A DNA stretch of 50,316 bases. It comes from a virus (Duplodnaviria > Caudoviricetes). The notes beneath the pieces were generated by a model. It was not told the origin of the DNA. It saw nothing but the letters and a program-made list of their open reading frames with translations, and made no database searches. The position numbers and the translations under genes were made by a program. The DNA is taken from positions 1-50,316 of the IMG/VR virus record IMGVR_UViG_3300032246_001342; one strand, 5' to 3'. How positions within the stretch are numbered: position 1 is the stretch's first letter; each line of letters begins with the position of its first letter. Shown piece by piece: positions 1-50,316 of the stretch.

Positions 1-123
1 AATGGCGGCGTATTCCTCGTCTTGGAGTAGCGGGCGCGCGGCGTCGGTGTCCCCCACGTAAAACCGCGCTTGATCCCGTGTGGTCGCTTGCGTTGGGTCG
101 TACGTGAAGGACATGGATTATTG
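1..123. repeat. Terminal direct repeat, copy 1 (circular assembly overlap)
   Basis: 1..123 is identical to 50194..50316; it contains the 5' end (ATG at 114, minus strand) of the gene completed at 49903..50307. Confidence 0.97.
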
Positions 124-582
124 ACCTCCGCCGTTTGCGACGCCCTGAACGGGTTCGTCGTCTTCGGTTTCATTGGCGGCGACCTTGGCGTCGATCAACG
201 CTTGAATTTCCGCTTTGGTTGCGCGCGTGGGAACGTCGATTCCCATACCTTCGGCGGCGGCGCGAAGATCGGCGGCAGACATGGACGCGACGCCCTGTTT
301 GGACGATCCGCCCGTCGCTTCGGCGACGCGCTGTTCGTTGCTCATGGGCGCGGATTCGACGACCGGGTTCCCGTTTGCATTCGGAACCGAAAGGATGTTT
401 TCCGGCTGATTTTGGTTTGCCGCTGGCGCGATTGCGCCGAGTTCAACAAGGCGCGGGATGAATTCTTCGATCCGATGGCCCAAGATCAAGGAACCGGCGT
501 AAAGGGCGTCGGGATTACCCGCGCCGAGGTGTCCCGTCGGCAACCCGACGGCGTCTTTGACTTCGTACAAAATGGTGTTCAT
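118..582 (-). CDS. Hypothetical head-module protein with C-terminal HeH/SAP-like helical motif
   Basis: Lies between capsid and head-tail connector; MSAADLRAAAEGMGIDVPTRATKAEIQALI resembles HeH/Rho-N motifs; start taken as MNTILYEVK. Confidence 0.6.
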   Translation of the reverse strand: MNTILYEVKDAVGLPTGHLGAGNPDALYAGSLILGHRIEEFIPRLVELGAIAPAANQNQPENILSVPNANGNPVVESAPMSNEQRVAEATGGSSKQGVASMSAADLRAAAEGMGIDVPTRATKAEIQALIDAKVAANETEDDEPVQGVANGGGQ

Positions 583-613
583 TCGTTTGCTTTGCTCCGT
601 TGGACCGCCCAAT

Positions 614-645
614 AAAAAAGGGCGGCGGGATTGCTCCCGTCGCCC
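614..645 (-). terminator. Intrinsic terminator after major capsid gene
   Basis: Minus strand GGGCGACGGGA-GCAA-TCCCGCCGCCC followed by T6. Confidence 0.8.
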
Positions 646-667
646 AATCTTACCGAACGCCGCGTGT

Positions 668-1696
668 TTAGACGCGCATCACGACGACCGCGCCGGGATA
701 GTACAACACTGGCCCGCCGTTGTGTCCGTCGTGAACCTTGATTTCACGAGGCACGTCGTCCATCTTGTCCACGACCTTCGTGTACGCGCCGGGTGCTTCG
801 CCCGAATTGTTCACGTTGCGGGTCATGAGGTATTCGCCGATTGGCTGATTGCCCGGTCGCGTTCCGATCACCACAACGTAACCGTCCGGGATGAACAATT
901 GGAACGTGCTCGTGTCGTCGAGATACCCTTCGTCGTAAATCACGATTTGCGGCAAATCTTCGCCAAGGAACACACGGTTCAATTCGTCCCGGTTGAGAGC
1001 GATGAGGCTGTTGAGGCCCGTCGTTCGCCGACCCGCGATGTCGTTCGCGTTGGTGCTCGAAATCATGTTGTTGAACGTGCCTTGGTTCATGTAGGCGCGA
1101 GCCTGAGAACCGAAGGACGTCGAACGACCACGACCGAGCAATTTCACGCCTCGGAAGTTTCCGAGCGGCGTCGATGTGGCGACCGTGCTCCACGGAACCG
1201 CAACCACGAACCGTTGGATCGGGAAAGCGTCCATGTGCATGATTGCGCCCATTTCGTTCGCAATGGCGAACACGCCTTGGGTGAGCAATGCCCAACCAAT
1301 TTGGCGAATTCGGTCGATGCGACGATTGAGCAAATGGTCTTGTGCTTCCGTCACAAGGTCCGTGATGTCGATAACCGTGTTCTCGGTTCCCCATTGGCGG
1401 CGGATGGTCATTTCCTGCTCGTCGATGAGTTTGAATTCACCGTAGACGCCGGGTTCCATCGTGTACCGCTTGCCACCTACCGGACGAACACGGGACGGCT
1501 GACCGTTAAGGCCGCGAACCGCTTGAAGTCCAGTGAAATTGTCGCGTTGTTCCCACGAAAGGACGTGGGCGTCCTTGTTCTGAATCGGAAGGATTTCGAA
1601 CAAAGGGTCGTTCATGGTGAGGACCGCGAGTTTTTCCGGTTCGATGACCTTCAATTCTTCGGCGGTCGGATACGTGTAAATGGTTGGTGTGGGCAT
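668..1696 (-). CDS. Major capsid protein (lambda gpE-like family)
   Basis: 342 aa; follows protease and decoration genes; C-terminal YTKVVDKMDDVPREIKVHDGHNGGPVLYYPGAVVVMRV typical of E-like capsids. Confidence 0.85.
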   Translation of the reverse strand: MPTPTIYTYPTAEELKVIEPEKLAVLTMNDPLFEILPIQNKDAHVLSWEQRDNFTGLQAVRGLNGQPSRVRPVGGKRYTMEPGVYGEFKLIDEQEMTIRRQWGTENTVIDITDLVTEAQDHLLNRRIDRIRQIGWALLTQGVFAIANEMGAIMHMDAFPIQRFVVAVPWSTVATSTPLGNFRGVKLLGRGRSTSFGSQARAYMNQGTFNNMISSTNANDIAGRRTTGLNSLIALNRDELNRVFLGEDLPQIVIYDEGYLDDTSTFQLFIPDGYVVVIGTRPGNQPIGEYLMTRNVNNSGEAPGAYTKVVDKMDDVPREIKVHDGHNGGPVLYYPGAVVVMRV

Positions 1697-1718
1697 GGTG
1701 TGTTGATCTCCCGACTCG

Positions 1719-2837
1719 TTAGAAGGTCAGAACGCCGGTACCTCCAATAGCTCCGGCAATAATGCGACCGCCAATGTCCGTTCGGGCTTTGGCGTCGAAA
1801 CCGACGAGGTCAGCCAGCGAGAACGTCCCGGAATAAAACGCCGAAACCGTTTCTTGCTGTTCGCCATGCTCCATCGTCACCGCCGCGTTTTGCCCGATGA
1901 TCACATAACCATCGGAATCGGTTCGGGCGTCGTATTCGAGGATCATGATCGCAACGTTTGCGCTGGACGAATACGCCGTGTTGACGAGCGGCGGATATTT
2001 GAACGACGCAACCGCCGCCGGAGCAGTGAAGTCCGTTTGCGCCGTGGTCGTACCGGTGACGGCGATGGTTCCAAGGAACGTCGGCGCGCCGGTACCAAGA
2101 TTCGGACCGATGTAAACGTCGAGGTTCGTGAAACCCGACGGGAGGCCGGTCATGGCGGCAATTCGAACGGTGTTCGAACCACCGGAAAGGGTGACCGCGC
2201 CGACTTGCGCCGACACCGTCGTTTCACCTTGCGCGTTTCGTCCGGTGTACCAAATTCGGTACGTACCATCGGGAACGGTTCCACCGGCGATTGCCGACGG
2301 GACGATTGCGGTCGATGGCACGGCAACCACGGCGGACGAATACGAATCGTACGTCATGGCAGAAATGCCGATGGTCGTGTGAGCGATGACGGCGGCGGAG
2401 ACGGCGGCACCGGTGAGCGGGTTCGAGGCTACGGACGAAATCGTCACGAGCGGAACCGGCGTGTTTGCGAGGGCACCTTGGAAGGTGATCACAATCGGAG
2501 TCACGGTGTTGAGCGGACCGCCCGACACGGCAACGTTCGCAATCGAACCAATCGCGGGAATCGCGGCAAGCGCGGTTCGAATGGTCGCGGCGACGGCGTT
2601 GTGAGCCAAAACGTCAGACGCCATACCGAACACGTTGATTTGGTATTGACCGCCGGTGTAACCGGTCGTACCCGTGATCGACTGGACTGCCGAAGTGACC
2701 GCCACAAGCGCGAGGATTTGCCCGCGCGTGAACGTCTTGTTCGGAGCCAATCGGACCGCCGTCCGGTTGTAATTTGCGTCGTCGAAAAACGGCTTGATTG
2801 CCGCGTTGGAAAAGATGGATGTTGCTTGAATCGCCAT
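1719..2837 (-). CDS. Head decoration protein with inserted adhesin/Ig-like domains
   Basis: N-terminal TFTRGQILALV and C-terminal AIMILEYD...VSAFYSGTFSLADLVG resemble gpD-like decoration proteins; Ala/Thr/Gly-rich insert between them. Confidence 0.65.
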   Translation of the reverse strand: MAIQATSIFSNAAIKPFFDDANYNRTAVRLAPNKTFTRGQILALVAVTSAVQSITGTTGYTGGQYQINVFGMASDVLAHNAVAATIRTALAAIPAIGSIANVAVSGGPLNTVTPIVITFQGALANTPVPLVTISSVASNPLTGAAVSAAVIAHTTIGISAMTYDSYSSAVVAVPSTAIVPSAIAGGTVPDGTYRIWYTGRNAQGETTVSAQVGAVTLSGGSNTVRIAAMTGLPSGFTNLDVYIGPNLGTGAPTFLGTIAVTGTTTAQTDFTAPAAVASFKYPPLVNTAYSSSANVAIMILEYDARTDSDGYVIIGQNAAVTMEHGEQQETVSAFYSGTFSLADLVGFDAKARTDIGGRIIAGAIGGTGVLTF

Positions 2838-3880
2838 TAGCAGTTCGCTCCTTTGTCAGCAACCTTCATGGCTTGGCGACCGAGCGCAGATTTGCCCATG
2901 AGGGCCTTTTTGCGGTCAGCCGACATACCGGAGTCGGTCGCATTGTCGCCGTTCACGGTTTTGAATTGGGCTTGGCCCATCATGTCCGCCGTGAAACGAT
3001 GTTGAGGGTTGGTGTCGAGCATTTTTCGGAGGCTCGTCACGGCGTCGCCTTCGACGATCTTCCCGTCGGACGCAAACGCGGATTTTCCGCCCGCATCGGC
3101 TCGAACTGCCGTGGCGTATTGAGCGGCGACGGCTTCGACCTGCGCCGGAAGGATGCGTCGGTCGCCCACGTAATGAGCGGCGAACTCCTTCGATGCGGCG
3201 AGGATTTTTTCGCCCTCGGCGGTTGCGGCGTCGGCTTCGGATTTGGCCCGAAGTTCGTCGCGCTCCTTTTCGGCCTTCTCGCGGGCTTCGTTCGCTTCCT
3301 TCAATTTAGCTTCGAGGGCGGGATCGGTGACCGGTTCCGTTTTGACGGTTGGTTTCGTATCGACGCCGAGTTGATCGTCCGGGATTTCATCCACCGCCTT
3401 GGAAAAGGCGGATTTGAGCAGTCCTTTTAAGTCCATTTGTTTTCCTTTCCGCTTGTCGGGCGGTTGTTCCATTCCGAACGCCGCGAAAACCGCCGCATCC
3501 GTCACACGAGGGTTTTTGGCAAATGCCAAACCGATGATCACCCAATCGTTATGGCGAAGCTCGATTGACACCGGAACGGGATCATCGCCGAGCAAATCCG
3601 CCAACGCTTTCGGGATCGACGTCGTACCGTAAACGCTCCCGTCGTCCATCACTTCGATGGAGACGAGTTCGCCGAGCTTGCCGTCGAGTACCGAATGCCA
3701 ATGTTCGATGTTGATCGGGCAAGGCGTGAATTTTGCCGCGCCTTGACGCAATTGCTCGACGGTGACCGTGACGTTTTTGTCCGGGTATTCGCCCGCTTGG
3801 AAAACCTTCCCGCGCTTGTACACCCGGTCGCCAACAGTGGACACCGTCGAAAACACCGAATTCATGGACCAAACGTTCAT
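2837..3880 (-). CDS. Prohead protease / scaffold protein (Mu gpI/Z-like)
   Basis: VFQAGEY, PINIEH and VSIE motifs in the N-half; charged coiled-coil C-half; in-frame internal ATG at 3436 with strong SD. Confidence 0.7.
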   Translation of the reverse strand: MNVWSMNSVFSTVSTVGDRVYKRGKVFQAGEYPDKNVTVTVEQLRQGAAKFTPCPINIEHWHSVLDGKLGELVSIEVMDDGSVYGTTSIPKALADLLGDDPVPVSIELRHNDWVIIGLAFAKNPRVTDAAVFAAFGMEQPPDKRKGKQMDLKGLLKSAFSKAVDEIPDDQLGVDTKPTVKTEPVTDPALEAKLKEANEAREKAEKERDELRAKSEADAATAEGEKILAASKEFAAHYVGDRRILPAQVEAVAAQYATAVRADAGGKSAFASDGKIVEGDAVTSLRKMLDTNPQHRFTADMMGQAQFKTVNGDNATDSGMSADRKKALMGKSALGRQAMKVADKGANC

Positions 3881-3910
3881 GAGCGGTTCGATGTTACTCT
3901 ATCGCAGATT

Positions 3911-5887
3911 TCACCGGGTCCGGCGGGTTCGTGCCAAACGGTCGAGGATGGCGTCGAGCATCGCCGATTCTCGTCGGGTGAGCCGTGGCGGGTGTTCCCA
4001 TTCGTCGAGCTTCGAGCGGTCAAAAAGGCTCCAAATCCACGCCGCAAACGTGCCTCTTGTTTGCCGTTCGGCGACGTACGATTCGAGAACGTTCATGGAA
4101 TACGACCCGTCCCGGAGGTCGAATTCGAGTTCCACCGTCTCGCCGTGTTCCTTCCACCACGCCCGGCCTTCCGGCGTCGTCATGAGGTCCGAAACACGTT
4201 GGACGTTTGTCAACCCGGCGTCGCCTAGTTTGCGCCGCCAAAACATGCCGGTGAGGTCCCCATCGAAACCAAACCGCGCCCATGTGTAGTATCCGTTGTA
4301 AATTCCATCGTCGCGCGCGGCGAGCGTTTTGATTTTCTTGTAACCGGCCCGGCGGTAACTTTGAACCTGCGAAGCGAAGGCGCGCGCGCCCGTTCCCTTT
4401 CCTTCGTTCGTGATCTTCATGTAATCATGCGACACGATGCCTTGGTCCGGGAAGAACGTCCGATTCGCTCGGACATTGTCAGTTTCCACGAGGATTTGAA
4501 CTCGACGGTCGAATTGTTGGCCCGCAACATGACCGCCGACGTTTGCGTTGTCGCTTGATTGAACAATGCCCGTTGCCCATTCCATGACGTCAAACCCGAC
4601 GGCGTCTTCAACATCAGCCCCCAAATGTTGCGGTGTGTTGTTGCGGATCGGAGCACGGCGCGGCAAATTGTCCACGGTGACCGGGTCCGGCCTTGGCGCG
4701 GGCTTGGGGTCCGGTTCCGTCTTCGGTTTTGGTTGCACCGTTGGCGTCGGCGGCGCGGGAACCGTGACCGAAACCGGGTCGTTGTTTGGGTTCCAAATGG
4801 TGTTCGGTCGGCTTGGGATTTCACCGGAAGCGACGCGCTTCAAATCCCGGATCGGCGTCACGGTAACGTTTGTTCCCCAAACGGGATGGCGGGTTTCTTT
4901 GACACAATCGGCGAGGGTGATTTCACCCGCTTTCCACATGCGGAGCCGTTCGGGTGAACCCATGATTCGGGCTTGGACGTCCGCCGGTTGCGTTTTGAGC
5001 CAATCGTCGCCGAACGGAAGGTCCGGTTTTTCATCATCGACAAAAGGCATCGCCGTACATCGACAAGCCGGGTGACTGTGCATATCCTCGGTCACCGGGT
5101 GTTGGGACATGTGTTTCGCAAGACACGCCGGGCATGTGAACATGTTCAACGACGCAACCCACACCCAACCTTTGACGACGTCGTCATTGTTGCGATAATT
5201 GGCGGTCTGCGCGCCGCGATACATTCGCATCGACTCTGTCCGGGCGATGAGTTCCGCGCGCCGGTACGTGACGCCATCGACGTTGTTTTTGACCTTCGCG
5301 TAAATGGACCGCGCAACATCACGCGGGTTTCGACCGACGGCGACGCCGTTGGTCAATTCGTCGCGCATGGCTCGGTACATCGCGCCTTGGAGTTCGTTCC
5401 GGGCTGTTTGGGCGATTCCGTTCAACAATGCGCCAGCGGGCGCGCGGGCGCGGAGGTTGGCGACCATCATGTCCAAAGCTTCGCGAGGAAGCATTTGGAA
5501 CGACACACCGGGCGAAGCCACCGAAAGGCGCGTCGCCGCATGTTCGCCGCCCATGACCGCCGCCGTTGTTCCAAGCCGGTCGATGGTGTCCCGCGCCGAT
5601 CCGCCAAACCGCTCGATTTCTTCGCCCATTTGGACAAGGAGAGCGGTCCATCGTTGTTGTCGCCACAACCAATTCGGATGGACCGGCTCGCCGTTTTCGA
5701 GAGCGGTTTCGATCTGACGGAGCACCCTTTCGAGTTCACGGAACGCCTTTTTCGTTGCCGTTTCGTATGCCGACGATAACGATTTGAGCGCGTCGTCGTC
5801 GAGGCGCAACAATTCGAGGCGTTGGGTTTCGATGAAATCCCACGGCGTTTTCGGGTTCCGTGTGTTGACCGGCGCGGGCGTTGGCAC
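3911..5887 (-). CDS. MuF/SPP1 gp7-like minor head protein with C-terminal GNAT-like domain
   Basis: Downstream of portal; RAELIARTES, WVWVAS...TCPAC, HPACRC MuF motifs; Pro/Thr linker; EGKGTG and NGYYTWARFGF motifs. Confidence 0.85.
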   Translation of the reverse strand: MPTPAPVNTRNPKTPWDFIETQRLELLRLDDDALKSLSSAYETATKKAFRELERVLRQIETALENGEPVHPNWLWRQQRWTALLVQMGEEIERFGGSARDTIDRLGTTAAVMGGEHAATRLSVASPGVSFQMLPREALDMMVANLRARAPAGALLNGIAQTARNELQGAMYRAMRDELTNGVAVGRNPRDVARSIYAKVKNNVDGVTYRRAELIARTESMRMYRGAQTANYRNNDDVVKGWVWVASLNMFTCPACLAKHMSQHPVTEDMHSHPACRCTAMPFVDDEKPDLPFGDDWLKTQPADVQARIMGSPERLRMWKAGEITLADCVKETRHPVWGTNVTVTPIRDLKRVASGEIPSRPNTIWNPNNDPVSVTVPAPPTPTVQPKPKTEPDPKPAPRPDPVTVDNLPRRAPIRNNTPQHLGADVEDAVGFDVMEWATGIVQSSDNANVGGHVAGQQFDRRVQILVETDNVRANRTFFPDQGIVSHDYMKITNEGKGTGARAFASQVQSYRRAGYKKIKTLAARDDGIYNGYYTWARFGFDGDLTGMFWRRKLGDAGLTNVQRVSDLMTTPEGRAWWKEHGETVELEFDLRDGSYSMNVLESYVAERQTRGTFAAWIWSLFDRSKLDEWEHPPRLTRRESAMLDAILDRLARTRRTR

Positions 5888-5890
5888 GGA

Positions 5891-7378
5891 TTACGCTCCC
5901 GCGCCGCCGCCGCTTCCGCCTTGGTAGCCTTGCAACGGGTCACCCACACGGGCGAGTGATCGTTGGGTTTCGATTGCGGCGTCCTCTTCGGCTTGGACCT
6001 CTTCGAGCCACGCTTCCATGTCGCGTTCAGGCGCGCCGATCAACCGGTCGAGGCCCGCGACTTGCGATTTGTGGAAATATTTCTCGCGCCAAAGCGACGC
6101 GACCGCCGACATGATCTTCGCCCGGTCTTCCTTGTCCGCCGCTTTGAGCGTGACGGTCGGCGTCAATCGCTCGGCGATTTCGTCGCCCCAATTGAGCGCG
6201 ATAAGTTGCGCCACAACGTCACGGGTGAGCATTTCTTCGATGTGACCGGTCAACCATTCGGCCTTGCGGCTGAGGGTGTCTTGTCCACCTTCGGAATCGG
6301 CCTTCGACCCGTGCTTCGCCTCCATGTTCGCGCGGGCGTTGCCGAGTATCGCGAGGAATAATTCGCGATTGAATGCGTCGATGGTTTCGACGAACGCTTC
6401 GCCGTTGCCGGACGATTGGATCGGTTCGACTTTCGACCCGCCTTTGAGGGCAATCGCCGAACCCGCTTGGAACGACACAAGCGCGGTGAGCATAGCTTGT
6501 TCGCGCGTGATTTTTTTGGTCGATCCGTCGGAATTGTAAAGAGGGCGACCGTTCGAATCTTTAAGTTCGATGAGGTCGTCGTCGCCTTCCGGCGTGTATC
6601 CGATGAGCGACGGCGTCGAAAACTGTTGGAGGTACTTCAACCATCGCGGATACGTTTGGAGTTTGAACCACCAAGCGTTGTAAGCCGACCGAATTTGGGA
6701 TCGACCACGCGGGTCGCCCGCCGTGACTCCAAACGCGAGGATCGCGAATTTTTCCCGTTCGATCACGAGCGACGGATCGACGTACCCTTGCGGTGACGAT
6801 TGACCGGGAAGGCGCGCCATGAAGCCTTGGACGTTTCCCCAATCGTCCACAACAAACGAATAATTCTTCCGCGCAAGCGGCCTGATGCCCTTCAAATGAA
6901 GCCGGAGGCCGTATTTGCGGGTGATCCGCATTTCATAGATTTTCTCGGCAACACACGCGCCATAAACAAAGGCGTTGAGCATTTCGGTCAACACTTCGGT
7001 CAATGGTCGGGCGAGTTTTTTGAGGTTGTACGAAACGAAATCGGTCAATTCACGGGCGAGCGCATAATCCGGGTCTTCCTCGTTTGTCACCGCCGTTTCG
7101 ACACGGACGCCGTTCATGAGGACGATTTCGGTCAATGTTTGAACCGCCGTGAAAATCGCCGGGTCCTTCATCATCCGGTCGTAAACCGCGTCGCCTTGCT
7201 CGCGTTGAAGGTCGTCGGAATATTGCGGAAGCGAAACGATGACTTGCGACAGGCCAATGTCGAGGCCGGACGCGACATATTCCCGCGACGGGTCCATCGA
7301 CGGAATTCGCGAAACCAATTCGTCGCGACGTTGTTCCATCGCGCCCGGCAGGGTCGCTGTGTCGGTCGCTTGTGCCAT
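5891..7378 (-). CDS. Portal protein (Mu gp29/DUF935-like)
   Basis: MLNAFVYGACVAEKIY, DPRGRSQIRSAYNAWWFK, ELFLAILG motifs; start taken at MAQATDT. Confidence 0.85.
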   Translation of the reverse strand: MAQATDTATLPGAMEQRRDELVSRIPSMDPSREYVASGLDIGLSQVIVSLPQYSDDLQREQGDAVYDRMMKDPAIFTAVQTLTEIVLMNGVRVETAVTNEEDPDYALARELTDFVSYNLKKLARPLTEVLTEMLNAFVYGACVAEKIYEMRITRKYGLRLHLKGIRPLARKNYSFVVDDWGNVQGFMARLPGQSSPQGYVDPSLVIEREKFAILAFGVTAGDPRGRSQIRSAYNAWWFKLQTYPRWLKYLQQFSTPSLIGYTPEGDDDLIELKDSNGRPLYNSDGSTKKITREQAMLTALVSFQAGSAIALKGGSKVEPIQSSGNGEAFVETIDAFNRELFLAILGNARANMEAKHGSKADSEGGQDTLSRKAEWLTGHIEEMLTRDVVAQLIALNWGDEIAERLTPTVTLKAADKEDRAKIMSAVASLWREKYFHKSQVAGLDRLIGAPERDMEAWLEEVQAEEDAAIETQRSLARVGDPLQGYQGGSGGGAGA

Positions 7379-7700
7379 ATCCTCGATAATACTCCCGGAG
7401 GTAGAGTTCCGATCATGAAACGAGCGCGCCGGAAAACATCCATGTCGGTCGCAACGGGTCGAAAACGACGCCTCCATTTCATCGTGCTCGGCGAACGGTT
7501 CACCATCGACGTTCACGAGCGGGTCGAAATGATCGACCTCACGACACGGAAGCGGATCGACCCGCAACGTTGGCACATGGGAAACGGCAACGTCCGAACG
7601 CCGCTTGGATGCACTCCACGGTATTTCGAATTGCGCGACGACACGCGCGAGCGGGTCCGCTCATATTCCGGCGTCACAAAAGCCGAACCGCGTTGATCGC

Positions 7701-8303
7701 TCAAAATTCGAACGGTTGTTGCCAATGGGCATGGTGAACCGCGCGCGCTCCCCACGGTAAATGTTTGAGGAACCGCACGAACCCGGAGCCGTCCACCGAA
7801 TCACAACCGACGTCGCTCGCGTATTGGATGCGCCGCCGACTGTTCACCCTTCCCATGTGAACCCATTTGTCGCGTCGCTTGGCTTCGGCGATGATCGACC
7901 GGGCAACCGATCCCATTTTGAACGCCGTCGTTCCGCCCACAAACACGGCGTCGCATTCGTCCCACGGGATCGCCTCGACCGTTGCGCCGTCTTGGACGAC
8001 AAACGCCGCCGGGAGGCCATGTGAGCGAATCACGGGCAACCACAAGGGCCAAAAGGCGAGCGTCGCGGCATGGTTGCCGACAACGTCCGGCGCGGTGATG
8101 AACCGAACCGGACGACCGGCGAGGCGTTTGAGGTAACGCCGGAACCTTCGTTCGTCGAACGTCCCGAAACAACCATTGTCGGCGGCTTCGTCGAGGCCAC
8201 CAACGTCGGCGGAAAAATGGCGCGGCGTGTGAAGGACGCCAACCGAATATAGGCGGGCGACCTCCACGACGTCGGCGTTGTATCGGGACACGAAAAGGAT
8301 CAT
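7701..8303 (-). CDS. Divergent TGT/DpdA-fold transglycosylase-like protein (second paralogue)
   Basis: Ordered motifs ADNGCF, PDVVGN, VQDG, FVGG, VHMGRV, DSVDGS parallel DSGAF, LDVVGD, FQRG, AVGG, HLLG, SCDS of 20299..21120. Confidence 0.65.
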   Translation of the reverse strand: MILFVSRYNADVVEVARLYSVGVLHTPRHFSADVGGLDEAADNGCFGTFDERRFRRYLKRLAGRPVRFITAPDVVGNHAATLAFWPLWLPVIRSHGLPAAFVVQDGATVEAIPWDECDAVFVGGTTAFKMGSVARSIIAEAKRRDKWVHMGRVNSRRRIQYASDVGCDSVDGSGFVRFLKHLPWGARAVHHAHWQQPFEF

Positions 8304-8758
8304 TCCGACGCGATTTTCACGAATTCCGCCATGAGCCGTTCTTGTTCCAACATGTTCACGACCCGTTCGACGACTTCGCCTTCCATGACCACGAACACAC
8401 CATTGAGCGGCTTCCCGTCGGCGGTTTTGAGGACGACCGACATTTGCCCGGCTCCGGCTTCGCGCGCCGATTCGATCAACATCCCGACGGCACCTTCAAC
8501 CCGTCCCGGTTGCGATGGCGACATTTCCGAACCGTGTTGTTCAACGAGTTCGAGCAAATCCGCCGCGAGGTGTTCGTTGTCTTTGGCAACCGATGCGGCG
8601 TATGCAACGAGCGCGACGCGGGCGTGTGGGTCGTATGGGCGGAGGACGAACGCCGGGCTTTCAATGACCTCGCCGACCGTCCCGTCGTCGTTGCGTCGAT
8701 GGATGACGTATTTCGAAACCAAACCGCGCGGGTCCGGCGTGTATGTGGGTTTGCTCAT
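8300..8758 (-). CDS. Hypothetical protein
   Basis: 152 aa, ATGA-coupled to neighbours; KYVIHR...FVLRPYDPHARVALVAYA is a recurrent phage motif. Confidence 0.7.
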   Translation of the reverse strand: MSKPTYTPDPRGLVSKYVIHRRNDDGTVGEVIESPAFVLRPYDPHARVALVAYAASVAKDNEHLAADLLELVEQHGSEMSPSQPGRVEGAVGMLIESAREAGAGQMSVVLKTADGKPLNGVFVVMEGEVVERVVNMLEQERLMAEFVKIASE

Positions 8759-8964
8759 GGTGTGTTGTTCCTTACGATCCGGCGCAAATGCGCGCGGAAT
8801 TTGACGTCCGACCGATGATCGGATGGTGTGAGCGGCGACGTGATCGTGTGGACCGCGCCGCCGACGTTGATTTCGAACACGGCGGATTTCGCGTACCGCA
8901 CGAGCCGAGGCGCGAGGCCCATCGACTTCATGAGGTCCATCCGTTCGCGAACGATTTTGGTCAT
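8755..8964 (-). CDS. Small hypothetical protein, HicA-like pattern
   Basis: 69 aa with TPSDHRS motif; ATGA overlaps on both sides. Confidence 0.5.
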   Translation of the reverse strand: MTKIVRERMDLMKSMGLAPRLVRYAKSAVFEINVGGAVHTITSPLTPSDHRSDVKFRAHLRRIVRNNTP

Positions 8965-9167
8965 GTCGCTTCCTTGCGCGCGGCCTCGATCACGGCGTTG
9001 ATCCGCGCCCGCAAATCGGCGTCGAACACGAACACGAGCGAACACGGCGTCCCGTCCGGGAGGTCGATATTTGCGGCGTGGACGCGGCAACCGGGCGCGG
9101 CGGCGCGGAGGATGTTCGCGGCGGTCACGATGCAACCCGCCACGATTTGTTGGTCTTGTTCGCTCAT
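8961..9167 (-). CDS. Hypothetical protein
   Basis: 68 aa, ATGA overlaps on both sides. Confidence 0.6.
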   Translation of the reverse strand: MSEQDQQIVAGCIVTAANILRAAAPGCRVHAANIDLPDGTPCSLVFVFDADLRARINAVIEAARKEAT

Positions 9168-9478
9168 CGTCGGATCACCAATTTGATTTCGAATTGGTCA
9201 CGGACCATTCGATTCGCTGATATTGTGCGATTGAACGGGCCTTGCGACAATTCAATCCGGGCTGGAATCAATTCGAACGTCGCTTCCGGTCGAGCACCCG
9301 GTCGAACGTTGCAATTCATCGCCTTCAACACCGGATCGGCGATGAAGACCGTCGCATCGGGTCCGCAAGCGATCATCACGCCTTGGATCGAAGCGAGTTC
9401 GCGATTTGCTTTTCGCAATTGAGCGTTTTCGCGCCGCAACGCGCCGATCATGCGTTTTTGGGTTTTGGTTTGGCTCAT
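9164..9478 (-). CDS. Hypothetical protein
   Basis: Start MSQTKTQ overlaps the ASCH stop (ATGA). Confidence 0.6.
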   Translation of the reverse strand: MSQTKTQKRMIGALRRENAQLRKANRELASIQGVMIACGPDATVFIADPVLKAMNCNVRPGARPEATFELIPARIELSQGPFNRTISANRMVRDQFEIKLVIRR

Positions 9479-10023
9479 GATCGCGCGGCCCTCCGACACA
9501 TGAGCGGGTCGCATCCGGGATGACACACGAGGCCCGACAATTCGCAAAGGTCGATGATGGCTTGCAATCGGACGGCGCGCTCGACCGGTTGTTCCAACGT
9601 CCAAAAACCTTGGTGTCCCATGCATGGGATCGGTTTGAGTCGAACAACGTCGCCGAGTTTCCATGCGAACCGTCCGGGTCCGTGGTTACCGAGCATGTAT
9701 TCTTCCCATGCGCGGCGGTCCGTGATGGTCGGATCGTCGGCGTTTGGCCCATACAACGCCTCGGTCGGAAGACATTCGACGAACCGCCCGACGGCAACGA
9801 GCGCGCCGAGCGGCGGTTGGCTTTCATATCCGAGGTCGATCCCGTGGCCTTTGAGTTCGTCGGCGAATCGCCGTTCGGCACGTTGCCACCGGCGCGACGC
9901 ATGGATCGCGACAAATTGCCCGGCGTACGCCTTCGGGAACCGCCATGATCGCGTCTCGTACGTCTTCGACCCGGCGGCGATGGCGGACGCCCACGGTTGC
10001 CAAAGCGAAATGGCTCTAAGCAT
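9475..10023 (-). CDS. ASCH (PUA-fold) domain protein
   Basis: AISLWQPWASAIAAGSKTYETRSW, VAIHAS, GRFAWKL, GHQGFW. Confidence 0.9.
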   Translation of the reverse strand: MLRAISLWQPWASAIAAGSKTYETRSWRFPKAYAGQFVAIHASRRWQRAERRFADELKGHGIDLGYESQPPLGALVAVGRFVECLPTEALYGPNADDPTITDRRAWEEYMLGNHGPGRFAWKLGDVVRLKPIPCMGHQGFWTLEQPVERAVRLQAIIDLCELSGLVCHPGCDPLMCRRAARS

Positions 10024-10405
10024 CGCCGCCCTTCGGTCGTTGGGACAACCCGCGCCATCCGCTCGCGTCGATTTCCCGCGTGAGTGCGTCGAGCGTTTCC
10101 ATCGCAAGACGACGACGACCGAATTCGTTCCGATCCATCATGCGGGACGCGCCGTTCATCGACCAAACACGGTCGTTGTACACGAACGCATTCACTTCGT
10201 CAATGGTTTTCCCGTCCTTGCCGTCGAGGACGCATACGCGGGCGAACGCGGCGTCGAGGCCGACCGTTGTGTAAACGATCCGCCATTCGAGGCGGACCCA
10301 TGAGAAGCGAGGATGAACCGCCGATCCTTTGACGTCCGTCGGCCCTTCCGGGCTGGCGTAGTTAGGGAGCGGTTCGAGGTTCGTGAGTTTGGTTACTTGC
10401 TCCAT
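10016..10405 (-). CDS. Hypothetical protein, first gene of the ASCH/TGT-like operon
   Basis: ATG 9 nt after the TACAAT box; overlaps the ASCH start. Confidence 0.65.
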   Translation of the reverse strand: MEQVTKLTNLEPLPNYASPEGPTDVKGSAVHPRFSWVRLEWRIVYTTVGLDAAFARVCVLDGKDGKTIDEVNAFVYNDRVWSMNGASRMMDRNEFGRRRLAMETLDALTREIDASGWRGLSQRPKGGDA

Positions 10406-10443
10406 ATCGGGCACATTGTACACGGGTTCGGACCACAAGGCAA
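10406..10443 (-). promoter_or_regulatory. Sigma70-type promoter with partial operator palindrome
   Basis: TTGCCT-17-TACAAT; GTGTACAATGTgccc at 10409..10423. Confidence 0.75.
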
Positions 10444-10464
10444 CTTCAACAAATCGCCCGCATC

Positions 10465-10508
10465 GTTTACGGTAGGCTTACCGTAAGAACGCCGATTTTT
10501 ACGGTAAG
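10465..10508. repeat. 32-bp palindromic element plus 5' extension, intergenic copy A
   Basis: gtttacggtagg-CTTACCGTAAG-aacgccgatt-TTTACGGTAAG. Confidence 0.85.
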
Positions 10509-10512
10509 CGCA

Positions 10513-12366
10513 TCAATCGACCCGCCGATCCCGTGGTCCGCTTTGGTTGGTCACGGCGACGCCGGAACCGTGGAAATTCACCGATCCGACGGGCGACGCC
10601 GATTGTGGCGCGCCATCGCCGCCCGCGACCACATCGAACGTCGTCACTTTCGCTTCGGTCAACATGAGCGATTCGGCAAAGTCCGGCGACGAGACGCCGC
10701 GCGATTTGAGTTCCTTTTTCGATTCGATTCGGACCTTGCCCGTTTCGGTTTCGAAATGTTGGACGACCGACAATTGAGCGATCAATTCGGCGTGGTTCGG
10801 GATGCTGATCATTTCGTCGGTTGGGTGTTGAATGCCCATTTCGACGTATTCGTACGCCTTCTCGAACCGCCGCCGGAGCTTCCACCATAGTTCGGCTTTG
10901 AGGTTCGAAAATTTGTCCTTTGCTTGCTTGCCGTCGTCCCAACGGTCCGTGGTCGGCGGGTTGCCAACGTTGACGCCTTTCACGTTGACACGGATCGGTC
11001 GGTCGGCGGATTGTGTCGCGCCCTTGATGCCCGAACCGTAACCGCCCGCCGAGTCATAAACGAACTCGGTCGCGCCGTGTTGTTCGAGTAGGTTGATGGC
11101 TTTCCATGCCGTCCGGGTCGTGTTGCCTTTGGTCCAATGGTAAACGGCGACCACGAACGGGCCTTGGCGGATCGTGAGGACGTTTTTCGAACCTCCTTCG
11201 TCGGCGACGTCGAGCGCGCCGCGAATCGAACCTCGTTTCGGAATCCGAAGTTCGACCGCCGCCCGAACCCATGCCGCCGGGATCGTGATGCCTTCTTGCG
11301 AGGCCGAATAGTCGATGTCTACTTCTTGGGCAAGGATCACCGGGTCGTGTTCGTATTTCCGGCGCATGGCCTCATACCACGGGTATTCGAGCACCGAACC
11401 TTCGGCATATTCGGGAACCGCCGCGCCGTGGCCCTCGGCGAAGACCGTCCCGTCGGGATTGCGAAGGACCCAACGATTTTTGCGCGGGTCGTCCTTCCAA
11501 CGGAACGTGAACACCGAAAACGCGCCCGAAAATCGCTTCTTGTAAAACACGTTCCCGATCCCGTTCGGCGTCGAGACGTAGATTTTGACGTCGGACGTAA
11601 GCGACAACGCGGCTTCGACCTTTTGAGGCCGCGCGATGAACGCCGCCTCGTCGATGACGTAAATCGACGCGCGACCGCCGCGACCGATGTTGTCGCCCGC
11701 TTCGCCCGTGATCGTGCTCCCGATTTCCGGGTTGATCAATTTCAAATAAGCGTAATGGAGTTTCGGTTTCAACCCGCGCGGGAGCATCCATTCGGGAATC
11801 ATGCGAAGAGCAAGGCGCAATTTTTCGAAAATGCTGTCCGGGTCGCCGGTTTTATCGACGAGGTCCTCTTTGCGTGATCCGACCGCGCCTTTGAATCCGG
11901 GCATGAACAACCAATGGTGAAGGAGGAACATCGCGGTGAGCCACGTCGCGCCAGCGTCGCGCGATTTTTCGACGACGCCGTCCTCTTTGCCTTGTTCACG
12001 GGCCTCAAACCATTTGATGAATTCGCGTTGTTGGCTCCACATCACGAGAGGCACGAACGGTTGCGTGATGCGCGGGTCGTACGTCCAAGCGTACGTGTCG
12101 AACCAATACGTGACGTCGTTCCGGCAACGCTCGCGCTCGTCGTGTTTGAGCGCGTCCGATGCTTCAACCCGTTCGAGGTGTTCGAGGCGTCGGCGCATTT
12201 CCGCCGCGATGGTTTCGTCGCGTGTCCGCTCCAATGCGTCGCGAATGAGTTTGATCGAACCGGACATGCCGAGCGGCGTCGCCATCCGGTCGCGCATCCG
12301 TTGATGGACGGGCGAACGCGATTGGTGTCGCTTGATCCGCTCTTTAGCTTTGGCTTTCAGACTCAT
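10513..12366 (-). CDS. terL: Terminase large subunit
   Basis: Walker A-like EKSRDAGAT, Walker B YVIDEAA, STPNG, nuclease ALDVADEG and SPDFAESL. Confidence 0.93.
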   Translation of the reverse strand: MSLKAKAKERIKRHQSRSPVHQRMRDRMATPLGMSGSIKLIRDALERTRDETIAAEMRRRLEHLERVEASDALKHDERERCRNDVTYWFDTYAWTYDPRITQPFVPLVMWSQQREFIKWFEAREQGKEDGVVEKSRDAGATWLTAMFLLHHWLFMPGFKGAVGSRKEDLVDKTGDPDSIFEKLRLALRMIPEWMLPRGLKPKLHYAYLKLINPEIGSTITGEAGDNIGRGGRASIYVIDEAAFIARPQKVEAALSLTSDVKIYVSTPNGIGNVFYKKRFSGAFSVFTFRWKDDPRKNRWVLRNPDGTVFAEGHGAAVPEYAEGSVLEYPWYEAMRRKYEHDPVILAQEVDIDYSASQEGITIPAAWVRAAVELRIPKRGSIRGALDVADEGGSKNVLTIRQGPFVVAVYHWTKGNTTRTAWKAINLLEQHGATEFVYDSAGGYGSGIKGATQSADRPIRVNVKGVNVGNPPTTDRWDDGKQAKDKFSNLKAELWWKLRRRFEKAYEYVEMGIQHPTDEMISIPNHAELIAQLSVVQHFETETGKVRIESKKELKSRGVSSPDFAESLMLTEAKVTTFDVVAGGDGAPQSASPVGSVNFHGSGVAVTNQSGPRDRRVD

Positions 12367-12979
12367 TCAACAACCCGATCAATTCGTCCACACCAAGGGC
12401 GGACGCCTCGGCCTCGCTTCCCCATTGTGCCAGCCATGCCGCCGTGCGGACGTATCCGGCGAGTTTCGTGGGCGGCAACGTGTGTTGTCCGGGTTCTTGT
12501 TGCGGGTTGGTTCGTTGCAATTCCTTTTGGGCGACTTGAAGCATTCGGAGCGCGACGTTTTGGACGGCGACCGAGATTTGCCGTTGGCGGTCGAGGTGTG
12601 CTTCGACCTTTTCTTTGTGGGCGGATTCACGGAGCCGCCGCGAATTGAGTTCGAGGAATGCGTCGTATTTCTCCGCTCGATCTTTCCAATCGAACCGCCG
12701 ATACCATTCCCACCATGACGACGCACATCGCCGATGCTCCGGGACGACCCGCCGGTGCTCCCTTTCGTAGCTTCGCCAAACCTTGTCCATCTTGCGCGAA
12801 GGTCCGGCGTCACGAAACACGCAAAAGGCTTCGTAGGCTCGGGACGACTCACCGGGAACCCGATCCCAAGGATGGAGCGAATCGGTCGGGTCTTCGATTT
12901 GATCATGGTCACGGCGTGGCATGGGTGCTCTGATTTTGCTCCATATTCGAGCGAAAGTTTGCTCCGAAGGTTGCCTCAT
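12344..12979 (-). CDS. Putative terminase small subunit
   Basis: Overlaps terL start; WDRVPGESSRAYEAF...WKDRAEKYD pattern common in genes upstream of terL; start could alternatively be 12922. Confidence 0.65.
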   Translation of the reverse strand: MRQPSEQTFARIWSKIRAPMPRRDHDQIEDPTDSLHPWDRVPGESSRAYEAFCVFRDAGPSRKMDKVWRSYEREHRRVVPEHRRCASSWWEWYRRFDWKDRAEKYDAFLELNSRRLRESAHKEKVEAHLDRQRQISVAVQNVALRMLQVAQKELQRTNPQQEPGQHTLPPTKLAGYVRTAAWLAQWGSEAEASALGVDELIGLLNESESQS

Positions 12980-13009
12980 GCTCGAAGACCGTGTACAATG
13001 TACATTGTA
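12971..13009 (+). promoter_or_regulatory. Sigma70-type promoter/operator with overlapping opposite-strand -10
   Basis: TTGCCT(12971)-17-TACAAT(12994); GTGTACAATGTACAT; 12994..13009 TACAATGTACATTGTA is a perfect palindrome. Confidence 0.75.
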
Positions 13010-13030
13010 ATCGACGGAGCAAGCACGGAC

Positions 13031-13879
13031 ATGACCACTTTTGGAATCGAAATCGAAATCGTAAACGACGGCAACGTCACCCAATCCCAAATCGCCGCCG
13101 CCATCACCGCGAACGGCGTTCAATGCAACGTGGAGAACTACACCCACAACACGCCGCGCAACTGGAAGGTCGTCACCGACGCATCATGTGGGTTCGAGGT
13201 CGTCTCGCCGGTTCTCGACCCGCGCAACGGCGACGGTTGTTGGACCGAAATCATGGCGGTTTGCAACGCGCTCAACGCGCTCGGTGTGAAGGTCAACAAG
13301 AATTGCGGCCTCCACGTTCATTTGCACGTCGCAAACATGAACCCGCGCAACGTCGCCGCGTTCGTTGCCAAATACGTTCGAAACGAGCATTTCATCGACC
13401 TCGCGATGCCGAAATCGCGCCGATTGTCGAACAATCGGTTTTGCCGATCCAACCTTGGTTATTCGGTCGCGACCGATCCGACGGCGTACATGGCGCAAGT
13501 GAACGAATGCCTCGCCCGCCTTCGAACGGTCCGAACGTTCGATGATCTGCGCCGCCAAACCCACAACGGACAAGACCGATACGTCAAGGTGAACATGATG
13601 GCGTTCAGCCGACAAGGGACCATCGAAATCCGCCAATCCGCCGGAACGACCAACGCCGAGAAAATTTGCATGTGGGTCCGATTCCTTCAATCCATGCTCA
13701 GGGAAGCGAACCAATCGGCATACTTCCGATCCATGACGCATTACCTGTTGACCGCCGACCGCGCTTGGGGTTCTTTGTGGCGGCTCGACGACCGACCGGC
13801 GACCATGTGGTTCCTCAAGCGAATGAGGAAATTCATGACCCTCGAAGGGATCGACGCCGAGGACGCCGTGATCGCGTAA
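13031..13879 (+). CDS. Putative amidoligase (COOH-NH2 ligase, glutamine-synthetase-like fold)
   Basis: TFGIEIE, WKVVTDAS, FEVVSPVL, VNKNCGLHVH, RYVKVN, GTIEIRQSAGT. Confidence 0.9.
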   Translation: MTTFGIEIEIVNDGNVTQSQIAAAITANGVQCNVENYTHNTPRNWKVVTDASCGFEVVSPVLDPRNGDGCWTEIMAVCNALNALGVKVNKNCGLHVHLHVANMNPRNVAAFVAKYVRNEHFIDLAMPKSRRLSNNRFCRSNLGYSVATDPTAYMAQVNECLARLRTVRTFDDLRRQTHNGQDRYVKVNMMAFSRQGTIEIRQSAGTTNAEKICMWVRFLQSMLREANQSAYFRSMTHYLLTADRAWGSLWRLDDRPATMWFLKRMRKFMTLEGIDAEDAVIA

Positions 13880-13903
13880 GCGGTCCGGCTCCGTTGATTG
13901 CCC

Positions 13904-13936
13904 AAAACGCCCGGTTTTTGCCGGGCGTTTTTGTTT
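13904..13936 (+). terminator. Intrinsic terminator
   Basis: AAAACGCCCGG-tttttg-CCGGGCGTTTT with T-rich tail. Confidence 0.8.
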
Positions 13937-13944
13937 GTGGTTCA

Positions 13945-13982
13945 TGCACAATGAACACGAGGCCGTGTACAATGTGCCCGTC
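13945..13982 (+). promoter_or_regulatory. Promoter with partial operator palindrome
   Basis: GTGTACAATGTgccc at 13965..13979, ATG 9 nt after TACAAT; -35 weak. Confidence 0.6.
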
Positions 13983-14102
13983 ATGGGAGCAAGCCAAACA
14001 CAACCCAAACCATCGTCATTCGCCTTCCGGCTCAAGATCGACCGCAAGGGAGAGGAAACGTTGCGCCGTGAACGACGACGCGATTCCGGGAGCCGCTGGT
14101 AA
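13983..14102 (+). CDS. Small ORF (39 aa, MGASQTQPK...), absent from the ORF track
   Basis: Starts at the conserved promoter-ATG spacing; its TAA overlaps the next ATG (TAATG). Confidence 0.45.
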   Translation: MGASQTQPKPSSFAFRLKIDRKGEETLRRERRRDSGSRW

Positions 14103-14530
14103 TGAAGGCCCACAAATGCGGTTTTTGCGGATCGACGTCGGTCGTGTCGATGTGCCTCGAATGCGAGAAAACCAACGTCGTTGGCGCGACGCCGTTCAAC
14201 GGATGGCCCTCGTTTGGGTCGTGGGCGTTCATATCCCGCCTCGACGACGCGGCGACGTCTTCCGAATGGGCGGAGGCCGCGCGGACGGTGTGGGCGCGTC
14301 ACAACCTCAACACGCGGCAAACGCGCAAAGCGTCCACGGATGCGCGCGCGGCACTTGCGACCATGATCCGCGACGACATGGACAACGAACGTCCGCTCGA
14401 CGGCCTCGCCGCCGACATATTCGACCATGAGGTCGCCCGAATGGATTTCGACGGCCTCGCCGACGCATTACTCGGCTTGCATGTTGCCGAATACCGACCA
14501 ATCAACCCGAACATAAGGATCGACCAATGA
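14102..14530 (+). CDS. Hypothetical protein with N-terminal Zn-ribbon (CxxC...CxxC)
   Basis: CGFC...CLEC; coupled to neighbours. Confidence 0.65.
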   Translation: MKAHKCGFCGSTSVVSMCLECEKTNVVGATPFNGWPSFGSWAFISRLDDAATSSEWAEAARTVWARHNLNTRQTRKASTDARAALATMIRDDMDNERPLDGLAADIFDHEVARMDFDGLADALLGLHVAEYRPINPNIRIDQ

Positions 14531-14778
14531 CACGACTCCAAACCATCGCCGAATTCATCATCGCGAACGACAAAGGCAGTTCGCAAACGACAATGGAACG
14601 GGCGGACGCGACGTTTCTCGTTTCCATCGCTCGCCAAACCGAATTGGTCCGGGACCTCCAACGCCGATTCTATGCGGGCGAAAAAACGATCCTCGGCGAA
14701 TGCAAAGCCGCCGAACGCGCCCTCGACGACATGTTGAACGGCGACCAACCGACATTGACGTTCGGAGGCGGATCATGA
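14527..14778 (+). CDS. Hypothetical protein
   Basis: ATGA overlaps on both sides. Confidence 0.65.
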   Translation: MTRLQTIAEFIIANDKGSSQTTMERADATFLVSIARQTELVRDLQRRFYAGEKTILGECKAAERALDDMLNGDQPTLTFGGGS

Positions 14779-15191
14779 ATGAACAAGGCGATTTGTTCGC
14801 GCAACCGCCAATCGTTCGCAAAAAACCCGGCGGCGTGATCGGTGAACACGCTCGGATGAACCGCCAACGCCAGATCGAAAAACGCAACGCGCGGATCGGC
14901 GAGCCGACTGGCAAATTGTCCATCGAACAACGGTTCCGGGAATTCCACGCCGAGAATCCCCAAATCTACCGGCGACTCGTCACCCTCGCGCGGGAAATGC
15001 GCCGGAAGCGGGAACATTGGGGAATTCGACCTTTGATCGAGATCGTTCGGTATGAACACGCCATGACGACCGATTCCGACGACGGGTTCAAGATCAACAA
15101 CGATTATTGCTCGCGATACGCGCGGTTGATCATGGAATCGGAACCGGGACTCGACGGGTTCTTCGAAACGCGGGAATTGAAGGCTTTATGA
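14775..15191 (+). CDS. Hypothetical phage protein
   Basis: SD GGAGG; FREFHAENP...FKINNDYCSRYARLIM...FFETR pattern. Confidence 0.7.
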   Translation: MNEQGDLFAQPPIVRKKPGGVIGEHARMNRQRQIEKRNARIGEPTGKLSIEQRFREFHAENPQIYRRLVTLAREMRRKREHWGIRPLIEIVRYEHAMTTDSDDGFKINNDYCSRYARLIMESEPGLDGFFETRELKAL

Positions 15192-15484
15192 CGGTCCTCG
15201 AAATCCGCAACGTCGCCAAAACGCGCAAGGCGTGGCGATGCGATGGATGCCACCGCCGGTTTCCCGCCGGAAGCCCGAAGGAACGGCAACGGATCGTCGG
15301 CGACGACGGACCGTATTCCATCCAATGGTGTCCGACGTGCCAAGGCATTTCGGACGGGCTTTTCGCTCTTGGCGCAGAGCGTGACAATTGGCACGAGGAT
15401 GTCCTCGAATCCATGCAATCCGAATTCGGAACATGGGAATCGGCAGACGCCAAATTTGGGACGGTGACGCCATCAAACGAGTGA
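15188..15484 (+). CDS. Small Zn-finger protein
   Basis: KTRKAWRCDGC...WCPTC. Confidence 0.65.
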   Translation: MTVLEIRNVAKTRKAWRCDGCHRRFPAGSPKERQRIVGDDGPYSIQWCPTCQGISDGLFALGAERDNWHEDVLESMQSEFGTWESADAKFGTVTPSNE

Positions 15485-15486
15485 TC

Positions 15487-15693
15487 ATGATCAAAACGCC
15501 CGAACGAACGTTGGCGGTTCATCCGGGCGATGATTTCGATTGCTTTTTCGGAACGTGGTCATATAACGACCTCGAACGGTTGATCGCTTCCGGCTCCGTC
15601 CGCGTGTCGAACGAAACGACGTGGTTCGAACCATCGCTCGGCGACCCTTTGCCATACCATCGCGACCACAAACGCGCGCATTCCAAACCATGA
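15487..15693 (+). CDS. Hypothetical protein
   Basis: Fills the operon gap; start uncertain (15481 GTG or 15487 ATG). Confidence 0.5.
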   Translation: MIKTPERTLAVHPGDDFDCFFGTWSYNDLERLIASGSVRVSNETTWFEPSLGDPLPYHRDHKRAHSKP

Positions 15694-15707
15694 AGAAACA
15701 ACCACGT

Positions 15708-15746
15708 TTGACAAAACCAACCCGAACGGTGTACAATGTACACGAT
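15708..15746 (+). promoter_or_regulatory. Sigma70-type promoter with perfect operator palindrome
   Basis: TTGACA-18-TACAAT; GTGTACAATGTACAC at 15729..15743. Confidence 0.8.
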
Positions 15747-16475
15747 ATGGGAGCAAGCCAATCCAAAACCGGCGGGATCGTCCGCGCGACCACGTACCGG
15801 ATCACCGACAACAAAAGCAAACGCGGCCTCTATTTCGCGTACGGATCGAACCTTTGCCTTTCGCAAATGCTCGGTCACCGATGCCCGAAGGCGCAACCGC
15901 TGTTCAAAGCGCGGCTCAACAATTGGCGGCTCGCGTTTCGCGGATGCGCCGACGTGGAACGCGCGCCGGGCGAATCCGTGACGGGCGGCGTGTTCGAAAT
16001 CACGCCGGAATGTGAAGCGGCCCTCGACCGATACGAGGGATACCCGAACCTCTACACCAAAGCAACGGCGAAAATCAAACTCGCCGACGGGACGCCGCGA
16101 ACGATGATGTTCTATGTCATGACGCGCCAAGCGTACGAATCGGGTCCGAACGAATCGTATTTCGACACGATCCTCAAAGGTTACGCCGACTTCCAAATGT
16201 CGGACGCCGAATTCGACGCATTGCTCGCCGCCGCCGAACGCGCCGATTCATCGGAACAACGGTTTCGATTGGAAAATCCCCACATGGTCCGCAACAAGCG
16301 CGGTCGATATGAATCGCGTCCGTTCCTGACGGCGCGCGACCTCCAACGCGAAACCGTGAGGCCGTACACCGACAATCAACTCGAATTGTTCCTCACCGAG
16401 CACGGGATCGAACCGCGCGATTTCGAGGACGATCAATACCTTTCCGACCTTATTGGAACACTCGCCGATGAATAA
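15747..16475 (+). CDS. Gamma-glutamylcyclotransferase (AIG2/GGCT-like)
   Basis: YFAYGSNL, WRLAFRGCADV, VTGGVFEI, LDRYEGYP. Confidence 0.9.
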   Translation: MGASQSKTGGIVRATTYRITDNKSKRGLYFAYGSNLCLSQMLGHRCPKAQPLFKARLNNWRLAFRGCADVERAPGESVTGGVFEITPECEAALDRYEGYPNLYTKATAKIKLADGTPRTMMFYVMTRQAYESGPNESYFDTILKGYADFQMSDAEFDALLAAAERADSSEQRFRLENPHMVRNKRGRYESRPFLTARDLQRETVRPYTDNQLELFLTEHGIEPRDFEDDQYLSDLIGTLADE

Positions 16476-16662
16476 TAACTCGAACCTCCGCCGCATCATG
16501 CGGGATCACCGATTGCGACGGCAGGACGTCGCCACGCTTACGGGTCGGTCGTTGAACGCCGTCGCGTCGTGGCTCCGGTCGCCGACGACGTCGGGATTCC
16601 GCAACATGCCCAAACACGCCCTCGAATTGCTGGAATCCAAAATCAAAGGAGGAACGGCATGA
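16468..16662 (+). CDS. Small XRE-type helix-turn-helix protein
   Basis: LRRIMRDHRLRRQDVATLTGRSLNAVASWL. Confidence 0.75.
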   Translation: MNNNSNLRRIMRDHRLRRQDVATLTGRSLNAVASWLRSPTTSGFRNMPKHALELLESKIKGGTA

Positions 16663-16862
16663 TCGGATCGACGATTTTGGTCCAACACCACGACGGGCGC
16701 ATCCTTTGCGGTCATTTCAACGACCGCGCCGTCCGCACGTCGCCACCATTGGACGACCGATATGTTGAACGGTTCCGACCGCTTGACGGGTTGGATTTGG
16801 ACAAATATCCGTTCCGGTCGGTCCTTTCCGACATTCGCCGACGGGAGGACAACGCCACATGA
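16659..16862 (+). CDS. Hypothetical protein
   Basis: SD AGGAGG, ATGA overlap. Confidence 0.6.
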   Translation: MIGSTILVQHHDGRILCGHFNDRAVRTSPPLDDRYVERFRPLDGLDLDKYPFRSVLSDIRRREDNAT

Positions 16863-17083
16863 TCACAGGCGAAGCCGTCGCCGAGTCGATCCGCCGGTTG
16901 CGGGATGAAACGTATCGGCTCACATGCGAGCAAGGCGTCGAAATCCATTTGCCGGACAATGCGTTCGACCAATTGGCCTTGTACGCCCGCGAATTCGGCG
17001 TCCATGTCACCGGGCGCGATGATCCTCGAATGACCTTCGAGGGTGTCGCCGTGTGGCGCAAGGGATCGTACGGTTTACGATAG
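16859..17083 (+). CDS. Hypothetical protein
   Basis: SD GGAGG, ATGA overlap. Confidence 0.6.
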   Translation: MITGEAVAESIRRLRDETYRLTCEQGVEIHLPDNAFDQLALYAREFGVHVTGRDDPRMTFEGVAVWRKGSYGLR

Positions 17084-17116
17084 GCTTACCGTAAGAAATC
17101 CCGATCTTACGGTAAG
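17073..17116. repeat. 32-bp palindromic element plus 5' extension, intergenic copy B
   Basis: gtttacgatagg-CTTACCGTAAG-aaatcccgat-CTTACGGTAAG. Confidence 0.85.
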
Positions 17117-17124
17117 CCGGGAGG

Positions 17125-17159
17125 TTGCCTTTCGATTGGCGACCATGTACAATGTACAC
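17125..17159 (+). promoter_or_regulatory. Sigma70-type promoter with near-perfect operator palindrome
   Basis: TTGCCT-17-TACAAT; ATGTACAATGTACAC immediately followed by ATG at 17160. Confidence 0.8.
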
Positions 17160-17348
17160 ATGCAACGAATCGCGACGTTTGAAATCATCAACACCAAGCC
17201 GGGCAAGGAATCGTTTTACGAGCGGTTCACCATCCGATACGACACGATGTTTCCGCCGCTTTCCGTTGCCCGATCCGAAGCCGAACGGATCATGTGCAAC
17301 ACCGGGCGACGGTTTACCAAAACCATGATCGTTCGCGTGTGTGAATGA
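17160..17348 (+). CDS. Hypothetical protein (probably leaderless)
   Basis: ATG 6 nt after the -10 box. Confidence 0.55.
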   Translation: MQRIATFEIINTKPGKESFYERFTIRYDTMFPPLSVARSEAERIMCNTGRRFTKTMIVRVCE

Positions 17349-17674
17349 ATTCGGCGCAAGGAAGACCAACCATGAATGGAATCAAACCAACCACCGCCAA
17401 GCGCGGATTTTTCGCCAACCTCGTCGCCCTCGTCGAACGACGCCGGTATCTCGACTCCGTCCGCGAATTGCGGCAGAACGTCCGGCCCGGCGACCGGGTG
17501 ACGTACATTTCCGAAGACGGTCGCCAATGCGACGGGATGATCCTCGATGCCCGGTATTACGGAAGCGGATCGGTTGAAGGAATGTTCCTTGCCGATGATT
17601 CGAGCACAATGGGTTGGAAACCATCGTCGTCGTTTTTGCCGATCCGTGATATGATCAACGCAACCGCGCGATAA
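17345..17674 (+). CDS. Hypothetical protein
   Basis: ATGA overlap; alternative start 17372. Confidence 0.6.
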   Translation: MNSAQGRPTMNGIKPTTAKRGFFANLVALVERRRYLDSVRELRQNVRPGDRVTYISEDGRQCDGMILDARYYGSGSVEGMFLADDSSTMGWKPSSSFLPIRDMINATAR

Positions 17675-17705
17675 GACGCGGGCGACGGAATTCCTCCCTC
17701 TCCTT

Positions 17706-17736
17706 GCCGGGCGCGCCAAGACGCCCGGCCTTTTTT
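17706..17736 (+). terminator. Intrinsic terminator between convergent operons
   Basis: GCCGGGCG-loop-CGCCCGGC then T6. Confidence 0.7.
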
Positions 17737-18409
17737 ATGCCCGCACGAGATGGAAGAATTCTTCACGGGCGGCGGGTTCATCACGAAACGCGCCGCGAAG
17801 GTCCGATGTGACCATCACGGAATTTTGCTTCCCGACGCCGCGCATCCGAATACAAAAATGCTCGGCTTCGATCATCACGGCGACGCCACGCGGTTCGAGG
17901 TGCGTTTCGATGGCGTCGGCAATTTGAGCGGTCAACCGCTCTTGGACTTGGAGCCGCCGGGCGAACACTTCGACCACGCGAGCGAGTTTCGAAATGCCGA
18001 CGACGCGGTTCCCGTTTGGGATGTATGCCACATGGACGCGCCCGACGAACGGCAACATGTGATGTTCGCAAAGCGAATAAAGCTCGATGTCTCGAAGGAG
18101 CACGATCCCGTCGTATGCCGTGGCGTCTTCGCCATCCGAATCGAATTGGCGAGCAAGGTGAACCGCCGGGTCGTCGTTGTAACCGGCGAGCAAATCCCGG
18201 TATGCCTTCGCGACCCGCATCGGCGTCTCGTGCGTTCCTGAATGACGGAACAAACCGAGCCGTTCCATAACGAGATCGACGGCGTCGGCGATTCCGCTCG
18301 TGTCGGCGGCGATTTTGGCCTCCGTGCCCTTTTGCGCGGGTTTCGGGTGTTCCGAGTCGTATTCGCTGGGAAACGCCGGGCGGAGGTCCTTGGAGGCGTC
18401 AAAATCCAC
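17735..18409 (-). CDS. folE: GTP cyclohydrolase I
   Basis: [47 protein letters not shown]; GTG start with GGAGGTG SD. Confidence 0.95.
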
Positions 18410-19133
18410 GGCTCGCGTCACCTCCCAATGGAATCCGCCGAAGGTCGGCGTTTGGGTCCATCCGATCAACGCCGTACAATTTATGAAGTTGCCAACCCGC
18501 GCGAACTTCTTGGAGAAGCGGCGGCGATTGAACCGCCTCGCAAATTGCGCGCAACACTTCCGGGTCGTCCCGCTTGGACCATTCGGGATGGAGCCACACA
18601 ACCGAATCGGGACGGCGCGGTCGATTCATCAAACACGCCGCCGAAGCGACAAGCGATTCGCGCGATTCGACTATGAATTTGAATTCGTCGGCGAGGGCGA
18701 TGGATTGGTCGAGCGGATGCGCCGCGAACGGTTTGGGCGACAACGTGATCCAATCCCAATCGCCCGTGATCGGTCGGTGTCCGGCGGTTTCGAGGTGCGT
18801 GGCAAACCCACGCGCGCGAAGCGCGGTCGTCAATTCGCCAAGGTCGTACATGGTTGGCTCGCCGCCAGTCACAACGACAAACGGCAACGGTGATTCAATC
18901 GGGAGGTTTCTCCGAGCGTCGCCGACGTTCAACCAAACCAAATCGGCGATTTGTTCGCCGGTCACGCGCGGGTGTTGCGTTTTGAATTTTGGATGCCATG
19001 TACCCGCCGAATCACACCACGGACATGATTGGTCGCATCCGTGAAGCCGGACAAAATACGCCGCCCGTCCCATGTGGACGCCTTCGCCTTGAAACGCCCG
19101 GAAATGCTCATTCAGGACATATTGCCCGTTCAT
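18399..19133 (-). CDS. queE: 7-carboxy-7-deazaguanine synthase (radical SAM)
   Basis: [33 protein letters not shown]. Confidence 0.95.
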
Positions 19134-19585
19134 GCTCGGAGTTCCACCCACGACGTTTCGGTTTCGACCACACGGAGCCGCACGAGTGACACATGAGCCG
19201 GGAGCCGTGGTTCGATGTCCGCCCACAAAATCGCCGCGATGTTCTCGGTTGTTGGTCGAACACCAAGGACCACGACCCGCGATTCGTTTCGGATTTCATC
19301 CCGAACCGGAATGTTCATGTCGTCCCGGTGAAGGTATGCCATCGTTTCGTGCTCGACAATGAACGCATGGTCGAACCGGTCGATGACGGGTTGGACGCAT
19401 GTTTTCAATCGGGTGAGGTCCATCACCATCCCGGCTTCTTGCCCATTGGCGACGAGCGCGCCAGCGGCGACCGAAACTTCGACCTTGTACGAATGCCCGT
19501 GAACATGTCCACAAAGGCCGTCGTACCCTTCGAGATAATGAGCGGCCTCGAAAGTGAACCGCTTGGTGATTTCAAGATTTGGCAT
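19130..19585 (-). CDS. queD: 6-carboxy-5,6,7,8-tetrahydropterin synthase
   Basis: FEAAH, CGHVHGHSY, FDH, PTTENIA, ETETS. Confidence 0.95.
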   Translation of the reverse strand: MPNLEITKRFTFEAAHYLEGYDGLCGHVHGHSYKVEVSVAAGALVANGQEAGMVMDLTRLKTCVQPVIDRFDHAFIVEHETMAYLHRDDMNIPVRDEIRNESRVVVLGVRPTTENIAAILWADIEPRLPAHVSLVRLRVVETETSWVELRA

Positions 19586-19600
19586 GGTTGATTGTTAGGT

Positions 19601-20302
19601 TTACGAACGAATGGTCGCGAGGACGGTGTCGAGGTCGGGCGCGGTTGGCGCATATTCCGTTGGGTCGTCGATTTCGGCGTCTCGAAAAGCTTCACGCCGT
19701 TCGATGCACGTCCCACACGCGCCACAATGAACGTCGCCGCCGAGGTAACAAGACCATGTCATTTCAAGCGGCGCGCCGTTCCATGCGCCCATTTTGACGA
19801 TCTGCGCTTTCGTTAGGGAAACGAACGGTCGTTCGAGGTTGATCGGTCGGTCGTCCGCGCGCCGCAACGCTTGGTCGAGTGCGATGGAAAAATCTTCCCG
19901 ACAATCGGGATAAATGGCTCGGTCGCCCGAATGCGCGCCGTAAATGACCGAACCGCCGCCGTGGGCGAGGCAGATCGCCGCCGCCGCCGAAATCATGAGC
20001 ATGTTCCGGTTTGGGACGATGGTCGCTTTCATGGACGGATCGGCGTAATGCCCGAACGGAACATCGACGTCCGGGTCGGTTTGCGATGATCCCGGAAGGT
20101 GCGACGCCATTCCCGACATGTCGATCACGTCATGAGGAACGCCAGCGATCCGGGCGATTTCGCTCGCGGCTTCAAGTTCCCGGCGACCGTGTCGTTGCCC
20201 GTAATTGATCGACACGGCGCGGAGCGGTCGTTCACGCTCCAAAAGCCGATAAAGTAGGACGGTCGAATCGAGTCCGCCCGAAAAAATACAAACGTTGATC
20301 AT
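19601..20302 (-). CDS. queC: 7-cyano-7-deazaguanine synthase
   Basis: SGGLDS, YGQRH, VPNRN, YPDCR, TWSCY...CGACGTCIER. Confidence 0.95.
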   Translation of the reverse strand: MINVCIFSGGLDSTVLLYRLLERERPLRAVSINYGQRHGRRELEAASEIARIAGVPHDVIDMSGMASHLPGSSQTDPDVDVPFGHYADPSMKATIVPNRNMLMISAAAAICLAHGGGSVIYGAHSGDRAIYPDCREDFSIALDQALRRADDRPINLERPFVSLTKAQIVKMGAWNGAPLEMTWSCYLGGDVHCGACGTCIERREAFRDAEIDDPTEYAPTAPDLDTVLATIRS

Positions 20303-21120
20303 CGTCGTTTTGTTCCTTCCAATTGCCACGCCTGTTCGACCCAATCAAGGTCGTTCATCGAACCACACGCGGCGTAAACGTGCGAACCGAATGTCCGTTC
20401 GGCGTCGGTCGAAAATCGAATAATGGAACGCGCGCCGAGGACGCCCATGTCGCGCCGCCAAAAATCTTCGGTCCGCATTTTGGCGCGGGTGACGCCGTAC
20501 GATTCGAGCGTTTTCCATGTGTCGGCGTTGATTTTGCCCGCCTTCCACATGCCTTTGTGAATGCCGTTTCGACGTCCACGCCCGGCGTACAACATCACTT
20601 GAAGGCCGCGTGTCCCAAACATCCAATTCGTCGAATCGCACGAATACGGCTTGGTCGCCGCGATGGTCGGCGGCGACACATGTCCGAGTAAATGCGCTTT
20701 TCTCCCGTGGACCTTGCCCATGAACCATTTGCAAAATCCGGCCTTGTCTTGTGATCCGCCGAGGCCACCAACCGCGACAACGTCGGCGAGGCCGAACAAA
20801 TCGTCGATGTCGGTTTCTGGCATTCCGCGTTGGAACACCGCAATCGGTTTGAGGCCCGAATCGACCATCGCGCGAAGGTTGTCGATGGTTGCGGCGCGGT
20901 CGCCGACCACGTCCAATTGGAAATAACCGGTCGGCTCGAATGGCAACGCGCGAAGGAACGCGATGTATTCGTCGAGGCGGATCGGTTTCCCAGCGTTCCA
21001 CGCGCTGAACGCGCCGGAGTCGATGTAAACGTTCGCGCCGCGCTCGCGCATGTCGGCGAGTTTCGCGACGATGGTCGCCGAGGCGTACGGGAAGGCGACG
21101 AGGACGTTTACGCCGATCAT
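20299..21120 (-). CDS. dpdA: DpdA-like DNA 7-deazaguanine transglycosylase (TGT fold)
   Basis: YIDSGAFS, LDVVGD, AVGG, HLLG, YSCDSTNW; directly upstream of queC-D-E-folE. Confidence 0.8.
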   Translation of the reverse strand: MIGVNVLVAFPYASATIVAKLADMRERGANVYIDSGAFSAWNAGKPIRLDEYIAFLRALPFEPTGYFQLDVVGDRAATIDNLRAMVDSGLKPIAVFQRGMPETDIDDLFGLADVVAVGGLGGSQDKAGFCKWFMGKVHGRKAHLLGHVSPPTIAATKPYSCDSTNWMFGTRGLQVMLYAGRGRRNGIHKGMWKAGKINADTWKTLESYGVTRAKMRTEDFWRRDMGVLGARSIIRFSTDAERTFGSHVYAACGSMNDLDWVEQAWQLEGTKRR

Positions 21121-21689
21121 TCGATGGTCACTCCGTCGAACGATTCCACGGCGGCGGCGATGGCGGTTTTCACGTCCCCAATGATGGACCTCGGAGCATG
21201 GACGACAACCCGTTCGATTGCATCCGAACCGTTTTCGCGTTTTTGGTGTCCACGGTTCACGACGTCTTCGTCCCATTCACCGGCAAGCGACGCGAGGATT
21301 TCATCGGCTTCGGTCGATCCGTACCCGGTACCGGTGAGGCCGAGTTCCGTTTGAACCAATTCCGCGAGGATTGCGCCGAGCGATTGTTCGTCGTAATCGG
21401 CAAGGTCCGACGTTTTGTTGTCGGCGAGGATGATCCGTTTGGCCTCTTCGTCGGACACATCGACCCAAAGGACCGGGATTTCGTCCGCTTGCTCTTGGAT
21501 CGCCGCCAAATACCGATGGTTGCCCGCGAGAATGTAGTTGGTCGATTGTTGAACAACAACCGCGCCGTAAAACCCGTTTGTTTTGACTGATTCGGCGATG
21601 ACGGCAACATTTCCGCGCCGTGGGTTGAGCGGGTGCGTGTGGAGCGTCGCCACTGGCACCATTTCAAATGCTTGGTTAATCACGCGCAT
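21117..21689 (-). CDS. ParB/Srx-like N-terminal domain protein
   Basis: LHTHPLNPRRGN, IAESVKTNGF, ILAGNHRYLAA, ILADNK. Confidence 0.85.
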   Translation of the reverse strand: MRVINQAFEMVPVATLHTHPLNPRRGNVAVIAESVKTNGFYGAVVVQQSTNYILAGNHRYLAAIQEQADEIPVLWVDVSDEEAKRIILADNKTSDLADYDEQSLGAILAELVQTELGLTGTGYGSTEADEILASLAGEWDEDVVNRGHQKRENGSDAIERVVVHAPRSIIGDVKTAIAAAVESFDGVTIE

Positions 21690-21806
21690 TTGGCGCGTCC
21701 TACCGGAGCGATACGGTTTTTGGTGCTCCGGGTTTGCGGGTGTTTGCGGTTCATGTCCGGGAGCAAGTGTACACGGATGCTCCCGGATGTTGTGATCAAC
21801 CCGGCG

Positions 21807-22070
21807 TCAATCCTTGACGCGGAGGAACAAATTCCCGTCGATCTTGACGTCCGTTTTGACGAACAAAAAGCGGATCGGGAGTTTTGCTTTGACCGGGATG
21901 TCGGCTTCGCCGTCGCCGGGTTTGGCGTCGTTCATGTCGAAGTATGCGGAAAGGACCCGCGCGGCGTCTGCCACGTTGTCGGGAACCTCGACGTCTACCG
22001 GAGTGACTCGGATTTCGGGCGTGGGATCGCCGCCCGTGTTGATTTCGATCCCGATTTGGAGTTTTGCCAT
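21807..22070 (-). CDS. Hypothetical protein
   Basis: 87 aa beta-rich ORF divergent from the promoter at 22108. Confidence 0.55.
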   Translation of the reverse strand: MAKLQIGIEINTGGDPTPEIRVTPVDVEVPDNVADAARVLSAYFDMNDAKPGDGEADIPVKAKLPIRFLFVKTDVKIDGNLFLRVKD

Positions 22071-22107
22071 ATCGTCCAATTGTGGCCCGCAACCACGCCC
22101 GGACCCG

Positions 22108-22145
22108 TTGTCTTTGGTTGCCAATCGGTGTACAATGTACACGAC
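22108..22145 (+). promoter_or_regulatory. Sigma70-type promoter with perfect operator palindrome
   Basis: TTGTCT-17-TACAAT; GTGTACAATGTACAC at 22128..22142; ATG at 22146. Confidence 0.8.
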
Positions 22146-22397
22146 ATGAACGCAACCATCGACCTTCGCGCCATCCGGTCGGCGACCGACCTCGCGGCGG
22201 CTTTACATCCGGCAAACCCAAAAGTTCGGTTTGCCCGCAACCAAAACGACAACGCTCTCGCCCAATGGGACAACGGAGCATGGCGCGGCCTTTTTGCCAA
22301 ATTGATCGGCGACCTTGGTTGGTCCGCATATCCCGACGTCGCCGTGAACGGTCAACCAATGGTCGCCGAATGGATCGAAATCGAGGTGCAACCATGA
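22146..22397 (+). CDS. Hypothetical protein
   Basis: ATG at the conserved promoter spacing. Confidence 0.6.
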   Translation: MNATIDLRAIRSATDLAAALHPANPKVRFARNQNDNALAQWDNGAWRGLFAKLIGDLGWSAYPDVAVNGQPMVAEWIEIEVQP

Positions 22398-22687
22398 ACA
22401 AATCAACATCACGCGGGATCGTCGGTTTGTTCCGGGCGTCGTGCGATGCCCTCGAAGCCGCTTTGCGCGGTGTCGATGGCGGGATTGCATTCAACGGGTA
22501 TTCGTGGGTCGGCGGTTCGATGCCCGAAGTTCAAGACGTGGACGTATGCGTCGTTCGATTGGTGAAGACGGGCGACGGGCGCATCACCGGAACCATTTCC
22601 GATGTTTTGTCGCATGATGAAGCGACCGAAATCCGCCAACAATTGAACGGTCACGCCGGAACCCACGGTGTCGATTTGTCCTTCTGA
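22394..22687 (+). CDS. Hypothetical protein
   Basis: SD GAGGTG, ATGA overlap. Confidence 0.6.
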   Translation: MNKSTSRGIVGLFRASCDALEAALRGVDGGIAFNGYSWVGGSMPEVQDVDVCVVRLVKTGDGRITGTISDVLSHDEATEIRQQLNGHAGTHGVDLSF

Positions 22688-22694
22688 CGCAACA

Positions 22695-22727
22695 ACGCCC
22701 GGCGTACCATCCAAGGTTGCCGGGCGT
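22695..22727. terminator. Hairpin between convergent genes
   Basis: ACGCCCGGC...GCCGGGCGT; no clear U-tract. Confidence 0.5.
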
Positions 22728-22735
22728 CGATCTGT

Positions 22736-23248
22736 CTATTGGTGATCGTTTTCGCGCCGATTGGTTATCGGGTTTGAATTTTCAACCACGACCACACGTT
22801 GCGGCGGGTTGTCTTCGCTGATTGAGACTTGCAACGGCGCGGTCGTTCCGATCACTTTCACCCGCTGGGCGGCGGAATCTTCCGCATCATCGCCGAGTTT
22901 GACCAAGGCTTCACGCATGAACGCCGGAATCGGAATACCGAGTTTGCCCGCATTTTCGAAGATGCTCAAACCTTCCGGGACGATGTAAAACAAACTCACG
23001 AACAACGCGAGCGGAACCGTCGGGATGAACGGATCGACGACCGCCGCGAACGCGACAATCAACAACACACCCATTTTTTTTGTGACGCCACGCCATGACG
23101 CCGACGAACTCATTTGCTTTGTCCCGAAAGCGATCAATAAACCCATGATGGTATCGAGCACCATCGACGCCATCAACACGTAAAGAGCGGGCGCGGCAGA
23201 TTGGAAATCTTGCCGAGCCATTGTCATGAATTGGTTCATGGCTTCCAA
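22736..23248 (-). CDS. Holin (phage holin family 4-like)
   Basis: Hydrophobic segments; DTIMG, SSSASWRGVTKK, EGLSIFENAGKLGIPIP. Confidence 0.88.
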   Translation of the reverse strand: MEAMNQFMTMARQDFQSAAPALYVLMASMVLDTIMGLLIAFGTKQMSSSASWRGVTKKMGVLLIVAFAAVVDPFIPTVPLALFVSLFYIVPEGLSIFENAGKLGIPIPAFMREALVKLGDDAEDSAAQRVKVIGTTAPLQVSISEDNPPQRVVVVENSNPITNRRENDHQ

Positions 23249-23803
23249 TTAAAGGCGTCCTTCCTTGGCCCATTTGCGAATCGTTTCGTCGGCGATTTCA
23301 AAATGCATCCCGTCTTCGGTCGGAAATTCCGCGCCCCACCACCAACCGGCTTTGTGAAAAAACGGATACAACCGCATCAACCCGACTTGGACAAAGCCAT
23401 CGCCACGGGTGTCGAGTTTGCCGCCGACCGTCAAATCGACCGCAAAGCCCCACGAATGGTTGCTCCACGATTCGCCGCCTCGCACTTTTCGCGCGCATAA
23501 CATCCCGGCGGTTCCAAGGATGCCATAAAGGTCGGGATCGGCGGCCTTTACGTCGGCAAGAACACCGGCGAGTGATTCGACGGCGGCTTTGTGGCCTGTC
23601 ACCCGAAACGGTCCGACGGATTGGGTCACGATTTTTGCTTTGAGTCGCGGATTGGTGACCGGCCCGCAATCTTCGGCCTTTCGATCCGATGGCGCGCCGA
23701 ACAATTCCATGACGGTAGCTTGTCGGAGGTTAGTTAAACCGGTATTGATTGAGTCCGGCGTTGGCTCCGGGATCGTCTTCGTGAAACGTTCGGCGTTCGG
23801 CAT
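23249..23803 (-). CDS. Endolysin, M15-family (L-Ala-D-Glu-type) peptidase
   Basis: RKVRG, SNHSWGFAVD, WGAEF, DGMHFE; next to holin. Confidence 0.85.
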   Translation of the reverse strand: MPNAERFTKTIPEPTPDSINTGLTNLRQATVMELFGAPSDRKAEDCGPVTNPRLKAKIVTQSVGPFRVTGHKAAVESLAGVLADVKAADPDLYGILGTAGMLCARKVRGGESWSNHSWGFAVDLTVGGKLDTRGDGFVQVGLMRLYPFFHKAGWWWGAEFPTEDGMHFEIADETIRKWAKEGRL

Positions 23804-23935
23804 AGTTTCCCACCTCAACGACGCCTCGACCAATCCGAGCGGGGCTTCCGGCTCCGGTTTCGCGGAGCAAGCGCGGACATGAAGGGGAACCATCCACCCC
23901 GCTCGAATTGTCGTTGGTCGCCGTCGGTCGAAAGT

Positions 23936-24550
23936 CTACTCGGTACCTTCCGATTCGATTGTGTCGAAGACCGCGCCCGCCGCAAAATCGCGCATCGACC
24001 GGAACCCGTCAACACGGACACGCCGGTTTTCGGCGGTTGGGCTGACCTGTGACGCCCTCGTTGACGGTTGCGCGGGTTTTGGCGCGTCGTCGTCCGCCAA
24101 GTGGCGGAAACGGGCGCGAATTGCGTCGATTTGCGCCCGCCGTTCGGCGCGCTCGGCTTCTTGCTCTTCCGGCGTGAGTGATTCCCACCGTTCGCGTTCG
24201 GCTTCCTCTTCGAGCCGTTTCATTTCCGCCTCTTCACGGAGTTTTGCGAGGCGCGCTTTGTTGATCCGTTTTTCACGGATCATCCGAGCATGTTCGATGA
24301 TTTGGCACGGAGCCGGAAACCATTCGTTCGACTTCATGTACGACAACAAAGCGGGCATGATGTCGTCGGCTTCGACGCCCGCATCCGAAAGGACGAATGA
24401 CCAAATCGCGGTGTCGTCGGATTGAAGCGATTCCGGCCCTTTCCGCAACGTCCGCCGAGCGACGACGAGCATTTTCCCGGTTTCGATTTCCGGGATGCCA
24501 GTCGAAACTAAAACCGACCCGCCGGTTTTTTCGGGTGTGTTATCCGCCAT
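23936..24550 (-). CDS. Replication accessory protein (possible helicase loader/inhibitor)
   Basis: Directly downstream of the initiator; IWSFVLSD...WFPAPCQI pattern. Confidence 0.5.
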   Translation of the reverse strand: MADNTPEKTGGSVLVSTGIPEIETGKMLVVARRTLRKGPESLQSDDTAIWSFVLSDAGVEADDIMPALLSYMKSNEWFPAPCQIIEHARMIREKRINKARLAKLREEAEMKRLEEEAERERWESLTPEEQEAERAERRAQIDAIRARFRHLADDDAPKPAQPSTRASQVSPTAENRRVRVDGFRSMRDFAAGAVFDTIESEGTE

Positions 24551-25553
24551 TGGTCAAACCTTCCGTGATCCGTGCGAGTTCGTCGATTGCCGATTCATTC
24601 CGCCGAGGTTGATTTCCACGGGCGTCGATTTGGGATTGTGTCACGGCAACACGGGCGAGTTTGGATTTTGTGACTGTCCAACGTGGTTCGTAATGCCCGA
24701 TTTGTTGACGGATCGACGCGACCGGGTCACCGCTTCCATATTTGGCCTTTTTGTCGGCGGCGTGGAATTCTTGCCAATTGGTGACCATGTCGCGAATCGC
24801 GTCGTCGTGCGGAGCGATTTCCCGGAGCCGGGCGATGAGTCCTGTCACACGGTCGAGTGTCGCGGGTCGGCTGGCGCGGTTGTATTTCGGGATCGAAGCA
24901 ATGGCGCGCCCAATGAACGGGACGAGTTCGTCGGTCGCGTTTTCCCAATAATCCGGGACCGGTTCCTTTGATGGTTCATCATCGCGCGGGTCGGTATTAC
25001 TACTATCATAAGTAGTATATAGAGCCGGGCCTTTTACCGTAAGATCGGCGGGTTTTACGGTAACGGACGCCGGACCATTCTCGTTTACCGTAAGATCGGC
25101 GGGTTTTACGGTAATTCCATTTGGTTTGAATTCGGGTGTTTTTGGGCGTTTCGGCGCGCGTTTCCGAAGGCCATACCGGTCGCGGGCGAATTTCCACAAC
25201 ATCGACGGTTCACGTTCGCCGGATTCCGGGTTCGGATAAATGGCGCGCATCATGTGCAATTCTTGGAACGATTGCGTGTCGAACCAATCCCGGATGCGAA
25301 CGAATCGTTCGTCGTCGATTTCGTACGATTCCAACACGCCACACCGCACGAGCGACGCGAGGGCGATTTCGACGTCGGCGACCGACGCGCGGCCCGGTAC
25401 GACGTTCATCGCCCACCAACCCGGCGTGGCCTTCAATCGACCGTAATCGTCACAAGCGGTATGCGCCCATGTGTACATCAAACAAGCGAGGGCGGAAGCG
25501 TCGGCGAGCCGGTCGTCGATCCGCATGGCGGCTTTGATCACCGCGCTATTCAT
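24540..25553 (-). CDS. Replication initiator protein (lambda O/DnaD-like arrangement)
   Basis: N-terminal CDDYGRL...LVRCGVLESYE winged-helix pattern; internal DNA repeats (TVKPADLTV twice). Confidence 0.7.
   Translation of the reverse strand: MNSAVIKAAMRIDDRLADASALACLMYTWAHTACDDYGRLKATPGWWAMNVVPGRASVADVEIALASLVRCGVLESYEIDDERFVRIRDWFDTQSFQELHMMRAIYPNPESGEREPSMLWKFARDRYGLRKRAPKRPKTPEFKPNGITVKPADLTVNENGPASVTVKPADLTVKGPALYTTYDSSNTDPRDDEPSKEPVPDYWENATDELVPFIGRAIASIPKYNRASRPATLDRVTGLIARLREIAPHDDAIRDMVTNWQEFHAADKKAKYGSGDPVASIRQQIGHYEPRWTVTKSKLARVAVTQSQIDARGNQPRRNESAIDELARITEGLTNGG
24995..25115. repeat. Putative replication origin: AT-rich patch plus two 32-bp palindromic iterons
   Basis: TTTACCGTAAGATCGGCGGGTTTTACGGTAA starts at 25033 and 25084; AT-rich tattactactatcataagtagtatatag at 24995..25022. 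Confidence 0.7.
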
Positions 25554-25667
25554 TTCGTTTTGGTTCCTTCATGTCGTTTCGTTTTGGTTGTGTCGTCGGC
25601 GACACCCGGCGCGCGTCTTGCCACACGGACCGGATTCGTCATTTTATAGCGGACCGGACCCGAAAGG

Positions 25668-27437
25668 CTACCGGCGACCATTTCGCGAAGCATTTGTCCG
25701 CTGGCTGATCAATGCGTGAGCTTCGCCCGCCGTCAATGACGGGTGTCGCGAAAGGTCGATCCCCATTCGGCGAAGGACGGCGATTTGTTTCTCGCTCGCC
25801 GTCGCTTGTTTCCAACGAGCGTCGCGAACGGCGAACATCCCCATGTTAGGCCATGAAGACACGAGGACCCGATCCGAATCCCGGAACGCTTGGGTGAGGT
25901 TGTTGGCGACCCGCAATTCAGGCCGAAGCGCATCGACACGGTTTTCGCCGTTCCGGTAATGCGTCACCATTCGCAAAACGTGATGACCGAGCACGTCTTT
26001 TTTGAGGTACGCCGTCCGGCGTCCTTTCCCGTCGTCGGATGGCCCGCAATCGAGCACGAATTCGCCGGGACTCATTTCGAGCCAACCAAACCGCGACGAC
26101 CGTTTGACCTCTTCCGGTACGACTGTTTGCGCCAACAAATCGACTTCGGAAATGAGACGCAAAATGTCTTGGAAATTACGCGGCTTGCGCGTTGCGATGG
26201 CACCGGCGCGCGCGCCCAAATCGTCCATCGCGTCGGCGGTCTCGGTGAGCGTTTTCCCTTGAAGGTCGAGCCGAGGCGGAAGCCCGAGCAACGCGGGAAC
26301 CGATGCGAGTTCGTGTTTTGCCGTGATGTCCACGACGTCGATCACGAAACAATCGGGTTTGCCCGATTCGGCGATTGCCGAGCGGCGAACATCCGGTCCC
26401 GCGTTTTCGAGGTGTTCGATGATGCCCGGAAGGACGCGCGTCCCACGTCCGACCATTTGGCAATAAAGGCCCCATGATTGCGTGGGTCGGAGCATCAACA
26501 CACACCCGACACTCGGTTCGTCGAAACCTTCGGTCAACACTTCCACGTTGCAAAGGACCGTCGTTGTCCCACGCCGGAACCGCTCCATGACGGCGCGCCG
26601 CGCGTCTTTGTCCATTGTTCCATCGACATGCTCGGATCGGATTCCGGCGGCGTTGAACATCGACGCCACATGTTCGGCGTGTTCAACACCGGTACAAAAC
26701 ACGATGGTTTTCCGGCCTTGCGCGATTTCGCGCCACGCGCTGACCGCCAATTCGTTTCGCTCTTCCGTGTCCACGGCTTGTTGCAATTCGGATTGGCTGA
26801 ATTCGCCACCTCGCGTTCGGATTCCCGAAAGGTCGAGCGACGTTTCGACACGGAACCCGCGAATGTCGCAAAGGTAACCATCCATGATGGCGCGACGGAG
26901 TTCGTACCGGTAAACCTCTTCCTCGAACACGGCGTCATGGTCGCCATAGAGCGGCTTGTTGTCGAGCCGTTTGGGTGTTGCCGTGACTCCGACCGTAAAG
27001 CAACGCCCGGAATATGCGCCGAGTGCCTCCATGACAATTTGGTAACTCTCGGCGATGGCGTGATGTGCTTCGTCGATGATCAACAAATCGGCGTTCGCGA
27101 TGGAATCAAGGCGCGCCGATCCTTTGCGCCCGACCGTTTGCACGGATGCGACGACCACGTCGTCCATTGGACCGGATCGGCGCGACGCCGCTTCGATCCC
27201 GACGTTGAGGCCATCGACGACCCGTTCGATTTTGTCTTTGGCTTGGTCGAGCAATTCTTCACGGTGAGCAAGGACGACGGCGCGACCAACGCCGCGCGCA
27301 AATTGTTCTTCGATGATCTTCGCGAACGTGACCGTCTTCCCGGTCCCGGTCGGCATGGTGAGCAACACACGGTCGTTCACACCGCGCGCGTTGTCCACGG
27401 CGTCCACGGCGTCGCGTTGGTATTGGCGAATTCTCAT
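25668..27437 (-). CDS. Superfamily II DEAD/DEAH-box helicase
   Basis: YQ, PTGTGKT, AHREEL, IIDEAHH, TATP, LTEGFD, QMVGRGTR. Confidence 0.93.
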   Translation of the reverse strand: MRIRQYQRDAVDAVDNARGVNDRVLLTMPTGTGKTVTFAKIIEEQFARGVGRAVVLAHREELLDQAKDKIERVVDGLNVGIEAASRRSGPMDDVVVASVQTVGRKGSARLDSIANADLLIIDEAHHAIAESYQIVMEALGAYSGRCFTVGVTATPKRLDNKPLYGDHDAVFEEEVYRYELRRAIMDGYLCDIRGFRVETSLDLSGIRTRGGEFSQSELQQAVDTEERNELAVSAWREIAQGRKTIVFCTGVEHAEHVASMFNAAGIRSEHVDGTMDKDARRAVMERFRRGTTTVLCNVEVLTEGFDEPSVGCVLMLRPTQSWGLYCQMVGRGTRVLPGIIEHLENAGPDVRRSAIAESGKPDCFVIDVVDITAKHELASVPALLGLPPRLDLQGKTLTETADAMDDLGARAGAIATRKPRNFQDILRLISEVDLLAQTVVPEEVKRSSRFGWLEMSPGEFVLDCGPSDDGKGRRTAYLKKDVLGHHVLRMVTHYRNGENRVDALRPELRVANNLTQAFRDSDRVLVSSWPNMGMFAVRDARWKQATASEKQIAVLRRMGIDLSRHPSLTAGEAHALISQRTNASRNGRR

Positions 27438-27703
27438 GATTCGAGTTCCTTTATTTGTTCCGCCAACGTTTCGACCGTTCGTTTCAATTTGGCGACGGAT
27501 TTTGGTCGTTTGGGAGCCGACGTTCGCGATTTCATGTAAGCGCGAAACGCGGTCGATTCGACCCGAATCGCGTTTCGGGCGAGTCGAGTGATACCGATTT
27601 CGTGGGCGATTTCGTAAGCGACCGTGCGGGAAACTTGCGCCAATCGTGCGATATCTTCAACGGTCAAATATTCCGGCGCGGTCGTGTCGATGATGATGTC
27701 CAT
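27434..27703 (-). CDS. Excisionase-type (HTH_17-like) DNA-binding protein
   Basis: YLTVEDIARLAQVSRTVAYEI...AIRV. Confidence 0.75.
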   Translation of the reverse strand: MDIIIDTTAPEYLTVEDIARLAQVSRTVAYEIAHEIGITRLARNAIRVESTAFRAYMKSRTSAPKRPKSVAKLKRTVETLAEQIKELES

Positions 27704-27705
27704 GT

Positions 27706-28212
27706 TTATTTGGCCCGCTTGTTCCGGGCGTTTTTGGGCGGCGTGGCAACCCGCAACCGATAGGCGTCGCGGGCGAATCGCATGATGCAAAACGCTTCCG
27801 CTTGGTTGTGGTCGGTGATGTGTGGCGCGGTGATCCGGCAATACCAAAGGGCCTTGGCTTTCCAATCTTCGCCCGGCGCATTGGCGAGGACCATTTTCCG
27901 CCATGCGTCAGGATCGACGAACCCGGTTTTCGATCCGACCAACACGGTCCGGCGAGGGTACGCGCGGCGAATCCGATCCATCCAAAGACGAGACGCCGAC
28001 CGAACAACGTGGTTTGAACCTCGGTACATCCGCGTCGGGCATTCGATGCAAACGACCACTCGGTCGGCGTCCCATTCTTCAAACGGCAACCCGCCCACCT
28101 CGTCGATCCGAGCGGTTCCGAACACCATCCGGTCGCCAAGATCGACGCAATACCCGCCCGCTTGCGCGGACGGGTCGATTCCGATGATTGCGAGCGGGCG
28201 GCGTGGTTTCAT
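27706..28212 (-). CDS. RuvC-like Holliday junction resolvase
   Basis: IIGIDPS, VCIE, WRK, DHNQAEAFCI. Confidence 0.75.
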   Translation of the reverse strand: MKPRRPLAIIGIDPSAQAGGYCVDLGDRMVFGTARIDEVGGLPFEEWDADRVVVCIECPTRMYRGSNHVVRSASRLWMDRIRRAYPRRTVLVGSKTGFVDPDAWRKMVLANAPGEDWKAKALWYCRITAPHITDHNQAEAFCIMRFARDAYRLRVATPPKNARNKRAK

Positions 28213-29702
28213 GGGATCAACGTACCTTGTGGGTTCTCGGCTTCGGCGATGGCGAGGTCGATGGAATCATCGTTCGCATCCGTGAGGAATTCAATCACCA
28301 TCGCGGCCCAACCCGAAGTGTTGACCGGGACACCAAACGCCGTTGCAAGGGCGACGCCGAATTTTTCCACGAGTTCGCCTTCGATGCGTCGGCGGTTGAA
28401 TTTGGCGGCGAGCAATTTGGTTTGGCCTTCCGATTGCGGATTGTCGAATTGTCGCGGGATCGGCATTTTGGAAACCTTGAATCCGAACGCCGTGTCCGTC
28501 GGTTCCGATTTGGGCGTTTCGCTTTGATGGCGCGCATACGTCCCGATTTGTTCGGCGACGGCGTCCGATTCGACAACGAGCAACACCGGTTCGGTTGGCG
28601 CGATTGGCGCGGTTGGCGGCGCATCGTCCGCACCTTCGACCGTGCCATCGGCTTTGGTCACGACACCGTTCGCGACGGCGACGTATGTCGGCTCGGCGGG
28701 TTCGGCTCCGGTGTTTTCACCATCGGGCAATTCAGGATCGGCGGGTTCGGCGTTTCCGACGAGCGCGACAACTTCCGCCGGTTTGGTGATCCCGCGCGTT
28801 TTGGCTTCCAAAACCACAAAACACCAATTCAATTCGTGGGCCTTCGATTGCGATTTCAACACCTCGAATTGCTCTTTCGTGAATTCGCATGTGTGCTTCA
28901 AATATGCCGTCGCGTCCTCCTGTTCCGTTTGCGTTGGCATGGTCGGCAATTTCCGGTCGAGGTACGACGTTTGCTTCATCGTGACCGCTGGTTCGGTTTG
29001 GCCCGAATTGAGCCAATCGACGATCTGGCGACCGAGTTTTGCCGTCGGTTTGTGAACAACCGCGCCGCCAAGAAACGCCATTCGCGTTTTCGAAACGATG
29101 AAATTGTTGTCGGCGTCCATGTCGCCAACCAAATCGAATTCGAACTCGATTCCTTCACGTTGAACCGGCGCGAGTCCGAGTTTTTGAACGGACGTTTTAC
29201 CTTTGTCGTCCTTCGTGACCTCGTACGCGGTCTTCGTTCGCATGGTGACGATCAAATGAGCCGGAAGGTCAAGGAGGGCGTTTACCAACCGATTGTGCAT
29301 CGGCGTAACTTCTCGCCATGCGTTGAACGATCCGCCGGATTGGTTGCGTTTCGCGAGTTTGTCGATCTGTTCGAGTGCGCCTTCATGTCCCATCCATGCG
29401 TGAGACAAAGAATCGACGATGACCGCGCCATATCCCTCGGACGCCGCCAATTCCAACGCCTGAACGTACGTGTCCGGGTTGTGATCAGGCAATTTCAAAT
29501 GGTCGATCCGGTCGTCTTGGTTGAAAATGTCCGCGTACCGGTCCGCCGATCCGCGTTCGGAGTCGATCACGAGGATTCGGCCCGGCGTGATTTCGCGGGC
29601 GATGGTCGTCGCCGTGTACGTTTTGCCGGACCCGGTTGGACCGACGAGGGCGATTCGTGCTTTGACCTTGGTTTTGGTCAATTTTTGAATGGTGAGTTTC
29701 AT
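28209..29702 (-). CDS. Sak4-like AAA ATPase (single-strand annealing) with long acidic C-terminal extension
   Basis: GPTGSGKT, IDSERGSA, IVDSLSHAW, TMRTK, QREGIEFEFD, SKTR. Confidence 0.85.
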   Translation of the reverse strand: MKLTIQKLTKTKVKARIALVGPTGSGKTYTATTIAREITPGRILVIDSERGSADRYADIFNQDDRIDHLKLPDHNPDTYVQALELAASEGYGAVIVDSLSHAWMGHEGALEQIDKLAKRNQSGGSFNAWREVTPMHNRLVNALLDLPAHLIVTMRTKTAYEVTKDDKGKTSVQKLGLAPVQREGIEFEFDLVGDMDADNNFIVSKTRMAFLGGAVVHKPTAKLGRQIVDWLNSGQTEPAVTMKQTSYLDRKLPTMPTQTEQEDATAYLKHTCEFTKEQFEVLKSQSKAHELNWCFVVLEAKTRGITKPAEVVALVGNAEPADPELPDGENTGAEPAEPTYVAVANGVVTKADGTVEGADDAPPTAPIAPTEPVLLVVESDAVAEQIGTYARHQSETPKSEPTDTAFGFKVSKMPIPRQFDNPQSEGQTKLLAAKFNRRRIEGELVEKFGVALATAFGVPVNTSGWAAMVIEFLTDANDDSIDLAIAEAENPQGTLIP

Positions 29703-29776
29703 TTGTGGGTTTGCTCCGCAATCCGCCGGACCATGTCCCGACGTCGCATCGCCACGATACCACATCGTCCGGCCTG

Positions 29777-29812
29777 TTGACAAGCAATTCGCGGACGATG
29801 TATGATGTTCGC
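29777..29812 (+). promoter_or_regulatory. Sigma70-type promoter without the palindromic operator
   Basis: TTGACA-18-TATGAT, ATG 6 nt downstream (29813). Confidence 0.65.
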
Positions 29813-30127
29813 ATGGCCCACAATGCCGGTTGGAATTTTGTCGATAAGGACGGCGACGAGGTCGTTTTGCAAGGTACCGAAGGTCGTCCGGTGTATTACA
29901 AAGCGAGCGACGCGCGTGGTTGGATGCATTGTTATTCAATTGTCCCGGACCAAAAAGGCCGGTATTGGGTTTGGACGTACAAGCCAGTCGGCAAAGGCGC
30001 ACGGAAGGGCGGATCGCGCGAATACATGATCGTCAAACCGCGATGGTTTCGCATCCGGCGCAAGGCCAAAAATTGCGCCGAACACCGGCTCGGATTGTTG
30101 CGGACGCCATACGAGGATCACCGATGA
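29813..30127 (+). CDS. Hypothetical basic protein
   Basis: First gene after the divergent promoter. Confidence 0.6.
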   Translation: MAHNAGWNFVDKDGDEVVLQGTEGRPVYYKASDARGWMHCYSIVPDQKGRYWVWTYKPVGKGARKGGSREYMIVKPRWFRIRRKAKNCAEHRLGLLRTPYEDHR

Positions 30128-30429
30128 ACGCCATCGCCGCCGCCGCCATCGCTTCCGGCGTGACATTTGTCGCCATGTGGATTCGTTCGGTCGCGTTGCT
30201 TTGCCGCCTTCGCGAATCGGCATTGGAAGCCATGCAAGCCGACGAATACGCCGACCGATGCAATAAGGCCCGACGCGCGTCGAATCGCGAAAACGTGCGG
30301 TTGCATCGGTTGAACGACCACCTCGTGCGGATCGCCGAGGAATCGGTCGGTCGAATCCCGGACCAAATCGTCGCCGCGTCGCTTTACGCCGACATTGAAC
30401 GCGCCACGGCGCGGGAGTTCACCGAATAA
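30124..30429 (+). CDS. Hypothetical protein with N-terminal hydrophobic helix
   Basis: SD GAGG, ATGA overlap. Confidence 0.6.
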   Translation: MNAIAAAAIASGVTFVAMWIRSVALLCRLRESALEAMQADEYADRCNKARRASNRENVRLHRLNDHLVRIAEESVGRIPDQIVAASLYADIERATAREFTE

Positions 30430-30768
30430 ATGACACCGCGAGGATTTCGGGATTTGTGCATCGCGCATCACAAGGCGCGCGCCGAAGCGGGCGACGTGAA
30501 TCCGTTGTTCTCGCCGGGTGAATCATTCGCCTTTGACCTCTTTCGGACGGTCCGTGACCAACCGAAATCGCCACTCCGAACGGTCCTCGCGACCGTTCTC
30601 GACCCTGATCAAACGCAAACCGCCCTCGACGTTGTTCGATGTCGGGTTGCCGCCCTTGAACTCGCGGGAACATGCGACCGCGACATTCTCGACGATTGGC
30701 ACGGCGTGGAATCCACGCTCGCCGCTTTGCATGAACTCTTAACCGGATGCCCGGAGCAAACACAATGA
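30430..30768 (+). CDS. Hypothetical protein
   Basis: Abuts both neighbours. Confidence 0.6.
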   Translation: MTPRGFRDLCIAHHKARAEAGDVNPLFSPGESFAFDLFRTVRDQPKSPLRTVLATVLDPDQTQTALDVVRCRVAALELAGTCDRDILDDWHGVESTLAALHELLTGCPEQTQ

Positions 30769-31220
30769 GCAACACACAAGACGACAACGGCGCGCCGAAA
30801 GGCCCGACCCAAGAACAAATCGACGAATCCATCGCGCGCCTTGCGATGGCAGGGAACACCGAAGAAGGACCGTCCGCCGAAACCATTTCGTCGGTCGAAG
30901 ACCACATCATCGACGCCGTGAACCTCGTCGGACCGACGATTTTCCTCCAATTGGTCGCGGGAATGCTTGGGACCGCTCTCCAAAGCGCGTACGCCTCCAT
31001 CAACCAACAAGCGGCGGACGCCGATCCGCGTGATGTCCAATTGATGATCGCGAAAGCAAACCAATTTGGACACGCCTCGAACGTGATCGGCGTCGCCGCG
31101 TCGATCCTTGACGGTATGGGTTTGATGCTCCACAAAACGGCAAACCCGACGCCCGAATCGGGATCGGTCAACATCCCGGTCGAAACCGACGAGGACACGA
31201 CGCCGGAGGTTCAAAACTAA
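30765..31220 (+). CDS. Hypothetical protein
   Basis: SD GGAG, ATGA overlap. Confidence 0.65.
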   Translation: MSNTQDDNGAPKGPTQEQIDESIARLAMAGNTEEGPSAETISSVEDHIIDAVNLVGPTIFLQLVAGMLGTALQSAYASINQQAADADPRDVQLMIAKANQFGHASNVIGVAASILDGMGLMLHKTANPTPESGSVNIPVETDEDTTPEVQN

Positions 31221-31226
31221 ATCGAC

Positions 31227-31937
31227 ATGGACAACAACGGGACCGAACAAGCACCAATGCCGCCGGACCCGGTGTTCGATGCCGCCGCAGACCAAGCGGC
31301 GGCAACCATCGAAACCGAGGAAGCGCGCGCGACCGTCGAAATCGACGGCGAACTCTATTTCGAAGACACGGGCGAATATGCCGGACCGATCAAAGGTTCC
31401 GGGTTTTTGCCGGAAATCCTCGAATCGCCCGAACATGTCGAATTGTTCATGGAACGCCTTCTCGAAGCCGAAGCCATGACCGCCGCCGAAGAATTGCGGT
31501 TGAAAGCCATCATCGCAAACGCCGACCGAATCCTCAAACGGAAAGCGTCCAAAGTGTCGTGGCTCCGCCGGGTGTTCGGACCGCAAGCCGAAGCCATCAT
31601 CCTCGCGTCGTTGCCACGCAAAAAGGACGGCGAACTCAAAATCAAAACGTGGACATGCCCGTATGGAACCATCGGGTTCACGGCAAAACAAGCCGCGTTG
31701 AAGGTCGATAAAGACGGCGAAACCAAGGCCATCGAATACGCCCAATACAACGGGTTCGATGCTTGCATCAAAACGGAACAATCGTTCCTTATTTCCAACC
31801 TCCCGAAGGACGTCAAAGCGTCGTTCATCGAAGAACCCATCGCCGCCGCCGCCCACGGGTTCGTGGTGACGCCTTCCCATTTGCAACCGAAGATCGCGAC
31901 AGGAATCAAAAATGCCAGTAAATCCGACGACGAATGA
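31227..31937 (+). CDS. Mu Gam/gp157-like DNA end-protection protein
   Basis: Long helix then KTWTCPYGTIGF, K-I-K-TE pattern. Confidence 0.6.
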   Translation: MDNNGTEQAPMPPDPVFDAAADQAAATIETEEARATVEIDGELYFEDTGEYAGPIKGSGFLPEILESPEHVELFMERLLEAEAMTAAEELRLKAIIANADRILKRKASKVSWLRRVFGPQAEAIILASLPRKKDGELKIKTWTCPYGTIGFTAKQAALKVDKDGETKAIEYAQYNGFDACIKTEQSFLISNLPKDVKASFIEEPIAAAAHGFVVTPSHLQPKIATGIKNASKSDDE

Positions 31938-33615
31938 AACGCAATTGACGTTGATCCAAGAATTCGACTTGAAGGTCGGGAAATCGCTCGTCGGCGCGCT
32001 CCCGCTTCGCGTGTCGGATGATTGGGTCAGCAACGGCGTATGGGCGGTCAAACGACGGCGCGTGTCCAACCAAACGATCTTTACTTGCCAATGTTGCCTT
32101 CACCGGGACACCGGTCAACATTTCCTCACGCCGTTTGAAGATTACGCGGTCGAAGCCTTGTTCCCGGTCGATGCGGTCATGGAACGTTGGGTCAAAACCG
32201 AACACATCATCGAAACGGCGGGTGTTGACTATGTTCGGTACCTTTCCGACGCCGGACAAGTGATGTACCTCCGGCGCGATTACGCCGAATCGCTTGGCCT
32301 CACGTACGTTTATGGCGACACGCCCGAACGTGGCGTGTGGGATGCCCGCGATTTGGACGACATGAGCATCGTCATTCCGGGACACCGGGAGCCGCAAAAC
32401 ATCCGGCTTCAACTCGCGGAATTACTCGAAGCTTCCACGGTTTCCGACCATGTCGAACCGGCTCCGCCGCGCGAAGAATGGGTCGATCCATTTGGGCCAG
32501 CCGACGAAAATCCTTTCCCAAACGGACTTCCAATTGTCGATGTTTCTTTGTCCCAATCGGAACAACCGGACCCGGAACCGATTCCCGAAACCACGCCGAC
32601 ACCGACACGCCGAAATCGCCGCGCCGCGCCATCCTACCGTGAACTCATGATTGGGCAATTGTCGCCCCAAGCGATGCGGGAATTTGCTCCGCAAGCCATC
32701 CGCACGAATGGTTGGTTCGACCTTCCATCGGAACATGCGGTTTACATTGAAGGGAACCCGGTCGCGCTCACGTCGTCGTCGGCGCGATTCCTCGAAATTC
32801 CGATCACGCCCGGTGTGTCGATCAATTCCGAACGTGTGTTGTCGGTCGAAATCGAAATCGGGCCTCGCATCCCGGCGGCGATGGACCAACCCGCCGTGAT
32901 CACCGGAATTCGAATTCGTTTGACTGGAAACCAATCGTTCACCGCAATAATCGAGCCGGACGGCAATTTCAATTCGGCTACGTTGCGCCCGTATTCATGG
33001 CGGACCGCCGGAGACGTGGAAGACGACGAGGTTTTACCGTTGGCGTCGGACACCGAGCGCGCAAATCAAGACGACATGCCGTTCGCCCGCCCGGTGATCC
33101 CGGATCAATGCGACCCAATCGAATTGTCGGACACCTTGTTCGAAAAACTCCGGGAATCGGCGGAGCGCGCCAACATGTCGGACCCGACAACATGGAAGGT
33201 CCACCGGGTGAACAATGTCCGCCTCGTGCCATTGGCATTGGACGACGCGCGCGGAATCGTGTTGTGTCTTCGGGCAACATCCGAAAACAACGCGCGCATC
33301 ATTGGAGGCGAGATTCGCCCGGTTCAATCAGGCGGATCGACGATGTGGGTTTCGTCGAACGCGGGCGCGTCGTTGTTCACATGCGACGCCGACGCCATCG
33401 CCACGCGCGATTGGACGATCAATGTCGATGGCACCGATTACCGGGCGACGTTCATCCCAAATTGGACCGATTCGACGCATTACGTGGTCGTGTACACCGG
33501 CGGTTCGCAATCGTCCGTTCGACACATCCCGCTCGCCGAACTCCCGGCAAACACAAACCCGGCGATTCAAACGTTGCTCGAGCGGATTGTTCGGGAGGTT
33601 GTGACCGGACAATAA
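31912..33615 (+). CDS. Large multidomain hypothetical protein
   Basis: 567 aa with Pro/Glu-rich linkers; followed by a terminator. Confidence 0.7.
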   Translation: MPVNPTTNETQLTLIQEFDLKVGKSLVGALPLRVSDDWVSNGVWAVKRRRVSNQTIFTCQCCLHRDTGQHFLTPFEDYAVEALFPVDAVMERWVKTEHIIETAGVDYVRYLSDAGQVMYLRRDYAESLGLTYVYGDTPERGVWDARDLDDMSIVIPGHREPQNIRLQLAELLEASTVSDHVEPAPPREEWVDPFGPADENPFPNGLPIVDVSLSQSEQPDPEPIPETTPTPTRRNRRAAPSYRELMIGQLSPQAMREFAPQAIRTNGWFDLPSEHAVYIEGNPVALTSSSARFLEIPITPGVSINSERVLSVEIEIGPRIPAAMDQPAVITGIRIRLTGNQSFTAIIEPDGNFNSATLRPYSWRTAGDVEDDEVLPLASDTERANQDDMPFARPVIPDQCDPIELSDTLFEKLRESAERANMSDPTTWKVHRVNNVRLVPLALDDARGIVLCLRATSENNARIIGGEIRPVQSGGSTMWVSSNAGASLFTCDADAIATRDWTINVDGTDYRATFIPNWTDSTHYVVVYTGGSQSSVRHIPLAELPANTNPAIQTLLERIVREVVTGQ

Positions 33616-33640
33616 ACGATCAGCGAATCACGGAATATTG

Positions 33641-33666
33641 GCCCGGTTTGACCGCCGGGTTTTTTT
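33641..33666 (+). terminator. Intrinsic terminator
   Basis: GCCCGG-loop-CCGGGT then T-tract. Confidence 0.7.
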
Positions 33667-33676
33667 GCTCGAAAGG

Positions 33677-33714
33677 TTGCCTCATGTTCCCATATCGTGT
33701 ACAATGTACACGTC
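33677..33714 (+). promoter_or_regulatory. Sigma70-type promoter with perfect operator palindrome
   Basis: TTGCCT-17-TACAAT; GTGTACAATGTACAC at 33697..33711; ATG at 33715. Confidence 0.8.
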
Positions 33715-34278
33715 ATGAACACAAACACGACCCATTTGTTGATCGCCGCCGCCATCGCACCATTGAAGCAATTCGCTATCGACCGCGCCGAAACCATGAT
33801 GCGCGCGCAAATCGAAAGGACCCTCGGCAAGATTGCCGAAGCCGACGACGATTTGAACGCCGTTTATCCGTATCCCGATTCGAAGGTGTCGCGCGAGAAG
33901 TATCGGTCGATGGAAAACGCCCACAATTTCGCGAGCAAGATCACGACGTACCATTCGAGCAAGAACCCGAACGGGTTTTCCCATTATCGCGGCCCAAAAT
34001 TCGTCGAGCGATGCGAAGACGGTATAGCTCGCGTGATTGAAGAGGTTCGCGACATGGCGGCGCAATCGTTCGAGGCGTATGCCGCAAAATTGACCGGCAA
34101 AATCGGCGACGGGATCACGTCCGCCGTGACGCATCAACGAGATTTATGGTACGACTCCGACCTCACGGTTGAACGAACCGACGGATCGGTCGAGGTGTGG
34201 AATACCAAGATCATCACGAATTATTCGAGGTATGGGTTGGCGTTCAACCAATTTCCAACCCGGAAAATGAAGCGGTGA
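33715..34278 (+). CDS. Hypothetical phage protein
   Basis: C-terminal WNTKIITNYSRYGLAFNQFPTR; has its own promoter. Confidence 0.7.
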   Translation: MNTNTTHLLIAAAIAPLKQFAIDRAETMMRAQIERTLGKIAEADDDLNAVYPYPDSKVSREKYRSMENAHNFASKITTYHSSKNPNGFSHYRGPKFVERCEDGIARVIEEVRDMAAQSFEAYAAKLTGKIGDGITSAVTHQRDLWYDSDLTVERTDGSVEVWNTKIITNYSRYGLAFNQFPTRKMKR

Positions 34279-34287
34279 ACGCCGCTT

Positions 34288-34680
34288 CTACGTCGTTTGG
34301 AACACGCCCTCGGCGACCACGCGAACACCACGACGACCACCGGGCGGCGAATACGGCGCGCCGCCCGTGGGCCAAACTTTGAGCGCGGTGAACAATTTGT
34401 CACCGACCGTAAGGGCCGCCGAATCCAATTCGGAAATCAAGAACCGAAGCACGGGCGAGGTTCCAGTCGGCGACGCAATCACACCGGACGAACTCGCCGC
34501 CGGATAAATCGACTTCGCCACGAGTGCGAGATTATCCGCATCGGAAAGGTTGCGTTTGATCATGAGGACCGCTTTGGACGGGACCGCCGAAGGTCGCCGG
34601 ATTTTGAATTCGATTGTTAACGCCGACCGGCAAGCGATCACGATTTCGGCGGTTTCCGTTCCGGGCGTTGCGGTGCTCAT
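34288..34680 (-). CDS. Tail-associated beta-sandwich protein
   Basis: Last gene of the tail module; ATGA overlap with the fibre gene. Confidence 0.5.
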   Translation of the reverse strand: MSTATPGTETAEIVIACRSALTIEFKIRRPSAVPSKAVLMIKRNLSDADNLALVAKSIYPAASSSGVIASPTGTSPVLRFLISELDSAALTVGDKLFTALKVWPTGGAPYSPPGGRRGVRVVAEGVFQTT

Positions 34681-37160
34681 ATCGTAAACCGTACCGTATC
34701 GCCCGGATCAATTTCGAAGGTGATTTTGCCTGTCACCAAATAGTCGAACGCGGAATCGAGGTTTGTCACGATTCGCATTTGAGCGGAGCCGCCCACACGG
34801 GCGACAATCCGACCGCTTGCCGATGCGCTCATGATCATGTTCGCTTGCGCGTTGGCTTGTTGGGAAGCAAAAAACGCCGAAGCGGTGACCGCCATGTTTG
34901 CCGCGCCCGCGCCGACGAGGGTCGCCCGGCTTCCCGACGCTCCCGTGAACGCCATCAATGCATCGCCCGCGCCCTGTGCGACCCGTACGCCGCCTGAAAG
35001 ACCGGTGACCGCCATATTTGCCGCGCCCGCGCCAAATTGAATCCGTGTGGAATCCGTGGACGCAAACATCGCCATCGTTGCCGCGCCCGCGCCGCGCTGG
35101 ATCAATTGACCGCCAGCCGAAGCGACCATCGCCATGATTGCCGTCCCGCCTTCTTGTTGGTAATCGACACCGTTCGCCGCCGCGACCATCGCCATGATTG
35201 CCGCGCCCGAACCGCCGATGATTTGACCGCCGGACGCCGATCCCGTGAGGGCCATTGTCGCCGCGCCCGCGCCGTTTGCCGTGCGGAGGGAATCGCCCGC
35301 CGTGGTGAGGGCCATTGTCGCCGCTCCACCCACTGCCGACCGCACGATCCCGGACGCCGATCCCGTGAGGACCATCGTCGCCGCCGCGCCTGAAACAAGG
35401 CCCGACGGGACGGCGGACGCCGTGAGTGCCATAAACGCGGGAGCGTTCGCCAATTTGACGACGGAGCCGGTCATAACCGCCGTCACCGCCATGTTTGCAA
35501 CCGCTGGGCTTGATTGGAATTTGACGCCGTTCGCGTTCGTGGTGAGGGCCAAATTTGCGCCCGCCGCGCCGTATTTGAAGGGCGTCCCGACGGCTTGCGC
35601 GGTGAGGGCCATATTTGCCGACCCGGTACCTTGGAGCGGCGACGTGGCGGACGCCGTGAGTGCCATCGCCGCCGCCGCGCCAACCTTCGCCGACCGAAAA
35701 CCGTCCGCCGCCGCCGTTAGAGCAAGGCCCGCGCCGCCGCTTGCCGCAAACGTCACTTTTGCCGACGCCGATCCGGTGAAAGCCATCACGGAATCGCCCG
35801 CGCCGAATTTTTGGACCAACGCGCCCGCTTGCGCGGTCATAACCATGAAGGCTTGGTATGTGGTTCCAACCTGCATGGATGCGACCATCGCCATCGCCGC
35901 CGATGCGCCGATCCGCATGTTGTGTTGGCTTCCCGATTGCGCGGTGAGGGCCATTTGAGCATCGCCGCCCGAGGTCCAATTTGTTCCGCCAGCCGGTACG
36001 GTGAAAGTGATTTCGACCGTGATTTGATCGACGCGACCGTATCCCGCAACCGGAACGCCGGTTCCGGTGAAATTGGCGACCGACAACGCAACGCCGAACC
36101 CGGCGTTTGTGATGTCGGCAACCGCCCACGATGCCGACCAAAGATCGGAGGTGCTTCCGTAAGACGCGACCGCGTCGGTTGTTACAGGCCAGTTCGTACC
36201 GGTTGCCGCCTTGTTCGTCGATTCAATCGTGGAAGCCCGCACAAGGGACAACACGGAATCACGGACGCCCGTCATGAACGACGGGTCGGTCGAACGTTCG
36301 ACGTTCACTTTGATTCCGTTGATGGTCGCGTTCGATGGCGGAAGGTCCGCCCCGGTGAGGCCGACGCCTTGGAGGTATGTCGAATATCCGCCGCCGCCGT
36401 TGTTGCCTTGCATCCCGGACGTAAGCGCGCGCGTGTCGTCCGATACTTGCGCGCTCGATTGACCGGTCCAACCAAACGTGTTCCCGGAGCGCGCAACGAC
36501 GCTCCATGTTGAAAGTTGGTATGTCCGAGTGTAGGTTCCCGGTCCCGGCGTAACGGTTCCGCTTGCCGATCCCGACATGGTCATGACGGCGTTGCCCGAC
36601 CCGGTCCAATTTTGCGGACCGCTCGGCGTGTAATCAATCACGACCTCGACGTAATCAATCGAAACGTATTCGCCGAAATCGTTCCCGTCGTCCGCGTAAA
36701 CCGAGACATCAAACCCAAAGCCGGTCGCGTTGACTTCGGCTTCGGTCCAAGTTGTGCTCCAAAGGTCCGTCGATCCGCCGCGCGAAAGAACCGTGTCTGT
36801 GGTCGGATAATTCGTTCCGGTGTCGGCCTTATCCGCGCCGACTTGCGAACCGGCCTTCACGATGCGGATCGACGAATCGCGCCCAGCGATCAAATTTGAT
36901 CCGCGTTTGGCTTCGAGTTTGAGTGTGATCCCGTTGATGGTCGCGCCGGTTGGGACCTTGCTCGACAATTCGCGAAGGTTCAACCATTGGGAATATCCGA
37001 CGTACCCGGACAAGATCGCCGGGTCACCGCTTCCGGTGCTTGGAAAGGTGCAATACGAATTGTCCGAAACGGCAACATTGGCAACCGCGCCGATCTTGCC
37101 TTGTTGCCCGGAACGGTCCGTTCGGCTTAATGTGACGAATGTTGTGGTGAGTGTTGCCAT
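34677..37160 (-). CDS. Tail fibre/adhesin with duplicated N-terminal domain and 20-aa repeat shaft
   Basis: Two copies of ATINGI...RDS...KAxTGTNxP...DLWS...GFG; about 19 GxAxMALT repeats. Confidence 0.7.
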   Translation of the reverse strand: MATLTTTFVTLSRTDRSGQQGKIGAVANVAVSDNSYCTFPSTGSGDPAILSGYVGYSQWLNLRELSSKVPTGATINGITLKLEAKRGSNLIAGRDSSIRIVKAGSQVGADKADTGTNYPTTDTVLSRGGSTDLWSTTWTEAEVNATGFGFDVSVYADDGNDFGEYVSIDYVEVVIDYTPSGPQNWTGSGNAVMTMSGSASGTVTPGPGTYTRTYQLSTWSVVARSGNTFGWTGQSSAQVSDDTRALTSGMQGNNGGGGYSTYLQGVGLTGADLPPSNATINGIKVNVERSTDPSFMTGVRDSVLSLVRASTIESTNKAATGTNWPVTTDAVASYGSTSDLWSASWAVADITNAGFGVALSVANFTGTGVPVAGYGRVDQITVEITFTVPAGGTNWTSGGDAQMALTAQSGSQHNMRIGASAAMAMVASMQVGTTYQAFMVMTAQAGALVQKFGAGDSVMAFTGSASAKVTFAASGGAGLALTAAADGFRSAKVGAAAAMALTASATSPLQGTGSANMALTAQAVGTPFKYGAAGANLALTTNANGVKFQSSPAVANMAVTAVMTGSVVKLANAPAFMALTASAVPSGLVSGAAATMVLTGSASGIVRSAVGGAATMALTTAGDSLRTANGAGAATMALTGSASGGQIIGGSGAAIMAMVAAANGVDYQQEGGTAIMAMVASAGGQLIQRGAGAATMAMFASTDSTRIQFGAGAANMAVTGLSGGVRVAQGAGDALMAFTGASGSRATLVGAGAANMAVTASAFFASQQANAQANMIMSASASGRIVARVGGSAQMRIVTNLDSAFDYLVTGKITFEIDPGDTVRFTI
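34880..35960 (-). repeat. Degenerate 60-bp coding tandem repeat
   Basis: (g/a)ccat motif recurs at an exact 60-bp period at 34891, 34951 ... 35371, then with small offsets to 35950. Confidence 0.9.
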
Positions 37161-37182
37161 TGTCGGACCGTGTTAAATTGAG

Positions 37183-37219
37183 AACGCCCGGAACCCGGCG
37201 AAACGGGAGTCCGGGCGTT
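37183..37219. other. Strong intergenic hairpin (terminator or mRNA-stability element)
   Basis: AACGCCCGGA-aCCCG-gcgaaa-CGGG-ag-TCCGGGCGTT. Confidence 0.55.
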
Positions 37220-37236
37220 GGAGGGAGGCGGTCGCC

Positions 37237-37644
37237 TTACGCTTGGGTGACGGTCAATTGTCCCGCTGGAATCTGGAAAGCGTCGCCGCTGTTCACTGTT
37301 CGCGATGCGGTCAATGCGCCCCAAATCAGCAAGTTACCCGCCGTCGATGCGTCAAAAATTCCGAAATGGGTGATCGTTCCCCAGTTCGCCGACGCGGTTC
37401 CAAAGTCAATCACGGCGACGTTTGACGTTTGACCGTTACCACCGGACGGAGCCGCCCAGTTTGCGTCGAGCGGAGCGCGAGCGACGCGGGCGTAACCGCC
37501 ACCGCTGACCTCGGTACCTCCACCGGCGTCGTTCGGCGCGGCGGTAAACAAAGCGATCCAAAGGCCGGTCGGTTTGGTGAACGACGCGGTTCGGAAAATG
37601 TGGGCGATGATTTGTCCTTCTAAGTAGTCAGATGCGTTTGCCAT
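37237..37644 (-). CDS. Minor tail / tail-fibre base protein
   Basis: ASDYLE, IALFTAAP, EVSGGGYAR, WGTITHFGIFDASTAGNLL: a widespread phage tail family. Confidence 0.75.
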   Translation of the reverse strand: MANASDYLEGQIIAHIFRTASFTKPTGLWIALFTAAPNDAGGGTEVSGGGYARVARAPLDANWAAPSGGNGQTSNVAVIDFGTASANWGTITHFGIFDASTAGNLLIWGALTASRTVNSGDAFQIPAGQLTVTQA

Positions 37645-37695
37645 GTGGGTTTGTGCCTCCGTCCAAAATCATACTCGACCGCCAATTGCCGTCGG

Positions 37696-38523
37696 TCAGA
37701 CCGTCGAGGCCACGACGAACCATTCGTTTCGCGTCCGGTCTTTGTATTTTGCGGATTTGCGGGCTTCCGCGTTTGGTGCTTCGTCGATACGTGCTTGCCG
37801 CTCGGCCTTGGTGACCTTGTGGCGCGCTCCGGGCTTGACGGCGACGTCCAAGGCGTGACCGGGCGACAAACGCCCGATTTCGGTGTTTCCGTGGCAAACG
37901 ATCACGTCGCCGTCGTTGGCCTCGCCATTGTTGGCGATTCGAAACCAATTCCCGAAATGTGGTTCGTCGAAAAGGAACACGCGCCGGTCGATTGCGCCGG
38001 GATCGACGATTTGAACGTTTCGGTCGAAAGGTTCAAGGAACAAATCGTCGTCGATGAACCGTTCCGCCACGGGATTATGGAGAGGACCTTTCGGGAGGAT
38101 TTCGGATCGAGTCACGAACGACCGAGGATTGTCCGGGTCCATTCGAGCCGGTTCCATGCGTCCGACGCCGTCACACGACACGACGGCATGACCGTGGCTT
38201 GTGACACGCCCGACACACACAAACAACCCGCCGACCGCGTCCGCCGAATCGGTCACGAGTGTTTTCCCGTCTTCGGAACGCCACACGAACACCGTCGAAT
38301 TTGGCGGAATGGCGATGTCGTCTTCCCATGCGATTTCGCGCGCCGCTTCAACGCAAACGACACCGCCTTCGCAACGGACACGCAAAGATTCACCGACCGG
38401 CGACAACGTGCAACCACGCAACACGCCGCGACCATGTTGGAGTGCGGCCTGTGTTTCGAGGGCGTCCCAAGCGTCGTTCAAATGGGCTTGGGTGAGGTGT
38501 TTACCGAGTCGTCGATGTCCCAT
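37696..38523 (-). CDS. Hypothetical tail-module protein
   Basis: 275 aa in the tail operon; GRGVLRGC motif. Confidence 0.6.
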   Translation of the reverse strand: MGHRRLGKHLTQAHLNDAWDALETQAALQHGRGVLRGCTLSPVGESLRVRCEGGVVCVEAAREIAWEDDIAIPPNSTVFVWRSEDGKTLVTDSADAVGGLFVCVGRVTSHGHAVVSCDGVGRMEPARMDPDNPRSFVTRSEILPKGPLHNPVAERFIDDDLFLEPFDRNVQIVDPGAIDRRVFLFDEPHFGNWFRIANNGEANDGDVIVCHGNTEIGRLSPGHALDVAVKPGARHKVTKAERQARIDEAPNAEARKSAKYKDRTRNEWFVVASTV

Positions 38524-38526
38524 GCT

Positions 38527-38769
38527 TCATATTGTGGCGCGGCGCAACCCGGCGAGTTCTTTTTCGTGTTGCTCGACGATTGCGTCGTTGGTTCTCACGA
38601 GCGATTCGACCACATGCGGCGCGTAATCGCGAGCCTTGAAACGCTCGCCGAGGTCGATAAGCCATTCAATATGTCGTTCGAGCCAACCAATTCGGTTGTC
38701 CGTCTCTCGTCGTCTTTCGGCGGCTTCCGCCTTCGCTTTTTCGGTCTTGGTTAAGTAGTCTCGCGCCAT
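38527..38769 (-). CDS. Small coiled-coil protein
   Basis: 80 aa, in operon order. Confidence 0.55.
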   Translation of the reverse strand: MARDYLTKTEKAKAEAAERRRETDNRIGWLERHIEWLIDLGERFKARDYAPHVVESLVRTNDAIVEQHEKELAGLRRATI

Positions 38770-41700
38770 GTTCGCCCCGATGAAGTTGATTCAAACCGTC
38801 GAATTTCGAGCGTGTCGTCGGCCTTTTTGACGGCAGTCAAAACAACCACGGGAGCACCGGCGAACGGCGCAACGGTGACGGCGGTCGTTCCTTCGTCTTC
38901 CGAATCCGCGATGTCGAACGGACCTTGCCACGCTTCGCCTTCGGCGCGCCGGTATTTGATTCGGAATTTGCCATCCTTCCAATACGACACAAATTCGCGA
39001 CCCGCCGAATCGAATTCGTCGTCCGCGCCGTTACCTTCCCACAACATTTCGGGTGTGCTCCATTTCAAACCTTGCGAATCGCTCGCCGTTCGTTTGATGA
39101 TGACCGAGCCGTCGGGTTGAGTGTTGCAATAAACCACGACCAATTGGCGCGAACCTTGCGACCACGCAATCCCGGCGATTTGAGCTTCCTCGTCGGTCAC
39201 GTCACGTTCACGATCAACGCCCTTTGTTTCATCCCACGAACGGAGCTTCACGCCCGGCGACGACGGAATCACCGCATGAACGAACCCGAGGTGTTCGTCG
39301 CGACACATGCGAAAGGCGAACAACGACGCGGCGGAATCGCCGGGAACCCACAAATAACCGTGCCACGGTCGAACACGGGCGAAATCAACATCCTTCCCGT
39401 TCCACGCCAAACGAACGCGCCAGTCGATTTGTTCCGACCCATCGACCACGTCGTGATGGTAACCGCCGAGGTAGCCGGAACACGGCGGAGCGTTTGTGAT
39501 TCGGTTGTTTTCCGGCACGAGCGGCGGTTTTACGAGGCGATTCACCGGGTCGGCAAGATCGCCCGGATGCACGAGCCATTGGCGCGTGGTGATGAGTGAG
39601 TACGCCTTTTGCGAATACCCGCCGACGATTTCGTAATTCAAACCGCGCGTCGGCCCAGGCCACCCGGCGAGCGGCGGAGTTTCGGCGTAAGAATTCACCA
39701 TCGCGCCGACGATTTTATTCCGGCCTTTGAGCACGAACGAATGGGTGACGGGCGTTTGTTGGAACGGATCGGCGGCGAGGTGTTTGACTTGCGTCCATTC
39801 GATGTTGACGTCGTAAAGGGTCGAGATTTCCTCGTACATGAGGTCGAACGCACTTCGTCCGAGCAACGCGACGCGCTTGGTTGCGAGCCAATCGAGCGCG
39901 GTCGGCATACCTTCCGCCACGGACACGGCGGGCGGGTTGAGCAAACCGAGGAACGGATTGTAAAACGTCCAAACGCCGTATCGCCACCAAGGTCCGTCGG
40001 GCGTGAGAATCGACGTGAAATATGCGGCTTCCCGAATGAATTGAAGGTCGCTTACGTTCCAAGCGTTATGGAACACCGGGAACGTGATCGTGAACGGTTG
40101 CGGCGTGGTCGGTTCGATGGTCATCTCGAACCGCAATTTGTCAAACCCGCGCGCCGGAAGCAACCCAAACGAAAAAACCCGTTCGTTGTCCGACATGATG
40201 GCGTCGGACATGGATTTTTTCGCTCGGTCGTACAGATCGACTCCCGTGTCGTCCGTGTATCCGACGCCGTAATCTTGCCGCCATGTTCCGGCGTATTTTT
40301 TTGATCCGCCGAGAACCTTTCGGAACCGTCCGGGCGTGGTCGTAACTTGCGCCGCCGAACCTTCCGCGCCGATCTGTGAAGCTTTTCCGGTGAGCAATTC
40401 CGGCCCGTTCCAACCGACCGACATTTCGGTCGCCGTGTGCGGGATCATGAACGGGAATTCGCCAAATCGCCCGACGTCAAGATCGACGACGATTGTCGAT
40501 TTGCCCGCGTTTGGTGTCACCGTGACGCCGCCCGCGCCAAATGCGAGCGTCGCATCGTCGGAAATCCACGCCGGAGCCGACCGAGCATCAAACGCAACCG
40601 ACGAAATCGGCGTGATCGGATCGGCGATGAACCTCGAAATTCCCCACCACGACGTAAATTGTCCGAACACGTTGGCTTCAATCAGACCCGACAATCCGTT
40701 TTGCCAAAGCGGTTCGGTGATGATGTGGTTTCGAATCTTCAACCGCTCGCCACTCGGCAACGCCGGATGATCGACATGTTGTTGTCGGGCTTGCAACCAA
40801 TATTCTTGGGCGGTCACCGGCGCGCCGTCGATCTTCCATTGGACCGACGCGGGAGCCTCTTCGGGCGCAAACCAAAGCAAATACGACCAATGCGGGTTGG
40901 CCCATGTGTTGAAATATTCCACCCGGTCCACAAAATGCGACAAATACGAAAGTGTCTGTGATCGAACAATTCGATTCGGGAAGGTGTAATAAACGCCGCC
41001 GTTTTTCCGGGTGACCTGCGGGCTTCCCGCCCACGGCGGCATGGGCGGCGAGCCGATCCAAGGCCATTGGGTCGTACCAATCGGGACGACGAGTTCGTTC
41101 CATCGCGTGAAATCGAAATACGACCGACTGATGTTGCATTGGGACAACGTCGGTTGGTTCATCGGTTCTTCGATCAAATGCGTGGCGTTTTGAACCGTCG
41201 AAAGGAATTGGGTGTACGGCTTGTGAATGCGCCGCTCTTCGATGGTGTACCAAGGCGGCGGGCGTCCAATGTATTCCGGTCGAAACACGAGGTCCACGAG
41301 GCGACCTTCGGCGAACGTTTCCGGGAATCCGCCACGGAACACGACGGCGGCGTAATCATCGTTCAATCGTTCGACCGATTTCGGAAGGTCCGGGATGATC
41401 GTCGCCGACGCGCTCGCGCCTTCGCTGATGTTGTCATACCGATAGGTGTCGTACCCTCGGTCTTGCCCGGTGTACGCATAATCCCAAAGCTTGTAATTCC
41501 GGCAACGGATGACGCCATCCCACATGTTCCCGCCGAGCAAAATCCCGTCGAGGCCATACGGCGCGGGAGCCGGGACAAACGGTTCCGGGAATGTGATCGG
41601 CGGCGAATACCACACGCCGTTTTGCATATAACGAAAACCGATGTGACCGGTCGAAACCATTTCGCCTTCGGTATGCGCCGGAAGCGGGATTCCGGTCGGT

Positions 41701-42221
41701 TCTCCAAGGACGCAAGACGCCGACGCCGAAATGCTCATGGCTCCGGGCATGATTGGGATCGCCATCGGAGTCGGGACCATCGTCGAATATCGCGTGATTC
41801 CACCCCATGAACCAAGCAATTCGCCGTTCAACCGCCATTCGATCAAACCGATGTGAAGTTCCCAATTTGCGTTGTGGTTCATGTACAACGCGACGTCGAA
41901 GAAATCGAGAACCGAATCGCAATCATCCGACCAATAGGTTCGCGCAATCGTCGTATCGGTCGCAATCGCCGGGAACGTAAGCGATGCGGATGTTTGCGGG
42001 TCTTCGTTAGGTTGTGTGAACCCGGTCACCGCCCAACGGGACGAACGGACGCTCATGGAGAAGCCGAGGGCGGTCGTCAAATAATCCGGCGTGAAAAATG
42101 TCGCGAGGCTGGCTTGATGCACCAATTGCATTGGGAACATCGGACTCGTCGCATAACCGGACCCATTCGACCGACAACGATATTGGAGCCGCTCGGCTTT
42201 GAACACGCGACCCGCAAACAT
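38751..42221 (-). CDS. Large tail-tip/baseplate protein
   Basis: 1156 aa aromatic, beta-rich; C-terminal SDSQGLKWS and STSSGRTW Asp-box-like motifs. Confidence 0.6.
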   Translation of the reverse strand: MFAGRVFKAERLQYRCRSNGSGYATSPMFPMQLVHQASLATFFTPDYLTTALGFSMSVRSSRWAVTGFTQPNEDPQTSASLTFPAIATDTTIARTYWSDDCDSVLDFFDVALYMNHNANWELHIGLIEWRLNGELLGSWGGITRYSTMVPTPMAIPIMPGAMSISASASCVLGEPTGIPLPAHTEGEMVSTGHIGFRYMQNGVWYSPPITFPEPFVPAPAPYGLDGILLGGNMWDGVIRCRNYKLWDYAYTGQDRGYDTYRYDNISEGASASATIIPDLPKSVERLNDDYAAVVFRGGFPETFAEGRLVDLVFRPEYIGRPPPWYTIEERRIHKPYTQFLSTVQNATHLIEEPMNQPTLSQCNISRSYFDFTRWNELVVPIGTTQWPWIGSPPMPPWAGSPQVTRKNGGVYYTFPNRIVRSQTLSYLSHFVDRVEYFNTWANPHWSYLLWFAPEEAPASVQWKIDGAPVTAQEYWLQARQQHVDHPALPSGERLKIRNHIITEPLWQNGLSGLIEANVFGQFTSWWGISRFIADPITPISSVAFDARSAPAWISDDATLAFGAGGVTVTPNAGKSTIVVDLDVGRFGEFPFMIPHTATEMSVGWNGPELLTGKASQIGAEGSAAQVTTTPGRFRKVLGGSKKYAGTWRQDYGVGYTDDTGVDLYDRAKKSMSDAIMSDNERVFSFGLLPARGFDKLRFEMTIEPTTPQPFTITFPVFHNAWNVSDLQFIREAAYFTSILTPDGPWWRYGVWTFYNPFLGLLNPPAVSVAEGMPTALDWLATKRVALLGRSAFDLMYEEISTLYDVNIEWTQVKHLAADPFQQTPVTHSFVLKGRNKIVGAMVNSYAETPPLAGWPGPTRGLNYEIVGGYSQKAYSLITTRQWLVHPGDLADPVNRLVKPPLVPENNRITNAPPCSGYLGGYHHDVVDGSEQIDWRVRLAWNGKDVDFARVRPWHGYLWVPGDSAASLFAFRMCRDEHLGFVHAVIPSSPGVKLRSWDETKGVDRERDVTDEEAQIAGIAWSQGSRQLVVVYCNTQPDGSVIIKRTASDSQGLKWSTPEMLWEGNGADDEFDSAGREFVSYWKDGKFRIKYRRAEGEAWQGPFDIADSEDEGTTAVTVAPFAGAPVVVLTAVKKADDTLEIRRFESTSSGRTWRETT

Positions 42222-42230
42222 GATTGAATT

Positions 42231-42443
42231 CTACTTCGACATTTTGGGAATCTTGTCGAGCACGGCGTAAGGTCCAAGGTCGTCCGAGAACACGAATTGA
42301 CCGTCCGGCGTTTGTTCCCAACGACCGACAAGGCCGTCGTATGTGGCAGATTTGACGACCACGATGTTGCATGTCTTGCGAATGCCAACGACCAACGAGG
42401 CAACGGCAAGGACGGCGACGGCGAATTTCAATGACGTTTTCAT
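42231..42443 (-). CDS. Small membrane-anchored moron protein
   Basis: MKTSLKFAVAVLAVASLVVGI; own promoter motif 9 nt upstream. Confidence 0.55.
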   Translation of the reverse strand: MKTSLKFAVAVLAVASLVVGIRKTCNIVVVKSATYDGLVGRWEQTPDGQFVFSDDLGPYAVLDKIPKMSK

Positions 42444-42482
42444 GTCGAGGACATTGTACACGGCTTCATGACGCCGGGACGA
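42444..42482 (-). promoter_or_regulatory. Promoter with partial operator palindrome
   Basis: GTGTACAATGTcctc at 42447..42461 (minus strand); -35 weak. Confidence 0.55.
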
Positions 42483-42729
42483 TGTCCGGCCCTCCGACTT
42501 CGGAATATCCGACCACAAACCAAAATTTCCCGATGTCCGCCGTGTCCGCGCCGTTGCCCGCCGCAAGGATGCGGAGTTGACGACCGTCGGGCGTGTACAA
42601 CTGTTGAAGGTCCGTGAGGGACATTCGATGTTTGACGGCGACGATTGTCCCAAAACCGAAATCTTGCCGGGCGCGCTTGATCAATTCCCGCATGTCGCGG
42701 CGGAGTTTTTCTTCGGTTGGGTGTCTCAT
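42466..42729 (-). CDS. Hypothetical tail-module protein
   Basis: ATGA overlap with the upstream tail gene. Confidence 0.6.
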   Translation of the reverse strand: MRHPTEEKLRRDMRELIKRARQDFGFGTIVAVKHRMSLTDLQQLYTPDGRQLRILAAGNGADTADIGKFWFVVGYSEVGGPDIVPAS

Positions 42730-45272
42730 GGGTGAACCTCGCTGAACATCGGAATTTGCCCGGTTTCATACGGCGACTCCCAAGCCATCGTGTAATCGGC
42801 TTGCCATGTGAATTGGCGGTCGCCAATTTTGCGCGCGACCCACGGACCGGCGTCGGCAACGTCGGGAACGTTGTCGAGGTCGAGGGTGATTTCGGCCTCT
42901 TCGATCCGGTACACGCCGTAAGACATGGGCAACCCGTCCGGCCCAACGCCAACGATCCATGCGAATTGGTCCGGTTCGATTTTTGGATGCCATTCGGCGG
43001 CGTGTGTCCATTGGATCACCGTCCGGTATTCCTCGTCGTATGTTTTGCGCGCGAATCGTTCGATTTCGTTTTGGGTCGAAAGGTGCCCGCATTCGCTCGG
43101 ACCCATCGTTTTTGGACGCGCGCGACCTTCATATCGGACGTATGTCGGGTCGGTCACCGTGGACGGATGCGCCGCGATAAACGCCGCAAGCGCGACCGCA
43201 TTTTCGCCCGGCTCGTCGGTCGTGAAACACCGGAGTTCGTTAAACGACGGGCGTCGAACGTAGATTTCGGGTTGTGCGAGCACCTTCAAATATGGGCCAC
43301 CTTGCGCGGACCATCGAGCGGCGTCCGTGGCTCCATTCGGGAAAAAAATTGAATCGTCGAGCATGAACACGACGTCCGGCGCATCATGCGCGGGATCGAA
43401 CGCCGTGGCGATGTAAACGCGCCACGCGCCACGGCGACGGACACATCGGAGGTTGCCTTTGTTTTGCGTCCCGTACGTCGTGATGATCCGACGGAACAAA
43501 TCGGCGACATTGGTGTCCTCTTGCGGTTGCTTCCAATCGCTCGCACGTTCGAACCCGCCGATTTGCAAATTGTAAACGGCGGCGTCGATCACGATTTCGG
43601 AATCGGCATACCCGGCGCGCTTGAAACCTTCGAAGAAAATGTCGCCGATGTATTTCCGGGTGAGTGACCGGAAATTTGCCGCGTCTGTGTCGCTGAGGCG
43701 TTGCCAATGGTCGTCGGCGACCGGATTGTCCCGAATAGGGATTCCCGCGTTCTCCGAGGCCGGGAGGCCAGCGGAAACACGGTTTCCAAACATGGGCGTG
43801 ACCGGCAACCCGTCAAAATGTGGTCGGTATTGTTCGATGTAGCCTTGAAACCGCTCCACGCCGTCCACGCGAACCGTCACGACGCCGTCGAGTTTGAGAA
43901 GGTTTTCCCAATCCATGTCGCGCCGCATCACGATAGACAATTCGCCCGAATCGTGGTGATTGGATTCGCGCCAATGGAGCGAAGTCCAAAGGTTCGAAAT
44001 GTCGTACGCTTGGGTCGTCGGGACATGGGCGACTGCTGGGACGTCAAATTCCGCGCCCCAAAGTTCCGGCGAATATTTCCCGCCGCCGCCCGACGTCATG
44101 GTGAACCACGGCGAAAACCGAACGTTTGAATTCACGTTCCACGCCGCGCCGTCTTCGTTCACTTTGCCGCCCGTGATGTTCGAGCCGCCGGGATAAAACC
44201 CGATAGGCGTCACGGTGACGTCATTCGGGCCTTTGGGTTCGGTCAATTGCTCCGGGACGCCGTAAAAGGTCGTTGAATCGGCAAACCGAAGCCGGGCAAG
44301 GGCGAAAGCATATTGGAAACCTTGTTTCCTCATGGCGATTCGCACGGGAGCCGGTTCCAATTTCACGTAATGACCATGTGTTTGATCGTATCGCGGCAAA
44401 TCATCAACGCCGAGGGTGACTTTGAACGTGAATGTGTTCGACGACACGCGCCGGTCGGTTGCTCGTGCTTTTTGGTTGGTTTGCGTGGCTTGGCTGAACA
44501 AAATCGAAATGAATTCCATTCCCCACGGAAGGATGGTGATTTGGAACGGTTTCGTGTGATCGACGCCGCCTTGCGAATACTCGAACCGTTCGCGCCGGAC
44601 CCAATCCGAAGCCGATCCCGTGGCGCATGTCGAATATCGGTATTCCCACAATGCCGCCGCGCCGTTCATTCCGAGTTGGATGTAATACCGGTCGCCGATC
44701 ATCAAACCAAACCACGCCGAAGCGCGGTCGATAGCAAGGCCGGACGGTTGAACCGTGATCGTGATCCCTTCATTGATCGACAACGGCCCATTAAACGCCG
44801 CGACAAACACCATCGACGACGAATTGCTCGCCGCATGGACGGCGTTCGCCCATGCCGGAACACCGGAAATCGACGGCAAATCGACCGCCGGGTCGTCGCG
44901 TTGAAGCGCGATGAGTTTCGGTTTTCCGGTCGTCGGATCGGCGGGTTCATCGAACACCGGGACGCCATTCACGGCGGGCGGGATTGTGAGCGACGACAAC
45001 GGAATCCGCGCCGAATAGAAATCGCTTGATTCGGTGAAATCATCCCGAAGCGAACTCGGCCTCAAAAGGATGTATCCGGTATCCGGGTCTTGCCAAACGC
45101 TGTTCGGAAAATCCGCCGGGAGGTATCGGTCGAGACACGTCGAATTGGGACCGGGAACCTTGGTGAGGCGCGCCGCCCGCATGGACGACGCGACGCGCGA
45201 TTTGCTCCAACCTTCCCGCTTCAATTCGAGGCGCGGTTCGTTGATGGTCACTTGGACGTGTGGCGTTGGCAT
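42726..45272 (-). CDS. Tail-tip/hub protein
   Basis: 848 aa directly after tape measure; VTVRVDGVERFQGYI pattern. Confidence 0.6.
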   Translation of the reverse strand: MPTPHVQVTINEPRLELKREGWSKSRVASSMRAARLTKVPGPNSTCLDRYLPADFPNSVWQDPDTGYILLRPSSLRDDFTESSDFYSARIPLSSLTIPPAVNGVPVFDEPADPTTGKPKLIALQRDDPAVDLPSISGVPAWANAVHAASNSSSMVFVAAFNGPLSINEGITITVQPSGLAIDRASAWFGLMIGDRYYIQLGMNGAAALWEYRYSTCATGSASDWVRRERFEYSQGGVDHTKPFQITILPWGMEFISILFSQATQTNQKARATDRRVSSNTFTFKVTLGVDDLPRYDQTHGHYVKLEPAPVRIAMRKQGFQYAFALARLRFADSTTFYGVPEQLTEPKGPNDVTVTPIGFYPGGSNITGGKVNEDGAAWNVNSNVRFSPWFTMTSGGGGKYSPELWGAEFDVPAVAHVPTTQAYDISNLWTSLHWRESNHHDSGELSIVMRRDMDWENLLKLDGVVTVRVDGVERFQGYIEQYRPHFDGLPVTPMFGNRVSAGLPASENAGIPIRDNPVADDHWQRLSDTDAANFRSLTRKYIGDIFFEGFKRAGYADSEIVIDAAVYNLQIGGFERASDWKQPQEDTNVADLFRRIITTYGTQNKGNLRCVRRRGAWRVYIATAFDPAHDAPDVVFMLDDSIFFPNGATDAARWSAQGGPYLKVLAQPEIYVRRPSFNELRCFTTDEPGENAVALAAFIAAHPSTVTDPTYVRYEGRARPKTMGPSECGHLSTQNEIERFARKTYDEEYRTVIQWTHAAEWHPKIEPDQFAWIVGVGPDGLPMSYGVYRIEEAEITLDLDNVPDVADAGPWVARKIGDRQFTWQADYTMAWESPYETGQIPMFSEVHP

Positions 45273-46904
45273 TTATCGACCGTACCGGACGCCGTTCGCG
45301 CCCGCCTCCGTGATAAGACGTTGCGGATCGGATCGACGCGCGGATTGCGCCGACGGCAAACCTCGCCCGCTTTGTTCCGCGCGCTTCTTTTCGTACAATC
45401 GACCTCCGGGTTGCCATGCGGGATCAGCTTTGGCGGCGTCCTCTTTGGCTTTTGCGCCGCCTCCGAATGTGTCATTCCACCAATTTCCCATGCCTTTTTG
45501 CCAATCTTGAACGGCGGGAATTTGATTGATCAACCAACCAATCGCGAGGCCAATCGCCGCGCCCACGGCGACAACCGCCGCGATGACCGCCGCCGACGCC
45601 GACGCGACCGCCGTCCCAAGAATCGCCAACGCTTCGGCGAGGCCGGTCAATCCAGCCGACAACGCCGCGCCGACCGCCCAATAAATGACCTTGGCGAGTC
45701 CGCTCCGCATCATGCCGAGTAGCATCCCAAGCAATCCGGCAACGAACGCGCCGACCTTTCCGCCCGCCGCGCCCGCGATGCCACCCGCAAGACCGCCCAC
45801 GGCTCCACCAACGACACGAATCGCGGCAAGGGCGACGAGCGTTTTCATGAGTTTTCCGCCGAGCATTTTGTCGAGGCCCATGAACGCATCAGCGAGTTTG
45901 ATCGTGATGTTCGCGAGTCCGTGAATGGCGGACAAAAACGATGGCCCTTCGTTCTCGATGAAATGAATCAAGAATTGAACAAATTCGACGAATTTCCGGG
46001 TGTACCGTTCGATGACTTCCGGCGTCGCTTTTTTGGCGAGCGATTCGAGCCAATTGGCAAGCTCCACGGCGGCGGGCGTGAGCATTTTCCCAAACACCGG
46101 AAGGACGTCGAGCATGATCGTGTCGAACAACCGGTTGAACGACGCCGTCGCCGAATCGCTGTTGATGGCGAGGTATTTGGCGGCGTCCGCCGATTCACCA
46201 AAACGCAAGAGAACCTTTTTGATTTCCTCGAACGTGATCGGTTGCGATTGGGAACCGATCCGATCACCCAAACCCGCGCGTTTGAGCAACCCGCGAAGGT
46301 TGACCATGTTTTCTTGCATGACACGGAGTTCGTCGCCTTGCAATTTTCCTTGGCTGGCGACTTGCGTGAATTGCGTGAATGCCCGGTCGATTTGATCCGG
46401 GAGCGCGCCGTTTTTCTTCGCGAGGGCAGTGAACGCGCGAAGCAACGGAACGATTTCCGTCGGTTTGGCGGATTCCGTCCCGATCAAACCTTGGATGTTC
46501 GGCATGAACGATGTCATTCGCGTTCCGGTTTGCCGAGCAAATGCACGGGCTTGTTTTTCAATCATGCCCGCCGAATCGCCGCCGACCATCGCCGTTAAAC
46601 CTTGCCGAAACGATTTCAAATTCTCGAACGATTGAATCGCTTTGTACATGGTCAAAGCCGACCCGTAAACGGTCCCGAAAGCCGCCGCAAGGCGCGCATA
46701 CGACTTAACAAGGCCCTCGACGCTATTCCGGTGTTCGCGGTTTTGTTGAAACCACGCCATCAAAAACCGACCGCCGCGCTTCATCGCGGAATCGTTCTTT
46801 TTTTGCATGTCGTCCACGCGCTGTTGGATCGACGCGAGCGACCGTTGGGCGTTCGCGACGTTCGTCACCGCGACTTTGATGGCGAGGATGTCGGCTTGCG
46901 TCAT
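45273..46904 (-). CDS. Tape measure protein
   Basis: QFTQVASQGKLQGDELRVMQEN signature; Ala/Gly-rich hydrophobic C-half. Confidence 0.9.
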   Translation of the reverse strand: MTQADILAIKVAVTNVANAQRSLASIQQRVDDMQKKNDSAMKRGGRFLMAWFQQNREHRNSVEGLVKSYARLAAAFGTVYGSALTMYKAIQSFENLKSFRQGLTAMVGGDSAGMIEKQARAFARQTGTRMTSFMPNIQGLIGTESAKPTEIVPLLRAFTALAKKNGALPDQIDRAFTQFTQVASQGKLQGDELRVMQENMVNLRGLLKRAGLGDRIGSQSQPITFEEIKKVLLRFGESADAAKYLAINSDSATASFNRLFDTIMLDVLPVFGKMLTPAAVELANWLESLAKKATPEVIERYTRKFVEFVQFLIHFIENEGPSFLSAIHGLANITIKLADAFMGLDKMLGGKLMKTLVALAAIRVVGGAVGGLAGGIAGAAGGKVGAFVAGLLGMLLGMMRSGLAKVIYWAVGAALSAGLTGLAEALAILGTAVASASAAVIAAVVAVGAAIGLAIGWLINQIPAVQDWQKGMGNWWNDTFGGGAKAKEDAAKADPAWQPGGRLYEKKRAEQSGRGLPSAQSARRSDPQRLITEAGANGVRYGR

Positions 46905-46913
46905 GTCGTTTCC

Positions 46914-47108
46914 TTATCTATTCTGGCGCGCCGCTTCGTACGCTTCGCTTTCGAGTTGGTTGTCGAGCCATGCGGTCACGGCGGTTTCGACAACCTCGTC
47001 GGGCGGATAACCTTCACGGATCAACGTCGCCGGGATTTTCCGGGTTGCCCGGAAGGTCCAGACGTGGACCGCGAGGCCGCGCGCGTCGAGGCGGCGGATG
47101 AGTTTCCC
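46914..47108 (-). CDS. -1 frameshift extension of the tail assembly chaperone (gpGT-like)
   Basis: Slippery G GGA AAC at 47108..47102; the -1 frame stays open (GKLIRRLDARG...AARQNR) to TAA at 46914. Confidence 0.8.
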   Translation of the reverse strand, partial: GKLIRRLDARGLAVHVWTFRATRKIPATLIREGYPPDEVVETAVTAWLDNQLESEAYEAARQNR

Positions 47109-47530
47109 GCTTGTTGTTCCATAAACGCCGCGCCGACGTTTTCCAAATTGCCGAGGCGCGAAGATGCTTCAAGCAACATGAAGAACAAATCGCCATGTGT
47201 TTTTGCAAGGTACGCGATGTCGGATTCATCAAATGGGTCTTCGCCGTCAGCGACCGCGATGGAACGATGAACCAATTTGATCAAAGGCACCATGTCGGGC
47301 GCGACCGGTGAATTGACACCTTTCCGCTTCAATGTCGCCGAATACGACATGGCGAAGGCGTTTCGTTTACCATCGTCGAGCATCATCGAATCGAGAACGT
47401 TTTCGGCGTCGTTCTCGGCGGACAACGTGATTTCGTGGGCTTCGCCCGTTTCCGGGTCGGTCCATTTGACGACTTCGACGCGCGCCATTGGCGCGGGTGC
47501 GGCGATGAGTTTTCGAATGATGCTTGACAT
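47021..47530 (-). CDS. Tail assembly chaperone (gpG-like)
   Basis: Between tail tube and tape measure; contains the slippery site. Confidence 0.8.
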   Translation of the reverse strand: MSSIIRKLIAAPAPMARVEVVKWTDPETGEAHEITLSAENDAENVLDSMMLDDGKRNAFAMSYSATLKRKGVNSPVAPDMVPLIKLVHRSIAVADGEDPFDESDIAYLAKTHGDLFFMLLEASSRLGNLENVGAAFMEQQAGNSSAASTRAASRSTSGPSGQPGKSRRR

Positions 47531-47615
47531 GCTTGCTCCTTATGGTGAAAAGGGCGGACCGTAACGGCGTTCGATGCCGGTCGGTTCCGCCCGCTTGGTG
47601 AACTATGGCCCGACG

Positions 47616-48041
47616 TTATGCGTTGAACGCAAGCGACAACGGTTGTCCGTAAGGCTTCAAAGTGAACCGAATCGTGTTCGGCCCGGCGTAATTGAGTTCG
47701 ATGTTGCCAACGATGCCCGCCGGACATTGAACGTCGATTGCCGTCGATGACGTTTGAATCGCCGTAAAACCGACGAGTTCGTTCAAGCGGAGAACGTTTT
47801 CGAGGCCGGTCGAGCCGGTCCGTGACAATTTAGTTTCGACCGTCACTTCCCAATCAATTTTGGTGATTCGATTGAGCGGCGTTGCCGATTGCGCGGTCGA
47901 ATGGTCTTCGAGGGTGTTGGTCTGGCTGACGCTCACGGTATCGACGAGGATCGTCACCGCGCTTTGGGTGTCGAATTGCCCGTCGTCAGCACCGCCGGGA
48001 ATGATTGAAAAAACGCAATCGCGAAGGACATTTAGAGCCAT
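47616..48041 (-). CDS. Major tail (tube) protein
   Basis: 141 aa beta-rich; position before the chaperone. Confidence 0.65.
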   Translation of the reverse strand: MALNVLRDCVFSIIPGGADDGQFDTQSAVTILVDTVSVSQTNTLEDHSTAQSATPLNRITKIDWEVTVETKLSRTGSTGLENVLRLNELVGFTAIQTSSTAIDVQCPAGIVGNIELNYAGPNTIRFTLKPYGQPLSLAFNA

Positions 48042-48053
48042 AGTTCGTTCACC

Positions 48054-48485
48054 TTATGCGATGCATTGGAGCCGGATTGCATAACGACCACCGGAAAGCC
48101 GGTAATCGCCCGCGTCGTCCGAAATCGGAACACGTCGCATACTGATTCTGTCACACGTCAATTCCCATTCGCTCGAAACACCGCGCCACGTTCCGGTGTA
48201 CCGAACGGCGTCGCCTGTGTTGATCGTGTCGTCGATGGTCGCCGCGTCTTCGTGCGGGAACCGCCGGTCGCCGCGCCTTGAGGCCGCGAAGACATCAAAT
48301 TCAAAATCGACATACTCGCGCGCTTTGCTTTGTGTCAACATGTCGTCGCCCGAAATTTGCTCGAACACGATGGCGGGTTCGTTCACCTCTTTCGGAATTG
48401 CCGAAGCGTAAACGCCGCGCGCCGGGTTGAATGCCGCGTTCAAACGCTCCGTGATCCATTGTTCGACGACTGCTTGTTCGATCAT
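48054..48485 (-). CDS. Tail terminator/completion protein
   Basis: GVYASAIP...PAIVFEQISG...FEFDVFA pattern and position. Confidence 0.65.
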   Translation of the reverse strand: MIEQAVVEQWITERLNAAFNPARGVYASAIPKEVNEPAIVFEQISGDDMLTQSKAREYVDFEFDVFAASRRGDRRFPHEDAATIDDTINTGDAVRYTGTWRGVSSEWELTCDRISMRRVPISDDAGDYRLSGGRYAIRLQCIA

Positions 48486-49027
48486 GACGTTCTCATGCTG
48501 TTGACGAAATCATCGACCATGTTGTCCCAATTGTCCGGGATGACGTCGCCTTGACCGGCGGCGATGATGGCGGCTTTGATTTGGTCTTGGAAATAGCGGG
48601 CGACGTCCGACCGCGCGCCCGCCATGAAGTATGTACCGGGACGCCCACGGGTCGGATATTCGATGTGGACGCCGTACGCCATGCCAACGCCGACCCATGC
48701 TTCGCCTTTTGCGGGTTTGGGCGCGGATGGCGCGACTTGGTCCAACACGCGTTCGGCTCCGTCGCGTTGAGCGCGCAACGACAAAGCTTTGTCGGTCTTG
48801 TCTCGGTAATTGTCCGACCGCCATGTTCGAGTGTAAATTGACGCTCGGAGCGCGCCGGTCGGCGTGGGTTCGTTGTTGTGAGCGTAAACGGTTTTCGTGA
48901 GTCGCTCGACCGCTTTTTGTTGAAGTTTGAACGCCGTCCGCCGAACCGCTCGGTCGATTTCGTCTTCGAGGTTGCGGGTGAGGTTGGTCAATTTGGGAAG
49001 GTTGGTTCGCATTCCAATGATCAACAT
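48482..49027 (-). CDS. HK97 gp10-like neck protein
   Basis: TGALRASI, YGVHIEY, GTYFM. Confidence 0.75.
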   Translation of the reverse strand: MLIIGMRTNLPKLTNLTRNLEDEIDRAVRRTAFKLQQKAVERLTKTVYAHNNEPTPTGALRASIYTRTWRSDNYRDKTDKALSLRAQRDGAERVLDQVAPSAPKPAKGEAWVGVGMAYGVHIEYPTRGRPGTYFMAGARSDVARYFQDQIKAAIIAAGQGDVIPDNWDNMVDDFVNSMRTS

Positions 49028-49902
49028 CAGTCGATCACCTCGCCGCGCGGATCGTAAACACGGGCGTCGTAAAGTTGACCGCCCGAAGCGTCGTCGAACA
49101 CGAGCACGGCGACGATGTGGGAATATTCGCGCAACGCGCCCGGTACCGTCACGTTTCGATCACGGAAACCAACGAGCGGGTCGGACCGTTGCCCGGCAAC
49201 CGTTCCGATTTGGACCAATCCCGCCGGGTACGCGCCGCCACTCGGCACCGCATAAAACACCATGTCGTAAAACGTCGAACCACGGAACACGAGCCGCACG
49301 GAGCCGACTTGTTGCGGCCTCGTGAATGCAAACCGAACCGCATATCCCGCGCCGCCGTTGCCGAAATCGTATGATCCGCCGGTCGTTTGATCGCCGGGCG
49401 CGTTGTCGATGGCGAGCGGAATCGCCGAATTCGCCGTCGTTTGCGATGCGCCGCCAAACACACCGGCGAGGTTGGTGTCGGGCGTACCTTCAGGCCAATC
49501 ATCGTCTCGGACGGTGTCGTCTTGCGCGCGCGCCGTCCATTCGGCTTCGGTGATGGAAACATCATATCGGCGTATGACCGCCTCAACGTCGAAATCATGA
49601 GCCTTTTCGACGAGGTACGGGACGTCGTTTACGATTGCCCGCCATCCGATCCCAAGGCGCGGCGCATCACCCGGAAGGGTGAACCCAAACGTCCGTTTTG
49701 TGGTGTCGATCAAATTCGGCGGCGTCGTGCTCGATTCCATCGCATCCATGCGGCATTGGAAAAATCCGACCGACACCCATGTCGTGTTCTCACCGCCGCG
49801 ACCATCGGGCGTGCGCGACGGCGATTGGAGTTCACACGTCAAACCATGCGCCCATTCATCCCGGACGGCGTACACGCCAGCCATGAGGAATTGAGGGAGC
49901 AT
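49027..49902 (-). CDS. Head closure/head-tail adaptor with C-terminal extension
   Basis: N-terminal TPDGRGGENTTW motif; about 170 extra C-terminal residues. Confidence 0.6.
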   Translation of the reverse strand: MLPQFLMAGVYAVRDEWAHGLTCELQSPSRTPDGRGGENTTWVSVGFFQCRMDAMESSTTPPNLIDTTKRTFGFTLPGDAPRLGIGWRAIVNDVPYLVEKAHDFDVEAVIRRYDVSITEAEWTARAQDDTVRDDDWPEGTPDTNLAGVFGGASQTTANSAIPLAIDNAPGDQTTGGSYDFGNGGAGYAVRFAFTRPQQVGSVRLVFRGSTFYDMVFYAVPSGGAYPAGLVQIGTVAGQRSDPLVGFRDRNVTVPGALREYSHIVAVLVFDDASGGQLYDARVYDPRGEVID

Positions 49903-50307
49903 TTACCCGCCCCAAGGCGTCCACGACAACGCTCCGTTTTCGTGCGGTCGGTATCCGTCCGTGTTGACGGCGATTTCGCCGATGGCGACGCCGTCACGTT
50001 GCGGCGTGATGATCGTATCATCAACCTGCTCTTCGCGAAGCCGTTTGGCGTTCGCGAGCCACGCTTTGCCGCGCTCCCGCCACGACAATTTGATCCGACC
50101 GGTTTCGTCGTATTCGTCCGGGTACGCCGACACCTTGTTCGCGAGCGATTCGAGGATCGTTGCGAGTCCGATGTTGTACGGGTACCGACTGAGAATGGCG
50201 GCGTATTCCTCGTCTTGGAGTAGCGGGCGCGCGGCGTCGGTGTCCCCCACGTAAAACCGCGCTTGATCCCGTGTGGTCGCTTGCGTTGGGTCGTACGTGA
50301 AGGACAT
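49903..50307 (-). CDS. Head-tail connector protein
   Basis: FTYDP...RDQARFYVGDT...LLQDEE motif. Confidence 0.7.
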   Translation of the reverse strand: MSFTYDPTQATTRDQARFYVGDTDAARPLLQDEEYAAILSRYPYNIGLATILESLANKVSAYPDEYDETGRIKLSWRERGKAWLANAKRLREEQVDDTIITPQRDGVAIGEIAVNTDGYRPHENGALSWTPWGG

Positions 50308-50316
50308 GGATTATTG
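50194..50316. repeat. Terminal direct repeat, copy 2
   Basis: Identical to 1..123. Confidence 0.97.

What the first reader, a model, noticed from the sequence alone, without database searches (positions are those of the whole stretch)
7701..8303. Second, divergent TGT/DpdA-fold enzyme outside the que operon: possible two-enzyme base-exchange system
Seen: this 200-aa protein repeats the motif order of the DpdA-like gene at 20299..21120, with characteristic substitutions (DNGCF for DSGAF, PDVVGN for LDVVGD, HMGRV for HLLG, DSVDGS for YSCDST). It lies about 12 kb away, at the end of an operon with an ASCH gene and its own promoter. Established: one DpdA suffices for phage deazaguanine insertion. 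Inference: a second sequence specificity, a different base or substrate (RNA, host DNA), or a glycosylase-like role. I do not know of a characterised system with this pairing.
Basis: partly seen in the sequence, partly recalled or inferred. Interest (0 to 1): 0.75.

Follow-up and report, generated by a model that had tools for sequence, protein, structure and literature searches.

The report
Second, small DpdA-like enzyme in phage
This phage carries, besides its normal DNA guanine-swapping enzyme (DpdA), a second much smaller and very divergent relative from a large, unstudied viral family tied to 7-deazaguanine supply genes, and the same pairing turns up in a few unrelated phages.

Summary
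Window 7701-8303 (minus strand) encodes a 200-aa protein, P0001. It is a remote but statistically supported homologue of the DpdA at 20299-21120, P0002 (hhalign 92%, E 6.3e-7; cross-family HMM hits against no shuffled hits). AlphaFold gives a compact 8-stranded TIM barrel (pLDDT 95).

P0001 belongs to a large viral family with no Pfam model: phrog_15826, 5079 relatives. GenBank already labels some members "DpdA-like tRNA-guanine transglycosylase".

Context ties the family to 7-deazaguanine:
- 48 of 80 viral loci have a YhhQ/Vut_1-type precursor transporter gene on the same strand in the flank.
- 10 of 80 sit beside queC/queE/queD.
- Rare fusions join it to DNA methylases, Mom and Vut_1.

The pairing with a canonical DpdA and a full folE-queDEC set recurs in Arthrobacter phage Sonali, one IMG/VR contig, Vibrio phage R29Z and E. 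coli phage phiG7, where the gene is split.

Most likely P0001 is an active second 7-deazaguanine transglycosylase acting on DNA. What it adds to DpdA is untested. No promoter of its own is supported. Earlier scan notes recorded YhhQ plus small-DpdA cassettes on other DNA. I found no record of the pairing in those notes or in the papers I searched.

The parts
7701..8303 (-). P0001: 200-aa compact TIM-barrel protein, divergent DpdA-like (phrog_15826 family)
   Evidence: phrog_15826, E 3.1e-52; pLDDT 95.1; hhalign to the DpdA family, E 6.3e-7; invariant D42, D73, Q104, G123-G124, K129, H149, R152, N154, R158, D171 in 200 of 200 family sequences.
8300..8758 (-). 152-aa ORF of unknown role whose stop overlaps the P0001 start (ATGA)
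   Evidence: Residues 4-74 hit phrog_9572 at E 1.2e-15. No homologue was found next to P0001 relatives in 80 viral loci.
9475..10107 (-). ASCH-like ORF upstream in the same block (true start probably near 10023)
   Evidence: Pfam ASCH E 0.0088, 17.2 bits, below the 21.2 cut-off. phrog_3193 E 3e-32. Homologues lie 2-4 kb from P0001 relatives in only 2 of 80 loci, L003 and L006.
20299..21120 (-). P0002: canonical phage DpdA (9g/CAjan-like, DpdA1-type)
   Evidence: phrog_887 'queuine tRNA-ribosyltransferase' E 2.6e-22. tblastn hits to annotated DpdA of phages Iggy, 9g and Bipper. AlphaFold pLDDT 94.4. Best solved-structure matches are archaeosine TGT 1j2b and 1iq8, with bDpdA 7ui4 at rank 12.
21117..21689 (-). 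ParB-like gene whose stop overlaps the DpdA start
   Evidence: The same ParB-DpdA order is seen in Sonali and L069. ParB_N-type genes also lie near P0001 relatives in 7 of 80 loci.
19601..20344 (-). queC
   Evidence: The window QueC query finds QueC of Sonali at E 3e-68.
19130..19585 (-). queD (PTPS family)
   Evidence: PF01242 match at 19136-19573, E 4.2e-35.
18399..19226 (-). queE (radical SAM; start uncertain)
   Evidence: The window QueE query hits annotated QueE of Sonali at E 1e-13.
17735..18601 (-). folE (GTP cyclohydrolase I; start uncertain)
   Evidence: PF01227 match at 17744-18283, E 1.8e-68.

Best explanation
P0001 is a catalytically intact, very divergent member of the TGT/DpdA superfamily: a minimal 200-aa TIM barrel.

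Proposed mechanism (inferred). Like DpdA, it exchanges a guanine in DNA for a 7-deazaguanine base. Here the base is most likely preQ0, made by the phage's own FolE-QueD-QueE-QueC. D42 would act as general acid/base, D73 and Q104 would read the base, and D171 would be the nucleophile that forms the covalent intermediate.

Family behaviour. The family normally works on its own, fed either by a phage YhhQ-type importer or by adjacent que genes.

In this phage. It is a second transglycosylase beside a canonical DpdA1-type enzyme (P0002) and its ParB-like partner. It probably widens or changes the set of guanines that get modified.

What is shown and what is inferred:
- Shown: the homology, the fold, the conserved residues, the genomic links and the recurrence of the pairing.
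- Inferred: the substrate (DNA), the base inserted, and what the second enzyme adds.
For: Homology to DpdA: hhalign A1 against A2 gives 92.1%, E 6.3e-7. Cross-family HMM hits occur and shuffled sequences give none. The A2 model also picks up P0001 relatives in whole-record searches at E 6.5e-7 to 5.5e-4.

Fold: 8-stranded barrel, pLDDT 95.1. After one family member, the nearest viral models are enriched in phage 'queuine tRNA-ribosyltransferase' (ranks 3, 4, 8, 10, 11, 22).

Active site:
- D42, D73, Q104, G123-G124, H149 and D171 are invariant in 200 of 200 family sequences.
- D42-x-x-x-F46 mirrors Asp95/Phe99 of Salmonella DpdA. That protein's Asp95, Asp130 and Asp256 are the acid/base, base-reading and nucleophile residues (passages of PMC10164549).
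- The strand register S169-V170-D171 matches S160-C161-D162 of P0002.

Link to 7-deazaguanine:
- 48 of 80 IMG/VR loci have a same-strand Vut_1/YhhQ-family ORF in the flank. For the cluster as first defined, the median gap to the homologue is 28 bases.
- Vut_1 is present in 20 of 41 records and in 9 of 15 that are at least 90% complete.
- 10 of 80 loci lie directly beside queC, queE or queD.
- A QueF-like ORF lies just upstream in 4 loci.

Link to DNA: fusions to N6/N4 and C5 DNA methylases, to Mom and to Vut_1. C5-methylase and ParB_N neighbours occur in 7 loci each. The gene sits directly before the DNA polymerase gene in R29Z and phiG7.

Self-sufficiency: in 6 of the 8 QueC-bearing records among the 40 searched, no canonical (A2-type) DpdA is found on the contig.

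Pairing recurs: Sonali, L069, Vibrio phage R29Z and E. coli phage phiG7.

A quick tree scatters the que-adjacent rows (7 changes for 8 rows) and the paired rows (3 changes for 3 rows) among YhhQ-linked ones.
Against: - No biochemical or mass-spectrometry data exist for any member that I could find.
- Neither Pfam TGT (PF01702) nor any other Pfam or NCBIfam model matches P0001.
- PDB sequence searches find nothing.
- Foldseek against the PDB ranks generic TIM barrels (pyruvate kinase, IMPDH, TrpA) above TGT, which is at rank 16 with E 1.7e-5. The genuine DpdA P0002 is also poorly separated in the same test.
- hhalign places the nucleophile at D168, which is only 90% conserved (180 of 200). My assignment to D171 rests on invariance and strand register, not on a superposition.
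- The protein lacks the roughly 100 C-terminal residues of P0002 and any Cys cluster for the TGT/bDpdA zinc site. How it would grip DNA is unknown.
- Mycobacterial hosts of cluster P phages lack the preQ0 pathway. Mycobacterium phage Orion, a DpdA-only phage whose DpdA neither of my family profiles detects, showed no deazaguanine in its DNA (passages of PMC6884629).
- 23 of 80 loci show neither a transporter nor que genes in the flank.
- 4 of 15 near-complete records have neither QueC nor Vut_1.
Confidence: 0.6

Rival explanations
1. P0001-type enzymes modify RNA, for example tRNA as the ancestral TGTs do, not DNA. The phage would use the second enzyme to alter host or phage tRNA with preQ0 or preQ1, while P0002 modifies DNA.
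For: The superfamily's founding members are tRNA enzymes. A YhhQ-type importer and que genes would serve tRNA modification equally well. PMC6884629 raises Q-precursor boosting for phages that have que genes but no DpdA (passage).
Against: Fusion partners are DNA-modifying enzymes: N6/N4 and C5 DNA methylases and Mom. Recurrent neighbours are DNA methylase, ParB_N, SSB and DNA polymerase genes. The protein lacks the extra domains with which TGTs hold tRNA (200 aa, barrel only).
Confidence: 0.12
2. P0001 acts on a small or non-nucleic-acid acceptor. It might exchange the base on a free (deoxy)nucleotide so that the polymerase incorporates it. Or it might attach a deazaguanine to a protein, as the TGT-like Cap10 does with the QueC-like Cap9 in CBASS.
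For: The barrel is minimal, has no visible DNA-binding insertion, and carries an invariant K129/R152/N154/R158 set that DpdA lacks. Several relatives pair only with QueC and lack folE on the contig: G008, G018, G028, G036. The Cap10-CdnD structure 9ntn ranks 4th for the P0002 model, so TGT-like folds are used on proteins too.
Against: No precedent for a TGT-family enzyme acting on mononucleotides came up in the papers I read. The fusions to DNA methylases and Mom point to DNA. The QueC neighbours score as ordinary QueC (E 1e-30 to 1e-62).
Confidence: 0.1
3. In this phage P0001 is redundant or on its way out: a horizontally acquired salvage-type DpdA that adds nothing to P0002. Alternatively it is a non-catalytic partner subunit.
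For: The pairing is rare. Of the 60 listed rows (85 records in all) with a P0002-like DpdA, only the two Sonali records are also among the 27 records with a P0001 relative. R29Z and phiG7 were added by my own HMM check. In phiG7 the gene is split into two ORFs. The gene sits in a moron-like block between terL and portal.
Against: P0001 keeps every family-invariant residue. Relatives at 83% and 59% identity exist on other contigs. The pairing is found with hosts from Actinobacteria and Gammaproteobacteria. Most family members occur without any canonical DpdA, so an obligate-subunit role is unlikely.
Confidence: 0.1
4. P0001 is a DNA glycosylase-like enzyme that only removes bases, for example from host DNA or from misinserted sites, and does not insert a deazaguanine.
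For: The first half of the TGT mechanism is base excision.
Against: A pure glycosylase needs no base supply. Yet 57 of 80 loci carry an importer or que genes beside the gene, and fusions include the importer itself.
Confidence: 0.05

Closest known systems
Phage DpdA1 (Enterobacteria phage 9g, Escherichia phage CAjan, Mycobacterium phage Rosebush type); P0002 in this window is of this type
   Same: Same superfamily by profile comparison. Same order of conserved motifs: D-x-G-x-F, (P/L)-D-V-(V/I)-G, G-G, H-x-(x)-G, S-x-D. Same genomic company of que genes and ParB-like genes.
   Different: P0001 is 200 aa against 273 aa and lacks the C-terminal hairpin and helical region of P0002. It falls in a different PHROG (15826 against 887). 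It has DN instead of DS after the first Asp, and an invariant HMGRVNSxxR and K129 that DpdA1 lacks. It usually travels with a YhhQ-type transporter and not with a full preQ0 pathway.
'DpdA-only' (singleton) phage DpdAs of Hutinet et al. 2019 (PMC6884629, passages read), including Pantoea phage MED16 DpdA (PMC8306585, passages read), whose DNA carries low levels of dADG
   Same: Small DpdA-like enzymes in phages without preQ0 synthesis genes. MED16 gp38 shares the DNGAF and PD(I/V)(I/V) motifs with the P0001 family.
   Different: MED16 gp38 matches the DpdA1-type profile better (82.9%, E 9.2e-6) than the P0001-family profile (49.5%, E 1.7e-4, 76 columns only). Neither family profile finds anything in Mycobacterium phage Orion (best E 1.3 for A1 and 0.5 for A2). 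Whether the 2019 catalogue lists P0001-family members is in supplements I could not open.
Bacterial DpdA of the Dpd system (Salmonella Montevideo, PDB 7UI4; PMC10164549, passages read)
   Same: TIM-barrel base exchange with Asp acid/base, Asp base reader and Asp nucleophile. Works with a ParB-like partner (DpdB). A ParB-like gene accompanies P0002 here and some P0001 relatives elsewhere.
   Different: bDpdA is about twice as long (413 residues) and has a structural zinc site and DpdA-specific insertions. P0001 has three scattered cysteines and no insertions. 7ui4 is not among the 50 listed PDB matches of the P0001 model.
DpdA4 / DUF6610 (Halovirus HVTV-1 gene 69; PMC10516641, passages read)
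   Same: It is the nearest named cluster in the ESM Atlas feature search (score 0.91). It is also a very divergent viral TGT-like family.
   Different: 0 of 43 family members match PF20314 even at E 10. PF20314 finds nothing in Sonali or Majeke. hhalign of A1 against the HVTV-1 protein gives probability 0.1%.

Membership tests
TGT/DpdA superfamily (TIM-barrel guanine transglycosylases) | (beta/alpha)8 TIM-barrel catalytic domain | tested here: met
   The AlphaFold model has pLDDT 95.1 and 8 strands alternating with helices. All top Foldseek matches are TIM barrels, and TGT entries 2nqz, 2bbf and 4ghr are among them at E about 2e-5.
TGT/DpdA superfamily (TIM-barrel guanine transglycosylases) | Significant sequence-profile similarity to bona fide members | tested here: met
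   hhalign against the P0002/DpdA family gives 92.1%, E 6.3e-7. Cross HMM hits are 27 of 200 and 4 of 44, against 0 shuffled. Pfam PF01702 itself matches neither P0001 nor the genuine DpdA P0002.
TGT/DpdA superfamily (TIM-barrel guanine transglycosylases) | General acid/base Asp followed at +4 by an aromatic residue, and a base-reading Asp (Asp95/Phe99 and Asp130 in bDpdA) | tested here: met
   D42 (F46 at +4) and D73 align with the invariant D34 (F38) and D70 of the DpdA family. D42 and D73 are 200 of 200 conserved. Position 46 is F, Y or W in 200 of 200. The mapping onto bDpdA numbering is by motif order, not by a computed alignment.
TGT/DpdA superfamily (TIM-barrel guanine transglycosylases) | Nucleophile Asp at the end of a late barrel strand (Asp256 in bDpdA) | tested here: inconclusive
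   hhalign pairs D168 with D162 of P0002, but D168 is only 180 of 200 conserved. D171 is 200 of 200 and lies in the same strand register (S169-V170-D171 against S160-C161-D162). No coordinates were available for a superposition.
TGT/DpdA superfamily (TIM-barrel guanine transglycosylases) | Structural zinc-binding site (present in TGTs and bDpdA according to PMC10164549) | tested here: not met
   P0001 has only three scattered cysteines (C45, C117, C167) and ends about 30 residues after the last barrel strand. P0002, a genuine phage DpdA, also shows no Cys cluster, so this feature does not define phage DpdAs.
TGT/DpdA superfamily (TIM-barrel guanine transglycosylases) | Guanine to 7-deazaguanine exchange activity | not testable with these tools
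   Only indirect support: neighbourhood with YhhQ-type importers, que genes and a QueF-like gene.
DpdA1 (9g/CAjan type) | Full-length match to the DpdA1-type profile, including the C-terminal region | tested here: not met
   The A2 HMM gives only E 2.9e-4 (15.8 bits) for P0001, whereas A2-type DpdAs of Sonali, L069, R29Z and phiG7 score E 5e-34 to 2.9e-48. P0001 lacks about 100 C-terminal residues. It falls in phrog_15826, not phrog_887.
DpdA4 / DUF6610 (PF20314) | Match to PF20314 | tested here: not met
   0 of 43 members match at E up to 10. There is no match in the Sonali or Majeke records, while HVTV-1 scores E 2.9e-58. hhalign of A1 against the HVTV-1 protein gives probability 0.1%.
DpdA3 (Cellulophaga phiST / Campylobacter phage type) | Sequence relationship to the DpdA3 of Cbastvirus ST phages | tested here: not met
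   The A1 HMM, even with filters off, finds nothing better than E 1.3 among the ORFs of Cellulophaga phage phi19:2 (same species as phiST) searched together with those of Orion. The DpdA3 gene itself was not located, so no direct comparison was made.
phrog_15826 (unnamed viral family) | Full-length match to the PHROG profile | tested here: met
   E 3.1e-52, residues 2-193 on profile positions 2-201 of 212.

The most novel reading that the evidence does not exclude
The P0001 family is a distinct, self-sufficient 'mini-DpdA' subfamily outside DpdA1-4. It may be the most widespread viral deazaguanine transglycosylase. Where it is paired with a DpdA1-type enzyme in one que cluster, the two are non-redundant: they target different sequence motifs, DNA states (for example replicating against packaging DNA) or bases. 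Together they would give a denser or broader hypermodification than either alone.
Probability: 0.35. Interest if true: 0.7.

Novelty: new variant of a known kind. Interest (0 to 1): 0.5.

Why it matters
7-Deazaguanine modification is a major way for phages to escape restriction, and DpdA is regarded as its signature enzyme. Five subfamilies are in print: bDpdA and DpdA1-4 (PMC10516641, abstract and passages).

This gene belongs to a very large, experimentally untouched family (5079 relatives). It keeps the candidate catalytic residues in half the size and has clear links to precursor import and synthesis.

If the family is active, the catalogue of phages predicted to carry modified DNA grows. 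It would also offer a minimal scaffold for studying how a bare TIM barrel flips and exchanges a DNA base.

Phages that carry both enzyme types, such as this one, are natural test cases for how sequence specificity and modification density are set.

Tried and rejected
- Direct family look-ups gave nothing for P0001: Pfam and NCBIfam, PDB by sequence and by profile. The DpdA-family profile A2 also finds no PDB sequence.
- Foldseek against the PDB does not single out TGT, either for P0001 or for the genuine DpdA control, so I did not use it as a membership test.
- DUF6610/DpdA4, suggested by the ESM Atlas, was rejected at sequence level. A wider DUF6610 profile could not be built because only 3 close loci were found.
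- DpdA3 and the Orion-type singleton were sought with PF01702, A1 and A2 in phage phi19:2 and Orion. Nothing was found, and I did not locate those genes.
- The weak EAL-domain hits of 10 of 43 members (best E 0.022) were taken as TIM-barrel noise.
- A near-identical DNA relative of the window was not found among GenBank phages.
- The scan's own notes hold nothing on this genome or on this sequence.
- Heterodimer test of P0002 with P0001: no verdict (score 0.01, mark 0.32). This is no evidence either way.
- Conserved partnership with the upstream 152-aa ORF or the ASCH-like gene was rejected: 0 and 2 of 80 loci respectively.
- The tree is the quick version, because the careful search did not finish. 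I use it only to say that the context labels are scattered.

Full report
**What is there**

The window is a complete 50,316-base phage genome with direct terminal repeats. All the genes I examined are on the minus strand. The order along that strand is:
- replication genes: initiator, helicase, Sak4-like protein;
- endolysin;
- ParB-like gene, DpdA, queC, queD, queE, folE;
- unknown genes;
- terS and terL;
- a block of small genes;
- portal.

The finding is the last gene of that block, 7701-8303, 200 aa (P0001). Its ATG overlaps the stop of the preceding 152-aa ORF (ATGA). A 125-base gap separates it from the portal gene.

The canonical DpdA (P0002, 20299-21120) is 11,996 bases away. Its start overlaps the stop of the ParB-like gene.

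**Is the likeness real?**

Pairwise BLASTP is only marginal (E 0.041). No Pfam, NCBIfam or PDB sequence search names P0001.

Profiles settle the question:
- A 43-row alignment of P0001 relatives (A1) against a 44-row alignment of P0002 relatives (A2) gives hhalign probability 92.1%, E 6.3e-7 over 138 columns.
- The DpdA HMM hits 27 of 200 P0001-family sequences at E<1e-3 and none of 200 shuffled ones. The reverse test gives 4 of 44 against 0 of 44.
- In whole-record searches the DpdA model also picked up P0001 relatives weakly.

AlphaFold models both proteins with high confidence (pLDDT 95.1 and 94.4). P0001 is a bare eight-stranded barrel. P0002 has an extra hairpin and a helical C-terminal region.

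Foldseek against the PDB gives P0001 generic TIM barrels, with TGT only at rank 16. The genuine DpdA control is hardly better separated: archaeosine TGT ranks 1-2 at E 2e-4 and bDpdA 7ui4 ranks 12. I therefore do not treat that test as discriminating.

Against viral models, phage 'queuine tRNA-ribosyltransferases' fill ranks 3, 4, 8, 10, 11 and 22, after one true family member.

**Active site**

Across 200 family sequences the following are invariant: D42, P72, D73, Q104, G106, G123, G124, K129, H149, G151, R152, N154, R158, D171 and G172.
- D42 with F46 four residues on, and D73, align with the invariant D34/F38 and D70 of the DpdA family.
- In Salmonella DpdA the matching roles are Asp95 (acid/base), Phe99 (stacks on the base), Asp130 (reads the base) and Asp256 (nucleophile) (passages of PMC10164549).
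- For the nucleophile, hhalign picks D168. That residue varies in 20 of 200 sequences, whereas D171 never does. D171 also occupies the same strand register as D162 of P0002. I assign D171, as an inference.
- There is no zinc-site cysteine cluster.

**The family and its company**

P0001 belongs to phrog_15826, 'unknown function'. The family has 5079 relatives at E up to 1e-3 in the protein collection. They are about 200 aa long and have no Pfam domain. Atlas clusters are about 80% viral.

GenBank holds 27 phage records with a relative. They include cluster P mycobacteriophages and Arthrobacter phages, where the gene is already annotated 'DpdA-like tRNA-guanine transglycosylase'.

I fetched 80 IMG/VR loci and clustered the neighbouring ORFs:
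- 48 of 80 have, on the same strand in the flank, a small membrane protein of the Vut_1/YhhQ family. For the cluster as first defined, the median gap to the homologue is 28 bases. The cluster representative is over the Pfam PF02592 cut-off (E 1.5e-11). It hits the NCBIfam 'queuosine precursor transporter' model below its cut-off.
- Majeke gp53, just upstream of its 'DpdA-like' gp54, is one of these transporters (E 1e-60).
- 10 of 80 lie directly beside queC, queE or queD. Only one locus has both kinds of neighbour.
- 23 have neither, and some of those sit at contig ends.
- A QueF-like ORF precedes the gene in 4 loci. C5 DNA methylase and ParB_N genes are neighbours in 7 loci each.

In whole records:
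- Vut_1 occurs in 20 of 41, and in 9 of 15 that are at least 90% complete.
- QueC occurs in 8 of 40, and in 2 of 14 near-complete.
- A strong canonical DpdA occurs in only 2 of 40.

Rare longer forms fuse the domain to N6/N4 or C5 DNA methylases, to Mom, or to a Vut_1 segment (25 long hits; the 10 checked are).

Together this ties the family to 7-deazaguanine precursors and to DNA modification.

**The pairing**

A P0001-type gene occurs with an A2-type DpdA in one que cluster in four cases besides the window:
- Arthrobacter phage Sonali, with the same ParB-DpdA-QueC-QueD-QueE-FolE order;
- IMG/VR locus L069;
- Vibrio phage R29Z, where the gene is intact and sits just before the DNA polymerase gene;
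- E. coli Seuratvirus phiG7, where it is split into two ORFs.

A second coliphage, SHIN8, gave the same two-piece hit, but I did not inspect it.

Among eleven records checked, the window included, folE was found only in the three that also carry the canonical DpdA. The records with P0001-type alone carry queC, with or without queE and queD, or the importer. Several of those contigs are incomplete.

On a quick tree the paired and the que-adjacent members are scattered among YhhQ-linked ones. The contexts therefore changed repeatedly while the enzyme stayed the same kind.

**How it most likely works**

P0001 is most likely an active second transglycosylase that puts the phage-made 7-deazaguanine, probably preQ0, into DNA by the TGT/DpdA double-displacement route.

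What it adds to P0002 is not known. A different target motif is the simplest idea. Known DpdAs differ in motif: CAjan has two motifs (title of PMC7544227) and Iggy has GA only (abstract listing of PMC10484667).

The rivals are:
- RNA as the target;
- a nucleotide or protein acceptor, as for Cap10;
- redundancy or decay;
- a pure glycosylase.

**Known and new**

One DpdA is sufficient in CAjan and 9g (passages).

'DpdA-only' phages and phage yhhQ genes are on record. [quoted passage not shown]

Earlier notes of this scan describe YhhQ plus small-DpdA cassettes on other DNA and judged them already catalogued.

MED16-type singleton DpdA is related to the P0001 family but is closer to the DpdA1 profile.

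I found no paper on this small family as such, or on two DpdA-type genes in one phage. The supplementary tables of the two Hutinet papers, which I could not open, may list members.

I therefore rate the gene as a new variant of a known kind. The family and the salvage cassette are essentially known at annotation level. The recurrent pairing with a canonical DpdA and the compact architecture are the new points.

Noticed in passing
L024, L044, L064, L079 (records G008, G018, G028, G036): Several phage contigs carry only queC directly beside the P0001-type gene. On the same contig they have no folE or queD and no canonical DpdA. One of them (G028) is 92% complete and also has the YhhQ-type importer. 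A QueC plus mini-TGT pair recalls the Cap9-Cap10 pair of CBASS, or may mean import of CDG and not preQ0.
   Followed up: partly
L050:7944-8495 and three other loci: A small QueF-like ORF (PF14489, E 9.9e-8; NCBIfam preQ1 synthase below its cut-off) sits just upstream of the P0001 relative. This hints that some members may handle preQ1 or an amidine derivative.
   Followed up: partly
L098:6809-7467 (Escherichia phage phiG7, genes 20-21): The P0001-type gene of this Seuratvirus is split into two overlapping ORFs between a 'DNA polymerase beta subunit' gene and the DNA polymerase gene. It may be a frameshift or a decaying copy. phiG7_11, annotated as hypothetical, is a YhhQ-type transporter by my HMM (E 1.7e-41).
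   Followed up: partly
window 8300-8758 (-): The 152-aa ORF translationally coupled to P0001 matches phrog_9572 ('sulfatase-modifying factor enzyme') over residues 4-74 only (E 1.2e-15). It has no counterpart next to P0001 relatives elsewhere.
   Followed up: no
BFVD entry A0A0F7L9Z1 (uncultured marine virus, 499 aa): This is the best structural match of P0001 (E 8e-13, TM 0.83 by query). It is a protein 2.5 times longer, so it is a fused form whose other half I did not identify.
   Followed up: no
window 3911-5887 (-): The 658-aa ORF just after the portal gene carries a long C-terminal extension. I did not analyse either part.
   Followed up: no
P0002 model against the PDB: The Cap10-CdnD complex (9ntn; TGT-like Cap10 of CBASS with a deazaguanine-type protein modification) ranks 4th and 7th for the phage DpdA model, ahead of bacterial DpdA 7ui4.
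   Followed up: no

What the first reader, a model, noticed from the sequence alone, without database searches (positions are those of the whole stretch)
10808..11833. Extreme avoidance of CAG/CTG
Seen: by manual count 10808..11833 (over 1 kb) has no CAG or CTG and 31201..31920 has three. At ~60% GC mononucleotide composition predicts about 36 per kb. Gln appears as CAA and Leu as CTC/TTG/CTT, the reverse of normal GC-rich usage, while GATC, TCGA and GAATTC are common. The bias looks genome-wide but I counted only samples. Inference: selection against a host defence recognising CWG-containing sites (for example CCWGG, GCWGC, CAG-containing type I/III) that deazaguanine does not shield, with GA-containing sites tolerated because they are modified (preQ0 at GA motifs is known for coliphage CAjan). 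The k-mer spectrum may therefore be a negative print of DpdA specificity.
Basis: partly seen in the sequence, partly recalled or inferred. Interest (0 to 1): 0.7.

Follow-up and report, generated by a model that had tools for sequence, protein, structure and literature searches.

The report
Phage genome purged of CAG/CTG
A 50-kb phage genome has lost about nine tenths of its CAG/CTG triplets, and every copy of some twenty restriction-type palindromes, by silent recoding, which looks like an unusually thorough escape from DNA-cutting defences and does not trace what its guanine-modifying enzyme can protect.

Summary
There are 0 CAG/CTG in 10808-11833 and 199 in 50,316 bp, against about 1,783 expected from base composition and 631 from dinucleotides. 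The depletion occurs in all three codon phases, in intergenic DNA, on both strands and in all 16 flanking contexts, so it is not a codon-usage effect.

It is one layer of a wider purge:
- TAG/CTA is at about 0.08 of expectation, and CTAG has 1 site.
- CCWGG has 1 site and GCWGC has 0.
- About 20 six-base palindromes have zero sites where 5-89 are expected, while 19 others sit at normal levels.

Much of the background is host-like: low TA, no CTAG, high CG and many of the missing palindromes. Genomes from the phylum of an Armatimonadota MAG share it, and endolysin, terminase and capsid homologues point to that phylum as the host. Those genomes keep CAG/CTG at 0.59-0.91 of expectation and use CAG and CTG as ordinary codons. 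The 0.11 in the phage is therefore phage-specific.

A complete preQ0/DpdA module is present. The "negative print of DpdA" idea is not supported: GA-containing palindromes are removed as fully as the others.

Best reading: DNA-level selection against a defence that reads CWG/YAG. The agent is unknown. Mutation bias and CRISPR PAM (protospacer-adjacent motif) erosion are not excluded.

The parts
1..50316 (.). Whole phage genome (61 crude gene calls, 95% coding). CAG/CTG is depleted to 0.11 of mononucleotide expectation throughout, at 0-11 sites per kb.
10808..11833 (-). It lies inside the large terminase gene (10513-12366, minus strand). The exact gap is 10805-11834.
31201..31920 (+). It lies inside a Mu Gam-like ORF (31227-31937).
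17735..18601 (-). GTP cyclohydrolase I (FolE). The domain covers residues 107-286 of the longest ORF, so the true start is probably near 18400.
   Evidence: PF01227, E 2.3e-66
18399..19226 (-). QueE-like radical-SAM 7-carboxy-7-deazaguanine synthase.
   Evidence: TIGR04322, E 4.2e-28, below the curated cut-off
19130..19585 (-). QueD (6-pyruvoyl-tetrahydropterin synthase family).
   Evidence: PF01242, E 1.2e-33
19601..20344 (-). QueC.
   Evidence: PF06508, E 1.9e-54
20299..21120 (-). DpdA-like DNA guanine transglycosylase. It is the 273-aa form, equal to residues 53-325 of the longest ORF 20299-21276.
   Evidence: phrog_887, E 1.9e-22; invariant D-S-G-A-F; pLDDT 95.9; Foldseek: archaeosine TGT, TGT, DpdA 7ui4, E about 1e-4. 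No Pfam, NCBIfam or PDB sequence hit.
21117..21689 (-). ParB N-terminal-domain protein immediately upstream of DpdA, in a DpdB-like position.
   Evidence: PF02195; phrog_723, E 8e-40. DpdB is described as ParB-like in PMC10164549 (passages).
37237..37644 (-). Local exception: an ORF (phrog_240 'head protein') with 9 CAG/CTG in 408 nt, o/e 0.62. The flanks are at 0.05-0.10. Probably a recent acquisition that has not yet been purged.
118..3880 (-). Head-gene block (endonuclease VII-like ORF, major capsid, a 372-aa ORF with a weak 'major tail protein' hit, protease-like ORF) with about twice the genome-average CAG/CTG: 32 sites at 7.7-12.1 per kb. In-frame CAG is 5 of 15 Gln codons in the capsid gene.
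23249..23893 (-). M15 peptidase endolysin, used as a host clue. It is 69% identical to a protein named 'MAG: M15 family metallopeptidase [Fimbriimonas sp.]'.

Best explanation
The CAG/CTG deficit is produced by purifying selection acting on the DNA sequence of this phage lineage, not on its proteins or codons. It is the shortest-word layer of an extreme defence-site avoidance.

Shown:
- The phage has removed CWG (and TAG/CTA) by synonymous choices inside codons and by choosing which codons sit next to each other.
- It has at the same time removed every copy of about 20 six-base palindromes, as well as CCWGG, GCWGC, RGCGCY, YGGCCR and GCCN5GGC.
- Genomes of the presumed host phylum share the palindrome, TA and CTAG part of the pattern, but not the CAG/CTG part.

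Inferred:
- Something in the infection cycle reads CWG/YAG on double-stranded DNA and penalises each copy a little. The most likely candidate is a host nuclease or nickase with a very short or relaxed recognition word.
- Selection of that kind, acting over about 1,600 independently removable sites, has driven the word to about a tenth of its expected frequency.

The deazaguanine module is a second, parallel anti-restriction device. I find no sign that it explains which words are kept.
For: 1. Frame independence (47 genes, 44.5 kb).
- Every codon phase is depleted to 0.04-0.19 of the position-specific expectation.
- Against a null that keeps the protein sequence and the codon usage, xCA|Gxx is 34 observed against 188 expected, and xxC|TGx is 7 against 147.
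- Intergenic density, 9 in 2,373 nt, equals genic density.

2. Context-dependent codon choice.
- GCA is used for 24% of Ala before A but for 1% before G.
- NCT codons are used at 3% before G.
- NNC codons are used at 4-10% before T.

3. The avoided word is the 3-mer itself.
- All 16 xCAGy contexts are at 0.00-0.28.
- 4-mers containing CAG are close to their 3-mer-based expectation.
- Every CWG can be removed synonymously in any phase. This follows from the genetic code.

4. The same genome shows textbook, all-or-none site avoidance.
- 19 of the 42 six-base palindromes with a second-order Markov expectation of at least 5 have zero sites. Examples: CGGCCG 0 observed/88 expected, CGATCG 0/87, CCGCGG 0/60.
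- Only 4 of 855 non-palindromic 6-mers with an expectation of at least 20 have zero sites.
- 19 other palindromes are at normal levels.

5. It is not host mimicry.
- Chromosomal samples of 40-60 kb from five genomes of the phylum of G004 have CAG/CTG at 0.59-0.91.
- These five were picked post hoc from 30 rpoB loci for a window-like dinucleotide signature (low TA, high CG); most were also at the low end for CAG, so the comparison, if anything, leans towards a small gap.
- Their rpoB genes use CAG 21-36 times against CAA 8-22 times, and CTG for 21-41 Leu codons.

6. Relatives differ.
- Phage-like contigs in that phylum's genomes with the same head module (capsid 45-53% identical) have CAG/CTG at 1.12-1.47. 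One of them matches its own genome: G158 contig C5 at 1.12, chromosome at 1.16.
- None of the 143 related loci of at least 4 kb is below 0.21. That set contains some duplicates between collections.

7. The nearest fetchable relative, L001, shares the trait.
- Its terminase is 69% identical and it has the same amidoligase-GGCT-QueD synteny.
- Its CAG/CTG is at 0.21.
- It lacks a different set of palindromes: GGCC at 0.00, and TTCGAA, ACCGGT and GACGTC absent. That is what shifting restriction pressure would produce.

8. Exceptions fit a balance of forces.
- One ORF (37237-37644) still has a host-like CWG density.
- The head genes keep about twice as many sites as the genome average.
- Both fit a purge that takes time and is opposed by translational preference.
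Against: - No enzyme or defence with a bare CWG or YAG specificity is known to me (recalled), and I found none in print.
- The host is inferred, not known. The oligonucleotide-signature correlation with the candidate phylum (4-mer r 0.62-0.77) is matched by some alphaproteobacterial loci.
- Part of the AG/CT deficit is host-like: rho is 0.70-0.85 in those genomes against 0.40 here.
- AG/CT is also avoided at codon junctions outside CWG. GGA and CGA are used at 7% before G; CTC and CTT across a junction are at 0.22-0.23. The selected word may therefore be broader than CWG.
- Selection and a context-specific mutation bias predict the same equilibrium composition. My only direct look at substitutions is tiny: a 1.9-kb overlap with a 96.6% identical contig, with 40 of 60 differences listed.
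- In-frame Leu CTC and CTT are used freely, 648 of 1,035 Leu codons. That is odd if CT as such were harmful.
Confidence: 0.5

Rival explanations
1. Context-specific mutation bias in this phage lineage. An example would be hypermutable C in CTR / G in YAG, caused by a methyltransferase, a deaminase, or errors of the DpdA base-exchange reaction. The bias erodes CWG/YAG without any selection on the word.
For: - CAA/TTG, the transition products of CAG/CTG, are enriched at 1.74.
- The deficit is spread evenly over genes, phases and intergenic DNA.
- The CWG-rich ORF 37237-37644 fits slow amelioration of a newcomer as well as it fits selection.
- Differences from the near relative in run X2 are dominated by transitions: C>T 20 and G>A 14 of 60.
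Against: - The other transition products, TAG/CTA, are even rarer, at 0.08.
- CAA/TTG is equally enriched in host-like genomes that keep CAG (1.36-1.80).
- No methyltransferase or deaminase was found among 51 ORFs scanned against Pfam, PHROGs and/or NCBIfam.
- The same genome shows all-or-none loss of particular palindromes, which mutation bias cannot produce.
- Among the listed differences only 1 of the 7 window CWG sites in the overlap is changed, and the relative gains 3. That is not what a 10-fold hypermutable word would show, but the sample is very small.
Confidence: 0.15
2. The k-mer spectrum is a negative print of DpdA specificity: words whose G cannot be replaced by deazaguanine (CWG) are purged, and words whose G is modified (GA-containing) are tolerated.
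For: - A complete preQ0 pathway and a DpdA-like gene are present.
- The four-base words TCGA, GATC and GANTC are abundant. GATC is at 1.71 here against 0.43-0.65 in host-like genomes.
- L001, the one relative with the trait, also carries part of the pathway.
- In CAjan, palindromes with GA or GGC are slightly less depleted: 0.86 against 0.67.
Against: - GA-containing six-base palindromes are eliminated as fully as the others: 6 of 14 at zero against 13 of 28, with obs/exp 0.47 against 0.51. With GA or GGC the ratio is 0.32 against 0.71 without.
- ATCGAT (0 sites) and TTCGAA (35 sites) have the same G context.
- No sub-word predicts tolerance.
- CAGA is not spared.
- CAjan, whose motif is known, shows no AG/CT or CWG deficit (AG rho 0.93).
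- Relatives with strong GAG/CTC or AG/CT deficits gave no QueC or DpdA match. This is one record, 88% complete, and the DpdA profile's control also rang nowhere, so it is a weak negative.
Confidence: 0.1
3. CRISPR escape ratchet. CTR/YAG is the PAM (protospacer-adjacent motif) of the host's CRISPR-Cas system, and repeated escape by PAM mutation has eroded the motif on both strands.
For: - A 3-nt word is depleted on both strands, in every context and phase.
- Different relatives lack different 3-mers: GAG/CTC at 0.09-0.17 in L029, L035, L032 and L034. PAMs differ in that way between systems (recalled).
Against: - No spacer was found. None of the 15 short DNA matches fetched from genomes of the candidate phylum lies in a repeat array.
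- By its abstract (search listing), the published survey PMC4246573 tests for PAM depletion in phages; that it found only limited depletion is my recollection, as I did not read the results.
- PAM erosion does not explain the missing palindromes.
Confidence: 0.08
4. Plain host mimicry. The real host, not among the genomes sampled, has the same CAG/CTG deficit, and the phage merely tracks it.
For: - Much of the odd background does track host-like genomes: TA 0.41-0.65, CTAG 0.00-0.19, CG 1.13-1.54, GGGG 0.13-0.75, TCGA 1.3-2.1.
- The palindromes missing from the window are avoided there too: obs/exp 0.32-0.42 against 0.63-0.79 for the tolerated set. Controls from other phyla show 0.78-0.85 against 0.64-0.87.
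Against: - CAG/CTG is 0.55-1.33 in the 30 rpoB loci sampled across the candidate phylum (0.88 and 1.04 in two loci of an unrelated MAG) and 0.59-0.91 in the five larger samples.
- CAG and CTG are ordinary or preferred codons there.
- Head-module relatives match their own genome at about 1.1.
- A survey of more than 15,000 bacterial genomes names TpA as the most depleted dinucleotide (PMC11282364, passages), whereas AG/CT here is at 0.40.
Confidence: 0.07

Closest known systems
Restriction-site (palindrome) avoidance in phage genomes. The classic literature is recalled and was not read here; plasmid and phage avoidance papers appeared in the listing.
   Same: Short palindromic words are missing far beyond composition-corrected expectation. 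They are removed by synonymous change, differ between related phages, and are partly shared with the host clade.
   Different: The degree and the word length differ. About 20 six-base sites are at exactly zero, and a 3-base word (CWG) is driven to about 0.1 in all contexts. I found no description of trinucleotide-level avoidance in a phage.
7-deazaguanine (dPreQ0) phages CAjan and iggy (Queuovirinae)
   Same: The FolE/QueD/QueE/QueC set plus a DpdA-type transglycosylase is encoded together.
   Different: - The DpdA here belongs to a family of about 275 aa with no Pfam or PDB sequence hit, and at most 26% identity to annotated phage TGT genes.
- A ParB-like gene sits next to it.
- CAjan has no AG/CT or CWG deficit.
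- Neither the modified base nor its motif is known for this phage.
CpG depletion in vertebrate-infecting viruses (recalled as an analogy only)
   Same: A very short word is kept rare genome-wide through synonymous choices because a host factor reads it.
   Different: No reader is known here.
Very-short-motif nicking or cutting enzymes of chlorella viruses, such as those with CCD or RAG specificity (recalled)
   Same: They show that 3-base DNA recognition by a nuclease exists in nature.
   Different: They are eukaryotic-virus enzymes protected by cognate methylation. None is known for CWG or YAG, and no homologue was looked for or found here.

Membership tests
Restriction-site avoidance | Short palindromic words under-represented relative to a composition-corrected (Markov) expectation. 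| tested here: met
   - 19 of 42 six-base palindromes with a second-order expectation of at least 5 have 0 sites, against 4 of 855 non-palindromic 6-mers with an expectation of at least 20.
- CWG is at 0.26-0.37 of the first-order expectation.
Restriction-site avoidance | Avoidance is independent of codon usage and reading frame. | tested here: met
   All three phases, codon junctions tested against synonymous and codon-order shuffles, and intergenic DNA.
Restriction-site avoidance | The avoided words are recognition sites of enzymes carried by the host. | tested here: inconclusive
   - The host is unknown.
- Genomes of the candidate phylum avoid many of the same palindromes.
- No enzyme list was available, and nothing is known that reads bare CWG.
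7-deazaguanine DNA modification (DpdA system) | The preQ0 synthesis genes FolE, QueD, QueE and QueC. | tested here: met
   PF01227, PF01242 and PF06508 above their cut-offs. QueE matches TIGR04322 at E 4.2e-28, below the curated cut-off.
7-deazaguanine DNA modification (DpdA system) | A TGT-fold transglycosylase (DpdA). | tested here: met
   - phrog_887, E 1.9e-22.
- AF2 model at pLDDT 95.9.
- Foldseek best hits include archaeosine TGT, bacterial TGT and DpdA 7ui4, at E 2e-4 to 5e-4 and TM 0.43-0.62. Unrelated TIM barrels score similarly.
- Invariant DSGAF in the family alignment. Its likeness to the TGT DSGGFQ motif is recalled.
- No Pfam or PDB sequence hit.
7-deazaguanine DNA modification (DpdA system) | A deazaguanine base actually present in virion DNA, at a defined motif. 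| not testable with these tools
   Only assembled contigs of public runs were available, with no raw native reads.
Host-mimicking oligonucleotide usage | The phage word frequencies equal those of the host genome, including the word in question. | tested here: not met
   - The background is similar: 3-mer r 0.73-0.77.
- CAG/CTG is 0.11 here against 0.59-0.91 in the sampled genomes.
- Host identity is inferred only.
CRISPR PAM depletion | The depleted word is the PAM flanking protospacers of host spacers. | tested here: inconclusive
   None of the 15 short matches in genomes of the candidate phylum lies in an array. Only window 1-20000 and 401 sampled genomes were searched.

The most novel reading that the evidence does not exclude
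CWG (with TAG/CTA, so YAG/CTR) is read directly by an undescribed DNA-targeting activity with an effective 3-base specificity. It could be a host defence nuclease or nickase in an Armatimonadota-like host. Alternatively it could be a nuclease of the phage itself that shreds host DNA while the phage genome escapes by not containing the word. Under this reading the genome is a negative image of the shortest recognition word yet seen to shape a phage, and about 90% of about 1,800 sites were removed by silent recoding.
Probability: 0.22. Interest if true: 0.8.

Novelty: new variant of a known kind. Interest (0 to 1): 0.58.

Why it matters
Word avoidance is normally discussed for 4-8-base restriction sites and is usually partial. 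This genome differs in two ways. A named set of about 20 palindromes is at exactly zero, and a 3-base word has been pushed to a tenth of expectation against the translational preference of the likely host clade.

- If a reader of CWG/YAG exists, it would be a new kind of very-short-motif defence, or a counter-defence by avoidance. The genome would point straight to its specificity.
- The case shows that carrying a deazaguanine pathway does not relieve a phage of sequence avoidance. The two strategies coexist here.
- It warns against reading a k-mer spectrum as a print of the modification enzyme.
- It gives a rare handle on phages of Armatimonadota-like hosts. The shared list of avoided palindromes links phage and host clade independently of gene homology.

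Tried and rejected
- Codon-usage-only explanation: rejected.
- A longer motif behind CWG: rejected. All 16 flanks are depleted; CCWGG and GCWGC are extra layers and hold only about 17% of the expected CWG.
- AG/CT as the sole unit: only partly. RAG is near normal in many contexts, for example CGAGG at 1.37 and GAAGG at 1.41. But AG/CT is also avoided 4-5-fold at synonymous junctions.
- RNA-level causes (toxin RNases, A-site cleavage at YAG codons): rejected, because both strands and all phases are affected.
- Primase initiation triplets. The known DnaG preferences CTG, CTA, TTA and CCC (recalled) coincide with the most depleted 3-mers. I see no benefit to the phage, and no primase or polymerase gene was found. 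Kept only as a curiosity.
- Assembly artefact: unlikely.
  - ORFs are intact and the sequence is 95% coding.
  - A terminase cluster member (P0121) sits on 2 contigs, the longest 50,316 bp, with sources JGI/IMG, Logan and ENA.
  - Relatives share the trait.
- CRISPR spacers: none of the 15 short matches is in an array.
- Near relatives.
  - No match in the phage collection at DNA level.
  - An exact-peptide scan of viral contigs found nothing.
Of the viral, metagenome and genome scans, only the viral one returned a relative above 50% identity, the 10.6-kb L001 at 69%.
- Expression: no RNA holder listed.
- Reads: only contigs were laid. One run covers 1.9 kb of the 20 kb laid; parts without cover say nothing.
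- Relatives of a virus record are not drawn by the genome search.
- tRNAs: none.
- Earlier notes of this scan: none for this genome.
- DpdA by sequence against PDB, Pfam and NCBIfam: no hit.
- The 567-aa ORF 31912-33615: no hit anywhere.
- Supplementary tables of the CAjan and iggy papers were not opened.
Full report
**What the window is**

The window is a whole record: one contig of 50,316 bp held as a virus record. My crude iterative gene caller gives 61 genes, 95% coding, 40 of them on the minus strand.

- Head and packaging genes:
  - major capsid 668-1696
  - protease-like ORF 2837-3880
  - head-morphogenesis protein 3911-5887
  - portal 5891-7576
  - large terminase 10513-12366
- Other genes:
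  - tape-measure-like protein 45273-46904
  - SF2 helicase 25668-27437
  - AAA_24 protein 28209-30002
  - holin 22736-23248
  - M15 endolysin 23249-23893

- No tRNA was found.
- On the minus strand, in order: ParB-N protein (21117-21689), DpdA-like protein (20299-21120), QueC, QueD, QueE and FolE.
- The DpdA call rests on several lines:
  - PHROG 887, E 1.9e-22
  - gene neighbourhood
  - a family of about 275-aa proteins with an invariant DSGAF
  - a confident model, pLDDT 95.9
  - Foldseek best matches that include archaeosine TGT, bacterial TGT and the DNA preQ0 insertase DpdA (E about 1e-4, TM 0.43-0.62), with unrelated TIM barrels close behind
  - against this, no Pfam, NCBIfam or PDB sequence hit

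**The observation**

- 10808-11833 has no CAG or CTG. 31201-31920 has three CAG.
- The genome has 82 CAG and 117 CTG. Mononucleotide composition predicts 858 and 925; a first-order Markov chain predicts 315 and 316.
- The density is 0-11 per kb everywhere.
- A CWG-free kilobase is what a rate of 3.96 per kb produces: the expected longest gap is about 1,338 bp and the observed longest is 1,377 bp.
- The feature is therefore the genome, not the stretch.

**Not a codon effect**

In 47 confident genes (44.5 kb) both words are depleted in every phase.

| Word | Observed, phases 1/2/3 | Expected, phases 1/2/3 |
|---|---|---|
| CAG | 36/34/36 | 269/275/240 |
| CTG | 14/46/7 | 253/243/175 |

- Shuffles that keep the proteins and the codon usage still expect 188 xCA|Gxx (34 seen) and 147 xxC|TGx (7 seen).
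- Intergenic DNA has 9 sites in 2,373 nt, the same density as genes.
- Codon choice depends on the next base:
  - GCA is 24% of Ala codons before A and 1% before G.
  - NCT codons are at 3% before G.
  - NNC codons are at 4-10% before T.
  - NNT codons are at 1-4% before A.
  - Lys AAG is at 47% before G, where an AG cannot be avoided, and at 7% before T.
- By the genetic code every CWG can be removed silently in any phase. The phage has done so for about nine sites in ten.

**What exactly is avoided**

Symmetrised dinucleotide ratios are AG/CT 0.40, TA 0.33, CG 1.66 and AA/TT 1.52.
- By 5-mer context, CAG is low in all 16 flanks (0.00-0.28) and TAG in all 16 (0.00-0.22).
- RAG is near normal in many contexts: CGAGG 1.37, GAAGG 1.41, AAAGG 1.46.
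- The strongly avoided words are therefore YAG/CTR, with a weaker (4-5-fold) avoidance of other AG/CT wherever a synonymous way out exists.
- 4-mers containing CAG are close to what their 3-mers predict, so no longer motif hides behind CWG.
- CCWGG (1 site) and GCWGC (0 sites) are removed on top of the baseline.
- GGGG/CCCC is at 0.05.

**The larger finding: all-or-none loss of restriction-type sites**

Six-base palindromes fall into two classes.

| Class | Palindromes (sites observed; /expected is the second-order Markov expectation) |
|---|---|
| Absent or nearly so | CGGCCG 0/88, CGATCG 0/87, CCGCGG 0/60, GCCGGC 0/51, GTCGAC 0/49, GGCGCC 0/42, ATCGAT 0/35, ACGCGT 1/33, TCCGGA 0/30, CCATGG 0/20, GGATCC 0/18.5, TGGCCA 0/15, CCCGGG 0/13, CACGTG 0/12, GCATGC 0/11, TGCGCA 0/10, and others |
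| At normal levels | CGCGCG 99, GCGCGC 95, TCGCGA 49, GACGTC 38, GAATTC 38, TTCGAA 35, CAATTG 27, TCATGA 27, ACCGGT 26, TGATCA 25, and others |

- 19 of the 42 palindromes with an expectation of at least 5 have no site. Only 4 of 855 non-palindromic 6-mers with an expectation of at least 20 have none, and two of those four are YGGCCR.
- Degenerate and interrupted sites are missing too: RGCGCY at 0, CYCGRG nearly so, GCCN5GGC 0/28 and GACN5GTC 1/25.
- This is the classical signature of restriction avoidance, at an unusual completeness.

**Test of the DpdA "negative print"**

- The known phage DpdA motifs are GA and GGC in CAjan, and GA in iggy (PMC7544227 and PMC10484667, passages read).
- If GA shielded sites, GA-containing sites should be kept. 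Instead ATCGAT, GTCGAC, CGATCG, GGATCC and TCCGGA have no site and GATATC has one.
- Palindromes with GA have obs/exp 0.47, against 0.51 without. With GA or GGC the ratio is 0.32, against 0.71 without.
- No sub-word of 2-4 nt separates kept palindromes from purged ones; the best accuracy is 0.69.
- ATCGAT (0 sites) and TTCGAA (35 sites) offer the same G context.
- CAGA is as rare as the other CAGN words.
- In iggy, dPreQ0 blocks EcoRV and SalI but not EcoRI. Here the first two sites are gone and EcoRI sites abound.
- CAjan itself shows AG/CT at 0.93 and no CWG deficit. It has only a mild trend, 0.86 against 0.67, for palindromes with and without its motifs.
- I conclude that the spectrum does not trace any known DpdA specificity. 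An unknown specificity cannot be excluded from sequence alone.

**Is it the host's bias?**

The host is not given. Four clues point to one phylum.

- The endolysin is 69% identical to a protein named from a Fimbriimonas MAG and 53% identical to one from an Armatimonadota MAG.
- Terminase relatives at about 52% identity carry Armatimonadota names.
- The best terminase locus among species genomes, by E-value, is on an Armatimonadota MAG contig: L195, in genome G004.
- 6 of 401 genomes drawn from G004's phylum hold a capsid homologue at 37-53% identity.

From 30 rpoB loci of that phylum I picked the five genomes whose signature looked most like the window. This was a post hoc choice, and most of them were also at the low end for CAG. 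I fetched 40-60 kb of chromosome from each.

- They share the background:
  - AA/TT 1.29-1.61
  - CG 1.13-1.54
  - TA 0.41-0.65
  - CTAG 0.00-0.19
  - CAA/TTG 1.36-1.80
  - CGA/TCG 1.24-1.68
  - GGGG 0.13-0.75
  - TCGA 1.3-2.1
- They also avoid the very palindromes that the phage lacks. Obs/exp is 0.32-0.42 for the window-avoided set against 0.63-0.79 for the tolerated set. The phylum-wide rpoB pool gives 0.57 against 0.81.
- Mixed alpha-, gammaproteobacterial and cyanobacterial loci show no such contrast: 0.85/0.87, 0.85/0.75 and 0.78/0.64.
- A good part of the strange spectrum is thus shared with the likely host clade.

CAG/CTG is not shared.

- It is 0.59-0.91 in those five genomes and 0.55-1.33 over the 30 rpoB loci of that phylum (0.88 and 1.04 in two loci of an unrelated MAG in the same table).
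- rpoB there uses CAG 21-36 times against CAA 8-22 times, and CTG is a major Leu codon.
- GCWGC, GGCGCC, TGCGCA and TGGCCA are also normal in those genomes.
- The signature correlation (4-mer r up to 0.77) is not unique to this phylum, so the host assignment stays provisional.

**Relatives**

- Among 143 related loci of at least 4 kb from viral and metagenome collections, the median AG/CT ratio is 0.93. That set contains some duplicates between collections.
- Only L001 has CAG/CTG as low as 0.21, with AG/CT at 0.30. Its terminase is 69% identical and it has the same amidoligase-GGCT-QueD synteny.
- L001 lacks a different list of sites: GGCC at 0.00, GCGC at 0.17, and TTCGAA, ACCGGT, GACGTC and ATGCAT absent.
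- Other lineages lack other 3-mers: GAG/CTC is at 0.09-0.17 in L029/L035 and in L032-L034. The 88%-complete record behind L034 gave no QueC or DpdA match, but this is a weak negative because the DpdA profile's control also rang nowhere.
- Phage-like contigs with the same head module inside genomes of the candidate phylum have CAG/CTG at 1.12-1.47. One of them matches its own chromosome closely, 1.12 against 1.16.
- Ordinary relatives therefore mirror their hosts, and this lineage does not.

**Internal exceptions**

- ORF 37237-37644 (phrog_240 head protein) has 9 CWG in 408 nt, o/e 0.62. Its flanks are at 0.05-0.10, while its CG and TA ratios are like the rest of the genome. It looks like a newcomer that has not yet been purged.
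- The head genes 118-3880 keep about twice the average density. In-frame CAG is 5 of 15 Gln codons in the capsid gene. That fits translational preference for CAG opposing the purge.

**Selection or mutation**

Composition alone cannot separate the two.

- Against mutation:
  - Half of the transition products of CWG (TAG/CTA) are the rarest words of all.
  - CAA/TTG is no more enriched than in host-like genomes that keep CAG.
  - No methyltransferase or deaminase was recognised among 51 ORFs scanned.
  - All-or-none palindrome loss shows that strong sequence selection operates in this genome.
- One public run holds a 2.5-kb contig that is 96.6% identical over window 18357-20000 and 7670-7938. 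In it, a stretch matching 7670-7938 lies about 400 bases from the stretch matching 18357-20000, so the gene order differs there.
- Among the 40 of 60 differences listed, 1 of the 7 window CWG sites is changed, and the relative has 3 extra CWG and 2 extra TAG. This does not look like ten-fold hypermutability, but the sample is far too small to settle the matter.

**Mechanism proposed**

- Shown: silent, frame-independent, genome-wide removal of CWG/YAG in a lineage that also removes restriction sites completely, and that differs in this from its likely host clade and from its ordinary relatives.
- Inferred: a reader of CWG/YAG on DNA imposes a small cost per site. With such a per-site cost each loss is favoured independently, which is the only way that about 1,600 sites can be purged gradually.
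A host nuclease or nickase with a very short or relaxed word is my first choice. A nuclease of the phage aimed at host DNA, or a CRISPR PAM, are alternatives.
- I found no description of trinucleotide-level avoidance in a phage.

**Verdict**

- The specific link to DpdA is not supported.
- Part of the spectrum is host-like.

Noticed in passing
window 21117-21689 (-) next to 20299-21120 (-): A ParB N-terminal-domain gene ends where the DpdA-like gene starts. In the bacterial Dpd system the ParB-like ATPase DpdB is required together with DpdA (PMC10164549, passages). Phage DpdAs are usually described as acting alone (recalled), so this may be a phage DpdA/DpdB-like pair.
   Followed up: partly
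window 12734-16475 (+); L001 4190-7089; L005/L006: An Amidoligase_2 gene, two small ORFs and a gamma-glutamyl cyclotransferase (AIG2-like) gene lie beside the terminase gene. The set is conserved in order in L001 and present in L005/L006, which have normal AG/CT. Function unknown; it could be a peptide-tagging or base-decorating module.
   Followed up: partly
window-wide; chromosomal samples L240-L252: About 20 six-base palindromes are at zero in the phage. Many of them (CGATCG, CGGCCG, CCGCGG, CCATGG, GTCGAC, ATCGAT, GGGCCC and others) are also nearly absent from chromosomal samples of five genomes of the candidate host phylum, but not from proteobacterial or cyanobacterial loci. A shared avoided-site list may serve as a host-prediction signal.
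   Followed up: yes
window 37237-37644 (-): A small 'head protein' (phrog_240) ORF sits among tail genes and has near-normal CAG/CTG density (9 in 408 nt). It is probably a recent import.
   Followed up: partly
L029/L035, L032-L034, L102/L103 (related phage contigs): Other phages of this terminase family lack a different, non-palindromic trinucleotide: GAG/CTC at 0.09-0.22. Some also lack CAC/GTG (0.26-0.31). Three-base purges may be a wider, unexplored phenomenon.
   Followed up: partly
window-wide: GGGG/CCCC occurs 37 times (both strands) against 726 expected, and GCAC/GTGC is at 0.28. The G-run deficit is partly shared with host-like genomes (0.13-0.75).
   Followed up: partly
window 7670-7938 and 18357-20000 versus a contig of run X2: A 96.6% identical relative in a freshwater metagenome run carries a stretch matching 7670-7938 about 400 bases from its QueE-QueC-matching stretch, so the gene order differs between close relatives.
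   Followed up: no
window 118-612 (-): A small endonuclease VII-like ORF lies beside the capsid gene. It has the second-highest CAG/CTG density of all ORFs (12.1 per kb) and the highest share of in-frame CAG (4 of 8 Gln codons).
   Followed up: no
G076 chromosomal samples (L243-L245): One genome of the candidate phylum has CCWGG almost absent (2 against 98 expected) while GCWGC is normal. This suggests an EcoRII-type system in that species.
   Followed up: no
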